Assembly: GCA_026770705.1 (NCBI GenBank)
Contig: JANJGN010000026.1
Span: 31,248,001 to 31,312,000 of the forward strand
Length of the DNA stretch: 64,000 nucleotides
Reading direction: 5' to 3'
Source of the DNA: Isurus oxyrinchus
Lineage: Eukaryota
Notes under the pieces: generated by a model
The model's database searches: none
Told to the model about the DNA's origin: nothing
The model's input: only the letters and a program-made list of their open reading frames with translations
Position numbers and translations under genes: made by a program
Shown: positions 1 through 64,000 of the stretch, one piece after another
How positions within the stretch are numbered: position 1 is the stretch's first letter
Layout: the number at the start of each line of letters is the position of its first letter

Positions 1-97
1 CAGTATCTTTTTTTGGGGTCACTGTGCTTTCTCTCATTTATCGTTACCTGTATAAAGGTGAAGAAGAGCTTTTAAAGAATGAGACAGCAGTAATTGT

Positions 98-194
98 CTT
101 GAAGGGTCATTCGGACTCGAAACGTCAACTGTGTTCCTCTCCACAGATGCTGCCAGACCTGCTGAGTTTTTCCAGGTATTTTTGTTTTTGTTTT
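98..194 (-). mobile_element. Short Penelope-like element terminus
   Basis: Related to the terminal sequence at 25642, 39796 and 49053 (ccagacctgctgagtttttccagg); flanked by direct repeat agtaattgtc at 88-97 and 195-204. Confidence 0.7.
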
Positions 195-267
195 AGTAAT
201 TGTCACCCTGTTCGACATGAAACTAAACTAATTGTTAATTCCTCATTGGTAATAATTTTAAACACAA

Positions 268-338
268 AGTTTCGGCCGGGTTTGAACCGGGCACTCTCTC
301 ATCTAAAGTAAACGTGATAATCACTGCACTGGGGAAAT
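268..338 (-). pseudogene. tRNA-Val pseudogene
   Basis: Reverse complement atttccccagtgcagtgattatcacg...cccggttcaaacccggccgaaac resembles vertebrate tRNA-Val (GTTTCCGTAGTGTAGTGGTTATCACG...CCGGTTCGAAACCGGGCGGAAAC); anticodon arm decayed. Confidence 0.75.
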
Positions 339-464
339 GAGTGTGAATCCCCCCCGGACAGAGAGGAACTGACCATCCATCTCTAGCTCTAATTCCCAAA
401 CAGAAAATGCTGCCAATAATTAGCAAGTCAGGCTGACTCTGTGGCCGCTCTCAGCGTCTGAAAC

Positions 465-580
465 CGTCACAATTGACGGTTGCTCCAGACCAATAGGAAA
501 AGGGGGCGGGACTGGGGGCATGCGTGCGCAAGAGGCTGGCCCTGCAACCAATGAGAAGGCGGGGCTGATCCACAATGGGA
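465..580 (+). promoter_or_regulatory. CCAAT/GC-box promoter, probably of the zinc-finger gene
   Basis: Two CCAAT boxes, each followed by a GC-box-like motif; homologous to the inverted copy at 63320-63425; both lie upstream of homologous ZNF exons. Confidence 0.6.
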
Positions 581-671
581 AAAGAGGGGGGATGGCGGGG
601 CGGAGGGAGCGATGGACGAAGACATGTGTAAACCCGCAGCCATGTTCGACTCGGGCTAAAGGCCCCATGAT

Positions 672-990
672 TTTTTATTCATTCCTGGGATGTGGGTGTC
701 AGTGGCTGGGGCCAGCAGTTACTGGCCATTCCTAAGTGCCCTTGTTCAGAGGGCAGTTAAGAATCATCACATTGCTGTGGGGTCTGGGGTCACAGATAGG
801 CCAGAACAGGTAAGGGTTTTTAATAACAATCGACAATGGTTTCATGGTCATCTTTAGACTTTTAATTCCAGATTTTTATTGAATTCAAATTTCACCATCT
901 GCAGTGGTGCGAATTGATCCCACATCCCCAGAGCGTTACCCTGGGTCTCTTGAATATGAGGACATCACAATGCCACTATGCCACCAGAAT
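672..990 (-). mobile_element. tRNA-derived SINE with LINE-like 3' tail
   Basis: Related copies at ~2230-2330, ~23080-23300 and ~42160-42390; tail shared with LINE fragments. Confidence 0.6.
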
Positions 991-1184
991 GGGCACATGT
1001 ACGGGGCAATGTTTTAATGACTGGGAGGAGCTTGTTACCCATTGTTCAAAATGATGACAACTTGTCCATCAAGCTGTATTAACCTTTGAGCTGATCAATA
1101 ATGTCTTATTGATGAGGCAAAGCTGCAGCAGAGAAGGCAAGAAAAGGAAGAAAATCTTGCTCTCCTGATCTCACTACCTCATAG

Positions 1185-1300
1185 ACGACCTGCCCCATGT
1201 GTCCAAAGATCTGTGTGTCTGTTCAGTCACATGAAGACCAACGGCAGAAACTCAGAACCCTGAGTAAACATCACCCTCTAATCAAGGGATTGCTGATGAC
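1185..1300 (+). mobile_element. RTE-like LINE 3' fragment
   Basis: Homologous to 62170-62300, which encodes a C-terminal CPxxxxICxSRIxLFSHxKTH motif. Confidence 0.55.
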
Positions 1301-1479
1301 AATGAGGGACAATGTGCAGAGGACACATGTGAGGTCATCCTGGACCAGGGAGGAGGAGGACACAATGCTGTGAATTTCTATGCTGGGATAGATTTTGGAA
1401 ACTCCTTTTAAGGGGGTTAGAAGGGGAGGATTTATGCACAACAAACTCAAAGCAAGAAAAATATTTGTCTCCTCTGAAT

Positions 1480-2110
1480 TTCCATCCTGGACTGATAGTG
1501 ATTGCTTCTATAAACTCATGGGGTACCGGAAGCAGAGGTCTTTTTTAAGGAGTATCTTAAAGGAGGAAAGGAAGATATAGAGGTGGACAGGATTAGTAAT
1601 GAATTCCCAGAGTTTATGGCCTTGGCAGCTACAGGTACCAAATGTGGAGCAAAGGAAATTAGGAATTGTCAGGAAGTCAGAAGTAGAGTGCAGATATCTC
1701 GGAGGTAACAAAGGAATGGATGATAGTTTCAGCAGCAGATGAGCTGAGACTGGGGTGGATTCTGGCGATGTTACTAAGGTGGAATCCAGTCTTCATGATG
1801 ATGCAGGTATGTGGGTGGAGCTTGCCTTGGGGTCAAATATGACACCATTGTTTTGAACAATCTCCTTCAGCCTCAGGCAGTTGACAGGGAAGGGGGCTGG
1901 AGTCGGTGCCTAGGGAGTGAAGTTTGTAGTGGGGACTGAAGTCAACGGCTTCAGCCTTCTCAATATTTAAATAGAGGAAAATTCTCCTCATCCAGTGCTG
2001 GGTGTTGGGCAGGTCAGGATGGTGTGTGACTTGGAGGAGAACCTGGGGGTGATGGTGTTCACATACACCCACTACCCTGGTCCTTCTAGGTGGTGGAGAT
2101 TGAGGATTCA
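1480..2110 (-). mobile_element. L2/CR1 LINE fragments
   Basis: Reverse-complement similarity to the L2-like fragment at 60370-61220 and to LINE tails elsewhere in the window. Confidence 0.55.
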
Positions 2111-2431
2111 TGAGATTCTGTCAAAGTTCTGGTCGATTTGCACAAATACAAATAATATTCCTCTCGTTCTCTGCTTCTGCTCCCAGGCCTCTTTCACTCT
2201 TCTCCCCCCATATTACAGAGTCTTGTATAAGACCAGACTGGGTGGCATGTTTCCTTCCCTGAAGCACATTAGTGAACCAGTTGGGGTTTTACGACAGTCC
2301 AGCAGTTTTCATGGTCACTTTTTCCTAGTGTCGGCCCCACAAATCACCAGATTCATTCAGCTCAATTTCACAACATGTCTTTGTGTTTTTGTGGGGTCTC
2401 TCTCACTTTTTTCTATTTTAAAACATTTTGA

Positions 2432-2630
2432 CAGGTTTTTAGAAGGGGAGGATTTCGAGTCCGGAAACTCAAACCAAGCATCACATCAGGATCTGTCAAG
2501 AGTTACCCAATTTATCGTAACCTGAATATCATCGGATTTTGAACATGGAAGGAGAAAGCACCATTCACAACAGAAAGAAACCGCACACGTGTCCTGTGTG
2601 TGGACGAGGCTTCAGCCGATCATCTGGTTG
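2432..2630 (+). pseudogene. Truncated C2H2 zinc-finger exon (MEGESTIHNRKKPHTCPVCGRGFSRSS...)
   Basis: Start of a C2H2 finger that breaks off; upstream part homologous to the exon start at 60060-59950 (-). Confidence 0.75.
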
Positions 2631-2851
2631 TTCAATATCTCAAACAGGCACTGAAACTGTGTCAAACGGCAATAAATATATGAAAGCGATCAAATCGATC
2701 TAGGAATGTCGATTATGGTACAGACGTGAGTTGAAATTGATTAATATAATTGCGCAAGTGTTCCTCAGCTCTTCGTGTTTGATGTGTTTTGAATCTTTCT
2801 GTGGCCCTCACTGTGGCGGCTGCTTTATTGCTTATGTTTATCGGTGTGAGA

Positions 2852-2865
2852 GCGCCCTCTGGTGG
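2852..2865 (-). promoter_or_regulatory. CTCF motif downstream of a V RSS
   Basis: CCACCAGAGGGCGC on the - strand, ~24 bp past the nonamer. Confidence 0.7.
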
Positions 2866-2928
2866 GCACTAACTGTACCTCTCAGTGAGGTTTCAGCACG
2901 GGATCGGCAATATCTCCGCAGCACTGTG

Positions 2929-3357
2929 AGCTCCAGGGCACAGAAATACACGGCGCTTTCGGAGAGAAGTTCCCCGGCGATATTTAAAGGAGACGCTATA
3001 TTTCCTTTGTGAAAATAACCAGAAAATCTGTCTGGTTAGCTTGGAAGCCTTTCTTCATTCCCCAAGCTTCAGTAAATGTCTCGCAGCTTCCCCGGGATAC
3101 TGGACATACCAGAACAGAGTTGTGACAGGGCCGGCTGGCGAGTAACTGCAGCCCAGTATTATGCTCTGTCCTTCCATTATCATTAATGCAGACGGATCCT
3201 GGGACATTGAATCTGTGCCATCCGACCCTGTAACACATATACAGAATGGTTCAAAGCCGGCGAGGAAATACAACCCCCGTAAACACAGTGACTATGTAGA
3301 CATAGACTTACCAGGCAGCAAGGCAATTATTGGGAGTAAGGGACATGGTGAGCTCAT
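2929..3357 (-). pseudogene. TCR alpha/delta-like V pseudogene (leader + V exon)
   Basis: Leader 3357-3312 (MSSPCPLLPIIALLP, GT donor); V exon 3227-2929 with LGCSYS, LFWYVQYPGE, DRFSG and ESAVYFCAL; frameshift and TAA near CDR2; RSS CACAGTG (2928-2922), 24-bp spacer, GCTGAAACC (2897-2889). Confidence 0.9.
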
Positions 3358-4672
3358 GGTATCTGGTTTCGAGCTCGACAAAAAAATCACAGGTTCATCT
3401 TAATATGTTGGTCCCTCTAGTCTGATATTAAAGTGAAACCCAGAACAGGATCGGGCTCCACTTATTGAGGCAGAGAGGGGCGTTTCCCAAGGAGAAGATT
3501 CACTTGTCTGTCCGAGCTGATGACAGCTACGCACCAATGAATGTGAGCTGCGGATAGTTTAATTCACTGGGTGGTTCCCCCTCCCTCGCTCTGACCTTCT
3601 TAGCTTGTCTGTCCCTTTGCCTTGATGTCTCTCTGCTGGGTAAATCTCTCCTCGAAGTAAACACTCCCACCGCAGTAAAACACGTGGAAATAAATACGTT
3701 AAATTGGGAGTGAAGACAGAATAAGACAAATCGGTGAGCAAGCACTGACGCCTAAACACCTCCAGGCGTCGTGAAAGTTGCTTTGGAGTTTTCGCATTTA
3801 TATCGGACTTAAAGTCAATCAATAAATTTAGTTTCATCGTGATCAGAGGCCATGGGGACAGCGCTGTAGAGAAAAACTGCACGGGAATGGAAAGGAAATA
3901 TGAGGCAAATTTGTTGGACCAGATGATGGATCAAAATAAAATCCACAAGTGTTTCGATGACTGAGGGTGGCTCCTTTGTGCTGCATTTGTATGTTTCACA
4001 GACATGTCATTTGTGTTTGAGTGGATATTTAGATTTGTGTCCAAAGCCCCTTGTTGCAGCTGATGAAGTGACAGATGTCGCACTAAAGTGCTGCATATGA
4101 ATGCGCCAGGTAATGCTGGCTTGCAAACCCATTTGTGTGGGATTAACTGAAGGTTCGTTGGATTAAAGTCTCCCGGGTGTTCCTGCCTCCTTGGTGTAGT
4201 GCCAGGTCACCGTTCAGCCCCTCGAACTCATTGGCTTTACTGGTCAGGCTGAGGGACTGACGGGAAGTGCCATCTCTCAAACACCACCCGGTACAAACAC
4301 ACGCACCGACCTCCCAGTTCATTATTGCGGGGATTTGAAGGCGGCAGCGTAACTGGCAGAAAGAAAAGCTCCCCTCCCCCACATCTGTACCCCAGAGTAT
4401 TGCAGGAGGACCTTTCACATCCGGATCACAATCCAAATGAAGAGTCAAAAAATTGCAGTCTCCTTTTATAAACCTGTCTCTTAGTCACAGACTTAGCCAG
4501 CGACCCGGGAACCGTGCGGCCCATCAATGATCAGAGCGGAACTGTCCTGTGCAAATCAACTCAGCACCCACTTAAATATTTAGGTCCAGCTCTGAGGTCC
4601 GGTCTCCCAGTGCATTCCGGGCCAACAGTCTCCAGCTCCCCGTCATATAAACCCTCAGCTCCAGGCAGCAGA

Positions 4673-5155
4673 ACGATTGGAATTCTCTTTCTTTTCAGCC
4701 TGTGTGTCCGTTTACCCCGTGAGTACCGATCAAACAAACCGACATTGTGTTTGTTTAATATAAAGCTGCCCGAGTCCATCCCAATTCCAGACAATGTCCG
4801 GAGTTTTGACCCCGCTCTGTGGTTCGGCTCTGATGGTCCATTAAACTCTCTCTGTTTAATTTGCAGGCTCTTTCAGTCAGTCAGTGGTACAGACCCCGGC
4901 AGCGGTGACCAGGAAGGAGTGTCAGTCTCTCACCATCACCTGCGTTTTCTATGGTGGCTTTTTCTCTCGTCCTTTGACGGGTGGGGATTTCTTCAGACAA
5001 ACCCAGACCGGGAGCGGATCTCCAGCGAGGGGAGATTTGTTGTGTCGGTGAATAAAGCAGAAAATACATTTTCGCTGGAAATTAGGGATCTGAGAGTTGG
5101 AAACACCACCACCTATTACTGTAAAGCTCTGTATATGTACAGCATGCGGTACAGT
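4673..5155 (+). pseudogene. NAR-TCR V (IgNAR-like), cassette 1; apparently germline-joined V-D; disabled
   Basis: Leader 4673-4718 starts with ACG (paralog has ATG); V exon from 4867 reads QTPAAVTRKECQSLTITC...ISSEGRFVVSVNKAENTFSLEIRDL...YYCKA; 10-nt deletion near 5012; V runs straight into the D 3' RSS; TATA at 4646. Confidence 0.9.
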
Positions 5156-5183
5156 CAGAGTGGGGCAGACCGGAGCAAATATC
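5156..5183 (+). other. D-type 12-spacer RSS with mutated heptamer
   Basis: CAGAGTG, 12 bp, GCAAATATC; aligns with CACAGTT-12-GCAAATATC 3' of the D in cassette 2. Confidence 0.85.
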
Positions 5184-5535
5184 TCTGTACGATCACTGTT
5201 TAAATTCTCTGGGCCCGGATAGGAAATTGTCGGGTTGATGTTATTATCACTGTTATCTGGTTATATTTCTTGTAATTTCCACCATTCAGTTATCTTTCTT
5301 TGATAATTTCTCGGTTTATATGAAGCAAACATCTCCTTCCCGGGGCCATTTACTCAGAGCTCAGGGCCTCACAAAGAACAGTTTGAACCGACAGAAGTTT
5401 TGAAACATTGAATATTTTACACTTATTTTAATCTGCTCAATAACTGGGCAGTTTCTACTGTCTGATGATGATTTCCCTGCAGTTTGAGGTGTCAATGATT
5501 GTTGTACTGGAGAGACTGAAAGCGGGGTCACTGTG

Positions 5536-5588
5536 CTGAAAATAAGATTATGTGGATGGATCCGGGATGGTGGTGACTGCCACAGCCG
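5536..5588 (+). other. NAR-TCR J segment, cassette 1
   Basis: RSS GATTGTTGT (5497-5505), 23 bp, CACTGTG (5529-5535); encodes ...DYVDGSGMVVTATA; donor GTAAGT at 5589. Confidence 0.88.
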
Positions 5589-6499
5589 GTAAGTGACTCC
5601 AAACACCGCCGAGTTACAGCCTGTCCCGGGTAATGTTCACCATCAGTTTATTATTGATATCAGTGGAGTTTGGGTGAGATGTGGGAGTTGACGGAATCTG
5701 GACCATTATTGGTTTAACGGGCACATCGGTGACAACATCAACATCATGGACTCTCACACTCTGAATCGTTTTTAATGAGCGCAGATTGTCGACAATCCGG
5801 ACTCCACTCCTGGTGTTAACTGTGACCGAGGGCACTCTGTCTGTCCCTTAGAGCCTGGGAGTGAAGTGACAGATCTCTCTACTGGGCAGCAGATTGCAGT
5901 CCGACCTGAGCAATGTGAATGAGGTACCGCGTGAATAAACTCAACACAACCAAGGCCAGTTCGGATACCTGCAGCGGCTCGTTCAATACCTGACCCGGGA
6001 GAGAAACGGGAGAGTGACACAAGGGACTTCAGATATAAGACACCTCCAAATGGAATTTTATGATTGGGCAACCAGTGACTAAAATAAGTGACATTGACCC
6101 CGCCACTTCTCTCAATTGCCATCATATAACCAATCACTTTCCTCCTTTTCAGCTGTCAGATGTGCAGGTTTGGAATTGCAGACACTTCTCTATATTGAAT
6201 CTAAATGTTTGAGAAATGGGATTGCTGTAATTTATCTGTGTCCCTGATTACTGTTAATTAAAACAGCACAGCGCACTGAGAGACTGAGGATTGTGTATTA
6301 ATCTTATAAAGGAGAACAGGGACCTTAGGAAACATTTACAATCTGGGGGAATGTTCATTTCGAAGCAGCAAGAAATAATTAATCGCAAGGGAGAGAAGGA
6401 TTGGAGGGTCTCTGGCCCATTCAAATCAAATTACAATCCGAGCCCATGTTAGTTGGTGAGGTGCATGGAGGAATGACTGAAATGGACTCCAGTTTGGAA

Positions 6500-7020
6500 T
6501 GTTGTGTAAAGTTATGATCTCTTTACTTAAGGAAGGACCTCCTTGTCTTGGAGCTAGTGCAACAAAAGTTCATCAGCCTGATTCGTGAGATAAAGGGATT
6601 GTCCTGTAAGAGGAGGTTGAGTAGCCTGGGCCTATGTTCCCAAGAGTTTAGAGGAATGACATGTAATTTCATTAGAACATTTAACTTCCAGGACAGGATA
6701 GATTCTCGGTGGGTGTTTCCCCAGGGTGTTAAGTCCATAACTACGGGTCACAGTTTCAGAGTAAGGATTCGGCCATGAGAAATGAGAAGAAGAGAAATTT
6801 ATTCAGTGAAATCATTGTTGTGAATCTGTGACATTCTCTACCTCAGAGAGCTGTAGTTGAGTGTATTAAAGGAAGTGTTGAATGGATTTTGGGATGCTAA
6901 AAGAATCAACGGATATGGGGACATTGCGCCAAAGCGATGTTGAGATCGAGAATGAGTCAGGCTATTACTGAATGGCGGAAAAGTTTTGAAAGGTAACATG
7001 GTCGCTCCTGCTTCTGTTTG
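6500..7020 (+). mobile_element. CR1 LINE 3' fragment shared with cassette 2 (19330-19870)
   Basis: CR1 ORF2 C-terminus-like peptide (LELVQQKFISLIREIKGLS...RLSSLGL). Confidence 0.7.
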
Positions 7021-7539
7021 TTATATTAACTGCTTTGATCTGTTACACCTCTGAGAAAAGAAATCAGGAACAATCCACCTCTTTGTGCAGAGGTTAAACA
7101 GGCCGGGTCTCTTGTATCTGGAGAACAGAGAAATAGGAGGAGAATTCATAGAAATCGTTTAAGCAATGGACGGGTTCATTGGAGTATTTGTGGAATAGCC
7201 GTTTATTTGTGGGTGAAGCTAGTGCCATTAACATAAGATAGTCAAAAACAGAACAAATAAAGACACGATGAAGAAGATGTGTAAAAACAGGTAAGTCAAA
7301 ATGTGGAACTTGCTGCCCAGGGAGTGGTTGGAGCAAATAGTATTGATACAATTATGGGAATACTTGAAAATACAGAAGGGAGAACGGAACAGACTGGCAC
7401 GGGGAGCTGACTAGAAATTGACAATTAGATTTCAGGCAGATGGGGGCTGGTCTGCAGTAAATATACAGGGATAAATCATTTGAGCAGAATGGATTATTCC
7501 TCTTCAGGCAGATTCTGTGTAAAGTAAAACTTAGGGAAA

Positions 7540-9060
7540 ACTCCAATCAGACCCGTCAGTCAGTCAATGGGCGGAAGAAATTTGCAATTGTCCGAAAGGC
7601 AGACGAGGGAGTTCCCAGTAAGTAACAGTAAAACCACTGCAGAAACTGAACAGACTGAAACCAACAGACAACTGAAAGAATTTAGGACAAGTTCCCACGA
7701 TTGCTACCTTCCCATGCAAGATGTGCAAACAGTACAAAGGAAATGGAAAAATAAAATGAAACTAAATGTAAATATATGAAAATACATGTAAAGGAGAAAA
7801 ATGAAACCTATTGATGGAAGAAATTATGGTTTTTTTTGCAAACAAATACTGATTGAAAAACATTCAATTAATCCTTCACCGTACGATTACTTTTACAGAA
7901 CCTTGGTCTCCTGAATTTAAGCTACTACAATCTGAGTATTAGTAATAATGATAGCAATTTGTATCAGTGTTCCCACATTGCAGACGATGACGCGTGTGAT
8001 CAGCCACATCGGCCTCTCAGAATTCATGTTGCACGCAGATCACTGCCACTACCTGCTGAAGGGACATCTCATTTGGTTAAATGTGTTTTAAAATACAAAT
8101 TGTATTTGTGGTAGATCTGAGGCAAAACATGTTTATGTCATGCGCTGTTCTGCGCTGTTTCAGGGCAGTAGTATTCAAAATCGGAAAGAATTTGGACAAT
8201 ATTTAACGTGCAAAACTTGTGTATGAAGCAGAAAGGTCTTTGTAGATCTTTCTTTTCTTTTCCGATGAATCAGATGAGGTTTATGTCTCCGATTGCACAT
8301 CGGGGATCAGCGGCAGCTCATCGGGAGCTACTCAAAGGTCGATTCAACAATCGACCACGTTTGAGTGATGTACGTTCGGCCGAAACCGTGTGAGGCCTGT
8401 GTTCCTAGGCCATTTTCTGCCCTTTGGGTAGCTGCCTGGATTATTCAGCAGCCACGTGTCCTACTCCCCTTCAGTTTCCAGGAGCAAGGCTTATTTCAAC
8501 AGAACGTGTTGTTTGATCCAGGGCAGTTTATACACAATGACAAGATTTCACCAAGGCAGTGAGTGTGAACTTTAAACCATGTCCCAAACACAGTGTCCAC
8601 ACCCATTTCATTGTCCCTCTGAGTGTGGCTTCATGTTTTATCACTGGAACTGGAAACTGAATTATCCAGACCTGGAAATCAAACATTGCTTGCTGGAATC
8701 ATCATTTCACCATTACTCAGTTGGACCGAATAGCGTTTTCATCTTCTGCAGATCCTGTACAATGTAAAACCTAGTGAAATCTCCGCCCAGAGCACCCGGG
8801 ACAGAATCAGTCAATGGGCGGAAAGAACTTAAATTGTCAGAGAGCCGGAAGAAGCAGTTCCCAGTAAGTAACAGTAAAACCACTGTGGAAACTGAACAGA
8901 CTGAAACAAACCGACAACTGAGAGACTTTGGGACAAGTTCCCACGATTGTAAGAAGCGCGAACAGCACAAAGGAAATGTAAAAATGAAGGGGAACTGAAT
9001 GTAAAGATGTCAAGTTAAATGGAAATGGAATAAATTAGACCCTGTTGATGGATGAAAATA
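7540..9060 (+). repeat. Direct repeat of a ~290-bp unit (7540-7830 and 8770-9060)
   Basis: Shared cagtcaatgggcggaa...gaaactgaacagactgaaac...ggacaagttcccacgattg; a single inverted copy lies at ~18590-18890. Confidence 0.8.
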
Positions 9061-9722
9061 GGGAAATGGAAGGAACGGCAGATTGAAACTCCGGAGCAGT
9101 GTTAAACTGCAGTAAATAATTGACCTTTGACCATTGATGTTCACTATCAGTTTGGCCCAATCGGATCATTAAGCTCATCGCTTTTTGTTGGATCTTGCTG
9201 TGTGCAGTGATGCAACGCAGCTGTGTCGCTACCGATTAACTATTTTTGGTAATTGATTACGTCATTGATAATAAGACATTCCTTCGGGTTTGTCTCTCAC
9301 CAAAGAAAATACAAACAGAAATTTAATATACATCACAGAAACATCCAACACGGAAGGATGACATTCAGGCACTTGCGCATTGGCTGCCCCTTTAAAAGTG
9401 CAATCCAATTGTCCCCGTTAACCAGACATTTTCCCCGTAGACATGCATTTATCCCTGTTCCAGCACAGATCCATCATCCTTTTGAAAGTTACTGTTGAAT
9501 CTGCTCCTATCACCCATTTTCACCGTGCATTCCAGATGTGAATAACTGGCTCTGCAAAATAAATTATCATCCTCATGTATCATCTTGACCACATTTAATA
9601 ACCGTGAATACAGTTCGAACAGGCACCAAGTGAAGAAAACCACAAAATCAAGAGCTATTAACAAATTCCCCCGGGCAAACAGTGGTTACGCCGACAAATA
9701 ATGTTTATTTTTGACCCTACAG

Positions 9723-10022
9723 ATTCCAGTTCTCTGGTATCCCAGAGTCCACATTTCCAAGCCTCTGCTGCCGGTGACCTCGTTACTTTAAACTGTGAAT
9801 ACTCAGGGTTCTGTCAGTACACAGTACACTGGTACTGTCAATCTCCAGGACAGGAATACCTGCTTGAGCGACACACTTCAGGAGAGGAGAAGAAAGAAAA
9901 CGCTGCCAGGGGGAGAATTTTTGCTTCTATCAATTCGGCCGAGAAAAGTAGCCAGTTAAAGATCTCCAAACCACAACTGAGCGACTCCGCTGTGTATTAC
10001 TGTGCACTGAGTCGACGCATAG
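9723..10022 (+). CDS. Leaderless supporting TCR-delta V of NAR-TCR cassette 1
   Basis: AG acceptor at 9721-9722; open frame with TLNCEYSGFCQYTVHWY (CDR1 Cys) and DSAVYYCALS; no leader exon seen nearby; RSS CACGGTG (10023), 23 bp, ACAAATACA. Confidence 0.88.
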
Positions 10023-12574
10023 CACGGTGATACAGAGCATGGAGACATCTGTACAAATACATGAACATGGTGGGGATTACACTGCCTCCATAACTCACCA
10101 TGATGCCCGGTGGATCCTGAAACAAGGGCCCCATTTCCTCAGTGGGTTGAATGGTCATGAATATCGGTGTCAAACAGGTAAGGCAACATGTTATCAAAAT
10201 AAGAAACACAGTAACAACAGAGTCTCAGGCCCACAACAGTAACTTCATAAATCCTGGACCACATAGTATGGGACACAACACACCCTCCGCGTGAACAGTC
10301 GAGTTACATGAGGGAACCATCTAAAAAATGCACAGGAATTTACATCTCTGCGAGGCATGAGTGGAAATGGTAGCTTCGATGACTGACTGACAGGTTGTAT
10401 ATCAATTTTCATCCCCCCCCTCCTACCCAACCAACACCACCCCCGCCCCCAAATCAACATCACAGAAGTAGATCACCAGGTCATTCTCACCTTGTTGTTT
10501 ATGGAAGCTTTCCGTGTGTAAATTGCCTGTCATGTTTCCCACATGAAGACACTCTAGAGCCTTTTTAGACTGTTAAGTGTTTTGTAAAGTTCTGATGTCA
10601 TGAAAGGCGCTTTATAAATGCACGCTTTTTTTCTTTCTGTATTGCAAATCAGAGCCGGAAGATGGGACTGAATTCGCAACCTGAGCGCAGTGTTAACTGT
10701 TATATTAAAACTCAGTATTTGGACCTTCTCTCTCTCAGTGTCTCTCTCTCTCTCCTTTTCCATTTTTCTCGCTCTCTTTGAGTGTCTTTGTGTCACTCTG
10801 TAGCTCTTTATTTCCATATCTCTATCTCTGAATTGATTTGCGTCTTGAAGGGAGTTGAAGAAAGAAATATGCAGACAAATTAAGGAATATAGTAAACAGA
10901 ATATTAATAATAGTGCTTGCACTACCTAGTATTACTTCACCAGAAGTATGTAAAGGGGATAAGGGAATAGAGTTCCCACAGGGTGCACTGTTGTCTTTAT
11001 AAAGCAAAATGCAAAAAACGAAGAACAGCAAGGTAACGGGGAGTGAAACAAATTAGGGTGAGAAGTAAAGCCAGAAGAACAACTGGGCATTGCTGACCAT
11101 AACGTAGTAATGCTTTGAGATGGGGTTAGGGGTAGAATAAGTTTTGAAACCAACTAATCATCTAGTTGATTGAACGCTGGGCAGGTAATTCCAGTGAAGC
11201 AGCATGGTCCAGTGATTGAGAAAATTAACATAAAATTGAATACATGAATGCTCTTGTGCGTTTGAACTCCATTTCTGCGAGTTTCTTTACCAGTGCTGCT
11301 CCCACTTTTGTTGATTAAGGAAAATGGAGGTAAGGTACTGAAGTTCTTGGGCAGATCAAAGATTCTCTTAGTAAATGTCGAGCAGACTCGAGGGGCAGAA
11401 TGGCCTTCTCCTGTTCCTATACAGGAATATTATGTCTTCAGATGCAGAGATAGGTTTTTCCGATGGAGAGAGATGCAGAGAGGGGGAGATTCAGATACAC
11501 AGAAAGAGAGAATGTTGGACTGTCAGGGAAATAACGAGCAATTTATGTAAACAAAGACATTTTGGCAGAGTGTGTGACAATGAGGGATGAGTTGAGGGGT
11601 TTAAAAGGCAATCATGGAAAATTGGTGCTTGAAGACAAATGGGATTTAATTGAAGGCAATTGATTAAAAACATTAAATACAGTAGTGTTTAACAGAGCAA
11701 TGACATAAAATGGGCGGGTGTATGAACCCCTTCTATTTCTGTGCTACATCTGCCCATTTTCTCATAGTTCAATAAGAACAACTAATAAATAAAAGGAGGT
11801 GAGGGGGAATGCTAGAGGCTGCCGCTCTCAATAACCACACTTTTCTAACCTTCTAACCCCAGTGCCTGAGAAACGTGCAGCTTTTAACCGTTTTCACTGT
11901 TCAGTTTCCTTATTTCAAACATCAAAGTAAAACGAGTGGTTTCTGCAGTGCGGTTGCCGACAGCTCGATGTCCGTTGATCAGTAGAACCGGATTTAATCA
12001 CATTGAAATCACACAATGGGACAAAATTAAAGCACAATTAGCTGGAAATTAATAACTGAACCTGAGGGTTTTATAGAATAAGCTGCGGACTCTCTCTCTC
12101 TTTGTCTGTCTGTTTCTTTCTGCCTCTATATCTTTCTATATCTGTCCCTTTCTCTGTCTGCCCCTCTCACGCTTTGTCAATCGCTTTCTCCTTCTCCATT
12201 TAAATCTCTGGCTTTGCCTGTGCCTCCCTCCGTTGTCTCTCGCAGTCTCACCCTCCCTCTCTCTTTCTCTCTCTCACGCACACACTTTCTGCTCTCTGCG
12301 TCAATCTTTGTCTCCATCCTCTGTATCTTTCAGTGTCTCGGCATATTTTCCTCTCTTTCTCTCCCTCTGTCTCTCACTTTTTCTCTTTCTTTCCACTTTC
12401 CTTGGCTTTCGCTTTCCCTATAACAGGCTCTACTTTCACTGTTTCCAATCGGAAGTTACTGGTTCTTTCAGAGGCGAAGATTCAGAGTTCGCACACTGAA
12501 CTCCCATCATTGAGGTTATATGGCAACCCACCGATAGTTTCCGTACAGGGCCTATATTAGTTTGTATCACTGCG

Positions 12575-12875
12575 AATATTCAGCACACAATAGTAAGTCC
12601 CACTGGCACTCAGCTCAACATCTGTCAGGGGTAAGCTGAAAAAACGGTCAGATACTCGGGGTATTGAATAGACTCGGCCTCCAACACGCCCTGTTTCCTG
12701 CCCTCCCTCAGAATTCATTTTGATTAAAAGCACCGGCGCCTCCCCCGTTCTTTGTGCTAGAACAGATCATATCGGCAGCTGTCCATGGAGTATGAACAGG
12801 ACAACACCATATGTCCTTCCACTATACATAATACTGATGATGCAGGTTGCTTAATTATATTTGAGCATCACAGAC
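12575..12875 (-). pseudogene. TCR alpha/delta-like V pseudogene
   Basis: VLSCSYSMDSCRYDLF*...GEAPVLLIK...DVELSASGTYYCVLN with stops and a frameshift; RSS CGCAGTG (12574-12568), 23 bp, ACGGAAACT. Confidence 0.85.
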
Positions 12876-12999
12876 CTTCGAATATTCAATGAACAGAATA
12901 CAAATGGATGTTTAGGTCCTAGAGACATCAATGAATGCTCGTTCCTTTCCTTCATCGCACCATCATCGAATGAAGCCATACAGCACATCATGTCTATGT

Positions 13000-13760
13000 A
13001 GCCTCTTTGGTAGGGGCACCAAATTGTTCCCATTCCACTGTTTGCTCCCCTTTGCCTTGCAAAATTTCCCATTTCAAGCAGTTACCCAATTATGTTTTTG
13101 ACATTTGATATTGAAGCTGCTTCCACCAACATATCCAGCAGCTTATTCCGCAGCACAACAACTCAGAGTGCAAATAAATGGCTGCTCGGATTCCCTCTGA
13201 TTCTTTTGTAAACGAATTTAAATCCAAGTCCTCTGATTATGGAGCTTTCCACCACTAGATGCAACTTCCCTCATTTATTCAACTAAAACAGTTAATAATT
13301 GTCAATATCGCAAACAAATCTCCTCCCAATCTTTTATGTTGTACAGAGAACAGCCACAGATTCTCCAGTCTCACCACAAAGCTAAAGCCCCTCATCAGTT
13401 GTGCCTTCCAAGTAAATCACTCCCGCACCTTCTCCAAGACCCTCAAATCATTTATCGTGTGTGGTTCAGATATTCCTAGATAGTAGTCCAACTGAGACCT
13501 TACCAGCTTTGTAGAAATGTTTAGCATAGCATCTTTTTCCTCTTGATAAAAGCAAGAACTTAAAATGTTCTTTACAGGATTCTCAGCCATCACTGCCAAC
13601 TTCAAAGTTTTGAGCACATTGCACCGTATCCATCTCTCTGTTCCTACAGCGCTGATCAAATTGCATCATTTAGTTTATATCGGATATCCTCATTATTCCC
13701 ACCAAAATGCATCATTTCACAAATACCATATGATACAGTCCAGGCAAATTGAAATGTCCA
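13000..13760 (-). mobile_element. Decayed CR1 LINE fragment
   Basis: CR1 ORF2-like remnant LVRSQLDYY...LEKV on the - strand. Confidence 0.55.
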
Positions 13761-14084
13761 TGTCCTCCTGAAGTTTTACATTTGCCCCATTGTTTATTAC
13801 AAAGCGAGATCCCCGTCATCTGCAAAGCCTGAACCAACTATACCAGGGATAAGTTATTACATTAATATGCTTATTGGATTACGGTTTACAAATAATTATT
13901 ATGCATACATCACTGGCCCAAGTACCGAAGTTTAAGGAAAGCAGTTGTAAGCTTCATCTAAGTTAAAATGAACAATTGATGACGACCATCCATCTATCCA
14001 GCCGTCATTCACTTTCACCCCTTTGCATCCGCCCGCACATCCAGCCATCCATTAATGCATCAGGTCGCCCTTCTATCCATCTCC

Positions 14085-14345
14085 CCTTTCATTCATCCAT
14101 CCATCCATCCATCCTCCTCTCCGTCCTTCCATCCATCCGCCCATCCACCTGTCCCTCCTTCCTTCAGTCCATCTGTCCACCCGCCCACCCATCCATAAGT
14201 CCATCCGCCCATACGTCCATCTGTGCATGCCTCCATCCGGCCATCCATCGTCCATCGATCCATCCATCCATCCATCCATCCATCCACCCGTCCATCCATC
14301 CATCCTTCTGTCCATCCTTCTGCCCATCTGTTCATCCAACAACTT
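14085..14345. repeat. (CCAT)n microsatellite
   Basis: Direct reading. Confidence 0.9.
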
Positions 14346-14469
14346 ATGCATCCGACAACCCACCTAATTTATTATTCCGTTTGTCACACCCTAACCCTCT
14401 TGTTGGTCACACCACAAGCCCTCATTCGTCAGATGCACGTCTATTTCAGGACATGTCTATAGTTTTCTC

Positions 14470-14662
14470 CGCCTTTCTGCTTCTTTCTCTCTCTTTCAAT
14501 TGAGCATCTTCTCTCTCTGTCTCTTTTCCTCTGTCTCTCTCTTTCTTTCTCTCTGTCTCTCTCTCCCTTTCTCTCTGTCTCTCTCTTTCTCTTTCTTCTT
14601 TCTCTGTCTCTCCTTCTATGTCTCTTTTTCTCTTTCTTCTATCTCTATTTTTTCTTTCTCTC
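14470..14662. repeat. CT-rich simple repeat
   Basis: Direct reading. Confidence 0.9.
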
Positions 14663-14664
14663 CC

Positions 14665-15530
14665 ACAGATTTACGCCCCTGCAAATTCTCGCCCTTGCAA
14701 ATTCCCCCTCCCCGCAGTTTTCCACCAGTGCAAAATCCCCTTTGCAGGTTCTTTCTACCCCACAAATCCACCCTCCCCCCCAGCAAAATCCTCCATGTGC
14801 AAATTTCCCCCACCTGCAACTTCCACCCTGTGCAAATTCCCTCATGTGCAAATACCACATCCACAACTTCGACCTCCCCCCGCACATTCCCCTCTGTGCA
14901 AATTACAAACTGTGCAAACTTACTTCCCCACAAATTCCCCTCCGCAAATTCAGCCCCTGTAGGTTCTATTCTCCTTTCCAGCCCCACAGTTTCCCCACAT
15001 GCAAAATTCTCTCCCCGCAAATTGGCCCTGTGCAAATTTCCACCTCCCGCAAATTTCTCCCCCATGCAAATTTACTCCCCCTGAAAAATTTCCCCCTGCA
15101 AATTTCCCAACTTGCAAGTTTGCACTGCAAATTTACCCCTCCAGATTATCTCCCCGCTGCAAATTCCCTAGTGCGATTTTCCCTCTGTGCAAACTCCCCC
15201 CTCACAAATTTTCCGCTGTGAAAATTTCCCCCACCTTAAATTTCTCCTTGTACAAATGTCTTCCCGCCCGGCAAATTCCCTCCTGTGCAAATTCCACACC
15301 CACAAATTCGACCCATGAAAATTTCCCCCATGTGCCAGTTTCCCCCGTGCAAATTCTCTCTCCCCGCAATTTTCCACCTGTGTAAATTCCCCCTGCAGAT
15401 TCTGTCACCCTGCAAATTCCACACCGTGCAAATTTATCCCCCGCAAATTTACCCCCCAGGCCCAAATTCTCCCCTCCACAAATTACCACCCCCCCCCCCC
15501 CCCCCCCACCCTGCAATTAAATTCCCTAGG
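14665..15530. repeat. Degenerate minisatellite, ~15-20-bp unit containing (T)GCAAATT(T)CCC
   Basis: Many recurrent gcaaatt motifs separated by C runs. Confidence 0.85.
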
Positions 15531-17607
15531 TTCATCATTCTGGACGGCAGTTTGAAATTCACTGCCCCACGCCCCCCTTTTTGCAATAATTTCTGTTTGC
15601 CAAATGAGTTTTTTCAAATAGATACCAACAGGTTATACTCACTAAGTTCCTCAGTCAGTTTGGTTCCTGTTCCGAATATTAATGGTCTAAAAACACTCGA
15701 ATACACAATGACAAAACTCCATCTGAAAACTCAATGACACGCCAATAAACTTCAAATGGCATTCGGCACTCTTCTGGCCAGATCACCAAGTCCCACCACA
15801 TAATGCTATTTTCTGCAGTTTGCTTGGGTTAAACAGTTACTCCTCAAACCCTGCAATCTTGGAAATGATTCGCAGCTCTCCTTCCATTTTGCACCATAAG
15901 AAATCATGGCCGCGATTTCCCAATTGACAAATCCAAGCGAGGCAGAGGGTGGGGAGAATCCTCTTTTTTACTTTCAAACGAAATTCTCAACGCATTACAA
16001 ATATGCTGCAAGTGGGGTTTCAGTAGAATTGGAAGCAAAGACAATGTACATCCCCCACCCCACCATCGGCAACTGTTCCTCAACACTGCGATATTTGATG
16101 CAATATATGGCTGCCTGGGTTAATGGAGCAAAGGGTTTTGGGCCACATTACACAATGCAACATAAACATGACTTCTAATTTCCCGGAGTCTCCTTAACAT
16201 TAGAATTCAGACACAGGCAGAAGCATACACACACAAAACAACTAACACCTTCAAGTGGCACTTTAAATACTCTGGTCCTCGTCTCAGGGTTAAAAGTCGG
16301 CCATTTTGGCTTAAGTTGAGGAGATATCCCTTCACTCAGAGGGCTGCGGGCCTTTGCAATTCTCCAGCCCAGAGGGTTCAGGATGTTCAGCAGTTGCCCA
16401 TATTCAAAATGGTGATTGATGGATTTTCATTTGGTGATGGATAGATATTTTGGGAGGTGGCGCTAAAGGGATCAATGATATTGGGACAGGCCAAGAGGAC
16501 ATTGAGGTCAAATCTCAGTCATGATCTTATTGAACTGCTCAATGCTGCTCCTATTTATTATGTCCTTAATGGTTCCCACCGTCCAGGCTGTACCATCCCA
16601 CGACCCCAACACCGAACCCTGACCGACCCTGTACTTTGGGGACATTGAAGCTTCGAATATTTCGAGACTGGAGCCCTTAACCAGTGCAGTGCACAACCCC
16701 CCAGCTCAGGTGAAACTTCCCCCGCTAGTGCATACACACACTGACAGACAGACAGACACACACACACATGCACACACACACACACACGCACACGCACACA
16801 CAGACACACACGCATACACGGACACACATTCAATAATGCCTGACTTGGTGATTAAAGGCCTGTTAAAGCCTTGGGGGAGTGGGGGGGACTATTGGAATCG
16901 CGATGCACAAGGTTTGGCATCTACTTTCTGGGATAGATCCAATCAATCGGCACCCCCTCCCTCGCACCCACCCCCATCCGACCCCCAACGACAGCTCCTC
17001 ACCCCAAATCCCGTTTACATCACTGACACATGAATTAACTCCGTGGCTTAACATCTAAGTCAGTTCAGAGGAAGGAAAGAGAATGAAAATTAAATAAATA
17101 AAAGATGTGGAGTGATCCACAATGACCGAATTACTGGTTTCCACAATCAACCTTGTCCCGTTGTTCCGTATGTTGCACGCGGTTAAACCCGATCACAAGA
17201 TCCATGTTACCCACCCCCTCCCCATCTCTGGGCAAAGCTGCTCCCTTGTCTGGGAGATGGATCAGGCGGTGAATACACAGGACGTGACTTTATTATGTGG
17301 TGCTGGGTGCATTGGGGAGGGTACAAATCCCTGAATATCCAGGAGGAGAAAACAGGGCGATACTGACAGAATGGGAAAGGGGGTAAGGGTCCCGGGCCGG
17401 GAGGCTGTGGGGGTGGTGATGTCGGGTGGACCCAGGTTAACATCACGGGGTGGGGAGGAGGGAGGGGGGCTGTGTGTTGATAGCAGTTGGTACCATCCCG
17501 TAGGCTATTGCACGAGTGTTGAAGGAGATTCAGCTACTGTTGGTCCTTCTGTAATCCCACCATGTTCAGGCTTTTCTACAGCTCTCTCCATTCTCTGTAT
17601 CACTGTG

Positions 17608-17913
17608 CTGCACGCCGACTCAGTGCACAGTAAGACACAGCGGAGTTGCTCCATTGTAGTTTGGAGATCTTTAACCGGCTGATTTTCTCGACAGATTCGA
17701 TAGAAGCAGAAATTCTCCCCTCGACGGCGTTTTCTTTATTCTCCTCTCCTGAAGTGTGTCTCTGAAGCAGATATTCCGGAGCCTTTCCGGGCGACAGACG
17801 ATACCAGTGTACTGTGTACGGACAGAACCCTGAATATTCACAGTTTAAAGTAACGGTGTCACAGGCAGCAGAGGTTTGTACTGGCAGATCCCGGGAAATC
17901 CTGGAACTGGAAT
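17608..17913 (-). CDS. Leaderless supporting TCR-delta V of NAR-TCR cassette 2
   Basis: Acceptor at 17915-17914; open frame TLNCEYSGFCPYTVHWYRLSPGKAPEYLL...NSAVSYCALS; RSS CACAGTG (17607-17601), 23 bp, AGAAAAGCC. Confidence 0.88.
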
Positions 17914-20770
17914 CTGGAGAATCAAAAAAAATGAACATTATCTTTTTGTTTATCCACTGTTTGTCCAGGAGAAATTGTCGATCGCTTGAATAGCTCTGCT
18001 TTTTGTGGTAATTTTATTTTTTGAAGCCTGTAAGAACCGTATTCACTGTTATTAAACTATGATAAAGTAGGGAATGAAGTGATTTTTTTTTCCATAGCGA
18101 ATTCTCCTCATGAAGAATGCACCGTTTGAATTGGTGGTGGGAACAGATTCCATTGTAACTTTGAAGCAGGTAATGGATCTGTACTGGAAATGTAAATAAA
18201 AATATAGAGCGATGGAGAAAGTTAATGGGCCGTGGGACCAATTGGTTTGCACTTCTAATGCGTCGGCGCATACACGACGGGCCGGATAATTCTATGAATA
18301 AAATTACATCCCTGTGTGTATTATCCCCAGTGAGACACAAACCCGAGGGAATATTTTATGACCAATGAGGCAACCGATTTCCAAAAAAGAAAAATGTTTG
18401 TTAGAGAGAAATACAGCTGTGTGGCATCACAACAAGACCCAACACAAACCGATGGGAATCATCAGCACCAATTGGGCCAAAGCGAGAGTAAACATCAGTG
18501 GTCAAACGTCAATCATTTCTTGCGGCTTATAAGTGCTCTGGAATTTCTCTCGGCCTGGTGCTCTATTTCTCTAAGTTTTATCAATAGGGTCCAATTTTCT
18601 GCAGTTTAGTTCATTTGAAATATTTACAATTAATTTTATTTTATTTACTTTATTTCACATTTCCTTTTTTCACATTTACTTTGTGCTGTTTGCGCTTTTT
18701 GCAATCGTGGGAACTTCTCCCAAACTCTCTCAGTTGTCTGTTGGGTTCAGTCTGTTCAGTTTCCGCAGTGGTTTTACTGTTACTCACTGGGAACTGCCTC
18801 TTCCGGCTCTCTGACAATTTCAGTTCTTTCCGTACGTTAACTGACTCTTTCCCGGGTTCACTGGGCGGAGTTTTCCCTCAATTTTACATTATGGAGGAAA
18901 AACAACGCAAAAGAGGAATGGGCCATTCAACCTGTGCATAGACTCAATTCCAACCTAATCCCCACCGAAACGTAACTGACCATTTCCATCCAGCTCCCTG
19001 GGTCGGTCTATTCCGTAAATATATCAGTAATATCTGCAAGCACTCCCTGGGACAGCAAGTTCCATACTTGTCAATGACTTGTCATTGTTAAAATTTATTT
19101 GTCTTAATATTCTTCTTTGTCCTGTTAATATTTTGATGGTCCATTGCTTTGGCCTCAGCCACAAATAAACAATTTCACCAGACTAAAACCGCTCATTGTT
19201 TGAAAGGTTTCTATTAATTTTCCCAGTGTTTCCCTTTTGTCCAGAAAAAAGAGGCCCAGCTGGCTTCAACTTCCCAGAGAGATGTGGAATGCTGCTGATT
19301 TCTTTTCTCAGGCCTATAGGAAATCAAAGTAGAGAATCGAATAGAAGCAGGAGGCGCCAGATCACCTTTCAAACCTGCTCAGCCATTCAGTAATATGGTT
19401 GCTGATTTTCCACCTCAACATCACATTCCCGCATTCTCCCAATATCTCCTGATTCTGTTAGTATCCAAAAAATCTGTCGAATATTGCCTTGCATACACGG
19501 TGATACTGAACACCCACTGCTCTCTGAGTTACAGAATGCCACAGGTTCGCACCAATAGTTCTTCTCAAGATTATTTTCCGTTTCTCAGTTCTAATGGATG
19601 ACCCTTTCTTCTGAAGCTGTGACCCTGAGTTCTATACTCCTCAGCCTGGAGAAACTGCGACCCAGTATCTGCCCAGTCAAGTTCCCTGAAGAATATTATA
19701 TGTTTTCATTAGATCACCTCTCATTCTCCTAAACTCTAGGGAATACAGGCCCAGACTACTAAATCATTTCACAATTGGCAACCTCTTCATCTTAGGAATC
19801 AGTCTGGTGAGCCTTTGTTGCACTCCTTCCAAAGCAGATGGTTCTCTCTTCAGTAATGAGACCAAAACTTTACACAGCATTTCAGTCTATTTCAGTCCTT
19901 CCCTCCATAAAGCTCACCCACCACGTGGTCGGATTGTACTTTGGAAGGCGCCCAGAGGTCATACAATCCTTCTCCCCCTTTCGCTGAGCTATTACTTGCT
20001 GGTTCTAAATGAACATGGCCCCAGTTTATAATTGTTCCCTATGTTCTTGTTCTCCTTTATAAGATTAATGCATTATCCTCACTATCTCACTGCATTTTGT
20101 TGTTTCCATTAACAGTAATCAGGGATACAGAAAAATTACAGCAATCCCATCTCTCAAACATCTACATTCAAGATAATAAAGTGTCTGCAGTTCCAAACTT
20201 TCACATTTCGGTCTGAGGTCAGAAAGGGAGGAAAGTAATTGGTTTTCTGAAGACAATTGAAACAAACGGCGGGGGCATTGTCACTAATTTCAGTCACTGA
20301 TTATCCAATAATAAAATTCCATGTAGACCCACATCAGGACCTCTTATATCTGAAGTCCATTGTGTCACTTGCTTGTTTTACTCCCGGGTCAGGTATCCGA
20401 ACTGGCCGCAGTTATGTTGAGTTTATTCACCCTGTTCCTCATTCACATTGCGCAGCTCGGACTGCAAACTGCTGCCCAGGAGAGAGATCTGTCACCCCGC
20501 TCCCCAGCTCTAAGGGACAGGCAGAGCTCCCTCGGTCACAGTTAACACCGGGAGTGGAGTCCGGATTGCCGACAATCTGCTCTCATTAAAAGCGATTCAA
20601 AGTGTGAGAGTCCGAGATGTTGATGTTGTCCCCAATGTGCCCGTTAAACCAATAATGGTCCAGATTCCGTCAACTTCCACATCCCCCCAAACCCAACCGA
20701 TATCAATAATAAACTGACGGTGAACATTACAAGGGACAGTCGGTAACCCGGCGAGGTTTGGAGTTATTAC

Positions 20771-20814
20771 TAGCTGTCCTGGGTCCATCCACAGAATAAT
20801 ACTTAGTAACCCAC
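20771..20814 (-). other. NAR-TCR J segment, cassette 2, internally deleted
   Basis: Heptamer 20815-20821, 23 bp, nonamer 20845-20853 (plus-strand CACAGTG...ACAACAACC); encodes KYYSVDGPR-----TA, 15 nt shorter than J1; donor GTAATA. Confidence 0.82.
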
Positions 20815-21197
20815 CACAGTGACACCACTCTCAGTGTCCCCGGTACAACAACCACCGACAACTCAAACTACTGGGGAATCATCATCAGACAGTAGAAACT
20901 GCCCAATTATTCAGCGGATATAAATAAATAAACAATATTCAATATTTTAAAGTCTCTGTCTGTTCAAACTGTTCTTTGTGAGGCCCTGAGCTCTGAGTAA
21001 ATGGTCCCGGGAACGAAATGTTCTCTTCATATAAACCTAGAAAAATGATTAAAGAAAGATAACTGAATGCTGGAAATTACAATGAAATGTAACCAGATTA
21101 TAGCAACAATAACATCAACCCGACGTTTCACTGTCCGGGACTGGAGAATTTATATTGTGATTGTGGAGAGATATTTGCTCAAGTCTCTTCAACTGTG

Positions 21198-21214
21198 ACT
21201 TCCCCATCCAAACA
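21198..21214 (-). other. NAR-TCR D segment (TGTTTGGATGGGGAAGT) with 12/12 RSSs
   Basis: 5' RSS is plus-strand CACAATG (21215), 12 bp, ATGAAATCC; 3' RSS is CACAGTT (21197-21191), 12 bp, GCAAATATC. Confidence 0.85.
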
Positions 21215-21608
21215 CACAATGTTACAAGTCAGCATGAAATCCCCTGGGTACTTGGTGCGCTGTGGGGATACTAGGTAAACAGCGGGGACTGCGGTTCCCG
21301 GTTCCAGCTGTTAGACCAGGATCACATCTGGTGTTAGAGGATTGTAACTGGGATTAGTCATTCCCAATCCCCATTCACTGACACCAATCCCGGCAAAGAC
21401 ATCGCCATCCGCACACACTCGACATTTATAAAACTCAAGATGTTAACGGCAATAATCCAATCTCATTATACACTAGACTGTGGGGCAGGCGGTGTGAGGC
21501 GGAACCGTGGGGGGTTTAACTGCAGATTAACTCCGTTTTTTTATTTGATTCTGTAATAATCTGCAGTGAGAGTTTTTATATCGCGGGAAACCGAGACCCG
21601 TCGCCGTG

Positions 21609-22091
21609 TTCTTCGTACTCGTACTGAGCTTTACAGAAATAGGTGGCGGTGTCTTCAACTCTCACATCCCGAATTTCCAGCGAAAATGTATTTTGTGCTT
21701 TATTCAACGACTCAACAAATCTTCCTCCGCTGGAGATCCGCTCCCGCTCTGTCCCGGTCTGGGTTTTTCTGAAGAAATCCCCGCCCGTCAAATGTCGAGC
21801 GTAAAAACCACCATAGAAAACACAGGTAATGGTGAGAGACTGACACTCCTTCCTGGTCACAGCTGCCGGGGTCTGTGTCAATGACTGACTGAAATAGCCT
21901 GGAAATTAAACAGAGAGAGTTTAATGGAGCATCAGAGCAGATTCACAGAACGGGGTTAAACCCCAGACATTGTCTGTAATTGGGATGGGCTCGGGCAGCT
22001 TACTATTAAATCCACACAATGTCGGTTTGTTTGATCGGTACTCACGGGGTAAACATTCACACAGGGTGAAAACAAGAAATATTCCTATCAT
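21609..22091 (-). CDS. NAR-TCR V (IgNAR-like), cassette 2, intact
   Basis: Leader 22091-22046 (MIGIFLVFTLCECLP, GT donor); V exon 21898-21609 open, with extra FR1 Cys (KECQSLTITC) and GGRFVESLNKAQNTFSLEIRDVRVEDTATYFCKA; RSS CACGGCG, 22 bp, ATAAAAACT. Confidence 0.92.
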
Positions 22092-22599
22092 TCTGCTGCC
22101 TGGAACTGAGGGTTTATATGACGGGGAGCTGGAGACTGCAGCCCTGGAGTGCACTGGGAAACCGGACCTCAGAGCTGGACTGAAATATTTTAGGGGGATC
22201 GAGTTTATTTGTACAGGGCAGTTTCGCTGAGATCATTGATGGGCCGCATGGTTCACGGATAGGTGGCTAAGTGCTGTGTGAATAAGAGATAGGTTTATAA
22301 AAGGAGGCTGCAATTTTCTGACTCTACATTTGGATTGTGATCAGGATGTGAAAGCCCCTCCCACAATAATCTGGGGTACAGGGGTGGGGGAGGGGAGCTT
22401 TTCTTTCTGCCAGTTGTGCTGTTGCATTCCTTTCCCCACAGTGATAAACTGGGAGGTCGGTGCATGTGTTTGCATTGGGTGGTGTTTGTTAAAGGTGGAA
22501 TGTGGCCCCAGACACCGAGAGAATCCCCCTGTCCCGCTCTTACCACAGTATTCCGGAGAATGTTACCTGGTTCTTGTGACCCCAGACAAGGTATCTGAT

Positions 22600-23711
22600 G
22601 TTTTGCAAAACGAAATCACAAGGTTTGCTTTAAATATCCATGGGAACTATCATCCGCCAACACCTTACGCCATGGACCCCACACTGGCTGCAAAGGTTAA
22701 CCAGGTCCCATACAATGAAACACACTATATCCCACCAAATCATTGAAGAAGACTTACGTCACTTCCAGCATTTCCAGTTGGGATAAAATTTCGTCAATCT
22801 GAAACGTTAGCTCTCCACTGAGAGGCATCCTAACCAGCTATCCTTTACTTTTCCAGAATGTTCTGTTCTTTTATTTCAGATTTGCAGCATTTATGGTTCT
22901 CGGCATTCGATTATTGCATCGTGTGGGATTGGAATTGAACCCTTGCTATGTTTAACCTGGCTCTGAGCTGTGCTGATTAGCTTTTATCAATTCCATTGCC
23001 TCGTGTTCGTTGGCCACTGCACGGGCGGAAACTCTTCGCACCGAGAGACTGGGGAAAAATTGATATTTTTAACATTTGTTTTATTCCTTAGTAGGACGTT
23101 GGCCAGCATTTATTGTCCTGCTCTAATTGCCCTTGTTCAAGGGCATTTAAGAGCCAACCACATAAATGTGGGCCTGGAGTCAGATGTAGGCCAGACCAGG
23201 CAAAGGCGGCAGATTTCCCTCCCTAAAGCACATTAGTGAAACATATGGGTTTATTCACTGCAACTGGCAATGATTCCGTGGTCATCATTAGACTTGCAAA
23301 TCCACATTATTAGGGGAATAGATATTGCACAGTGAATCCAGGTTTGGTGAGTCAGCGTGTTTTCCAGGGTTACTTCCTTTCTTTCGAAATATTCTACCTG
23401 TGTCTTTCAGGAAGAAATGGCGAAGATTCAGGTTCTGAACATCTTTCAGAATGAAGGGGTTGTGAATTTTCCTGGATATCTCTGAACTGTGGTTACTCGC
23501 CAACTCCGTCAATTCTGTTTTACCACCTCCAAAATCGCTTGGAAGTTCTGAGATGTTCACTGAGTATTGGAGCTCGGTGACAGGGCCTATGTTTTCACAT
23601 GTCCCAGCCATGGCATCTGCTGTTTGACACAAAGATAATGAAACCGTTCCCTTAGTATTGATGTGGCCCTTCAATTCGTCTTTGCCGTTTGCTGTTGTGC
23701 TGTGCCAGAAT

Positions 23712-23746
<35 letters not shown>

Positions 23747-24090
23747 CTTTCGCAATCGACCCTCTGATGGACACTGCCTGAATCACACACACGCACACAC
23801 AACATTAGAAATCTACCCTCTGCTGGACACTGTCATTACCACATGCACACACAGACAGCCCTTGAGCAATCTACCCTCTGCTGGGCACTGTGATCATGAC
23901 AAACACGCACACCAACCCACACATCTTAAGCAATCTACCCTCTGCTGGACAATGTCATAATCACACACATACACAAACACATACACACACACACACACCT
24001 TTAACAATCTACCCTTTGCTGCGCAGTGTCATAATCACACACAGACAACTTTAGCAATCTACCCTCTGCTGAACACTGGCGGAATCATAC
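22600..24090 (+). repeat. ~1.5-kb segmental duplication (other copy ~41690-43230), ending in a CA/aatctaccctctgctggacactg minisatellite
   Basis: Colinear similarity, e.g. gaaatcacaagg..., ctttcaggaagaaatggcgaagattcaggttc. Confidence 0.85.
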
Positions 24091-25136
24091 TCCTTAACCT
24101 TTCTGCTTTTGCGTTAAGGCAGTGTGCTACAGTGGTGTAGGGGAATTATCGATGAGCTAGTAATCCAACACCATTGCACAATGTCCAGTGTTCGAATCCC
24201 ACCACGACAAATGGTAAGACTTGAGTTTAATAACTTTGTCTAATTATCTGCAGGAAAAAAACAATTGTCACGAAAACCCATCTAGCTTGCAAATGTCTTG
24301 CCGTGCGTGGGACTCTAACCCACAGCTAGTTACAAATAATGATGGCTGCTGCCTCTCATTTGGTAAGGCTCTGTCATCAGTAGCTTTATGCTCCCATTCA
24401 AATACATTTAGGGGCAAAAACAGGTAATTCTTGCCATACTCAGCAAGTCGGAAAACAGGGAGAATCAGATATAAGGTTTCACGTCCGCGACATTCCACCT
24501 GAACTCAGTTTGAGGAGTTGCTGATTTCTGGTGAAAGCTCACAGACTGGAGCCTTCATACTGTTTCTGATTGTGTTTGCAGCATTTTCTGTTTTTGTTTC
24601 GAATTTGGTTAATATTTTCCTGCGAGATAGAAGAGGGGGGTGGGGGTCTGTAAAATATCATCCGCAGGACAATCGCAAGCACATTCTTTCAGATAACTGT
24701 TTGGTCATAATTTGGGGCAAATTTAAGCACGGATTTTACTGTATGATCATCTTAATGTTCTTTAAGAATCATCACACAACGGCATAAATTAAAAACTCAG
24801 GATCCCTCTCGGTTCCCTGGGACACAATCAGACAATGGAGCTCCCCACGTAGGAAAGACCGCACTGACTAACTGCATCCACAGTCCGACACTCTCTGCTG
24901 TGACCATCAGTATCTCTGATGAAAGATCCTCTCCATTAGGATTTACAAGACAATCCGCGGCAGCCCTGGATTTTCTAGGCAACCGGTGGCACCCCTGCCC
25001 GTCTCTGTCGTTAGCCGCTCATGCTCTGAGCCGCCTGGCCCGCCTTGTTTTATCAAAGAGATTGCTGCCTCTCTTCCGGATCTGTCACCAGGAGCGAGGT
25101 TTTTGGACAGTGACTGCCCGGTTTTGTCTCAGTGTG

Positions 25137-25562
25137 GGGCTCAGCCGCACATTAATAAACCGTGACATTGGCGTCGTCAGTGCCTTCAATGAGCGGTTTG
25201 CCGCGTTTCTCCGACTCGGAAAGTTTCAGTTCATATCGCCCGCGTGTCTATTTGCCAATCTATGCTCGCCTTATAATCCACTGCAGTCTCTGGCCGTATT
25301 GCTGTCTATACCAACGCATCGCCTAAAAGTCGGACACCTCGTAGCTGCAGTCCATCTGTGCTCTGGACTGTGTTCGAAGCGGGAGATTGAAGGACACGGT
25401 TCGAGAGACATCGACCTGCAGAAGTATTCAGGGTATGAAAAACTGGAAAAACGAGATGAATAATGAAAAACTCACTCTGGGTTATTGGGTACCTGTCCTG
25501 TACCTCCCTGTTCGCATCACCAGGATGACGGATAATAGCTTTAACGGGGCGACACAACACAT
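25137..25562 (-). pseudogene. TCR alpha-like V pseudogene
   Basis: Leader 25562-25508 (MCCVAPLKLLSVILVMRT, donor mutated); exon from 25415 reads NRVLQSPAS...DCSYEVSDF*AMRWYRQQYGQRLQWII...VY*CAAEP; RSS CACACTG (25136-25130), 23 bp, CCAAAAACC. Confidence 0.85.
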
Positions 25563-25641
25563 GGTTGCTATGAGAATGTCAATACAATAATAGGAGGCAG
25601 CTCATAACAGAAGAAAGTCAATCGGGTGAAGAGATTAAAAT

Positions 25642-25742
25642 AAAAACAGAATTAGCTGGAAAAACTCAGCAGGTCTGGCAGCATCGGCGGAGAAGAAAAG
25701 AGTTGACGTTTCGAGTCCTCATGACCCTTCGACAGAACTTCA
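25642..25742 (+). mobile_element. Short Penelope-like insertion with 13-bp TSD
   Basis: aagagattaaaat at 25629-25641 and 25743-25755. Confidence 0.8.
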
Positions 25743-26401
25743 AAGAGATTAAAATGTTGGCTGTTTAAAGTCAATGATGGATATTCAATGTCTCGGTCAC
25801 GTGTTTATTTTTCCCGCTCCTCATTGGCTTGAAATTGATATTGTTCACCGGATATAAGGAGGTTGTTTGTTAGCCCGCTGCTCATTTCCCCCGCGGTTCA
25901 GCTCTGAACCTATCAGTTGTCTGAAGACCAGCAGCTTCTTCTGCTCCGCGAGGAGGGAAGTGAGGGGAAGCACATCTCTTTATGAGAATCATTCTCGCAA
26001 GCGACCAGCCTGACACTGGATGTGCAAATCCAGTGGAAACCATCCCTTACAAAATGAGTGAGCTCCCGAGGCGCTGTAACTCAGTAAACATTTAACGCCA
26101 TCAGAACAGCCCAAGGAGCCATTTCCTTACAGAATGTGTGGAGCCTGTGGACTTGTGTGTAACAAAACAAGTAAAATACTCACCATGATTTCTAAACCCC
26201 TTTCCCGGGGGAATGGGCGGGGTCGATGATACTCTACCTACCAAGCGAGTCAGCATATTTAGGATAATCTAGTTATCCTTTCCTTATAGGATGGGTGAAG
26301 CCTGTGGAAAGTAGGCCACATAATAGTACCTGTGTAGGGGCTGGCTGATGGAAACCCGCAGCGGGTATTGTATGGGCCCACTTGGTCTCGGCCCCACCAT
26401 G

Positions 26402-28978
26402 TCTCACTGTACACCCAACACTCCAACGTCTGATGCCGTGATGCCCTCAATACTGAGAATGTCATAACTTCTAGTTATGTCAGTACATAACATTAGAGGA
26501 GCATTTCGGGAAAGCTGACCATAATTCAGTAGGTTTCAAGGCACAAGTGGATAAGGATAACAGGAGTCCTCGGGTTAAGGTGCTTAATTGGGGGAAGGCT
26601 AATTAGAGCAATGTTAGGCAGGAGCTGAGGAATCTAGACTGCAGGCGGATGTTTGAGGGCAAATCAACAATGGACATGTGGGGGGCTTTCAAACGTCAGT
26701 TGATAAGAGTTCAGGACCGGCAAGTTCCTGATAGGATGAAGGATAAGCATGGCAAGTTTCAGGAACCGTGGATAACGATGGATATTGTGAGATTAGTCAA
26801 AAAGAAAAGGGAAGCATTCGTAAGGGCTAGAAGGCTGGGAACAAATGAAGCCCCTGGAGAATATAAAGAAAGTATGAAGAAACTTAAGCAAGGAGTCAGT
26901 AGGGCTAAAACGTTGTCATGAAAAGTCACTGCCAACTAGGATTAAGGAAATCCCCAAGGCCTTTTATACATATGTAAAAAGCAAGAAGGTAGCCAGTGAA
27001 AGGTTTGGCCCACTCAGGGGCAGAGGTGGGAATCTGTGTGTGGAGCCAGAAGAAATGGGAGAGATACTAAATGAATACTTCTCATCAGTATTCACCAAAG
27101 AGAAGGACCTAGCGGTCGATTTGCCTAGGGAAGAGTGTGTCGATAGCCTGGATCATGTGGAGATAAAAAAAGAGGAGGTGTTAGGCGTCATGAAGAATAT
27201 TAAGGTGGATAAGTCCCCAGGGCCAGATGGGATCTACCCCAGAGTACTGAGGGAGGCAAGGGAGAAGATTTCTGGGGCCTTGACAGAAATCTTTGTATCC
27301 TCACTGGCTACGGGAGAGGTCCTAGAGGACTGCAGAATGGCCAATGTTGTTCCATTGTTTAAGAAGGGAAGCAGGGATAATCCAGGAAATTACAGGCTGG
27401 TGAGCCTTACATCAGTGGTAGGGAAATTATTGGAGAAGACTCTTTGCGACAGGATTTACTACTATTTGGAAGCAAATGGGCATATTAGTGAGAGGCAGCA
27501 TGGCTTTGTGAAGGGGAGGTCGTGTCTCACTAACTTGATTGAGTTTTTCGAGGAAATGACAAAGATCGTTGATGATGGAAGGGCCGTGGATGTTATCTAC
27601 ATGGATTTCAGTAAGGGCTTTGACAAGGTCCCTCATGGCAGACGTATACAGAAGGTAAAGTTGCAAGGGATCAAAGGTAAGCTGGCAAGGTGGATACTGA
27701 ATTGGCTTGGTCATAGAAGACAGAGGGTAGCATTGGAAGGGTGCTGTTCAGAATGGAGAGCTGTGACTAGTGGAGTTCCGCAGGGATCAGTGCTGGGACC
27801 TTTGCTGTTTGTTGTATACGTAACTGATTTGGAGGAAAATGTAACTGGTCTAATTAGTAAATTTGCAGATGACACTAAGGTTGGAGGAGTTGTAGATAGT
27901 AAAGAGGATTGTCAAATGATACAATGGGATATAATTCAGTTTGAGACTTGGGCGAAGAAATGGCAGATGGAGTTTACACCAGACAAATGCCAGGTAATGC
28001 ATTTTGGAAGGTCTAATACAGGCAGGAATTATACAGCAAATGGCAGAACTCTTAAGTGCATCGACAGGCAGACTGATCTGGGTCTAAAGGTCAACGGATC
28101 ACTGAAAGTGGCAACGCAGGTGGATAAGGTAGTCAGGAAGGTATACGGCATGTTTCCCTTCATTGGCAGGAGTATTGAGTATAAAAACTGAGAAGTCATG
28201 CTGCAGCTGTATAGAACCTTGGTTAGGCCACACTTGGAATATTGCGTGTAATTCTGGTCGCCACATTAACAGAAAGATATAGAGGCGTTGAAGAGGGTAC
28301 AGAGGAGGTTTAGCAGGTAGCTGCCTGGTCTGGAGGTTATTAGCTATGAGGAGAGGTTGGAGAAACTCGGATTGTTCTCACTAGAGAGACGGAGATTCAG
28401 GGGCGACTTGAAAGAAGTTTACAGAATTATGAGTGGCATGGGCAGAGTAGATAGTCAGAAGATTTTTCCCAGGGTGGAGGATTCAATTAATAGGTGACAT
28501 AGATTTAAGGTGAGAGGAGAAAACTATAGGCGATATGTGCGGGGCAAGTTTTTTTAAGCAGAGGGTAGTGAGTGTCTGGAATTCGCTGCCAGAGGAGGTG
28601 GTGGAAGCATGTACGATAGTGGTGTTTAAGAGGCAGCTTGACAAATACATGAATAGGATGGGAATAGAAAGATACGGACTCGGGAAGTACAAAATGTTTT
28701 AGTTACGGGTTCTATGATCGGCGCAGGCTTGGAAGGCCGAAGGGCCTGTTTCTGTGCTGTACCTTTCTTTGTTGTTTGTTCTTTGTTCTCCTACGGTGCA
28801 AATAAAGCCTGTACGGCCCCGTCAGTATTGCGGTCACTAATGTGATGAATTCTGGGCCGCGGTTTTGTACTTGTCTACACCAGTGGTAGCCCCCGTACCG
28901 ATGGTGTTTGCACTGCACTGAGTTTCAATCAGTTGGGATAATTCCGATTACAATCGCTGATGCCATTTTCTGCCGGGT
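26402..28978 (-). pseudogene. TCR alpha-like V pseudogene split by a CR1 insertion
   Basis: 5' half ~28978-28780 (QCKHHRYGGYHWCRQVQNRGPEFIT); 3' half ~26480-26402 (ILSIEGITASDVGV..CTVR); RSS CATGGTG (26401-26395), 23 bp, ACAATACCC. Confidence 0.8.
26505..28772 (+). mobile_element. 5'-truncated CR1 LINE (ORF2 reverse transcriptase)
   Basis: ORF 27040-28191 contains KSPGPDG, QHGF, SCLTNL, YMDFSK, GVPQGSVLGPLLF and KFADD; stops and frameshifts on either side; CR1-type 3' UTR. Confidence 0.95.
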
Positions 28979-29781
28979 CTGAATGCAAGTGTCTCTTATA
29001 CTTTTCCGAATATTCAGGTCACACTGCCATGCTGAAGCCCAATTGAAGCTGACACGCACTCTGGTGGCATTTCATCGCTTTTCAGGACCCAATGCTCTCA
29101 TGCTTTCTGCTGCTTTGCACATAGCTGTAACTTGGGTGAGTCAGATCTTTGTTCCAGGATCTTCACAAAGCCGGAGTCCGCTCGGCCTCAGCCGAGTTCG
29201 CAGAGGGCCTCTTGTCTATGACAAGCCATTAAGTTGGCCATTGGGGCACAGGCTGACCTTTCACCCTGTGGCGTTTGGCTTGAGACCCAGAAGTCTAAAG
29301 AAGCGAGATCCATCTTCTGAGATGGAGCAGGAACACATCAGATGCTTTCCGGCTGCCATTCGTCTCCATTCAAATAGAGCCACAAAATGAGAAAGAGCCA
29401 CATTTGCTTCAGAAGGGAAGGTGGGGGCGGAGGGGGTTTGAGGGTTGTTGTTGTATCAGATGTGTGGTGGTGATTGCGCGGACTCAGCAGCATTAGTTAC
29501 TCTGCCATTGACCTCCCTTAGAATTGCCTGAAGAAGCATTGACAGAATGGATGCGAAGTCAGTAAAAGTGACTGAACTCTCCACTGCTTTTCCCGTGGAC
29601 CAGCGAGTGGGACAGCGACTCCCGTTACCCAGCAGACGGGTGAATGCCATGCGTTCAGTTGGAGTGGATTCCAGGAGCGAAATGGGATTTATAAGCACAG
29701 ATTGATTGATAGACAATTCCAAGGCTGGTCGGCGGCTGAGGGCTGCTCCAGGCAGAGAGCTGGGCGATATCTAGGCTTCGT

Positions 29782-30015
29782 CTGCCACCTGGTGGAGGAA
29801 ATCAAACTTTCACCCGGGCAATTTCTCCTTCCATTCAGCGGGCCAGAGTTACTCTTCAAAGCCTCTTAGATGGGCACTGACCCGAAACGGCTGTGGTGAC
29901 AATTCGGCAGTCGCATGTAGCACAAGACAAAGTGCAGTGAACAGGTCAGATCTAGAGGAGACCTCCCAGCTAAAAGAATAGATACATTATCAGTGACAGT
30001 ACTCGCCCCCAGTGG
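29782..30015 (-). promoter_or_regulatory. Pair of CTCF motifs
   Basis: CCACCAGGTGGCAG (29795-29782) and CCACTGGGGGCGA (30015-30003). Confidence 0.5.
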
Positions 30016-30959
30016 GAGTAGCGTTTAATTCTTGTCCCTGCACATTCCAGATAGTATTTTCCACCATTTCTAACTTTTACCTATGGTATCACTTATTGTC
30101 TTCCACGCATCTTGCTAAGATGATAGTAATAAATGAACCAAGTCACTAAATCAATCAGTAATTATACCATTCCCATCAGTGAGTCTGCCTCCTGTGATCC
30201 AGTTTATTTTAGGTAAAATATACTTTATTCATAAAATATCTGAAAGAATAGTTCAAAGCGTTTCAAAGTGGTCATCACAAAAAATGAAATCATATTACAG
30301 TTTTCCAAATAGATCATGAAGTGCTTCAATGCAGTCAATGAATATTATAAACATGTCAACGTGGCCTTTACAGACAGTGAGCCAGCGCAACTGTACTTAA
30401 ACTATCTACACAACGGTTGCAATCTGAGATGCTCCAATGCAATTGTGACACATGTATTATTCACTGCATGAAATTCCTTCCCTGTCGCTGGGTTAAAATC
30501 TTGGAACTCCCTCCCGAACAGCACTGTGGCTGAACCTGCACCACATGAACTTCAGCGGTTCAAGAAGATAGCTTACCACCAACTTCTAATGCAATTACAC
30601 ATAGGTCATAAATGCTGGCCCAGCCAGCGAAGCCCATATCCCATGAATGAATAACAATTGAACATGTCTTCCAGGAGCCCGTAGAAAGCCTCACACTGAG
30701 AATTCCAGTCAGTGCGCATAAGAGGGCTCCTTCACACCAATGAGGAGGAGGAAGAATTCAGGCTCCACGATGAATTTCAGGGATGCCTTCCCTTGAAACC
30801 AGTCTCTACTCCTTTATCTATATTTTTCCCTTTCAATACAGGTGACAATCAGTACCGGATTTAGAGTAGTTTATTTCAACTCACAATATAAACCAAAGTT
30901 GAATTTCAGAAATGCATCTATATCTTTTTTTTACCTTATGCTGTCCTACTTTTGCTGGT

Positions 30960-31320
30960 ATTCCCATCCATCTGCTATCGGAAGGTGCTGTCGAATGAGC
31001 CTCGGTGAATTCCTGCCGTGCATCTTGTATATGGTACACATTGCTGCGACGGTGCTTTGGTGGTGGAGGGAGTGAATGTCTGTGAATGTGGTGCCAATTA
31101 AACGGACTGCTTTGTCCTGAGCGGTGTCCAGCTTCTGGAGTGTTTTGGGAGCTGCACTGATCCAGGCGAGTGAGGAGTATTCCATCACACTCCTGATTTT
31201 TACCTTGCAGAAGGTAGATAGACTTTAGTGAATAGGGGAGTGAATTACTCGTCGCAGGATTCCCAGCCACTGACCTGCTCTTGTAGCCACAGTATTTATA
31301 TGGTTAGTGCAGTCCAGCCC
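30960..31320 (-). mobile_element. LINE (CR1/L2 group) ORF2 3' fragment
   Basis: MEYSSLAW...LDTAQDKAVRLIG, same family as 34940-36110. Confidence 0.8.
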
Positions 31321-31708
31321 TGTGATTACTGAACCAAGCATAGATCGCCCTCGGTTTGCATCCTGTTTGCAGGTGTCTCCCTCATCCTCCATTAACCTTG
31401 ATTTACTGGTGATAATGAACAACGAATGAGGATCGGACGTCAGGTCAAATTCCCTTCCATGTCTGTCTGCCCGATCGGATTCTGCAGTTTGTTTTATTTT
31501 CTGGGCCGCTCCTGGGAACAGTTGGGCGGCAGTTTGATCCGAGGTTAATGTGGTTTCGCGTCGCTATGTGTCTGAGCGGCTGGCAGCGCCGCTGAGCATT
31601 GTCACTTCATCTACCCGAGATTCGACACAGACCCCAACAGACTGGAGTTCCCACTAACAGTGCATAGGCAGTTTTTGTACAAGGGTGAGACTGATTTTCA
31701 TCACTGTG

Positions 31709-32176
31709 CGTCCCAGAAAGCGCAGTAATAGACGGCGGCGTCAGTCAGCTGCAGACTCGAGATGGTTAAACTGGTGAATTTAGTGGAGATCTGGAGCTTT
31801 ACAGAGAAACGACTTTTCGCAAATTCTGCTTTATTCTCATTGCCAGAATTATCCTTGTACAGTACAAACTGGGGCTGTGTGTCTGGGTGTTGCCGGTACC
31901 AGTATAACCTATAGCCGCTCCTTGTAGTATCATAGTTACATTTCAAAGTCACCTCTTCGCCTTCGGTCTTAACATCTGATGAGAGTGGCTGAGTGACAGA
32001 ATCTCCATGAGTCCCGCCTGGAAAAGATGTATTAAAACAGTAAAGTTAAGACCGATAGCTTATTGAAATCTGATTGAAAACATGCCTGAGAAAAGAGAGA
32101 AAAGATGAAGTGTATTCCCTTCACGTTTACCTGTCAGAATCGCTGTCCACACAGCGCAGATGCTGAGTAGCCGCAT
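31709..32176 (-). CDS. Intact TCR alpha/delta V segment
   Basis: Leader 32176-32131 (MRLLSICAVWTAILT, GT donor); V exon 32017-31709 open, with LKC, LYWYRQHP and DAAVYYCAFWD; RSS CACAGTG, 23 bp, ACAAAAACT. Confidence 0.95.
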
Positions 32177-32204
32177 TGTCGCTGTCCGCCCTGCCAAACG
32201 GCTG

Positions 32205-32300
32205 CTCGATATTTGAAGACACCCTTTCTAATCCCCGCCCTCAATAATCTGTTGCTCTGTCTCAGGATGCTTACACCTCACTTCCTGTGTCCCCTGTGGT
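32205..32300 (-). promoter_or_regulatory. Conserved V-family promoter block
   Basis: atttgaagacaccctttctaatccccgccctcaataat recurs upstream of the V segments at 41482 and (inverted) 51076. Confidence 0.6.
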
Positions 32301-33719
32301 GAGCCGTGAACGCCAGGTTTTGAGAGATCAGAGAGTAACTCGAAGCGCCTTGACCTAGATTACACTCACTATCCTTACAGAGGGAATCGATTCGGATTTA
32401 CAGTGCAGGATTGGGGAAGAAATCCTTCCTGATCCGATGGAGTCCAACTGGACGTTATTAAGATGGAGAAGGAACAGATATAATGTTTCCAGGCTTTCCG
32501 ATTATGCAGAGCTATGGTGGAAATTAAGCTATCGAGAGGCTGCAAAGGGGCGGTTGTTTGTCAATGCACGAAAATGGTAAACGTGAACACATTTCGAAGA
32601 AAAAGGTTATTCTCCTTGACAACAAGAATGTAGAAAATGAAGCACTGCTTCTCGTTTTGAAATGGTGAAATCTATTTCATGTCGGTTTTTCATGTTTTAA
32701 CTCAATTCTCCGGGGCTCCCTCTCTCTCTTCTTCCCCAAGAGTTCCCTTAAACTTGTCCAGGTGATACTCCTCCCTAACTCTCACTGAACGTAATTAGAA
32801 CATATTCGTTATTCCCTGTGTGTACGAAAGATATCTCGATATTGCATTTTGAGCTCTTATATGTTTTATCAATGTTCTCCAGTTTTATTTCAACACTTCC
32901 ATTGAGGATATTGCTGTAGGGTACGTTTCCACACAGCCACTGCCCGATACGGCTACATTGGGGCACTCGGATGGGGTGGTGATTGAAATAATTTTTAATT
33001 CATTCTTTAGAATTGAACACAGCCGGCATGGGCAAAATTAAGCGCGCATTGCGACATGTCATTGCGAAGGTGATGGTGAGCTGTCTTGTCTGTGATGTAG
33101 ATGCACACACAGTCCTATTCTTCTGTGGTGGCTTGATTCAAATTAGTGGCCTGCGAGGAAATTTCCGGGCGCAGTAATGAAGCAAGCTCATTGCTGTGAA
33201 TTTGCCGTCCCATGGGCAAAAGTGACGGATTTCCTTATCCGAGGCAGGTTAGTGAACCAGGTGCGGTTTTATAACCATGTGACACTTCCATGATCTTTGT
33301 TTCGCTTTGAACTCATATCTCCAGGGTATTAATGCTCTGTATTACTCTCATCAGCAGCATTACCACTATTCTATCGCCTGGTCTTTTGTTCAGCCGACTG
33401 TTACATGACACAAGTACTGTAGTCTGTCTCCTGGGACTGGATTCTTTCAATTGAATTAGCATCCAAACGCTTTGATATAAGCCAAGGATGACGCGAGAAA
33501 TCCTTTCAGATTGTATATGTATTACATCCGTCTCGCCTCGGCCCAGCAACAGCTTCCGTTGTTTGCTCTCTCTGCCTGTCCCGCCTTGCCCGCTCTGATA
33601 TCAGGAATATTTCTGTCGGCGTTCCCTGTTTGTCATGAACGAGAAATCCAGTGGGACGGGTAATTACATCACTTATCTGACCGCGGGCATCCCGGAGAGT
33701 TACAGAGTCAGGAATCAAT

Positions 33720-34245
33720 CTGTGGAACTCTCTAGCGCCGGTCTTCATTATTATTTCACTTCTCGCTATGTTTTGCTGCCGAATAGAATTCTATTCTCCC
33801 ACTGTCTGAACTACTGTGGATATTACAGTTTGTAATCGGGTGCTGATGTTGGTGGGTCTATTCACCCTCCTTCCCAACGTCTTTTGAATCTATTTGTTTT
33901 AACGTGTGTGCATCTAATCTGCTCGTTCTCAGCCTGATTTCGGGATCCGGGTCATGGAGATTCGCTCACATAGTCGCTGCCTTCAGAAATTAAGATGGAA
34001 GGAGCGGGAGTGGCTTTAGCTTGCGCCCATAGTAATGCTCACGTCAGCAGGTATTGTTTCCCTTGGTATCGGCCACAACTCATCCCAATTTTACCCTGCT
34101 AGAATTACCTGCGGTTATGAAGGCAAACAGATTTTGAGAGAAGATAATTTGTTTTTCACAGCTTGGAGAAATTGTTCACTTCGCCCATCCCGAGTGTGCA
34201 GCTGACCGAAAGTGCTGATCGAAAGTACTCATTGAGAGTCTTAGC
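33720..34245 (+). pseudogene. Highly decayed TCR V pseudogene
   Basis: Leader relic 33720-33765 (LWNSLAPVFIIISLL); exon from ~33945 reads GHGDSLT*SLPSEIKMEGAGVALAC...PWYRP...; upstream region similar to those at 46320 and 47800. Confidence 0.7.
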
Positions 34246-34939
34246 AACATCCCTGACATGAAACTGCACCTGCCTTGTAGACCAGAAGCTCTGTCAGTTC
34301 ACGTCAATTACAACAGTGCTGAGGTGTGAAAACCATGGCAACAGGCGTCATGCTCCAGGGTAACCTAAGTAGGACAATTAGACAGGGTCTAATCTATTAT
34401 CAATGGAGACATGGTCTCCAATGGAAATAAAATGCAGGGCTATGTTGAAGCAGCAGTGAGGGTGGGAGGGGAGGTTTTGAAGAATGGATAGTTCTTTTAT
34501 TCCAGGGTGCTGAGCGGCTTCGCCTACTGCTTGGATTTAGGGTCAGTCTGGAAAGCTATGGCTCATTGGCTCAATCCGACACTTTTTATTTTGCGCCTAT
34601 AATTCATAACAAAAATATAAGCACGAATATAGTGCCTTTCATGATCGCTGGACGCCACCTAATGGTGGCACACCAGCTGCACATTGACCAAGTGTAAATC
34701 TTTCCTGTTTGTAAAGGTGCATGGCTGTCCATGTTATTTCCAGCCCTTCAGAACATTACATCTGTGTACGCCTTGATGCAATGGTATGGAGCAGGCGACA
34801 TTATCCCTCTGAGGTCTCCACAGGTTGCCTGGAATAAGCCTGTTGCAAAGAGTTAAAGTACTACGATCACCGTCAATGCAAAAGGCACTGCTGGCTCCCA
34901 GGGCAGCTGGATTGGATCTCCCCTGAGAGTTTCTCACAT

Positions 34940-36110
34940 CGTGAAGCCATTTGTGGTCCAGACCTAGCTGCGCCCCTAGCCAAGCTGTTCCAGTACAGCC
35001 ACAAAACTGGCACCTACCCGGGAATATGGAAAAGTGCCCAGGCATGTCCTGTACACAAAAAGCAAGACAAGTTGACTCCGGTCAAATACCGCCTCATCAG
35101 CCTACTCTCCATCATCAGTAAAGTAATAAAAGAGGTTACCAACATTGCTATCATGTGACACTTGCTTATCAATAACCTGTTTCATCAATGACCCCCCTTC
35201 TACCGTAAAGCCAGAAGTAGGGATGTTCGTTGATGATTGCACAATGTTCTGAACCATTTGTGACTGTGCAGATACTGAGGCAGCCCATGTACAAATGCAG
35301 CAAGACCTGGGCAATACTTAAGCTTGGACTGACAAATAGCAATTACCATTCACGGCCAACAAATGCCAGGCAATGACCATGTCCAACAAGAGAGAATCGA
35401 AGCATCAACCCTTGATGTTCAATTGCATTACCGTCACTGAATCTCCCACTATCAACATCCAGGTTGTTACCATTGACTAGAAACTGAACTGGACTAGCCA
35501 TATAAATACCATAGCTACGAAAGCAGGTCAGAGGGTAGGAATCTTGCGACGATTGGCTCACCTCTTAACTCCCCAAAGCCTGTGCACCATGTACAAGGCA
35601 CAAGTCAAGAGTGTGATGGAATACTTTCCACTGGCCTGGATATGTACAGCTCCAACAAGGCTCAAAATGCTTAAAACCGCCCAGGACAAAGCAGTCCGCT
35701 TGATTGGCAACCTATCCAAAAACATTCACTCCCTCCACCACCGATGCACAGCAGCAGCAAAATTCCCTGTAGGGATTCACAAAGGCCCTTATTGACAACA
35801 CTTTCCAAACCTACGACCCGTACCATCTAGAAGTGAAAGGGCAGCAGATAGATGGGAACACCAACGGCTGGAAGTTTCCTCCAAACCACACACCATCCTG
35901 ACTTGGAAATATATCGTCGTTCCTTCACTGTCGCTGGGTCAGAATCCTGGATCTCCCTTCCTAACAGCATTGTGGGTGTACCTACACGACTGAACTGCAG
36001 CGGTTCAAGAAGGCAGCTCACCACCACCTTCACAAGGGAAATTAGGGATGCGCAATAAATGCTGGCCCAGCCAGCGACGCCCACATCCCGTACATGAATC
36101 GAAAAAGAAT
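34940..36110 (+). mobile_element. LINE (CR1/L2 group) ORF2 remnant with 3' UTR
   Basis: Decayed RT motif GMFVDD; YKAQVKSVMEY; tail shared with 30470-30650, 38840-39340, 43250-43450 and 43700-43930. Confidence 0.8.
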
Positions 36111-37030
36111 ACAATCATTGAATGATGTCAAACGTCTTTAACATCGCGGGATATTTAATCAGGCTCATAATTATTACGATCGTTTCCAGCTAGCGGACTC
36201 CTGCTTCCCCTGCAGGCTGGTATATAAAACCAATTATTACAGCTTTGTCTGAAGGAGCCGGAAACCGACAGAGCTCGTTCCAGGAAAGCGGTTGAGAGTT
36301 TGTTTTTTTTTTAACGGGAATGACGAGCAGCCAATTCTGCCCTCATTGCCTTAATGCAATCATTAGAGAGAGAGAGAGCCAGTGTTCAACATGAACGTAA
36401 TTGGATGGTGGTTATGTTTATCGCCCCCGGCGCCTGTGTGGTCTTTCAATTGTCTTCGGAGCATAATTCCGAAACACCGGCCCTCTGAACTGAAGGAAAC
36501 AATGACAGGAACAATTCTGATTTCTCCCGCCAGATGGCAGCAAACCCTCAGGGGCGGCTTATATTGTACATGATTTGTATTAATATGTTCAAATGTCTTT
36601 AACATTTCGGAACATTTAATGAGGTTCATATATTTATCATGACCTTCTCCCCTTGGCATACTTCTGTTTACGCTGCAGACTAATCTTTTAGCACAATGAT
36701 TCCTTGTCCCCTTGCCACGAGCTGTCCCTGAAGCAGCGGTAAACTGGTAGAATTGGTTTCAGGAAAGGGGCTGGAGATTGTTCTGGCAAATGGGAACTGG
36801 CGAGCAGCCAATTCAGCCTCCACAACGTTAATGCAATCAACAGGAAGAGGGTCAGCATTCAAACGGAAAGATTTCAGCTGCTGTATATGTGGATTGTGCT
36901 TGTTCTTTTTGCCCACAGGATTGCTTTCACGTGTCATGTCTGTGATAAACAACACTCAGCAGACAGCAGCTTTGAGCCAGAAAGCTGCAGCACTTATTGT
37001 ACGAGGTTTGCACTCGTTCCCTTCACTGTG

Positions 37031-37330
37031 AGACTCTGTGCACAGTAATAGACCGCAGTGTCAGACAGCCACAGCTCCGGGATGGTCAAGCGGTACAACT
37101 TGTCTGACTGCTGGGTTGTATCAGAAAACCGGCTCTGAGCGAAATTCACCTTATATTCCGCACTTCCGTGTATATCTGGACTCCAATCTCGGGCTGTTTT
37201 CCGGGGTACTGACGGTATCAGAATAAGTAATATCCAGTGCCGGTATAGGTGCAGGTTAAAGTGACACCTTCTCCCTCTCTCTGTGTGAGTGAGGATTCCC
37301 GCTGAGTAACAGAATCCCAATCGCTCGGAT
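37031..37330 (-). pseudogene. TCR alpha/delta V pseudogene
   Basis: DSVTQ...VTLTCTYTGTGYYLF*YRQYPGK (conserved Trp codon is TGA), frameshift, then FAQSRFS...DTAVYYCAQS; RSS CACAGTG (37030-37024), 23 bp, ACAATAAGT. Confidence 0.9.
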
Positions 37331-39795
37331 CTGGAACGCACGGTTAAAGAAAGCGGAAATCAGCGATTAAAACTTCAACTGAACTGACAGCAATAATTCA
37401 CAGAGAGTTTTACTTAGACGGAGATATCATTGGGGCGATAGAAAAGGTTATTGGGCGCAAGTAGTGCCTGCGGGTGTTTACAATCGCCAGCATCACCTTC
37501 CATCACTCCTCATTAACTCTACTATCATATCCTCCTCTTCATTCTCCTATCACCTGTCCAATTATATCAGTGACACTGTTCACCCGAAATCCTCTTTGTA
37601 AATGTAAAGTGAACATTCTAACCATTCCCTGGGTGCAAACCCTCTCCTGAAAACTCCATTGGATATTTTTTCGCACTCTTGTGTTTGTGCCCCGTAGCTC
37701 TATAATCCGTGACATTTGGAAAGTTTTCCATTTCAACCCTATCAACCTCTTTCATCTATTTACGGATCTCTGTCAGCTAGTCCCTCAGTCCTGACTTAAC
37801 TGTGGAGAAGAACCCTACCATCTCCAATTATTCCTCATCGATGTTGTCTCTCAATTCTGTTCTCGTCTTGGTAAATATTTTTCCCCTAAATTTCTCCTGA
37901 TCTTCTATTTGCTTTTGGTGAAACTGCAAATGTGGTCGAACAGCGTGCTGTTGAAAGGATAACACCAACTCTCTGCTTTTCACGTTGATTCATCCTGAAA
38001 TTAATGTTACTTTCTAAAAATGTTTCATCCTCTTACCGCCAATGAATGGCCCCCAGATCACAGCGTTAAGAGAGAGCCACATTGCTGCTGCTTCAGAATC
38101 CCAGGGTCTTTTCTGTGTCTCAGGGAGCTGCACAATATCCAATCAAAAAGCACTAATGTCACCTTCCTATGAGAAAGAGTCGGGATTGGTCCGATGTCAC
38201 TTCCTGCGGAACATCAAATATAAAGAGCTGAGAGGGACTCCGCACATGGCCTCTCCATTTGTGACAATATCAGAGCATCAGGTAAAAGGAGGAATTGCTC
38301 CAATTCCTGTCTGTGTAGCAACATCTGAAATGGTTTAATGAAGGTTCTCCAGGTCATTAATTCCTGGAAAAATATAAGATCCTTACTTTCTTGGAACATT
38401 TTATCACAAAGAACACATTAATGTCAGCTTAGTGGGGGCGAGAGGAAATCTTACCGGAGGATTCACTGTAACCAGTGAACGATGCAGTTATCCATCTCTC
38501 TTAGTTCTATAGTTAACTGCACATAGCAGCGCATTTATCATAGACCGTTCTGATCTAGCTTGAACGTACCACACTACGAAGAAATAATCTTTCTCATCGC
38601 CAATAAGGGGGGAAATTGAGCAGAGAGTGAATAATGTCCGCTCTTCAGAGTAAGTGTGGCCCGTGGTTTCTTTTAACGTTCCTTCTGCGCTTATGTCAAA
38701 TACTCCTGCGACAATGGAAGATATTATGATAATTCAAACACACAGTTTGTCTGTTTGTGGTACCCAGGTGCCAATTCTTTGACAATGTTGGTAACATCCC
38801 GATTGGGAATATGGGCCCGTTCTTCAAATATTCGCTTGATTGTAACGGAACATTCTCCATTTGCCTGGATGATTACAGCTCCCACAGCTCCCACAACACT
38901 CAAGAAGCTCAACTCCATCAAGGACAAAGCAGCTCACTTAACTGGCACCACACCACAAACATTCATTACCTCCACCACCGACGCACAGCAATAGCAGGAA
39001 GTACCATCTATAAGATGCACTGCAGGAATTCGCAAAGGCTCCTTCGACAGGGCCATCCAAAACCACGACCACTACCATCTAGAAGGACAAGGGCAGCAGA
39101 TAGATGAGAACACCACCACCTAGATGTTCCCCTCCAAATACCTCACAATCCTGATTTGGAAATATATAATCATTGCATTACTGTCACTGGGTCAAAATCC
39201 TGGAACTCCCTCGCTAACAGCATTGTGGATGCACTTACACCACATGGGCTGCAGCGTTTGAGAAGGCAGCTCACCAGCATCTCGTCAAGGGCAACTAGGG
39301 ATGGGCAATAAATGTTGGTCCAGCCAGTGCAGCCCGCAGCTGGCAGATCAATGAGAAAAACTCTTTCTGCTGTTGAGCAAAAATATCGCTGTCAAGTGAT
39401 CAGCGAGCGCCCTCCACTGGATAGCATCGAAACACACAATGGCACACATGCATATATATTCAAATAGCCACGCTCGGTGGCCAGAAATAGATGTTGCTAA
39501 TTTTTTTCTTTGATTGCAGAAGCTGCGAGAGCGCAATTTACCTCAATCGCCACCTGAGACTCATTCATGAGTTTGTTGTTTTTATTGCAGCGGTGTACAC
39601 CCACCGCGCTGTTAGGGAGAAAGATCCAGTATTCTGAGACAGCGGCAAAGAAGGAACGGGGCAGTGAAGGAAGAGCGCCCCTAATGTGTATTCTGTTTGA
39701 GGATGTGTCCCTCACTCTAGAATGTCTCCCTCCCCCATTAACCCTGATTTACAGGTGAACAACCAATGTGGATTGGACAGGATTTCTTCAGGTAT

Positions 39796-40028
39796 AAAGA
39801 CAAAACAAAACTGCGGATGCTGGAAATCCAAAACAAAAACAGAATTACCTGGAAAAACTCAGCAGGTCTGGCAGCATCGGCGGAGAAGAAAAGAGTTGAC
39901 GTTTCGAGTCTTCATGACCCTTCGACTCAAGTTCTGTCGAAGGGTCATGAAGACTCGAAACGTCAACTCTTTTCTTCTCCGCCGATGCTGCCAGACCTGC
40001 TGAGTTTTTCCAGGTAATTCTGTTTTTG
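39796..40028. mobile_element. Palindromic Penelope-like insertion with 13-bp TSD
   Basis: Inverted arms ~39831-39926 and 39936-40031; tttcttcaggtat at 39783-39795 and 40029-40041. Confidence 0.85.
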
Positions 40029-41018
40029 TTTCTTCAGGTATGATTCACTTCCATGTCAATCTGTCGGCCGCTGCGAGAAACAGTTGGCTGACAGTTTGAT
40101 CCGAGGTTAATTTGATTTCCTGTCACTTTGTGTGTCTCAGCGGCCGACAGCGCGCGTGCACAAACACACACACACCTTTAGAAATCTACCCTCTGCTGGA
40201 CACTGCCGGAATCACACACACACTCGCAAACACAAGATAGACGCACACAGATACACACACACAGCTCCCGCACACACAAACGCACACATTCGAAAACACC
40301 CACTGAAACGTTCACTTTTCAAATCGAGCTTATCTTCCAATACATCGAAGTCTTCAGACCATCTGCCTTTAATTGAATTAATTCACGCACAGACCCCAGA
40401 CCCCAGTGTTACTCCACTTAACAATAATTTCTAATAACATTACGAATTTTTTTTTATATTCCTGACACTGGATCAGAGTACTTTTTACACAGGCAGAAGA
40501 TCTTGCAAGTTAGTGACTATGGTCGTTAAAACAAACCCAAGCAAGTCTTCATAACGTTGGAACAGTTTTCTTCTCCATTAAACTTGCTTTCCTGTTGATC
40601 AGCACTGGGCCTGGCGTTCCCACTTCCACCCGGATCTCGAACAGCAAAGCCATTACTCCGCTCAGGGCATTGAGAGTAGCCGATCTTGGGGTGTTTCCGT
40701 TCACTGACATGCAGCTCAGCATCGACAGTTCTCACACGGCAGCAGGTCAGTGAGGGAAGGGATCTGAACGGCTCCCTTCCAATAGGATTCTCTTCTGTGT
40801 CTCTCTGCCCGATGAGAAGCTGAAGGTTTATTTTCTCAGCCTCTCTTAGGAAACTGTTGGGTGACAGTTTGTTCCGAGGTTCATTTGCTTTCCTTCCGGT
40901 GTGTTTTTGAGAGGCTAAATGTGCCCGAGATTCACCACAATGCTCAACGGTCAGTGAATCCCACTCCGCAGTTCAGTCGCAATTTTGTACAGGAGTAAGG
41001 CTGCATTCCGTCACTGTG

Positions 41019-41482
41019 AGTCCGTGAAAGTGCAGTATTGCACGGCAACATCAGTCCGCTGCAAACCCGAGATGGATAAACGGATGACTTTCTTGGAGGT
41101 CTGGAGACTCGAAGACAAGCGAGTTTAGCAAAATCTGCTTTAAATTCATCACCGTCACTATCCTTCCTGACCATATACTCGGGCTGTGTCTTGCGTGTTG
41201 TCGGTACCAGAATAGACTAAAGCTGCTCGCTGTAGAATCGTAGCTACAGCTCAGTGTCACCCCTTCTCCCTCTGCCTTAACACGTGTGGACAGCGGCTGA
41301 GTGACTGAATCACCATCACTTAGATCTGGAAACAAAATAAGAGTGGGCAAGATATGAACGGTGGCTGATTAAACATGACTTGAACCATGGCTGGGAAACA
41401 GGAGAAAAGATGACTTGATGTTCAGTTCACAATTACCTGTGATAAATACTCCCCGCACAACTAAGGTGCCAAGCAGCTGCAT
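41019..41482 (-). pseudogene. TCR alpha/delta V pseudogene
   Basis: Leader 41482-41437; exon 41325-41019 DSVTQPLST...LSCSYDS...LFWYRQH followed by frameshifts; RSS CACAGTG (41018-41012), 23 bp, ACAAAATTG. Confidence 0.9.
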
Positions 41483-42930
41483 TGTCGCTGCCCACTCAGT
41501 CAAAGGGCACTCGCATATTTGAAGGCACCCATTCTAAATCCCGCCCTCAACAATTTGATGACGTGACTCAAGTGAAGACACCCATTCCAAAGCTCGCATT
41601 GGAACTGTCCGCTCTGTAAAAGAACAATCATATATTTGAGGGCACCCATTCTATTGCCTGGTCCCTGTGACTCCGGAAAGGTATCTGTTGCTTTGCTACA
41701 GGAAATCACAAGGATTGTTTTAAACATCGCTGGGAACTTCCCTCCGCCACTGGTGTGCCTTTGCACCATGAACCCTGCACTGCTACAAAGATTAACCGGA
41801 TCCCGTACAATGAAACCTTATCCTGCCAAATGATTGAACAGAACTTATTTCACTTCCAGATTTTTCAGTTCGGATAAAAAGTCACCCGATCAGAAACGTT
41901 AGTTCAGATTTTCTCTCCACTGAGAGGCATCCTATCCAGCTAAACTTTATTTTTTCCAGAATGTTCTGTTCTTTTATTTCTAAGCATTTGTGGTTCTCAG
42001 CGTTTCATGAGCGATTTGATCTGCTATGTTTAATCTGTCTCTGAGCTGTGCTGATTACCTTTTATCAATTCGAACACCTACTGTTTATCGGGCGCTGCAC
42101 ATAGAAAATCTTCGCACTGAGAGACTGGAAGAAAATGGATCTTCTAAACATTTGCTTTGATTCATTCATGGGATATGGGTGTCGCTTTTAGGCCAGCATT
42201 TATTGCCCTGCTCCAATTGCCCTTGCTAAAGGGCGTTTAAGAGTCAATCACATTCATGTGGGCCTGGAGTCACATGTAGGCCAGAACGGGTAAGGACGGC
42301 AGATTTACGCCCCCAAAGGACATTAGTGAATGAGATGGGTTTATTACCGACAATCGGCAATGGTTCCGTAGGCATCATTAGACTTTTATTTCCAAAATAT
42401 TTAGAGAACTCAAATTACACCGTGAAACGAGGTTTGAAGAGTCAGCCTGTTTTCCAGGGTTACTCCCTTACGTTTGAAATATTCTGCCTTTGCCTTTCAG
42501 GAAGAAATGGCGAAGATTCAGGTTCGGAACCTCTTTCAGAATGAAGAGGGTGTATGTTGCCCTGGATATCACTGCACTGCAATTACTTGGCAACCTCCGC
42601 CAATTCTGTTTTGCCACCTCCAATATCGGTGGAAGCTCTGAGGTGTTCACTGAGTCATGGAGTTGGTGACGGAGTAAATGTTCGCTAAGTCCCAGTTATA
42701 GCATCTGCTGTTTTACACAAAGAAAACGAAACGGTTCCCTTAATATTGATGCGGCCCTTCAATTCGACATCGCCGTTTGCTGCTCTGCTGGACACTTTCG
42801 GTATCACACGCACACACGCACACACAACACACACGCACACACACAGACACATCCACACTCACACACACATTCACATACAGACACCCCTTTAGCAACCTAC
42901 ACTCTGCTGGACACTGCCATAATCACACAT

Positions 42931-43000
<70 letters not shown>

Positions 43001-43125
43001 CTTTGGCACCTTACTCTCTGCTGGACACCGTCATAACCTCACACACACAGACACAAACACACACCTCTGCAGCAATCTACCATCTGCTGAACACTGCTAT
43101 AATCACCTCATACACATATACAGAA

Positions 43126-43168
<43 letters not shown>

Positions 43169-44419
43169 AACACACAAGCAGACCTTTAGCAAGCTACCCT
43201 CTGCTGGATACTGTCATAATCACACAAACACACAACACCTTCTAGAAGTTACCCTCCAAGCATCACACCATCCTGACCTGGAAATACATCGCCGTTCCAT
43301 CACTGTCACTGGGTCAAAATCCTGGAACCACCTCCCTACTAGCACTGTCGGCAGTTGTTTAAGAAGGCAGATCACCACCACCTTCTCAAGGGCAATAAAA
43401 GATGGGCAAGAAATGCTGGCCCAGCCAGCGTCGCCCACATCCCATGAATAAATAAAAAAAACCCTTCCAGTAGCTGAGAAACATGATCGCTATTGAGTAA
43501 TCCGCTGGAGAACATCGGAGCACTGCACGTATACATACAGATAAACACACAAGCGCAAACACACATATGCATTCAAATAGCCACAATAGGTGGTCACAGA
43601 AGATGTTCCTGATATTTTTTGGTTAAATTTCAGAAATTTTGAGAGCGCAATTTCCCTCATATTGCTGCTAGAGACTCATTCCAAAAATTGAAATTTTCAT
43701 TGCAGCAGTGTACACCCACAGGGCTGTTAGGGAGGGAGATCCAAGATTTTGACCCAGCGAAAGTGAAGGAACGGCGGTATATTTCCAAGTCAGGATAGTG
43801 AGTGACTTGGAGGGGAACGTCCAGCTGGTGGTGTTCCCATCCATCTACTGCCCTTGTCCTTCTAGATGCTAGTGGCCGGGGGTTTGGAAGGTGCTGTCAA
43901 AGGAGACTTGGTGAGTTCCTGCAGTGCATCTTGCAGATACCATTCTGCAACCATTCAGTGTATTGATAGAGGAGATCGATGGAGTGAAAGGCAAACAGAA
44001 ACCGCTAACTTTCCCCTGCAGATATCAACTTGTGTTTCATTCTTGATTTGAAATGTTGTATCTGGTGATTTCACACAAAACATAAACAAGTGCACAGCAA
44101 TGGATTGTTTTTAACTAACTTCATTCACTGCAATAATACAAACTTACCCGTTTGTCAATAGAGATTAAATTCCTCACATACACTTCTGATCTTTAAACTT
44201 AACGTTGGAGATAACTGGTGACTTGTTCAGTAGGAGCAGCTGGTTCCAGAGGAATTGGTTAACACGTTATTTTCAACAGTCATCAGGTTCACCAGGCCAT
44301 TGTGTAACAAGGGAGCTAAATCCCAGAGGTATACAGCTAAACAGCAAAATATATCAATCCACAATGCATCCCTGGTTTTCCCACACACCTTCATTAATTT
44401 ACCTTCTGCTGAACACTGT

Positions 44420-44555
44420 NNNNNNNNNNNNNNNNNNNNNNNNNNNNNNNNNNNNNNNNNNNNNNNNNNNNNNNNNNNNNNNNNNNNNNNNNNNNNNNNN
44501 NNNNNNNNNNNNNNNNNNNNNNNNNNNNNNNNNNNNNNNNNNNNNNNNNNNNNNN
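44420..44555. other. Assembly gap (136 N)
   Basis: Direct reading. Confidence 1.
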
Positions 44556-44825
44556 GTTGACCCATTATATTTGATGCATCTGGGTGAAATCACGATTGCT
44601 GGGTAATCCCAGATCCTTTCGCGTTCCTACAAATGTGTCTACCCACAGCATCGGAACCATTAACGTTTCGGATCTTTGTCAGATACACTATAAGACAATA
44701 CAACAATTCTCATTTGTTGTACTGCCAAAGTGATAATCGAGATGGTGAGGATGAAAGTAATTAACTCGACGATTGAGAAGAATGAGAGTTGTTGTACAGG
44801 ATCGGTAACCGTTTCCTACAATGTG

Positions 44826-45115
44826 TATCCTCCCGCAGCCATACACCCTTGTGTGTGCAGCCACCACTTCCTTCCCACAAACAGTGTTATAACCTTTTTC
44901 CTGTCAAGACACTTGCCAAACCGTCCGCTCTCCTCGGTTGCTCTGCCCTGATAGAGGGAGATTATAAATTCTGCTGTCGAGAGTGATAATTTCTAGTACC
45001 ACTGAATCCAATCATTGTGCCTGGTAGCCGGATTTGAATCTCTGGCTCCACCAGCTCTTGCTCCCCTGCTCGCTTAGGGATATCCAATCCTACCACAGGG
45101 CCCAGTGAATGCAAG
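44826..45115 (-). pseudogene. TCR alpha-like V pseudogene
   Basis: NDWIQWY*KLS...AEFIISLYQG...ESGRF...TRVYGCGR; RSS CACATTG (44825-44819), 23 bp, ACAACAACT. Confidence 0.78.
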
Positions 45116-45744
45116 CTAAACATGCAAAACAAGCGTTATTATCCACCCGAGTTTCCTTAAGTCAGAACAGCCCTGTGGAAATAAAATGGTGAATATCCCA
45201 ATTGGATGCATCATATTTCAGAATGTTGGTTCTGAAATTCCAGCTGGATCGCTTGTCTGGAAAACCATCTGGATCGGTGATCAGTTCACATTTCTATGTT
45301 TTAAATTGCCAGCGGCTGGCAAACGCGGAGCCTCTTATGACATTTTGTCGCCTGCGCCGTTATCAGAGAGCTGGGTTTTCATTAACATTCCCCCACGACA
45401 TCTCAGTAAGTGACTTCTGCCCCTGATCCGTGATTACTCTTTAATATCAGAGCAAGAATATCAACTAACTTTCTAAGTTCAGTTATTTTCTGTCGAAATC
45501 GAAATCAGATACTCTCCATGTTCCTTTCTGGTAGCAATGGTCTTGTTATACGGTGAGTCTATGTTTAAGTAGTTGTAAACTTCATATGTTACATCCAGTC
45601 CCAGAGTTGACAAATTCTGCATTTTGTTACAGGAGTGACAAAGAATGTCCTCTGGTCTGTCTGAGTTAACAGTCTGGAAGAACAGTCCGTCATATTAAGC
45701 TTTAGTTACTGTTCATCCGAGAGATTTCTCTACCTCTGTTCACA

Positions 45745-46172
45745 AATCATCCGGACGTAGAGATTTGTCCCCTTTTAAGCCCGCCAACACCTCCAATACC
45801 TTGTCACTCCCTATATCAATTTGCTTAAGAACCTCGCAGTCTCTCTCCCTGAGTTCCATACCTTCATCCTCATTCTCTTGGGTGAAGACAGATGTGAAGT
45901 GTTCATTCAACACTCTAGCGATGTCCTCTGGCTCCACCCATAGATTGCCACCTTCGTCCCTTATGGGCCCTACTCTATCCCTGGTTATCCTCTTCCCATT
46001 GATACACTTGCAGAATAACTTGGGATTTTCCCTACTTTTACCAGCCAGCGCTTTCTCATATCCCCTCTTTGCTCTCCTAGTTGCTTTCTTAAGCTCCACC
46101 CTGCACTGTCTGTCCTCCAGTAATGCCTCTGCTGATTTGCTTCCCTGGTACCTACTAAAAGCCTCTTTTCCT
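45745..46172 (-). mobile_element. CR1 ORF2 fragment
   Basis: RRAKRGYEK...ENPKLF...VLNEHFTSVFTQE. Confidence 0.85.
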
Positions 46173-46496
46173 TCTCGTCATAACCTCAGACACTTGGACC
46201 GTGAGCAGGCGGAGGGTAGTCAGAGACTTCTGAAGATCCAATCGTCGCTATTTCCGCTCCACCAGTTCCAGGTGCAGCTGAGAGTCACCGCACATTTCCC
46301 TCAAAATTGAGTCTGCTTCTCCCTGCCCACAGCTTCCGTTTGCTGCTGCCACACTGACCTGATTGTGTTATTGGAGGGATTGCTGCCGCTGGTCCATTCC
46401 TCTCATTGATTGGATCAGCAATGCAGTGGGACGGGGTCTGTATTTCTGCACCAACAGAAGATTTCTTGCCCTGCAGTTACAGACTCAGGAAGTATT

Positions 46497-47140
46497 GTGG
46501 GGAAGCATCTCGCTCCTCTCCTCATCTTTATATCTCTTCTCAGTAAGTATTCCCTTCCCAGTAAAACTCCATTCTCCTCCTGTCTGCTGTAACCCAGATG
46601 TTATTGTTGTTAAAATAATAGTGATGGCGGTGTTGGTGATTATGTTGATCAATAGGAGGCTGGCGCTGACTGTCTGTTACTATTATTTCTGTTTGAATGG
46701 AGCTACCAACACACAGTGGAACAACGGATTCCTAAAATAACGTCAAAAGCAGAAAGTAATGTCACAGTGACCTGCACCTAGAAAACAAGTGATTCAAGCC
46801 CAAATGTGTACTGGTACCGTCAGCGCCCCGGGAATCCTCCAATGTACATGTTTTGTCTTATTAGCCGGAATGTGCAAACGAACACCGACCTCAATGATTG
46901 CTTTCCTTCCACGTTTGATTAAAATAACAAGATTACCGAGCTAACAATCAACGGATCGTTAGCTCGGTAATCTTGTTATTTTTATCAAACGTGGAAGGAA
47001 ACCAATCATTGGGGTCGGTGTTCGTTTGCACATTCCGGCTAATAAGATGAAGATCCGTTGATCGTTAGCACGGTCATCTTGTTATTTTTATCAAATGTAC
47101 TGATCCCCGATACCTCCGTGCACTTCTGTACCATGGACCC
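46497..47140 (+). pseudogene. TCR V pseudogene with internal fold-back duplication
   Basis: Leader relic 46497-46542 (GTG start); exon with VTVTCT*KTSDSSPNVYWYRQRPG and DTSVHFCTMD; RSS CACACTG (47141), 24 bp, ACAAAAACC; CTCF motif 47205-47218. Confidence 0.88.
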
Positions 47141-47993
47141 CACACTGCTGCAGTGATATAGCGGGTTCTGTACAAAAACCCTCACTGGCAGTACCACCAT
47201 GTGTTCACCAGAGGGCGCGCACACACCGGTAATTCAGTTTCCACAGTGAGAGTACAGGGAGATTCTGAAAATTGCAACAAAACACAGGACTCAATAGCAG
47301 CAGCAGGTGAGGTCCACTTGCACAGTCATATTGGTTTGTGATTGCACGTTGTATTTTTATTAGATATGAGATTGAAAAATCGGTCTGCGCTTGCCTTATT
47401 TCCCCTTTTTGGTTTTCGACACCTTTCCCTTCTAAATGTTTCTTATCATTCGTGTCTTCAGTCTTTTCCGAAAACTGCATACATTTCCGTTTTCCCTCAC
47501 TAATATAAACGTTTAAAGCTTTTTCTACTATCTTATACATTAATTCAGAACCACTCCGAAACCTGTTGCTCATGTATGCGGTCCTGGTTTCAATCCGCAT
47601 CGCTGATGAAGATGACGCTTATTATTGAATAATTTACTAACTCTGACTCTGCTTTTGCGAGCCTGCTGGCCATCAATATGGAATGAAGATTAAGCTACAG
47701 TTCTTACAGAGAGGAATAGTTATATAATTTTCGATGCTGTGATTATTATTGAGTTCAGTTCCTTGTAGATAAATCCTACATGTGACAACGCTGCCTGCAG
47801 TAGCCCCACGCACAGCTTCCTTCTGCTGTTCTCGCTCTGACCTGCCTTGGCTGCCCTGTTTCATTGGAGAGATTGTTGCCGCTTTTCCCCTGTTTGACAT
47901 TGGTTGGATCAGGAGTCCAGTGGGGAGGAGACCTCTATTTCTACCCTGACAGAGGATTCGTGGTCAACAGAGTAACAGATGCAGGGGAGCATC

Positions 47994-48450
47994 ATGTGGG
48001 ACTATCTCAGACCATTCGTTATTATGTCACTTCTCAGTAAGTATATTTCCAGTACAAAGCAATTCTCCCCCTGGCTGCCGTATCGCAAGCATTATTTATG
48101 GCAAAATGCTTGTCCTGATGATGCAACGTTAAATATCGTCATTGTCTATGTCAGAATGGAGTCATGACGATTCAGTGGAGCAGTCGGTACCTGAAATGAC
48201 AGTTAAAGTGGAAGGGAATGACGTCATAAACTGCACCTTGAAAACAAGTGATCCTCGCCCAGTGTTACAGTCAGCAGCCCGGGTAGCCCCCACAGTTTGT
48301 GATTTACCTCTGTGGGGGGGATAGCAAAGCGAAGCCAAACTTTACAGACCAATTCTCTTCTACGTTTAGTAAAGCTGATAAAGCTACTGAGTTAACGACT
48401 AGCAATGCCCTGTTCTCCGACACCGCCATGTATTTCTGTGCCATGAGCCC
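47994..48450 (+). pseudogene. TCR V pseudogene, paralog of the 46497 segment
   Basis: Leader 47994-48036; exon from 48155 reads DDSVEQ...INCTLKTSD, frameshift/stop, PPQFVIY...DTAMYFCAMS; RSS CACAGTG (48451), 24 bp, ACAAAAACC; CTCF motif 48514-48527. Confidence 0.9.
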
Positions 48451-49052
48451 CACAGTGCTGCAGAGGTACAGCGGATACTGTACAAAAACCCACACTGGGA
48501 GTTCCGGTTAGAGTCACTAGAGGGCGCTGCCGCACCAATAAAACGAATGCACTAAATCAGCCACCACGTGAGATTCACAGGGATTTTTAAAAACTGAAAT
48601 GAAGCACAACACTGAACAAGAACAGGCGAGTTCCACTTGTAAAATTATTTCAAAAGCTCACATCTATAATAAAAATAAAATTTACAGATACACCTGTCGA
48701 ACCTGAACTGGCCTTTTGCCTTTTAATGTATTTTGCCTTTCCCTTGCCTTTCATGGCTTGTCTTCACTTTTACTCAGGACACTTCCCCCATCCTTGTTGC
48801 AGTCTTTAGTTTAATTATATAAAACCTTTGCTTCTGCTCAGAATATTAAGTCGGGACCGCTCAAACGAACAATACGAAATGAATTGTCACATCAGGTCAG
48901 TGCTGAAACACAGAATCTCTTGTAACCTGATGAACGGCGCCCGAAAATTTCTCAGAGCGCCCAAAAGAGGGCGTCCCGATCGCAATAATTCTAACTGCAC
49001 TAATGGTGGAAATGGGTGTTAAAGGAACGCAAGACAAACTAAAAACTTATGT

Positions 49053-49237
49053 AATAAAAACAAAGAAAACTTGCGGGATGCTGGAAATCCAAAACAAAAA
49101 CAGAATTACCTGGAAAAACTCAGCAGGTCTGGCAGCATCGGCGGAGAAGAAAAGAGTTGACGTTTCGAGTCCTCATGACCCTGCGACAGAACTTGATTTC
49201 GAGTCCAAGAAAGAGTTGAAATATAAACTGGTTTAAG

Positions 49238-49283
<46 letters not shown>

Positions 49284-50004
49284 CGGGGGGGGCGGAGAGA
49301 TAGAGAGAGAGAGAGGTGGTTGTGTAGACAAACAAGCAGTGATAGAAGCAGATCATCAAAAAGATGTCAGCGACAATGGTACAAAAGAACACATAGGTGT
49401 TAAAGTTAAAGTTGGTGATATTATCTAAACGAATGTGAGACCAAACGTAAACTGGGCGACCCCTTTGCAGAACACCTGCGGTCTGTCCGCAAGAATGACC
49501 CAACCTCCCTGTCGCTTGCCATTTTAACACTCCACCCTGCTCTCTTGCCCACATGTCTGTCCTTGGCTTGCTGCATTGTTCCAGTGAAGCCCAACGCAAA
49601 CTGGAGGAACAACACCTCATCTTCCGACTAGGCACCTTACAGCCTTCTGGTCTGAATATTGAATTCAACAACTTTAGGTCGTGAGCTCCCCTCCCCCATC
49701 CCCACCTCCTTTCTGTTTACCCCTTTTTCCTTTTTTTTCCCTATAAATTTTATAGATTTTTCTTTTCCATTATTTTTAAATATTTTAAAATCTTTTATGC
49801 TCCCCCCACCCCCACTAGAGCTGTACCTTGAGTGCCCTACCATCCATTCTTAATTAGCACATTCGTTTAGATAATATCACCAACTTTAACTTTAACACCT
49901 ATGTGTTCTTTTGTACCATTGTCGCTGACATCTTTTGATGATCTGCTTCTATCACTGCTTGTTTGTCTACACAACCACCTCTCTCTCTCTCTATCTTCTC
50001 CGCC

Positions 50005-50035
<31 letters not shown>

Positions 50036-50170
50036 ACACACCTTAAACCAGCTTATATTTCAACTCTTTCTTGGACTCGAAATCAAGTTCTGTCGAAGGG
50101 TCATGAGGACTCGAAACGTCAACTCTTTTCTTCTCCACCGATGCTGCCAGACCTGCTGAGTTTTTCCAGG
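49053..50170. mobile_element. Penelope-like element with inverted terminal arms, GIY-YIG C-terminal remnant and 13-bp TSD
   Basis: Arms ~49108-49437 and 49858-50171; core encodes ETKRKLGDPFAEHLRSVRKND.NLPVACHFN...EEQHLIFRLGTLQPSGLNIEF; taaaaacttatgt at 49040-49052 and 50171-50183. Confidence 0.9.
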
Positions 50171-51075
50171 TAAAAACTTATGTGGTTTATTTCTTTTTCT
50201 GCTCCACTGCTTTTTCCTAACCCTGCTAAAGTTGTAAAAACAGTCCTACTGGTGTTGTGTTCCTGTTCATGAAAACGCGCTCAACACTTCACTCTGGAGG
50301 CTTTGAACCTGCTCGCTGCGCTCTGTTCCCAAACACTTTAAACTGATGAGAGGCAAATTGCAAAAAAAAGCACAGATGCACCGGACCCCAAATTCTCTCT
50401 CGTCACAAATTCTAATCCTCTAATTTTGTAGATTATGGATGCTTAGATTAATCATCACGGACACAACTGATGTCAGAGTTCAATAGAACAAACTGAAACA
50501 GAATTTTAAATGCAAACTTTAAAAAAGAGGGCAGTTCTGGTAACATTGATTAAATTACAGCCAGAGTTTATTATTTATTTTACTCAGTTGTATGTTCAGT
50601 AACAGCAGATATCATCTTTCAACATAACGAATCTAAAAACCACTCTGGAAAAATGCGAAATGATTGTTAGTTCACTATTTTATTGATTGAGGAGGGAAAC
50701 CTCACTGGAGTCACGGTTACCTGCGTCCTGTTGGTAAGACTACTGGAACTGGAGCTGAAGGATTCACGCCAGAATAACAAACACTATCAGCAACTTTATG
50801 TTCCCGGTTACAGTAACTAAACAAGGGTTTCAGTCTCCTGCCTCACGTGTCTAACTGCGAAACCATTTTGCCTATAAGAACACTGACTGTAGCCCAGTTC
50901 GGGATGTTTCAATGCATTGGGAGCCAGCTCACCAACTGGCGTCCAGACATCACCACTGGGGGCACAGGTACTGAGATGAGAACATCCTGAGACAGGACAG
51001 CAGATTATTAAGGCTGGGGTTTAGAACGGGTATCTTCAAATAACCAACTCCCCTTTTACAGTGCGGACAGCGACA

Positions 51076-51541
51076 ATGCGGCTACTCCGCATCTGGGTTG
51101 GTTGGGGAGCATTTCTGACAGATAATTGTGGACCACACCTATTTTATATTTTCTCTCATTTTTCAAGAATTATTTAAACGTGAATTTTAACCAGTCCTCG
51201 ACCTGATCTTTTTCAGCTTGAACATGTTTTTCAAATCTGAGTCATGGAGATTCTGTCACTCAGCTGCTGTCCTCAGGTGTAAAAACAGAAGGAGATGCGG
51301 TGACTTTAAGCTGTACCTATGACACTACAACGAGCTGCTATTATTTATACTGGCACCGGAAACACCCAGATTCGCAGCCCGAGTTTATATTGTGGAAACA
51401 CTCGGCCGGTGCTGAAGATAAAGCTGATTTTGCCAAAAGCCGTTTCTCAGTCAAGCTCCAAACCGCGAGCAAATTCACCAGCTTGACCATCTGGAGTCTG
51501 CGGCTGACTGACGCTGCCGTATATTACTGCTCCCGTAGACT
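51076..51541 (+). pseudogene. TCR alpha/delta V with open exons but both splice sites mutated
   Basis: Leader 51076-51121 is followed by AT instead of GT; acceptor reads CAA at 51232-51234; V frame open to DAAVYYCSRR; RSS CACGGTG (51542), 23 bp, ACAAAAACT. Confidence 0.88.
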
Positions 51542-52189
51542 CACGGTGATGGAAAGCAGTCTCACCCCTGTACAAAAACTGCGTTCAGGCTGTGGAAAGG
51601 AGTTCCAGTCTGCAAGGCGCACCGACGCTGTCATCCGCTCAAACACACACCAAGAGGAAGCCAAATTAACCCGGATCTAACTGTCATCAATTGTTTCCAG
51701 AAGCGCCCGGAAAACAAACTGTAGAATCCAATTCGACCTAGAGACGATCACAGAATCAGATTCGAAGACACGCATTCTAATCCCCACCCCCAATAATTTG
51801 CTGTCGTGTCTCAGGATGCTCTCTCTTCACTTCCTTGTGTCTCCGTGGGCCTGGGAGATCCATCGGTCGTGAGCTGACTGACACTGACTGGAAACACCAC
51901 GAGCTGGACTACAGTCAATGGCCTAGTAGGGGAGTGGCTGCACTTGTGGAGATGGGGCTGGGGAGGAGGGCGTGGGGAGCGGGGTGTATTCCTGGTCTGT
52001 TTGTTGTCGCCAGCAAACTCTGGATTGTTAATGGTGACAGAAAACATTCCAGCATTAAGGAAATATTCTAAAGATCATCTACATCTGGGGTTTGCTTTAA
52101 AGATCACAGGCACTACCTTGTGAAATCTGTTCATTTTGTATAAATACTCTCTGACTCAGCAACACGCCCTGCTTAAATTGGAATATACT

Positions 52190-52922
52190 GAGAGGGGTAG
52201 ATGAAGTGAGAGATATTGGCGTACAAGCACACAGTTCCCTGAAGGCAGCAGTTCAAGCAGACAAGGTTGTAAATAAGGCATATGGAATGTTCTCCTTCAT
52301 TGGCAGAGGTATAGAATATAAAAGTAAAGATATAATGTTTGAATTATAGAAAACACTGGTGAGGCCACAACTGGAGTATTGTGTGCCGTTTTGATCACCA
52401 CATTACAGGAAGGACGTAATAGCTCTGGAGAGAGTGCCGATGAGGTTTACAAGAATGTTGCCAGGGTTAGAAAAGTGTAGTTACGAGGAGAGATTGGATA
52501 GATTGGGGGTTACTTTCCTTAGAACAAAGAAGGCTAAGAGGTGAGGTGTACAAAATTATGAGGGGAATAGATACAGTGGACAGGATAAAGTTGTTTCCCT
52601 TGATGGAGAATTCGAGAACCAGGGAAGATAGGTACAGGATAAGTGGCAGAAGGTGTAGGGGGGACATAAGGAAGAACTTTTTTACGCACATGGTAGTGGG
52701 TGTCTGGAATTCGCTGCCCAAGTTGGTGGTCCAGGCAGAAACTCTAAACTCTTTTTAAAAGTACCTGGATCTGCGCCTTTAGTGCTGTAAGCTGCCGGCC
52801 TATGGGCCAGGTGCAGAAAGTTGGGATTAGAAAGGGCACCTGGGTGTCCTCGGGCTGGAATGGACAAGATGGGCCGAATGTCCTCCTTCTGTGCTGTAAC
52901 TTTCCTATGGTTCTATGGTTCT
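52190..52922 (+). mobile_element. CR1 LINE 3' fragment
   Basis: LVRPQLEYC and YKIMRGID motifs; tail ttctatggttctatggttct. Confidence 0.9.
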
Positions 52923-53249
52923 GAATGAAGTCCGTGAACAGACCGTGGCCAAAGGATGGAGGACACTGACAGGGGAGTTGGGGAAGTTGCTAAATATGAC
53001 AGTCAGGCACAGATACTGCAGTAAAATACATTATGTCAATTGCAAGGCAACACACGACAGAACACGACAGACATTCATCACTGTAAGTAATTGACCGACA
53101 TAAAAGTTTTCCACTTTCATGTTACATCTTCTAACTCCTAACCTCCACCTCAGTCATTTCCAGTTCTATTTAATACCCACGTGGAACTTTAACTCTGCTC
53201 CTCGTTCCACAGATTTTGGCCGACTTGCTATGCATTTTATATTATAATA

Positions 53250-54135
53250 AAGCCAGGAATTTGTTATCTAATAAAAACAGGGGGCGCTGAAGTTCCCAGC
53301 AGGTCTGGCAGTATCTGTGGAAACAGAAACAGGTTGAATGTTTTCAGGCCATATGGCTCTTCTTCAGAACTGAAGGGAGATAGAAATCTGATGGATTTTA
53401 TGCTGCTGACGGGGCGGAGCATTGGGGGGGGGCGGTTTAGAAAATGGAGCAAAAATGTTCAGGGATAGGTTGGAGATCTGGAGAGATTAAATGACAAAGA
53501 TATCATGGAACACAAGTCAAAGGCAAAGGGAATGATACTATTAATTATGAAAGCAGGTGTTAATATTTAGACAAAGGTCAGCACTGACTGGAAGCAAAAT
53601 CAGAATGTGTTAATAGCAGAAAAAGGGTCGGCGCTGTCTGAAAGCAAAACATGAGAACAAGATGCAAACTGGCACTAGGGGGGTTGAGAGGCTGCAGGGA
53701 AATTAAAATGGAGGATGGAGTTCATGTGTGAATCTGTTGACCTCAATGTTGAATCCAGAAGGCTGTAGAGTGCCTATTGAGAAGATGAGGTGCTGTTCCT
53801 CCAGTTTGCATTGAGCTTCACTGGAACATTGTAGAAAGCCGAGGACAGAAATGTGAGTGTGAGCGAGATGGTGACAGGCAGGTCTGGGTTATGCTTGTGG
53901 ACTGAGTGGAAGTGTTCCACAAAGCAGACAGTCAGTCTGTGTTTACTCTCCCCATTGTAGAGGAGTCCACATTGAGGGCAATGAATGCAGCAGCCTGAAT
54001 TGCATGAAGTGCAAATAAATCTCTGCTTCATCTGGAAGGAGAGTTTGGGACCTTGGAGGGAGGTGGGAGGAGGTAAAGGGACAGGTGTTACACCTCCTGC
54101 AATTGCATGGGAAGGTGCCGTGGGAAGGGGATGAG
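53250..54135 (-). mobile_element. Decayed Penelope-like element
   Basis: CIHCPQCGLLYNGESKHRL..CFVEH, a GIY-YIG-like remnant, plus a related terminal sequence. Confidence 0.75.
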
Positions 54136-54198
54136 ATGTTGGGGGTGATAGTGTTTTTTGGATCAGAAATTGGTTTCTGGTTGTGATATTTTGCACAA

Positions 54199-54264
54199 CA
54201 GCGAGACCGGGAATCAAACCTGGGTGATGAAAGCACCGAATCCTAACCATCAGGTCACCAGGGT
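54199..54264 (-). pseudogene. tRNA-Glu pseudogene
   Basis: Reverse complement ccctggtgacctgatggttaggattcggtgctttca...ggtttgattcccggtc resembles vertebrate tRNA-Glu. Confidence 0.75.
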
Positions 54265-54829
54265 GCTTGTGAATCATCCTGTTTAGAGAATTCAGCTGTC
54301 AACCAGAACATTGGTGGTTTGACACCATCTAGGGCCAGTAGATTCTCTCTATTCCTGCTTCTACTTATATTACAGACACAGTTCTGCTTTTAGTCCTTTG
54401 GTTACAAGGAAATGTTGCCCTAACTTTTCCAACCCTGCTGTTATCCAGTAAGTTCCCAGGCAAATAGTTATATGAATTTTTATTTCAAAGAAAATTAGAT
54501 AAATTAGAGCAAACATGTGCATAACATCCAACTCGTTGGGTTCAAAGCAACAAATATAAATTGATACAGAAACAAAAATAGCTGGAAAAACTCAGCGGGT
54601 CTGACAGCATCTGTGGAGAGGAACAGTTGACGTTTCGAGTCCGGATGACTCTTTGAATAGACTCTCAAATAGAAATTGATTCTGTGATTGCACATATAGA
54701 AGTGGAACACACCATCGCACCGAGTGAATCCATTGTCTGTTTACATGTTGCTCAGTGAAAATTTCAATCATCCTTGACTTTGTGGCATTCGGGTACTGAA
54801 TCGGTAAGCAGTCTATACTCAAAGGGCAT

Positions 54830-55445
54830 GTGAACATACGAATTAGGAGCATGATTAGGCCACTCGGCCCTTCAAGCCTGTTCTGCCATTTAATAAGATC
54901 ATGGCTGATCTGTTTCTAACTTCCCACCAATCCCCACGAATCTTTCAGCCTCTTGTTAAATATACCTATCTCTGCCTTAAAAAGATTCAAAGACACTGCT
55001 TCCACTTACGACGCTCTGAGAGAAAAAGAATTCTCTCATCTCTGTCTTAAATGAGCGAACCCCAATTTTTAAAAAGTGACACCTAGTTCCAGATTCTCCC
55101 ACAAGAGGAAAGATCCTCTTCACACCCACCCTGTCAAAACCCCTCAGGATCTGAAAGATTTCGATCAAGTCACCTCTTAGCTTTCTAAATTCCAGCGGAT
55201 ACAGGCCTAGCTTGTCCACCCTCATGAGACAGCCCGCCTATCCTTGATATTAGTCCAGTAAGCCTTCCCTGAATGACTTCTAACGCATTTACATCTTTCC
55301 TTAAATAAGGAGGCCAACACTCTCCACAGTACTCCAGATATGGTCACACCGGTGTCCTGTACAACTGAACTATAACCTCCTTACTTCAATTCCCCTCACA
55401 GTGAATGATAACGTTCAATCGGCTTTCCTAATTACTTGTTGTGCC
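54830..55445 (-). mobile_element. CR1 LINE 3' fragment
   Basis: KLGLYPLEFRKLRGDLIEIFQILRGFD. Confidence 0.85.
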
Positions 55446-56339
55446 TAAATAGTTCCGCTTTTTTATCAAATTTTTTCAGACCTCCTGAATAACTATGCAC
55501 ATGTGGAAATTATTTTCTCATGTTCCATCCCTGTTACCCTGACGTGTCTAAATCTCTTCACAGCCGATATACTCTGTATCCTCCTCACAGCTTACATTTG
55601 CATCGTTTTCATCAGCTAAGTTCATCAGCGAGGGTCGAACTCAGCACCTGGTTTGGTAAATCCACTGTTTTAACCACTGGGTTGCCCCAACAAAGTAAAG
55701 GTCCTCTTGCAACTTTTAAAACTACCATTATTCTCTGTACCATTTACCATGAAGACACATAACTAAAGTGAGTAAAGTTTACAATGGTAAAAATGCGTTT
55801 ATCCCCCTCAGGGAACTAAACCACATTGACACACGCAGAGGAACACACACACACACCGATAGTGACAGCTGTCTAAGGAAAGAAAAATGTCCAGAAAGCA
55901 AGGATGTCACCAGATTGGCTCCGTTTTTGTTCCATTTCCAACTGCAAATTTGGTGAATGCCTGCGGATGAACGGAAATGAAAAATACCAGGAAGCGTTTG
56001 AAATATTTTTTTAATAGATAATTAATTCTGTAACTCATTCTTAAAGCAGGAACAGTGAGAAATGTAAACTACTAAATGTAGTTTGCAGGTTCAATATGTA
56101 GGATTTGAACTTGTATCAGGGAACATAAAATGGTTTCAAGCCCATTACATAAGCAACTCAGCTCCATCCATTGCTGCCATCTACCTTTTAATGCTTTGTA
56201 CATAAAGTGACAGAGTGGTTACAGCTGAGAATGAAGACATGTAGCCCCATCGATTCCTGGCTGCCCTGCAATTTCTGCTGTCTCTCCTCGATCTTTCCTC
56301 CAGAATGGAGCACTGTACACTGAACGTGCACAGGAACAC

Positions 56340-56720
56340 ACATGTGATTGAGGTGCATAAAATTATATGGGGTATAGGTAGGGTAGACAGGAAGGAGCTT
56401 TTCCCCTTAGTGGAGGGATCAATAACCAGGGGGCGTAGATTTAAGACAAGGGGCAAAAGGTTTAGAGGGGATGCAAGGAAGAATTTTTTCACCCAGAGGG
56501 TGGTGGGAATCTGGAACTCACTGCCTGAAAGAGTGGTAGAGCCAGAAACCCTCAAAACGTTAAAGAAGTATTTGTATGTGCCCTTGCCATGCCATGGTAT
56601 ACAAGGCTATGGGCCTAGTGCTGGAAAATGGGATTAGAATATTTAGGCACTTGTTTGACGGGCACAGACTCGATGGGCCGAAGGGCCTTTTTCTGTGCTA
56701 TGGGCCTCTATGACTCTATA
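56340..56720 (+). mobile_element. CR1 LINE 3' fragment
   Basis: ELFPLVEGSITRG...KNFFTQRVVGIWNSLP. Confidence 0.85.
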
Positions 56721-56769
56721 ACTGAAGGGTTTGGCAAAATTGATTGAAAATATGAACCGTCTGAAACTC

Positions 56770-56851
56770 TGACAATGGAGAGATTTGAACCCACACTTCC
56801 ACAAAAAGTAGAACCTAACTCCAGCGTCTTGGACCACTCGGCCACGCAACC
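56770..56851 (-). pseudogene. tRNA-Leu(TAG) pseudogene
   Basis: Reverse complement ggttgcgtggccgagtggtccaagacgctggagttagg...gtgggttcaaatc resembles vertebrate tRNA-Leu; stems mismatched. Confidence 0.8.
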
Positions 56852-58633
56852 ACTACAGTGGCAAAAATTGTCCTTGCCATGACTGAAATTTTCAATCACT
56901 CTCCACGTTGTAACATTCAGTAACTGAACGGTCTCCACTGAAAAAACATACAGAAAGAAACATTCTCCTCTTGCATCTTTCCAACCTGCTTTTTCTTTCT
57001 GAGCCTTTTTAATGTGAAGCTACACAACTAATGTGAGTGAAGTTTGCGATGGTAAAAATGGGTCCATCCCCTCATGGAACCGAACTGCTTTGATACATTC
57101 CTGATCCGAACCACTCGTTGTGCAACATAGAAGCCCCTTTAAAACTGTAACTATTATTTTCAGTTTCCTCTCCTCTCCGACCAAAATGAATCACTTCACA
57201 CTTCCAGACATCAAATTTCAGCTGCCACTTGTCCGTCCAAATGGATTTGTTGAAGGGCCCGAAAGGAGAACCGACTCAAACTGGGAATGAAAGAGTGAGA
57301 ATGAAAGAAGAGACGTGACGGGATTTGTAGATCCCGGGGGAAAGAGATTCCAGGATCAGTTCATTGTGACAGTTCACACAGCAACAAGGAAACAACATTC
57401 CCTGATGAGGGCCAAACCAGGGCGGCAGGAGCGGGAGTGCCAAATAACAGCCTGTTTAGTTAAAACATAGAAGACTTGTTCAGCCAATAACTGCATCGAG
57501 TGTGTTCAACATGAACATGAAGTGAACAGTGAGGGGAAATTGTGCCACAAGCTGCGGATGTACAACGTTCAATTTCCAAACCCACCAACAGAATCAATGT
57601 GGCTCCTCTGAAACTTTCAAGGCAAATATTGATCCTTTATCAGATGCCGTTCCCAGAACTATACACAGTCCTCCACGTGTGACCTAACCAGGGCTTTGTA
57701 TAGCTGCAGCAAACCTTTCCCTCTTTTCTATAACAGTCTCTGTAACAGGTTGTACAGCAAGAGGAATTAGATTGTATAAGGCGACTGAGAAAAACGAGGA
57801 CATGCTTGATCTGAATCAATCTCTTTGGAAAGTTTGGTATGAAATCAGCTGCATAAATACATCTATGGTTCAAAAACTATATCGGAATCTAAAGTCCAAC
57901 TCCTGATGTCATTGGGTCAGGGAAATTTTGTTGATGATCACACAGTGCGCATGGGCACTGCAGAAACTCCTGCAACTCTTTCAATATTGTTCCATAACTT
58001 TCATAAGCTCCATGAAATCTCTGTTTAACCTCCTTTGTTCTAAAGAGAACAATCGCGGCCTCTATAATCTCTCCACAAAGCTGAATTTCCTCATCGATGG
58101 ACATGATGCAAGGTGAAAAATTGCAATGAGATTTTAGAAAATATTGCCAGCTAGCAGTTGGGAAGATGCAAAAGGAACCAAAGCAAAAAACCCAGTCTCC
58201 AGCTTTGCAAAGCTTTCGAAATTCTTTGGGAACCGGGATCAGAGGAGAACGAAGGGCAAACTGTCCAACTGACCGTTCAAGGTACCATTCCCCTCTTTAA
58301 GGCACTGGAACGTTGACTCTGATGTTATCATTGAAATTAACTGATCTGAGACATGGAAAGGATTCTCCTCACTGTACATCAGCAATTCAAGCCGAATATT
58401 GGTTTCGGGACAATCAGAGCACTTGGTGACAGACAAGGCACCAAAAGGATCGAAGAGAGACTGTAGGAGAGCTGGTTCCAGGTGACATGGATGTGTCTGC
58501 AGTGGGTGGGATCAGACTGTTTCGATATATCCAAATCAATGCCTCACCTTTTATTTTGGAAAGGTAAAACTCGTAGAGAACAATGATCATTCTGATAGCG
58601 GCATCTGAACCTTTAAGTACATATCTTGCGATT

Positions 58634-58711
58634 TTTTCTGTGGTGCAATTGGTCAGCGTGTTCGGCTGTTAACCAGAAGGTTGGTGATTCGAGCGAGACC
58701 ACCCGCCGACG
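58634..58711 (+). pseudogene. tRNA-Asn(GTT) pseudogene
   Basis: tctgtggtgcaattggtcagcgtgttcggctgttaacc...ggttggtgattcgagc resembles tRNA-Asn; acceptor stem and T arm disrupted. Confidence 0.8.
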
Positions 58712-59589
58712 AAGCTTTCACCGTTTGTCAGCCCATCACATTCATCACCCCACAACTCTGGGTTGTCAAGGTGCATATTGGCTTCAAGAAAATAATCCAC
58801 AATCGAGGCACATGTTTCTGTTATTCAGTGATCCCACACAAACAGTCGCTTTCTTATGAATATTTCAAATGTAAAGAGAAAATGATCAGACCTGCCATGT
58901 ACCTATATCTAATCCATTGGAAAGATATGAAGTTATGAGATTCAAGCAAACCCATCAGTGATTCTGTCTTCTTCAGCTCCACAGTGAGTGGGATAGGGAA
59001 GAGCGGAGAAGCAGCAATATTCTGGCCCCACACTCTCCAATCACCCACTGCCAGCAGAAAGCAGCGACAGTAGCTTCAATCAGTGGCTTACTGCCCATCC
59101 CTGGGATGCAAGATACTCCAACACGGGCTAAACTTCCCAATACACTGAGCACAGGCTCAGGGAAAGGCAGGTAAATTATATCCCGTTCACTAAGCCTCTG
59201 AGCACCATTTACAAAATACCCTAGTGAGGGAGTCACAAATAAAAACAACAACAACTTTCTAAATCTTTTCACTGTGAAATTCCATCTTTTTATTTAAAAA
59301 CTGACAGTTGTGCATCTGAAAATGAGCACCATGGGATTTGTGTTACTGATGACTTGTTTTCCATTGTTTATCTGTCAGGTTTGCTTCTCAATTTGTGTTG
59401 GAGATTGAAGCGAATCTGATTTCAGAACGAGGTCACAAAGCAAGTAAATATTAAACCCAGGAACACATCCTGAGGAAAATAGATCACAATGTTTGGAAGG
59501 AGGTGCAGCTAAGAAATGGAATCTGTGAATGATGTTATTGATGACTGATGGGAAAGCATTGGACCCTTGGGCTTCTGGTAGTCAATTCC

Positions 59590-60062
59590 CTTCTCTCCCA
59601 TTGCATTCAGACAGTTAACTTGCTGTGATGTTTTCCCTTCCCACACTCAGAGCAGGTTAATGGCCTCTCCCCAGTGTGAACTTGCTGGTGTCTCAGCCAA
59701 TGGATGCATGAGTGAATGAATCCCTTCCCACACATGGAGCAGGTTAATAACTTCCCACCAGTGTGACTGCATTGGTGAGTTTCCAGCTAAGATCGGTGGC
59801 TCAGTCCTTCCTCACATTCCCCACATTTCCACAGATTCTTGACAGTGTAACCGCGCTTGTATTTCGACAGGCCAGATGATCCCGTGAATCCTCATCCACA
59901 CACAGAACACGTGTACAGTTTCTCCCCACTGTAAACGGTGTTTTTTCCTTCCATGTTCAAACTCTGATGATATTCAGGCTACGATAAATTGGGCAACTCA
60001 GCCAGATCCTAGTGTGATGTTTGGTTAGAGTTTCCTGACTGCAAATCTTCCCCTCCTAATAC
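59590..60062 (-). pseudogene. C2H2 zinc-finger pseudogene exon
   Basis: ATG at 59954: MEGKNTVYSGEKLYTCSVCG*GF...[16 protein letters not shown]...[15 protein letters not shown], with in-frame stops. Confidence 0.88.
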
Positions 60063-60181
60063 CCAGTGAGGGGGAGATAAAGATGGAAATAGAGAGAGAA
60101 AATGAGGGAAATATGCAAAAGGAGAGATGGAGAATGACGTGAGAGGGTAAGGTTCAGAGGGAGAGAGAGATAGAGAGAGAG

Positions 60182-60235
<54 letters not shown>

Positions 60236-60369
60236 GAGAGTGGCAGGGGTGAAAGAGAGGGATTTCATATCAACTTGACCAGAACTTTGACAGAACGTCC
60301 CAAACCCTGAATCTACACCATCTAGAAGGAGCAGGGTAACAGATGTATGCAAACGCACACACCATCCTG

Positions 60370-61220
60370 ACTTGTCTGGCATCCAGTGTCGCGTGAACAG
60401 AAATGTCCTCCAATTAAATATTGGAAAAATTAAAGCCATTGTCTTTAGCCCCCCTACAAACGTCACTCCTTAGCCACTGGCTCCTCTCCTCTCTGCTGCA
60501 ACTGTCTGAGGCTGAACCATATTCTTCTCAAATTGGTGTCATTCTTCAAACATATCTGCATCATCACAAAGACCGCCGATTCCCACTTCTGTAACATAAC
60601 CGAGCCCTGTCCTAGTCTCAGCTCACCCAATTCTGAAACTCTCATCTATGCCTTTATTAACTCTAGACTTAACTACCCTAACGCACCCCAGGCCACATCC
60701 CACATTCACCTCCCCAGTAAACTTGAGGTAATGCAACACCCTGCTACCCATGTGTTTGTTTGCAGTCAGTCTTGCTCACTCATCACCTCTGTGCCTGCTG
60801 ACCTAAAAAGGCTCACGTTTAAGAAGCATCAACATTTTAAAATTCTCATCCTTGTTTTCAAATCCCTCTGTGGCTGCAATCACCCCTTTCTCTGTGATCT
60901 CCTCCAAGCCCACAACCCTTTGTGATCACTGCGCTGATCTAATCCTGATCTCTCGACCATTCTCAATTAATCACTCCATCACTGGTTACCATTCTTTAAG
61001 TTTCTGAGGCCCCAAGCTCTGAAATTTCCTCCCTAAATCTGCCCACATCTCTATTCACTTTCTTCCTTTAAGATACTCCTTAGCCTTACTCTTTCACCAA
61101 GCCTTTGGTCACCTGCCCTTATGTGGCTCGGTGTCAAATGTTGCTTTGTAATATTTCTACAAAATGCTTTGGAACATATAATTACATGAAAAGATGCTAT
61201 ATAAATACAAATTATTGTTG
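60370..61220 (+). mobile_element. L2-like LINE 3' fragment
   Basis: ETLIYAFINSRLNY...FKILILVFKSL. Confidence 0.8.
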
Positions 61221-61984
61221 GTTTGGATACATATTACTGTTCCTTCATCACTACAGGGTGAAACGTTCTGTAACTCCCTATCTAACAACATTGTGGGAGC
61301 ACCTTCACACGGGTTGCAGAGGTTCAAGAAGGTCAAACATCATCTTCCCCACAGGTAAATGGGGATGGGCAATATCCGCTGCAGGTCTTGTTAATGGCAC
61401 TGAAATCTCAAGGTACACCTGTGTCAGATGGGGCAGTCCTTCCTTTAAACTCCATCTGAGAGGAAAGTGACTGCTCCCGAGAGCTGGATGAGAGGAGGCA
61501 ACACAGAGTCAGATGCTGAACACACTGCAGCCCACACGGACATTACAAACTGCCCCCATTCTTGCTGCACATAGGAACAGAAGCAGGCCATTCAGCCCCT
61601 CAAACCTGCTCCACCATTCTATTTGATTGATGCTGATCTGTACCACAACCCCCTTTTCCCATCTTTGATCAAATTACTTTTATATCTTTGCTTAACAAAA
61701 TTCAATCTATTCATGTCTTGAAAAATTCAATTGACCCCCAGCATTCACAGCTTTTTGGGGAGGTTGGTCCTGATTCCCACAACCATTGTCTGAACACGTC
61801 GTTCCTGATTTCACTCCAGGTTCTACTGTTTTCATTCTGCCCCCTTGTTCTCGATTCCCCAGCAGAGCAAATGTTTTCCCTGTATCTACCCTCACAAACA
61901 TATTGATTATTTAAAAAAAACAGCATCATATCACCCCTGAAACTTCAATATTTCATGAAATACAAACCTATTTTCTGCAGCCTG

Positions 61985-62300
61985 TTCACCTTGAAGTGCA
62001 GCAGCATTGACTTTAATGACTTGGAGGAGCTTTCTACCAACTGTTCAGAATGGCGACAACTTATCCATCAAGCAGCATCACACTTTGAGTCACAGTGTCT
62101 TCATGATGAGGCACAGCAGCAGCAGAGAAGTGGAATCAGATGCTGTGCTCCAGATCCCAATACTTCATGGATGTCCTGCCCCATGAGTCCAAATATCTGC
62201 AGGTCAAGAATCAGTCTGTTCAGTCACAAGAAGACCCATGGCAGAAACTCACCACCCTGAGTAGACATCATCCTTGAATCGAGAGGCTGCTGACGAAGTA
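61985..62300 (+). mobile_element. RTE-like LINE 3' fragment
   Basis: LEELSTNCSEWRQLIHQAASHFE...CPMSPNICRSRISLFSHKKTH. Confidence 0.7.
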
Positions 62301-63319
62301 TTAAACAACAACTAACACAGGCACTTGAGCACTGAGAGAATACACATAGACGGACAGGTTGTTTAACAGAATTCTGACCACAGAAAGTTCATTTCAGTGA
62401 AGCCAGACTGAACATGAAGATGAGGCAGAAATAGAGGCAGACATGATAGCCCAAGATTAAACATAATGCAAACTGAATTAGAATCACCATTGGAGCAGCT
62501 TTATTAGATTCACAATAACTAAGCATAATAAACAGAGGCCTTTCATTGTAGGATAATGAAAATACTGGACAAAGATAGGAATAGTTTGATTCTGAGGGGT
62601 TGAGGAGAGGCTTGGTAGAGGATAGACAAAGGGTGTGGCTTCTGCAGCTTCTGTAGTTCTGCACTCTCACAAGGAAGGAGGTGGTTAGATTATGCAAGTG
62701 TCACCATTAAGCTGCAAACATAAAATCAAGGCTTTCTTTAAGCAATGAAATGGATATAGAAATGAAGAGGCTCTGTCGGTTCAATGGAACTTGAGGGATT
62801 TAGGGTCATTAATAAAAATGAAACATTCCCGCCTCTGAGCCAGAAACTCCTCTGCAGACAGTCCTGGTGAGTGAAGACGGCTCTCCAGCTCATTCTGGGT
62901 TGACATCAGGCAGGATAGGTGTATCCGGCAGGTCTGGCTGTTCTCTCCCACTGTGTGAGCTGATCAAACTCTCCCGGCTAATGCCGGAACAACAAATCGG
63001 CTGGAATTAAATGCTTCCAGACACGAAAGTGGGGTTAAGCAGCCTGCGAATTCTTCCACTAATTCATACTGTTCTCCAAGGGATGAATTCAAAGAGAAAC
63101 AATCACTACGCCCTGTAATTTCCCGAAATAATTCCTGCTGCCTGTCCTGACTGAATCCATTTCAGCAGCAAATGTTGAAATGTTTGCTCCACACCCACAG
63201 GTGTAGACAGTTTCATCTGTTTAAAGCCACAAACAGAAAGGTCCAGTTTTCTCTTGGAGTTTGAGACGAATCAACTTTCAAAATGATGCCGTTTCTGGCA
63301 ATGAGGGAGATCCGGACTC

Positions 63320-63460
63320 AGCCCCGCCCCTCATTCACTCCAATTGCTTGGAGGACCAGCCACTTTCGCAGGGTCCTCCAGTCCCGCCCCGTCTTCCTAT
63401 TGGTCGCGAGTTGCCGTCAATCAGTCTCGGGCATTGTGATCTGAGCATGCGCACGCCATG
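63320..63460 (-). promoter_or_regulatory. CCAAT/GC-box promoter upstream of the ZNF exon
   Basis: Inverted homolog of 465-580; CpG-rich; NRF1-like gcatgcgc. Confidence 0.6.
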
Positions 63461-64000
63461 GCGACGGACGGTAAGAGAGCTCGAGCGAGCGGGTTTAAAA
63501 TGGAGGGTTTACAAAGACCGAATGCGGATCCAGAACCCAAAATAAAACCTGCAACATTTTCTACTTAAGAGGCGACTAGAAACCGTAAACATTATCCCTG
63601 ACTTCCCGGTTTCTCCCGCTCATGTCTGACTTTGGAGTGAGTCCGGCGAGGCCCCAGCCCATGTGCAATGTCAGCTCATTCAGGAAGCGTCTGTAAATGG
63701 AGAGAAAGTGGTAAAAGTTAGGGAGCGTCTCTAAAAATGGTGATTGTCAGGAAATGTCTGCAAATGAAGGAAATAATGACTGAGCATGGAGTGCTTAAAA
63801 AGCAAGGGAACGTGCTGATGAACAGGGAATGTCTGTAAAGAATCATTGAGTCATAGAATTGTATAACGCTGTTACCAGAGAAGAAGATGATGCTTGACCT
63901 TGAACCTTTGCAGTCTGTGTGGTGAAACTGCTCCCACATTTCTGTGAGATAAGGAGTTACAGGAATTTCACTCAGTGATGATGAAGGAATGGTGACATGT

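What the first reader, a model, noticed from the sequence alone, without database searches (positions are those of the whole stretch)
5119..5183. Apparently germline-joined V-D in a NAR-TCR cassette
Seen: in cassette 2 the order is V end (TGT AAA GCT CAG TAC GAG TAC GAA GAA), 22-RSS, intervening DNA, 12-RSS, D (ending ATGGGGAAGT), then CACAGTT-12-GCAAATATC. In cassette 1 the V end (TGT AAA GCT CTG TAT ATG TAC) runs via AGC into ATGCGGTACAGT and directly into CAGAGTG-12-GCAAATATC, after which the two cassettes align again. The ~394 bp missing from cassette 1 corresponds to the interval bounded by the V heptamer and the D 5' heptamer. Established: RAG-mediated germline joining is documented for shark Ig clusters, and marsupial TCR-mu carries a pre-joined V. 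Inference: this is a heritable RAG coding joint in a shark T-cell receptor cassette, which I do not recall being described for NAR-TCR. It is now frozen by the CAC>CAG heptamer change, the ACG start and a frameshift.
Basis: partly seen in the sequence, partly recalled or inferred. Interest (0 to 1): 0.85.

Follow-up and report, generated by a model that had tools for sequence, protein, structure and literature searches.

The report
Germline V-D joint in shark NAR-TCR
In one of two shark NAR-TCR (T-cell receptor delta) gene cassettes, the V and D segments are already fused in inherited DNA where the RAG recombinase would cut, but the cassette is now a dead pseudogene, so this is a fossil of germline recombination and not a working gene.

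Summary
The window holds two inverted NAR-TCR cassettes: C1 at 4278-10081 (+) and C2 at 22488-17550 (-). C2 has the split layout: V, 22-bp-spacer RSS, 5' D 12-RSS, 17-nt D, 3' D 12-RSS, J 23-RSS, J, then a leaderless supporting V-delta.

C1 aligns with C2 on both sides but lacks exactly the 394 bp from the V heptamer to the 5' D heptamer. It keeps 33 nt between the Cys codon and the surviving D 3' RSS. Unjoined relatives have 22-24 nt there.

No RSS remnant, target-site duplication or signal joint is present. A contig from a run filed under a second sample and study spans the joint with one mismatch. Depth there is single-copy. A somatic or assembly origin is therefore unlikely.

C1 is dead: ACG replaces ATG, a 10-bp deletion shifts the V frame, and the D heptamer reads CAG.

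Best reading (about 0.8): a heritable RAG coding joint, as known from shark Ig clusters. Breakpoints resolve only to about ±10 nt.

Earlier notes of this scan (unchecked here) report similar joints elsewhere in this genome. I found no paper describing this for NAR-TCR. [quoted passage not shown]

The parts
4673..4718 (+). C1 leader exon homologue with ACG in place of the ATG start (4673-4675); GT donor at 4719
   Evidence: aligns with the C2 leader (ATG at 22091-22089). The leader intron 4719-4866 is retained and is 88.5% identical to C2's.
4867..5146 (+). C1 NAR-type V exon. A 10-bp deletion between 5008 and 5009 shifts the frame. Cys codon at 5120-5122. The V-derived part ends somewhere in 5140-5146.
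   Evidence: The deletion lies between 5-nt direct repeats (CGGGA). The second half scores just under the Pfam V-set cutoff (24.6 vs 26 bits).
5141..5155 (+). Junction segment (AGCATGCGGTACAGT): the last V bases, possibly P/N bases, and the remnant of D. The reading frame stays open through it.
   Evidence: The 33 nt from Cys to the heptamer compare with 22-24 nt in 19 of 20 unjoined relatives. There is no CAC at the canonical position.
5156..5183 (+). Surviving D 3' 12-RSS, inactivated: heptamer CAGAGTG (CAC>CAG), 12-nt spacer, nonamer GCAAATATC
   Evidence: It is homologous to the C2 D 3' RSS at 21197-21170, with an identical nonamer. RAG's requirement for CAC is cited from the abstract of PMC12711392 (seen).
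5497..5588 (+). C1 J 23-RSS (nonamer 5497-5505, heptamer CACTGTG 5529-5535) and J segment 5536-5588 (FR4 ...YVDGSGMVVTATA; donor GT at 5589)
9723..10061 (+). C1 leaderless supporting V-delta exon (9723-10022; AG acceptor at 9721-9722; Cys in CDR1) with its 23-RSS (10023-10061)
21609..22091 (-). C2 leader (ATG 22091-22089), leader intron and intact NAR V exon (21898-21609): the split reference copy
   Evidence: The best solved relatives are shark VNAR domains, E about 1e-17.
21215..21608 (-). C2 interval from the V heptamer to the 5' D heptamer (394 bp): the V 22-bp-spacer RSS, unique DNA and the 5' D 12-RSS. This is the piece absent from C1.
21170..21214 (-). C2 D segment (21214-21198, 17 nt) and its 3' 12-RSS (21197-21170)
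20771..20853 (-). C2 J 23-RSS (20853-20815) and J (20814-20771), which lacks 15 bp of FR4
17569..17914 (-). C2 supporting V-delta exon (17914-17608) and its 23-RSS (17607-17569)

Best explanation
C1 is a NAR-TCR cassette whose V and D segments were joined in the germ line by RAG-mediated deletional V(D)J recombination. RAG cut at the V 23-type RSS and at the 5' D 12-RSS. The roughly 394-bp signal-ended interval was lost. The two coding ends were joined with a net loss of about 8 nt and little or no added sequence.

The product was a partly joined 'VD-J' cassette. At first it could still have joined to J through the D 3' 12-RSS. It then decayed, or was already decaying: the start codon became ACG, a 10-bp slippage deletion shifted the V frame, and the remaining D heptamer mutated from CAC to CAG. 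It is now a non-functional relic.

Shown here: the structure, the loss of both RSSs, presence in a run filed under another sample and study, and the lesions. Inferred: that RAG was the agent, that the event took place in germ cells, and the order of events.
For: (1) Two independent alignments place the only large gap in the V-D-J unit at the 394-bp heptamer-to-heptamer interval of C2.

(2) A breakpoint scan gives its best score with V trimmed by 5-6 nt and D by 4-5 nt. Every near-best solution lies within -6..+9 nt of the V border and inside D.

(3) Family norm: 12 of 14 NAR V sequences that read in frame into their RSS have exactly 8 codons between Cys and the CAC; five others have 22 nt; C2 has 24 nt. 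C1 has 33 nt and no CAC at +22 to +24. Its V is therefore full-length and followed by 9-11 extra nt.

(4) The RSS that follows in C1 is homologous to C2's D 3' RSS (nonamer 9/9), and the flank beyond it aligns with C2's D-J interval at 84%.

(5) The 12/23 rule is respected.

(6) There is no 3-5-bp duplication flanking the C2 RSS pair (AAGAA against TGTTT) and no signal joint in the window. This points to deletion in C1, not insertion in C2 or inversion.

(7) The leader intron is retained, so this was a DNA-level event and not retrotransposition.

(8) Reads: a 162-nt contig of run X5 (sample S2, study P2) covers 5022-5183 with 1 mismatch and no gap. No joint, insertion or listed loose end falls at 5133-5156 in any of the four runs. 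Depth in the junction bin equals the single-copy flanks (X1: 280 against about 200-270; X3: 103 against about 106-130), while the V-exon bins are 15-40 times deeper because of paralogues.

(9) Precedent: shark Ig clusters are partly (VD-J) or fully joined in the germ line by RAG-like activity, judged by the same criteria (PMC2193156; PMC4279169).
Against: - The exact breakpoints cannot be fixed. A solution that keeps 9 nt of the V RSS and cuts 14 nt into D scores almost as well (42.5 against 43.5).
- The 15-nt junction segment has no significant similarity to C2's D.
- C2 is about 15% diverged, so it is only a proxy for the unjoined ancestor of C1.
- The tissue and individual behind the read sets are coded. 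Contigs of S1 and S2 share variants against the window, so the two samples may be related, or the contigs could come from a near-identical paralogue.
- No orthologous locus from another species could be examined.
Confidence: 0.8

Rival explanations
1. A RAG-independent deletion (replication slippage or end joining) happened to remove about 400 bp between V and D.
For: Breakpoints are resolved only to about ±10 nt, and a solution with ends inside the V RSS and inside D scores nearly as well. The junction segment is not demonstrably D-derived. C1 carries another, clearly slippage-type deletion of 10 bp between CGGGA repeats.
Against: Both ends fall within roughly 15-nt windows around the two RAG cleavage sites. 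With one or two large indels in about 5 kb of aligned cassette, I estimate the chance of this at about 1e-4 or less. There is no microhomology at the inferred ends, unlike the 10-bp deletion. V is full-length by the family norm and no CAC is left.
Confidence: 0.1
2. The joint is somatic: a T-cell V-to-D rearrangement captured by the assembly, or an assembly collapse.
For: The tissue of origin of the assembly and of the runs is unknown to me. V-to-D joints are normal in T cells.
Against: A contig from a run filed under another sample and study carries the same joint with 1 mismatch in 162 nt. Depth at the joint equals single-copy depth in three runs, and no unjoined alternative, joint or insertion is reported there. 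A polyclonal T-cell population would put any one joint at a vanishing frequency. The joined copy carries inherited-type lesions along its length (ACG, a 10-bp deletion, CAG).
Confidence: 0.04
3. C1 shows the ancestral state (a V followed directly by a 12-RSS), and C2 gained the 394-bp RSS-bounded piece by insertion of a signal-ended fragment.
For: The 394-bp piece is bounded by inverted heptamers, as a RAG-transposed fragment would be.
Against: There is no target-site duplication at the C2 borders. All other family members seen read from V straight into a CAC heptamer. For P0008 a 22-nt spacer and an ACAAAAACT-type nonamer can be deduced, and for C2 they are seen directly. C1's V-to-heptamer distance is 9-11 nt longer than the family norm. 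NAR-TCR V domains are reported to be made by VDJ rearrangement (PMC1845163).
Confidence: 0.03

Closest known systems
Germline-joined (VD-J, VDJ, VJ) immunoglobulin clusters of cartilaginous fish (Lee et al. 2000, PMC2193156; review PMC4279169)
   Same: The RSSs are removed completely. Coding ends are joined with small losses and little or no N sequence. The joint is inherited and seen in a run filed under a second sample. It is a partial 'VD-J' state, and split genes are the ancestral form.
   Different: The locus is a NAR-TCR (TCR-delta) cassette, not an Ig cluster. This copy is a pseudogene. Germ-cell origin and population frequency were not tested by Southern blot or PCR, as was done for the NS4 light chains.
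Marsupial TCR-mu pre-joined V-mu-j exon (Parra et al. 2007, as summarised in PMC7615758)
   Same: A pre-joined V element in the germ line of an atypical three-domain TCR-delta-like chain. NAR-TCR and TCR-mu are regarded as convergent.
   Different: V-mu-j is a complete joined exon, functional and invariant, and is thought to have arisen by retrotransposition. Here only V and D are joined, the leader intron is kept (a DNA-level RAG event), it is the membrane-distal NAR V that is affected, and the gene is dead.
Canonical doubly rearranging NAR-TCR cassette (Criscitiello et al. 2006, as described in PMC1845163 and PMC5931798)
   Same: A leader plus NAR-type V with an a-b-loop Cys and no WYRK Trp. 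A D with 12-RSSs on both sides, a J with a 23-RSS, and a leaderless supporting V-delta with a CDR1 Cys. C2 shows all of these.
   Different: In C1 the V-D step has already been carried out in the germ line, and the cassette can no longer rearrange or be translated.
Partially germline-joined VH of the opossum (Wang and Miller 2012, cited in PMC7615758; not read here)
   Same: A partly recombined V gene in the germ line outside the classic shark Ig examples.
   Different: It is an Ig heavy-chain gene of a mammal that is reported to be transcribed and to recombine. The comparison rests on the citation only.

Membership tests
NAR-TCR cassette | The membrane-distal V is of the NAR type | tested here: met
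   For C2's V, the best matches among solved structures are shark VNAR domains over the full length (E 1e-17 to 1e-14). Pfam V-set match. C1's V is 86% identical to C2's in DNA.
NAR-TCR cassette | Cys in the a-b loop and no canonical Trp of the WYRK motif (PMC1845163) | tested here: met
   Both cassettes encode ...TRKECQSLTITC... and ...GGDFFR(K/Q)TQ.... The criteria are quoted.
NAR-TCR cassette | A linked supporting V-delta without a leader and with a conserved Cys in CDR1 | tested here: met
   Exons at 9723-10022 and 17914-17608 start at AG acceptors in phase with the J donor (G|AT = Asp). They encode ...CEYSGFC(Q/P)YTVHWY... and end in 23-RSSs.
NAR-TCR cassette | Separate V, D and J segments with RSSs (somatic VDJ rearrangement of the NAR V) | tested here: not met
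   Met in C2. In C1 the V RSS and the 5' D RSS are gone and V is fused to D. C1 is a derived, partly joined member.
NAR-TCR cassette | Expressed as a TCR-delta chain | not testable with these tools
   No RNA run holds the stretch. No C-delta lies in the window.
Germline-joined antigen-receptor gene made by RAG (criteria of Lee et al. 2000) | No part of either RSS is left at the joint | tested here: met
   The 394-bp heptamer-to-heptamer interval is absent. There is no CAC at the canonical V end and no nonamer-like remnant.
Germline-joined antigen-receptor gene made by RAG (criteria of Lee et al. 2000) | Coding-end processing typical of V(D)J joining (nibbling, P nucleotides, little N) | tested here: inconclusive
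   There is a net loss of 8 nt relative to C2's V plus D (33 against 41 nt). A GCATGC palindrome sits at the putative V end, but palindromes are common here and the unjoined ancestor is unknown.
Germline-joined antigen-receptor gene made by RAG (criteria of Lee et al. 2000) | The segments joined carry a 12-RSS and a 23-RSS | tested here: met
   V RSS spacer 22 nt; 5' D RSS spacer 12 nt in C2.
Germline-joined antigen-receptor gene made by RAG (criteria of Lee et al. 2000) | The split form is ancestral; no target-site duplication in split copies | tested here: met
   All 20 relatives that can be read run from V into a heptamer. The C2 borders, AAGAA and TGTTT, are not duplicated. No tree of all cassettes was built.
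Germline-joined antigen-receptor gene made by RAG (criteria of Lee et al. 2000) | Present in more than one individual at germline dosage | tested here: met
   An X5 contig (sample S2, study P2) spans 5022-5183 with 1 mismatch. Depth is single-copy in X1 and X3 (sample S1). Independence of the samples from each other and from the assembly is not certain.
Germline-joined antigen-receptor gene made by RAG (criteria of Lee et al. 2000) | Present in non-lymphoid or germ-cell DNA | not testable with these tools
   Run and sample identities are coded, so the tissue is unknown.
Marsupial TCR-mu type pre-joined V (retrotransposed) | A complete V(D)J exon, made through an RNA intermediate | tested here: not met
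   Only V-D is joined. The D 3' RSS, the D-J interval and the leader intron are retained.

The most novel reading that the evidence does not exclude
RAG has acted repeatedly on the NAR-TCR/TCR-delta locus in the germ line of this shark lineage. Partial joints such as this one would be intermediates, or failed side products, on a path that also yields fully pre-joined NAR V exons. Those exons could be co-opted as invariant extra domains. That would be a shark parallel to marsupial TCR-mu, reached by RAG and not by retrotransposition.
Probability: 0.3. Interest if true: 0.7.

Novelty: new member of a known kind. Interest (0 to 1): 0.45.

Why it matters
Germline RAG joining is textbook for shark Ig clusters. 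For T-cell receptors, the only germline-joined V on record in the papers I could read is marsupial TCR-mu, which is thought to be retrotransposed.

A RAG-type V-D coding joint fixed in a NAR-TCR cassette would show that the TCR-delta-linked part of the shark antigen-receptor complex has also been open to RAG in germ cells. It would add a datable fossil of such an event. It would also give a concrete, PCR-testable locus for asking how often germline recombination reshapes antigen-receptor loci, and in which lineages.

This copy itself has no function.

Tried and rejected
- **Cross-species loci.** The orthologue and nearest-paralogue tests were not possible.
- **Joined homologues.** A protein search with C1's joined tail (5003-5200) found no candidate. 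This says nothing either way.
- **Public gene models.** About 70 NCBI models of roughly 230-400 aa from about 16 elasmobranch species look like joined NAR V(D)J plus V-delta. I rejected them as evidence. Their 'CDR3' reads through RSS heptamers: HSD = CACAGCGAC, and SLWW or STV = CACTGTG. The window's own unrearranged J2 translates to VVSLWWVTKYYSVDG. The models I read through are therefore predicted introns across unrearranged cassettes.
- **D homology.** The 15-nt junction segment against C2's D, the V RSS or the 5' D RSS is not significant by shuffling.
- **P nucleotides.** Reading the GCATGC palindrome as P nucleotides is compatible with the data, but I rejected it as evidence.
- **Inversion.** I searched for a retained signal joint (back-to-back heptamers). 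Only V-end 'YCALS' look-alikes turned up.
- **Extra exons.** A tblastn search for pre-joined V exons between J and V-delta in C1 or C2 found none.
- **Literature.** Searches for a germline-joined NAR-TCR found no such report. Criscitiello 2006, Deiss 2019 and Ott 2021 are not held.
- **Reads.** The listed pieces do not show which base differs in the X5 contig, and no listed contig bridges the 10-bp deletion or the ACG.

Full report
**What is there.** A self-comparison of the window finds two, and only two, copies of the unit. C1 lies at 4278-10081 on the plus strand and C2 at 22488-17550 on the minus strand. They are inverted copies about 7.5 kb apart at their V-delta ends (10081 to 17550), which face each other.

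Each copy has:
- a leader exon, a leader intron and a V exon;
- a J with a GT donor;
- 4-5 kb further on, a V exon that starts at an AG acceptor and not at a leader.

**Family.** The upstream V of C2 matches shark VNAR domains best among solved structures, over its full length (E about 1e-17), and it is Pfam V-set. Both upstream Vs have the extra Cys in ...KECQSL... and FFR in place of WYR. Both downstream Vs have a Cys in CDR1 (...SGFCQY...). These are the features listed for NAR-TCR V and its supporting TCR-delta V in PMC1845163. These are therefore NAR-TCR cassettes.

The closest public gene models are from Cetorhinus maximus and Carcharodon carcharias, at 85-93% protein identity. The genome is thus lamniform-like. 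Its identity is not given to me.

**The observation.** An RSS scan finds the full split layout in C2:

| Element (C2) | Coordinates |
|---|---|
| V end | 21609 |
| V RSS: CACGGCG, 22-nt spacer, ATAAAAACT | 21608-21571 |
| 5' D RSS (12-nt spacer) | 21242-21215 |
| D, 17 nt | 21214-21198 |
| 3' D RSS: CACAGTT, 12-nt spacer, GCAAATATC | 21197-21170 |
| J RSS (23-nt spacer) | 20853-20815 |
| J | 20814-20771 |

C1 aligns with C2 through leader, intron and V up to about 5140. It aligns again from the D 3' heptamer (5156) onward at 80-85% identity. The one large gap is the 394 bp of C2 from the first base of the V heptamer (21608) to the last base of the 5' D heptamer (21215).

Between the Cys codon (5120-5122) and the heptamer, C1 has 33 nt. 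C2 has 24 nt (V) plus 17 nt (D). The net loss is 8 nt. The frame stays open through the joint (C K A L Y M Y S M R Y S).

- ACG for ATG at 4673-4675;
- a 10-bp deletion between 5008 and 5009, flanked by CGGGA repeats, which shifts the V frame (two ORF pieces);
- CAGAGTG for CACAGTN at 5156-5162.

**How sharp are the breakpoints?** I scored C1 5090-5200 against every concatenation of a left and a right piece of C2. The best solutions trim V by 5-6 nt and D by 4-5 nt. A solution that keeps 9 nt of the V RSS and cuts 14 nt into D scores only one point less. The 15 nt at 5141-5155 have no significant similarity to D or to either RSS when shuffled. From C2 alone, resolution is therefore about ±10 nt.

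A second line of evidence narrows this. Several public ORFs and gene models read from the NAR V into its RSS:
- In 12 of 14 in-frame cases, exactly 8 codons separate Cys from the His (CAC) of the heptamer.
- Five further cases end ...xQ-stop (CACAGTGA) after 22 nt.
- C2 has 24 nt.

C1 has no CAC at +22 to +24. It runs on for 9-11 more bases before a heptamer that is, by homology, the D 3' one. That is the anatomy of a VD coding joint with a near-complete V end.

**Is it inherited?** I laid Logan contigs of four runs on 3200-7200.
- No run shows a joint or an insertion at 5133-5156, and none of the loose ends listed (97 more were not shown) falls there.
- A 162-nt contig of X5 covers 5022-5183 with one mismatch and no gap. 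X5 is from another sample and another study than X1-X3. The contig bridges V, the joint, the mutated heptamer and the nonamer.
- In X1 and X3 the junction bin has the depth of single-copy flanks. The V-exon bins are 15-40 times deeper because many paralogous V genes pile up there.

The joined arrangement is therefore single-copy and at full dosage. A T-cell joint could not give this.

Caveats: the tissue is unknown. S1 and S2 share several variants against the window, so they may not be independent of each other. A near-identical paralogue cannot be excluded as the source of the contig.

**Mechanism and rivals.** The deletion removes both RSSs and nothing else recognisable, and it pairs a 22/23-RSS with a 12-RSS. 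It leaves no target-site duplication in the split copy and no signal joint nearby. It keeps the leader intron. It meets three of the criteria by which Lee et al. (2000) argued for RAG-like joining of shark light-chain genes in germ cells: complete RSS removal, loss of coding-end bases and no target-site duplication. The fourth, a P-nucleotide signature of a hairpin intermediate, could not be shown.

My confidence in each reading:

| Reading | Confidence |
|---|---|
| Germline RAG coding joint | about 0.8 |
| RAG-independent deletion | about 0.1 |
| Somatic or assembly artefact | about 0.04 |
| Insertion in C2 | about 0.03 |

For a chance deletion, both ends would have to fall in roughly 15-nt windows, which I estimate at 1e-4 or less. 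There is also no microhomology, unlike the 10-bp deletion in the same exon.

After joining, the cassette could still have joined VD to J through its 12-RSS, like the 'VD-J' Ig clusters of sharks (PMC4279169). Today it cannot rearrange, because the heptamer reads CAG, and it cannot be translated. The order of joining and decay is unknown.

**A caution from public annotation.** The cluster of one hit contains a 235-aa Cetorhinus maximus model. A search with it returned about 70 models of roughly 230-400 aa from about 16 elasmobranch species. All seem to encode NAR V, CDR3, J and supporting V-delta in one piece, and some have 'CDR3s' identical between basking shark and white shark.

This is not evidence of germline joining. 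Their CDR3s contain HSD (CACAGCGAC, the V heptamer read through), or xVSLWW or STV (CACTGTG, the J heptamer read through). The window's own unrearranged J2 region translates to VVSLWWVTKYYSVDG. The models whose CDR3 I read through (the majority) are predicted introns laid across unrearranged cassettes; a minority show neither motif and were not resolved.

That claim should be re-checked against this artefact. I did not examine its specific models.

**What is known.** Seven literature searches found no report of a germline-joined NAR-TCR. [quoted passage not shown] PMC12227049 (2025) shows NAR-TCR V genes interspersed with IgH clusters near TCR-alpha/delta in elasmobranchs.

The primary NAR-TCR papers are not held, so priority cannot be settled here.

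Within this scan the thing is not new. Earlier notes report V-D joined NAR-TCR cassettes 11 kb beyond this window, about 4 Mb away and on other pieces of the same genome, and one note counts six. I could not test whether these are copies of one event.

**Verdict.** The finding is a new member (a new locus) of a known kind of event, preserved in a dead gene. Interest is moderate.

Noticed in passing
window 5346-5388 (= 21004-20962); 4710-4750 (= 22054-22014); 5445-5473 (= 20905-20877): Perfectly conserved islands of 43, 41 and 29 nt between the two cassettes. They lie in the D-J interval and across the leader donor and intron, against a background of about 85% identity. They are candidates for regulatory elements of the cassette.
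   Followed up: partly
window 20814-20771 (-): C2's J lacks 15 bp of FR4 (it encodes ...YYSVDGPRTA where C1 has ...YVDGSGMVVTATA) and has a GTAATA donor. The 'intact' split cassette is therefore probably defective as well. This is the subject of another first-stage note (s1-870960).
   Followed up: partly
window 5537-5545 (+): In the FR4 reading frame, C1's J starts with TGA and TAA codons, after a 4-nt length difference from C2. A productive join would need at least 10 nt of trimming.
   Followed up: partly
window 4660-5600 vs 5590-10030 (and the C2 counterparts): The leader-V-D-J unit is more alike between the cassettes (introns 84-88%, V dS 0.16) than the J-to-V-delta intron (77%) and the V-delta exon (dS 0.30). 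This suggests gene conversion or separate histories for the two halves.
   Followed up: partly
proteins P0009-P0083 (public gene models); compare window 20853-20771: Many NCBI elasmobranch models of about 234 aa look like germline-joined NAR VDJ plus V-delta. They in fact read through RSS heptamers (HSD, SLWW, STV). They are prediction artefacts on unrearranged cassettes and should not be cited as joined genes.
   Followed up: yes
window 51300-51680 (+), 31716-31997 (-), 37033-37331 (-), 12560-12715 (-): Further V-set segments. The one at 51300 is confirmed by Pfam. There is also a weak V-like fragment between the two cassettes. This is consistent with a TCR-alpha/delta V region.
   Followed up: no
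window 27040-28191 (+): A 383-aa ORF with a reverse-transcriptase domain (RVT_1, E 3.5e-32): a retroelement fragment.
   Followed up: no
window 7476-7829 and 8717-9063 (C1); 18623-18898 (C2): A roughly 350-bp element is duplicated inside C1's J-to-V-delta intron and is present once in C2. This accounts for about 1 kb of extra length in C1.
   Followed up: no
window 23720-24087 and 42783-43238: Related CA-rich minisatellites with a period of about 56-58 bp, on either side of the V region.
   Followed up: no
window 44420-44555: A run of N (a gap or masked stretch).
   Followed up: no

Follow-up and report, generated by a model that had tools for sequence, protein, structure and literature searches.

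Why do three broken V segments in one stretch of the Isurus oxyrinchus genome each pair an RSS of unusual spacer length with a CTCF-type motif immediately behind it? The window, i.e., the whole analysed stretch of 64,000 nucleotides, is part of a TCR alpha/delta array that also contains NAR-type cassettes. A sequence-only reading of this DNA had noticed that the V segments with heptamers at 47141 (+), 48451 (+) and 2928 (-) have a 24-nt spacer starting CTGC, and had proposed an RSS-CTCF module in which the motif might offset the long spacer. The elements concerned, which belong to two protein lineages (A and B) introduced below, are the following:

46713..47140 (ends approximate), plus strand: lineage A TCR alpha/delta V exon, pseudogene, with 59% identity to an intact paralog by tblastn
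47141..47180, plus strand: RSS of the 47141 copy, with heptamer 47141-47147, 24-nt spacer 47148-47171 and consensus nonamer 47172-47180
47188..47195, plus strand: possible CTCF upstream module of the 47141 copy, the core lying 1 base further off than in the laboratory sites of bioRxiv 2023.12.05.569896 (used in part)
47205..47218, plus strand: CTCF-type core motif of the 47141 copy, 24 nt past the nonamer, with 1 mismatch to consensus
48169..48450 (ends approximate), plus strand: lineage A TCR alpha/delta V exon, pseudogene with a frameshift near the conserved Trp and a stop
48451..48490, plus strand: RSS of the 48451 copy, with consensus heptamer, 24-nt spacer and consensus nonamer
48514..48527, plus strand: CTCF-type core motif of the 48451 copy, 23 nt past the nonamer, with 1 mismatch
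2929..3213 (ends approximate), minus strand: lineage B TCR alpha/delta V exon, pseudogene with a frameshift
2889..2928, minus strand: RSS of the 2928 copy, with consensus heptamer, 24-nt spacer and decayed nonamer (3 mismatches)
2852..2865, minus strand: CTCF-type core motif of the 2928 copy, 23 nt past the nonamer, a perfect match

The described layout holds in detail. All three spacers measure 24 nt and start CTGC, and placing the nonamer at 23 or 25 nt costs 3-6 mismatches. The motifs (47205-47218, 48514-48527 and 2865-2852) follow the nonamer at 23-24 nt on the same strand as the V, and the remaining conventional V RSSs in the window have a spacer of 23 and no motif at that position. All three copies are indeed pseudogenes, the one ending at 47141 being broken by two in-frame stops and an inverted insertion, the 48451 copy by its frameshift and stop, and the 2928 copy by its frameshift. 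They are not independent of each other, because they are members of one inherited family that is defined by a common tail: the last ~10 V codons, an RSS with a 24-bp spacer, a same-strand CTCF-type motif 23-25 bp behind the nonamer, and 100-200 bp of flank. A second CACAGTG is found at 47241-47247 and 2815-2809 (-), and many tail copies conserve it ~25-40 nt past the core; it was rejected as an RSS, having no good nonamer.

The combination of motif and 24-bp spacer is real, family-wide and far wider than the window. A family-blind search of the whole genome for V ends with a 24-bp spacer yielded 78 matches, 66 in the locus and 12 scattered elsewhere (control, 4), and all 66 strict 24-spacer V signals in the locus are of one type, with spacers starting CTGC or CTAC. 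The V-end pattern with a 23-bp spacer matched 148 times. A nonamer followed by the forward motif was found 53 times genome-wide, of which 45 in the locus (control, 0), and a nonamer followed by the motif in reverse orientation not once. The seven matches to a 23-bp RSS with the exact motif comprise five 23-bp members of the same family, one other V, which is a weaker match, and one unrelated sequence; a looser genome pattern gave mostly noise. In a catalogue of 247 V-RSSs, deliberately enriched for the tail family and lacking the window's 47141 copy, a same-strand CTCF-type motif (at most 2 mismatches) accompanies 93 of 113 tail-family Vs and 0 of 134 other Vs, an association that counts statistically as one origin and not as 93 events. 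Contig C26 alone supplies 76 of the catalogued family members, and the unplaced contigs may partly duplicate it. In 200 kb chosen without regard to family there are 16 Vs, and neither a 24-bp spacer nor the motif accompanies any of them.

Family members have the hallmarks of TCR alpha/delta V segments, namely a leader, an intron, a V exon with Cys-Trp-Cys and a 23-type RSS, with J-alpha and C-delta in the locus. A rough leader was found for 27 of the 39 members checked, and the nearest named relative returned by shallow word-index protein searches is annotated as TCR alpha-like. Many members appear intact: after removal of two frameshifted false calls, the family holds 38 open V exons, 33 with a 24-bp spacer (23 with the motif and 10 without), three with 23 bp and two with 22 bp, those five all carrying the motif. 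The intact relatives are therefore mostly neither 23-bp nor motif-free, 23 open V exons having both the 24-bp spacer and the motif.

The sequence properties of the motif make CTCF binding likely. Motif scores are counts of mismatches to the CTCF core consensus CCASYAGRKGGCRS, taken from the part of PMC6746451 used here, with a search pattern one position looser. Matches with at most 2 mismatches at offsets 14-26 occur at 104 of 20,000 random positions (0.5%), and against this background the 93 of 113 copies lend sequence support to the RSS-adjacent, same-strand CTCF-type module proposed for shark TCR alpha/delta Vs. Among 38 representatives of under 88% identity, the 13-column core ranks first of 257 windows downstream of the nonamer, and it still ranks first after dropping 3 representatives obtained via the motif search. 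Variation in the core falls mainly where CCASYAGRKGGCRS is degenerate (G17/C15, C26/T7, A32/G3), and three G positions never vary (36 of 36); at the first position, 25 of 38 representatives have T instead of the consensus C. Conservation is not better in the 12 intact representatives (0.81) than in the 26 broken ones (0.85), and in the intact set alone the core ranks only 27th of 257. Clustering at the 93% level gives a similar picture, the core being kept in 25 of 27 broken clusters and in 13 of 16 flagged open, two of the latter 16 resting partly or wholly on a frameshifted copy. Three intact lineages have lost or degraded the motif. The CTCF upstream module occurs at two spacings; no more than 9 of 33 family representatives have it within 1 mismatch.

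The most interesting new point is the shared tail, which is common to two V lineages that are otherwise saturated. Lineages A and B, which together form the tail family, are ~35% identical as proteins. Their V bodies show a nucleotide identity of 0.45, within the range between A and unrelated families (0.41-0.46); intron identity is at background level. The 3' parts, by contrast, match at the values found within A, with identities of 0.82 in the last ~10 codons, 0.72 in the spacer and 0.65-0.67 in the flank to +40, beyond which A-B identity fades to ~0.5. A nearer sister family of B (body identity 0.73) has a 23-bp spacer, an unrelated flank and no such tail. We infer a transfer of this tail, from the last ~10 codons through RSS and motif to the flank, by recombination between A and B, the direction from B to A being more likely. 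The tail tree interleaves A and B, and no strongly supported branch forces more than one origin; such a tree formally also allows that the tail as a whole is under strong selection. At four-fold sites of the short coding tail, the A-B comparison (56/133) does not stand apart from that of A with the sister family (21/54).

Two V pseudogenes of an unrelated 23-bp family (C26:35024264 and C26:40029012), which carry the tail's 3' flank from the degenerate core onward, indicate together with a switch in the 47141 copy that exchange of this sort happens in the locus. The switch is placed as follows:

47170..47192, no strand assigned: crossover interval between two paralogous blocks in the 47141 copy, the informative sites upstream being all of one paralog type and those downstream all of the other

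This crossover may instead be an assembly join. Compared with a block at C26 34.88-34.92 Mb, the window resembles a ~26 kb deletion at the same interval. RAG cleavage was rejected as the cause of the crossover, the junction lying at the nonamer rather than at the heptamer.

For other species, spacer length was read by frame from gene models crossing the RSS, a procedure calibrated on this genome that uses predicted peptides, not DNA. The Heterodontus francisci (horn shark) model P0003, at 66% to its best Isurus paralog, reads as a 24-bp spacer with the motif at the same offset. Models P0039 and P0065 read as 23 bp plus motif, the Leucoraja (skate) model P0006 as 23 bp with an end where the motif would begin, compatible with a motif start, and the Callorhinchus model P0056 as 23 bp with no readable motif, all four at the peptide level. 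Contigs from two other organisms align across the RSS at 80% or more. Several of these pieces span the spacer without a gap, the 12 matches listed out of 20 contain no spacer indel, and at the loose ends the flank continues into the motif. That outside relatives read as 23 bp plus motif makes the motif probably older than the extra spacer base. In Isurus itself, a 23-bp subgroup of lineage A is nested among 24-bp members, which points to a reversion that kept the motif. One presumed RNA run, from another organism, contained one leader-V contig spliced at a GT..AG joint, which ends mid-V and lacks the 3' end; four presumed RNA runs searched over the J-alpha array returned repeat-derived contigs only and no V-J junction.

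We consider it reasonably probable that the window copies are broken members of a large V group inheriting one 3' tail, that the motif in this tail binds CTCF and stalls cohesin-extruded chromatin by the RSS, and that the extra spacer base is a later change that was likely tolerated. The motif would have arisen first, beside a 23-bp RSS in a B-like lineage; a one-base insertion would then have created the 24-bp spacer, and lineage A would have captured the tail via recombination within FR3. CTCF bound behind the RSS would stall extrusion and lengthen the contact of the RSS with the J-based recombination centre. The analogy for this last step is the mouse proximal VH segments, as treated in parts of PMC7930373, PMC11153149 and bioRxiv 2020.01.01.891473, and by this analogy the motif probably helps adjoining V segments get chosen.

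The sequence-only reading had suggested that the motif might offset a suboptimal spacer; in this view, the CTCF site would be kept since it rescues a weak 24-bp RSS. The motif is indeed present in 82 of 99 24-bp members, only 2 of 134 other Vs read 24, and the literature offers a rationale: a mouse RSS-adjacent CBE lifts the use of a weak RSS far above the level of the RSS alone (part of PMC11153149), and off-length spacers lower recombination to some degree (part of PMC7753069). However, 24-bp spacer and motif are co-inherited, so their association amounts to a single origin, and the two come apart within the family, 11 of 12 members with 22/23-bp spacers retaining the motif and the 10 open 24-bp exons mentioned above doing without it. 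Tabulated over the catalogue of this genome and the gene models elsewhere, spacer length against motif speaks against compensation, the outside relatives having the motif beside 23 bp. The same part of PMC7753069, a review, reports mixed effects of a one-base spacer change and cites only a moderate one. The 11 NAR-type V copies observed, moreover, all have a 22-bp spacer and lack a CTCF motif, and most have open frames (window 21608 (-); C242 438-548 kb; C26:35173763). Compensation is thus left unsupported and is not needed for any observation; we regard it as unlikely. Harder still to credit is a RAG cut displaced inward by two bases, to the second CAC of the common heptamer CACACTG, which would give an effective 22-bp spacer. 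CACACTG, with its second CAC at +2, occurs in 65 of 111 members, but the shifted heptamer has 3 mismatches, 24-bp spacers are also seen with the heptamers CACAGTG and CACAATG, and 23-bp families have CACACTG too; we give this proposal hardly any weight.

The V segments on C26 lie at 23.1-40.3 Mb in islands ~1 Mb apart, with recent block duplications in both orientations. Tail-family members spread from 23.8 to 40.2 Mb (~16 Mb) and are found on unplaced contigs as well. The J-delta, C-delta and J-alpha region, with 27 J-like segments, is on the unplaced contig C242, where up to the contig end no exon matched the C-alpha search pattern. Motif-bearing sites on C26 number 37 on the plus and 22 on the minus strand; not all of them face the J/C end, and either placement of the unplaced J contig leaves many facing away. 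Nor is the motif restricted to J-proximal Vs: on C242, none of the Vs that occupy the 170 kb ahead of its first J has it. A perfect CTCF-type motif in reverse orientation (C242:656329 (-)) lies between C-delta and the first J-alpha, the place expected of a loop partner. A forward CTCF-type motif is found just before the first J-alpha (C242:665262 (+)), and a tandem array of 11 weaker reverse motifs lies downstream (C242:765129-776576 (-)). Weaker CTCF-like 14-mers are repeated upstream of NAR-type Vs (window 23826-23948 (-), 40199 (-) and 43207 (-); C242 426-551 kb), apparently as part of a short repeat. Six V segments at C242:554210-581361 have their best nonamer at 25 bp, and these nonamers are mostly poor.

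Sites that face both ways could be CTCF-bound and serve general locus folding, as pause sites spread by V duplication, rather than the adjoining V. The retention of the core at least as well beside broken genes agrees with such a function, as does the count of exact cores in ~1.24 Mb of family-enriched locus DNA, where 58 of 132 belong to the tail. On the other hand, 74 of 93 copies keep a distance of 23-25 nt between core and nonamer, as a local role predicts, and the broken lineages were intact genes for part of their history; a role confined to folding seems to us improbable. We judge it very unlikely that the motif is a neutral hitchhiker, i.e., a GC-rich, CTCF-site-like stretch carried by duplication. 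One origin, a non-consensus first base and repeated loss in intact genes would all suit a passenger, but its core would hardly be top-ranked in conservation, with substitutions that respect the consensus and the same register in distant gene models. We accordingly keep to the reading of a CTCF-binding tail that acts on the adjoining V. Because the segments face both ways, capture is more likely to be Igk-like, with a pause followed by short-range diffusion, than to follow strict one-way Igh scanning.

A bolder version of this reading, possible but in our view doubtful, would make RSS and CTCF tail a transferable usage-control module that predates the shark-skate split, with a 24-bp spacer used by shark RAG in dozens of working genes and with moves between unrelated V families by crossovers in or around the RSS. 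If true, a V family could gain a new recombination frequency with its binding surface unchanged. The shark layout as a whole would give RSS-adjacent CTCF control of V(D)J choice, known from mammalian IgH, a history reaching back to cartilaginous-fish TCR. The shared tail suggests that recombination signals can switch family independently of the V domain. Within one family, intact genes combine spacers of 22, 23 or 24 bp with presence or absence of the motif and so provide a natural 2x2 experiment.

Among papers accessible without subscription, our search returned none that deals with a 24-bp spacer or an RSS-adjacent CTCF site in the TCR of sharks. The terms 'CTCF' and 'spacer' are absent from the portions of PMC12227049, PMC10322711 and PMC5931798 covered by text look-up, and the covered portion of PMC2193808 has none of the terms looked up. 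A motif search of the nurse shark TCR-alpha clones in the accessible part of PMC5931798 supplement 3, gave no lineage-A-like row, an absence that carries no weight because the clones derive from family-specific primers. The examined part of the bamboo shark table (PMC10322711 supplement 15) lists coordinates without spacer lengths.

The RSS-CBEs of mouse and human IGHV (7183, Q52, VH81X-CBE), as described in portions of PMC6746451, PMC7930373 and PMC11153149, resemble the shark layout in several respects: the motif shares the strand of the V and follows the nonamer at a short, fixed distance, its occurrence is confined to certain V families and can be predicted from V phylogeny, and its core is better kept than the DNA between RSS and motif. 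According to the same portions, the distance from nonamer to motif is 17-19 nt in mouse IGHV and 19 or 48 nt in human IGHV, compared with 23-25 nt in the shark. The shark sites accompany TCR alpha/delta Vs in both orientations over ~16 Mb, whereas IGHV CBEs are in IgH, one-way and D-proximal; shark pseudogenes keep the motif, whereas mouse pseudogenes are usually without a site; and the pairing of the putative CTCF site with a 24-bp spacer is unlike IGHV RSS-CBEs. Mouse Tcra/Tcrd, as far as the excerpted PMC5859386 describes it, is the same type of locus and has CTCF sites in both orientations, including a V-facing TEA site just upstream of the J-alpha array that the reverse motif at C242:656329 resembles. 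Most of its V sites lie upstream of V promoters or between genes, whereas those of the shark follow the RSS. The diffusion-based joining of Igk, outlined in the part of PMC11153149 used here, is similar in that Vs lie in both orientations and CTCF sites act as pause points; it differs in that CBEs are absent within 20 bp of any Vk RSS and in its dependence on strong RSSs, those of the shark being off-length. The shark layout is a variant of the mammalian RSS-CBE layout, and one that fails three of its defining features.
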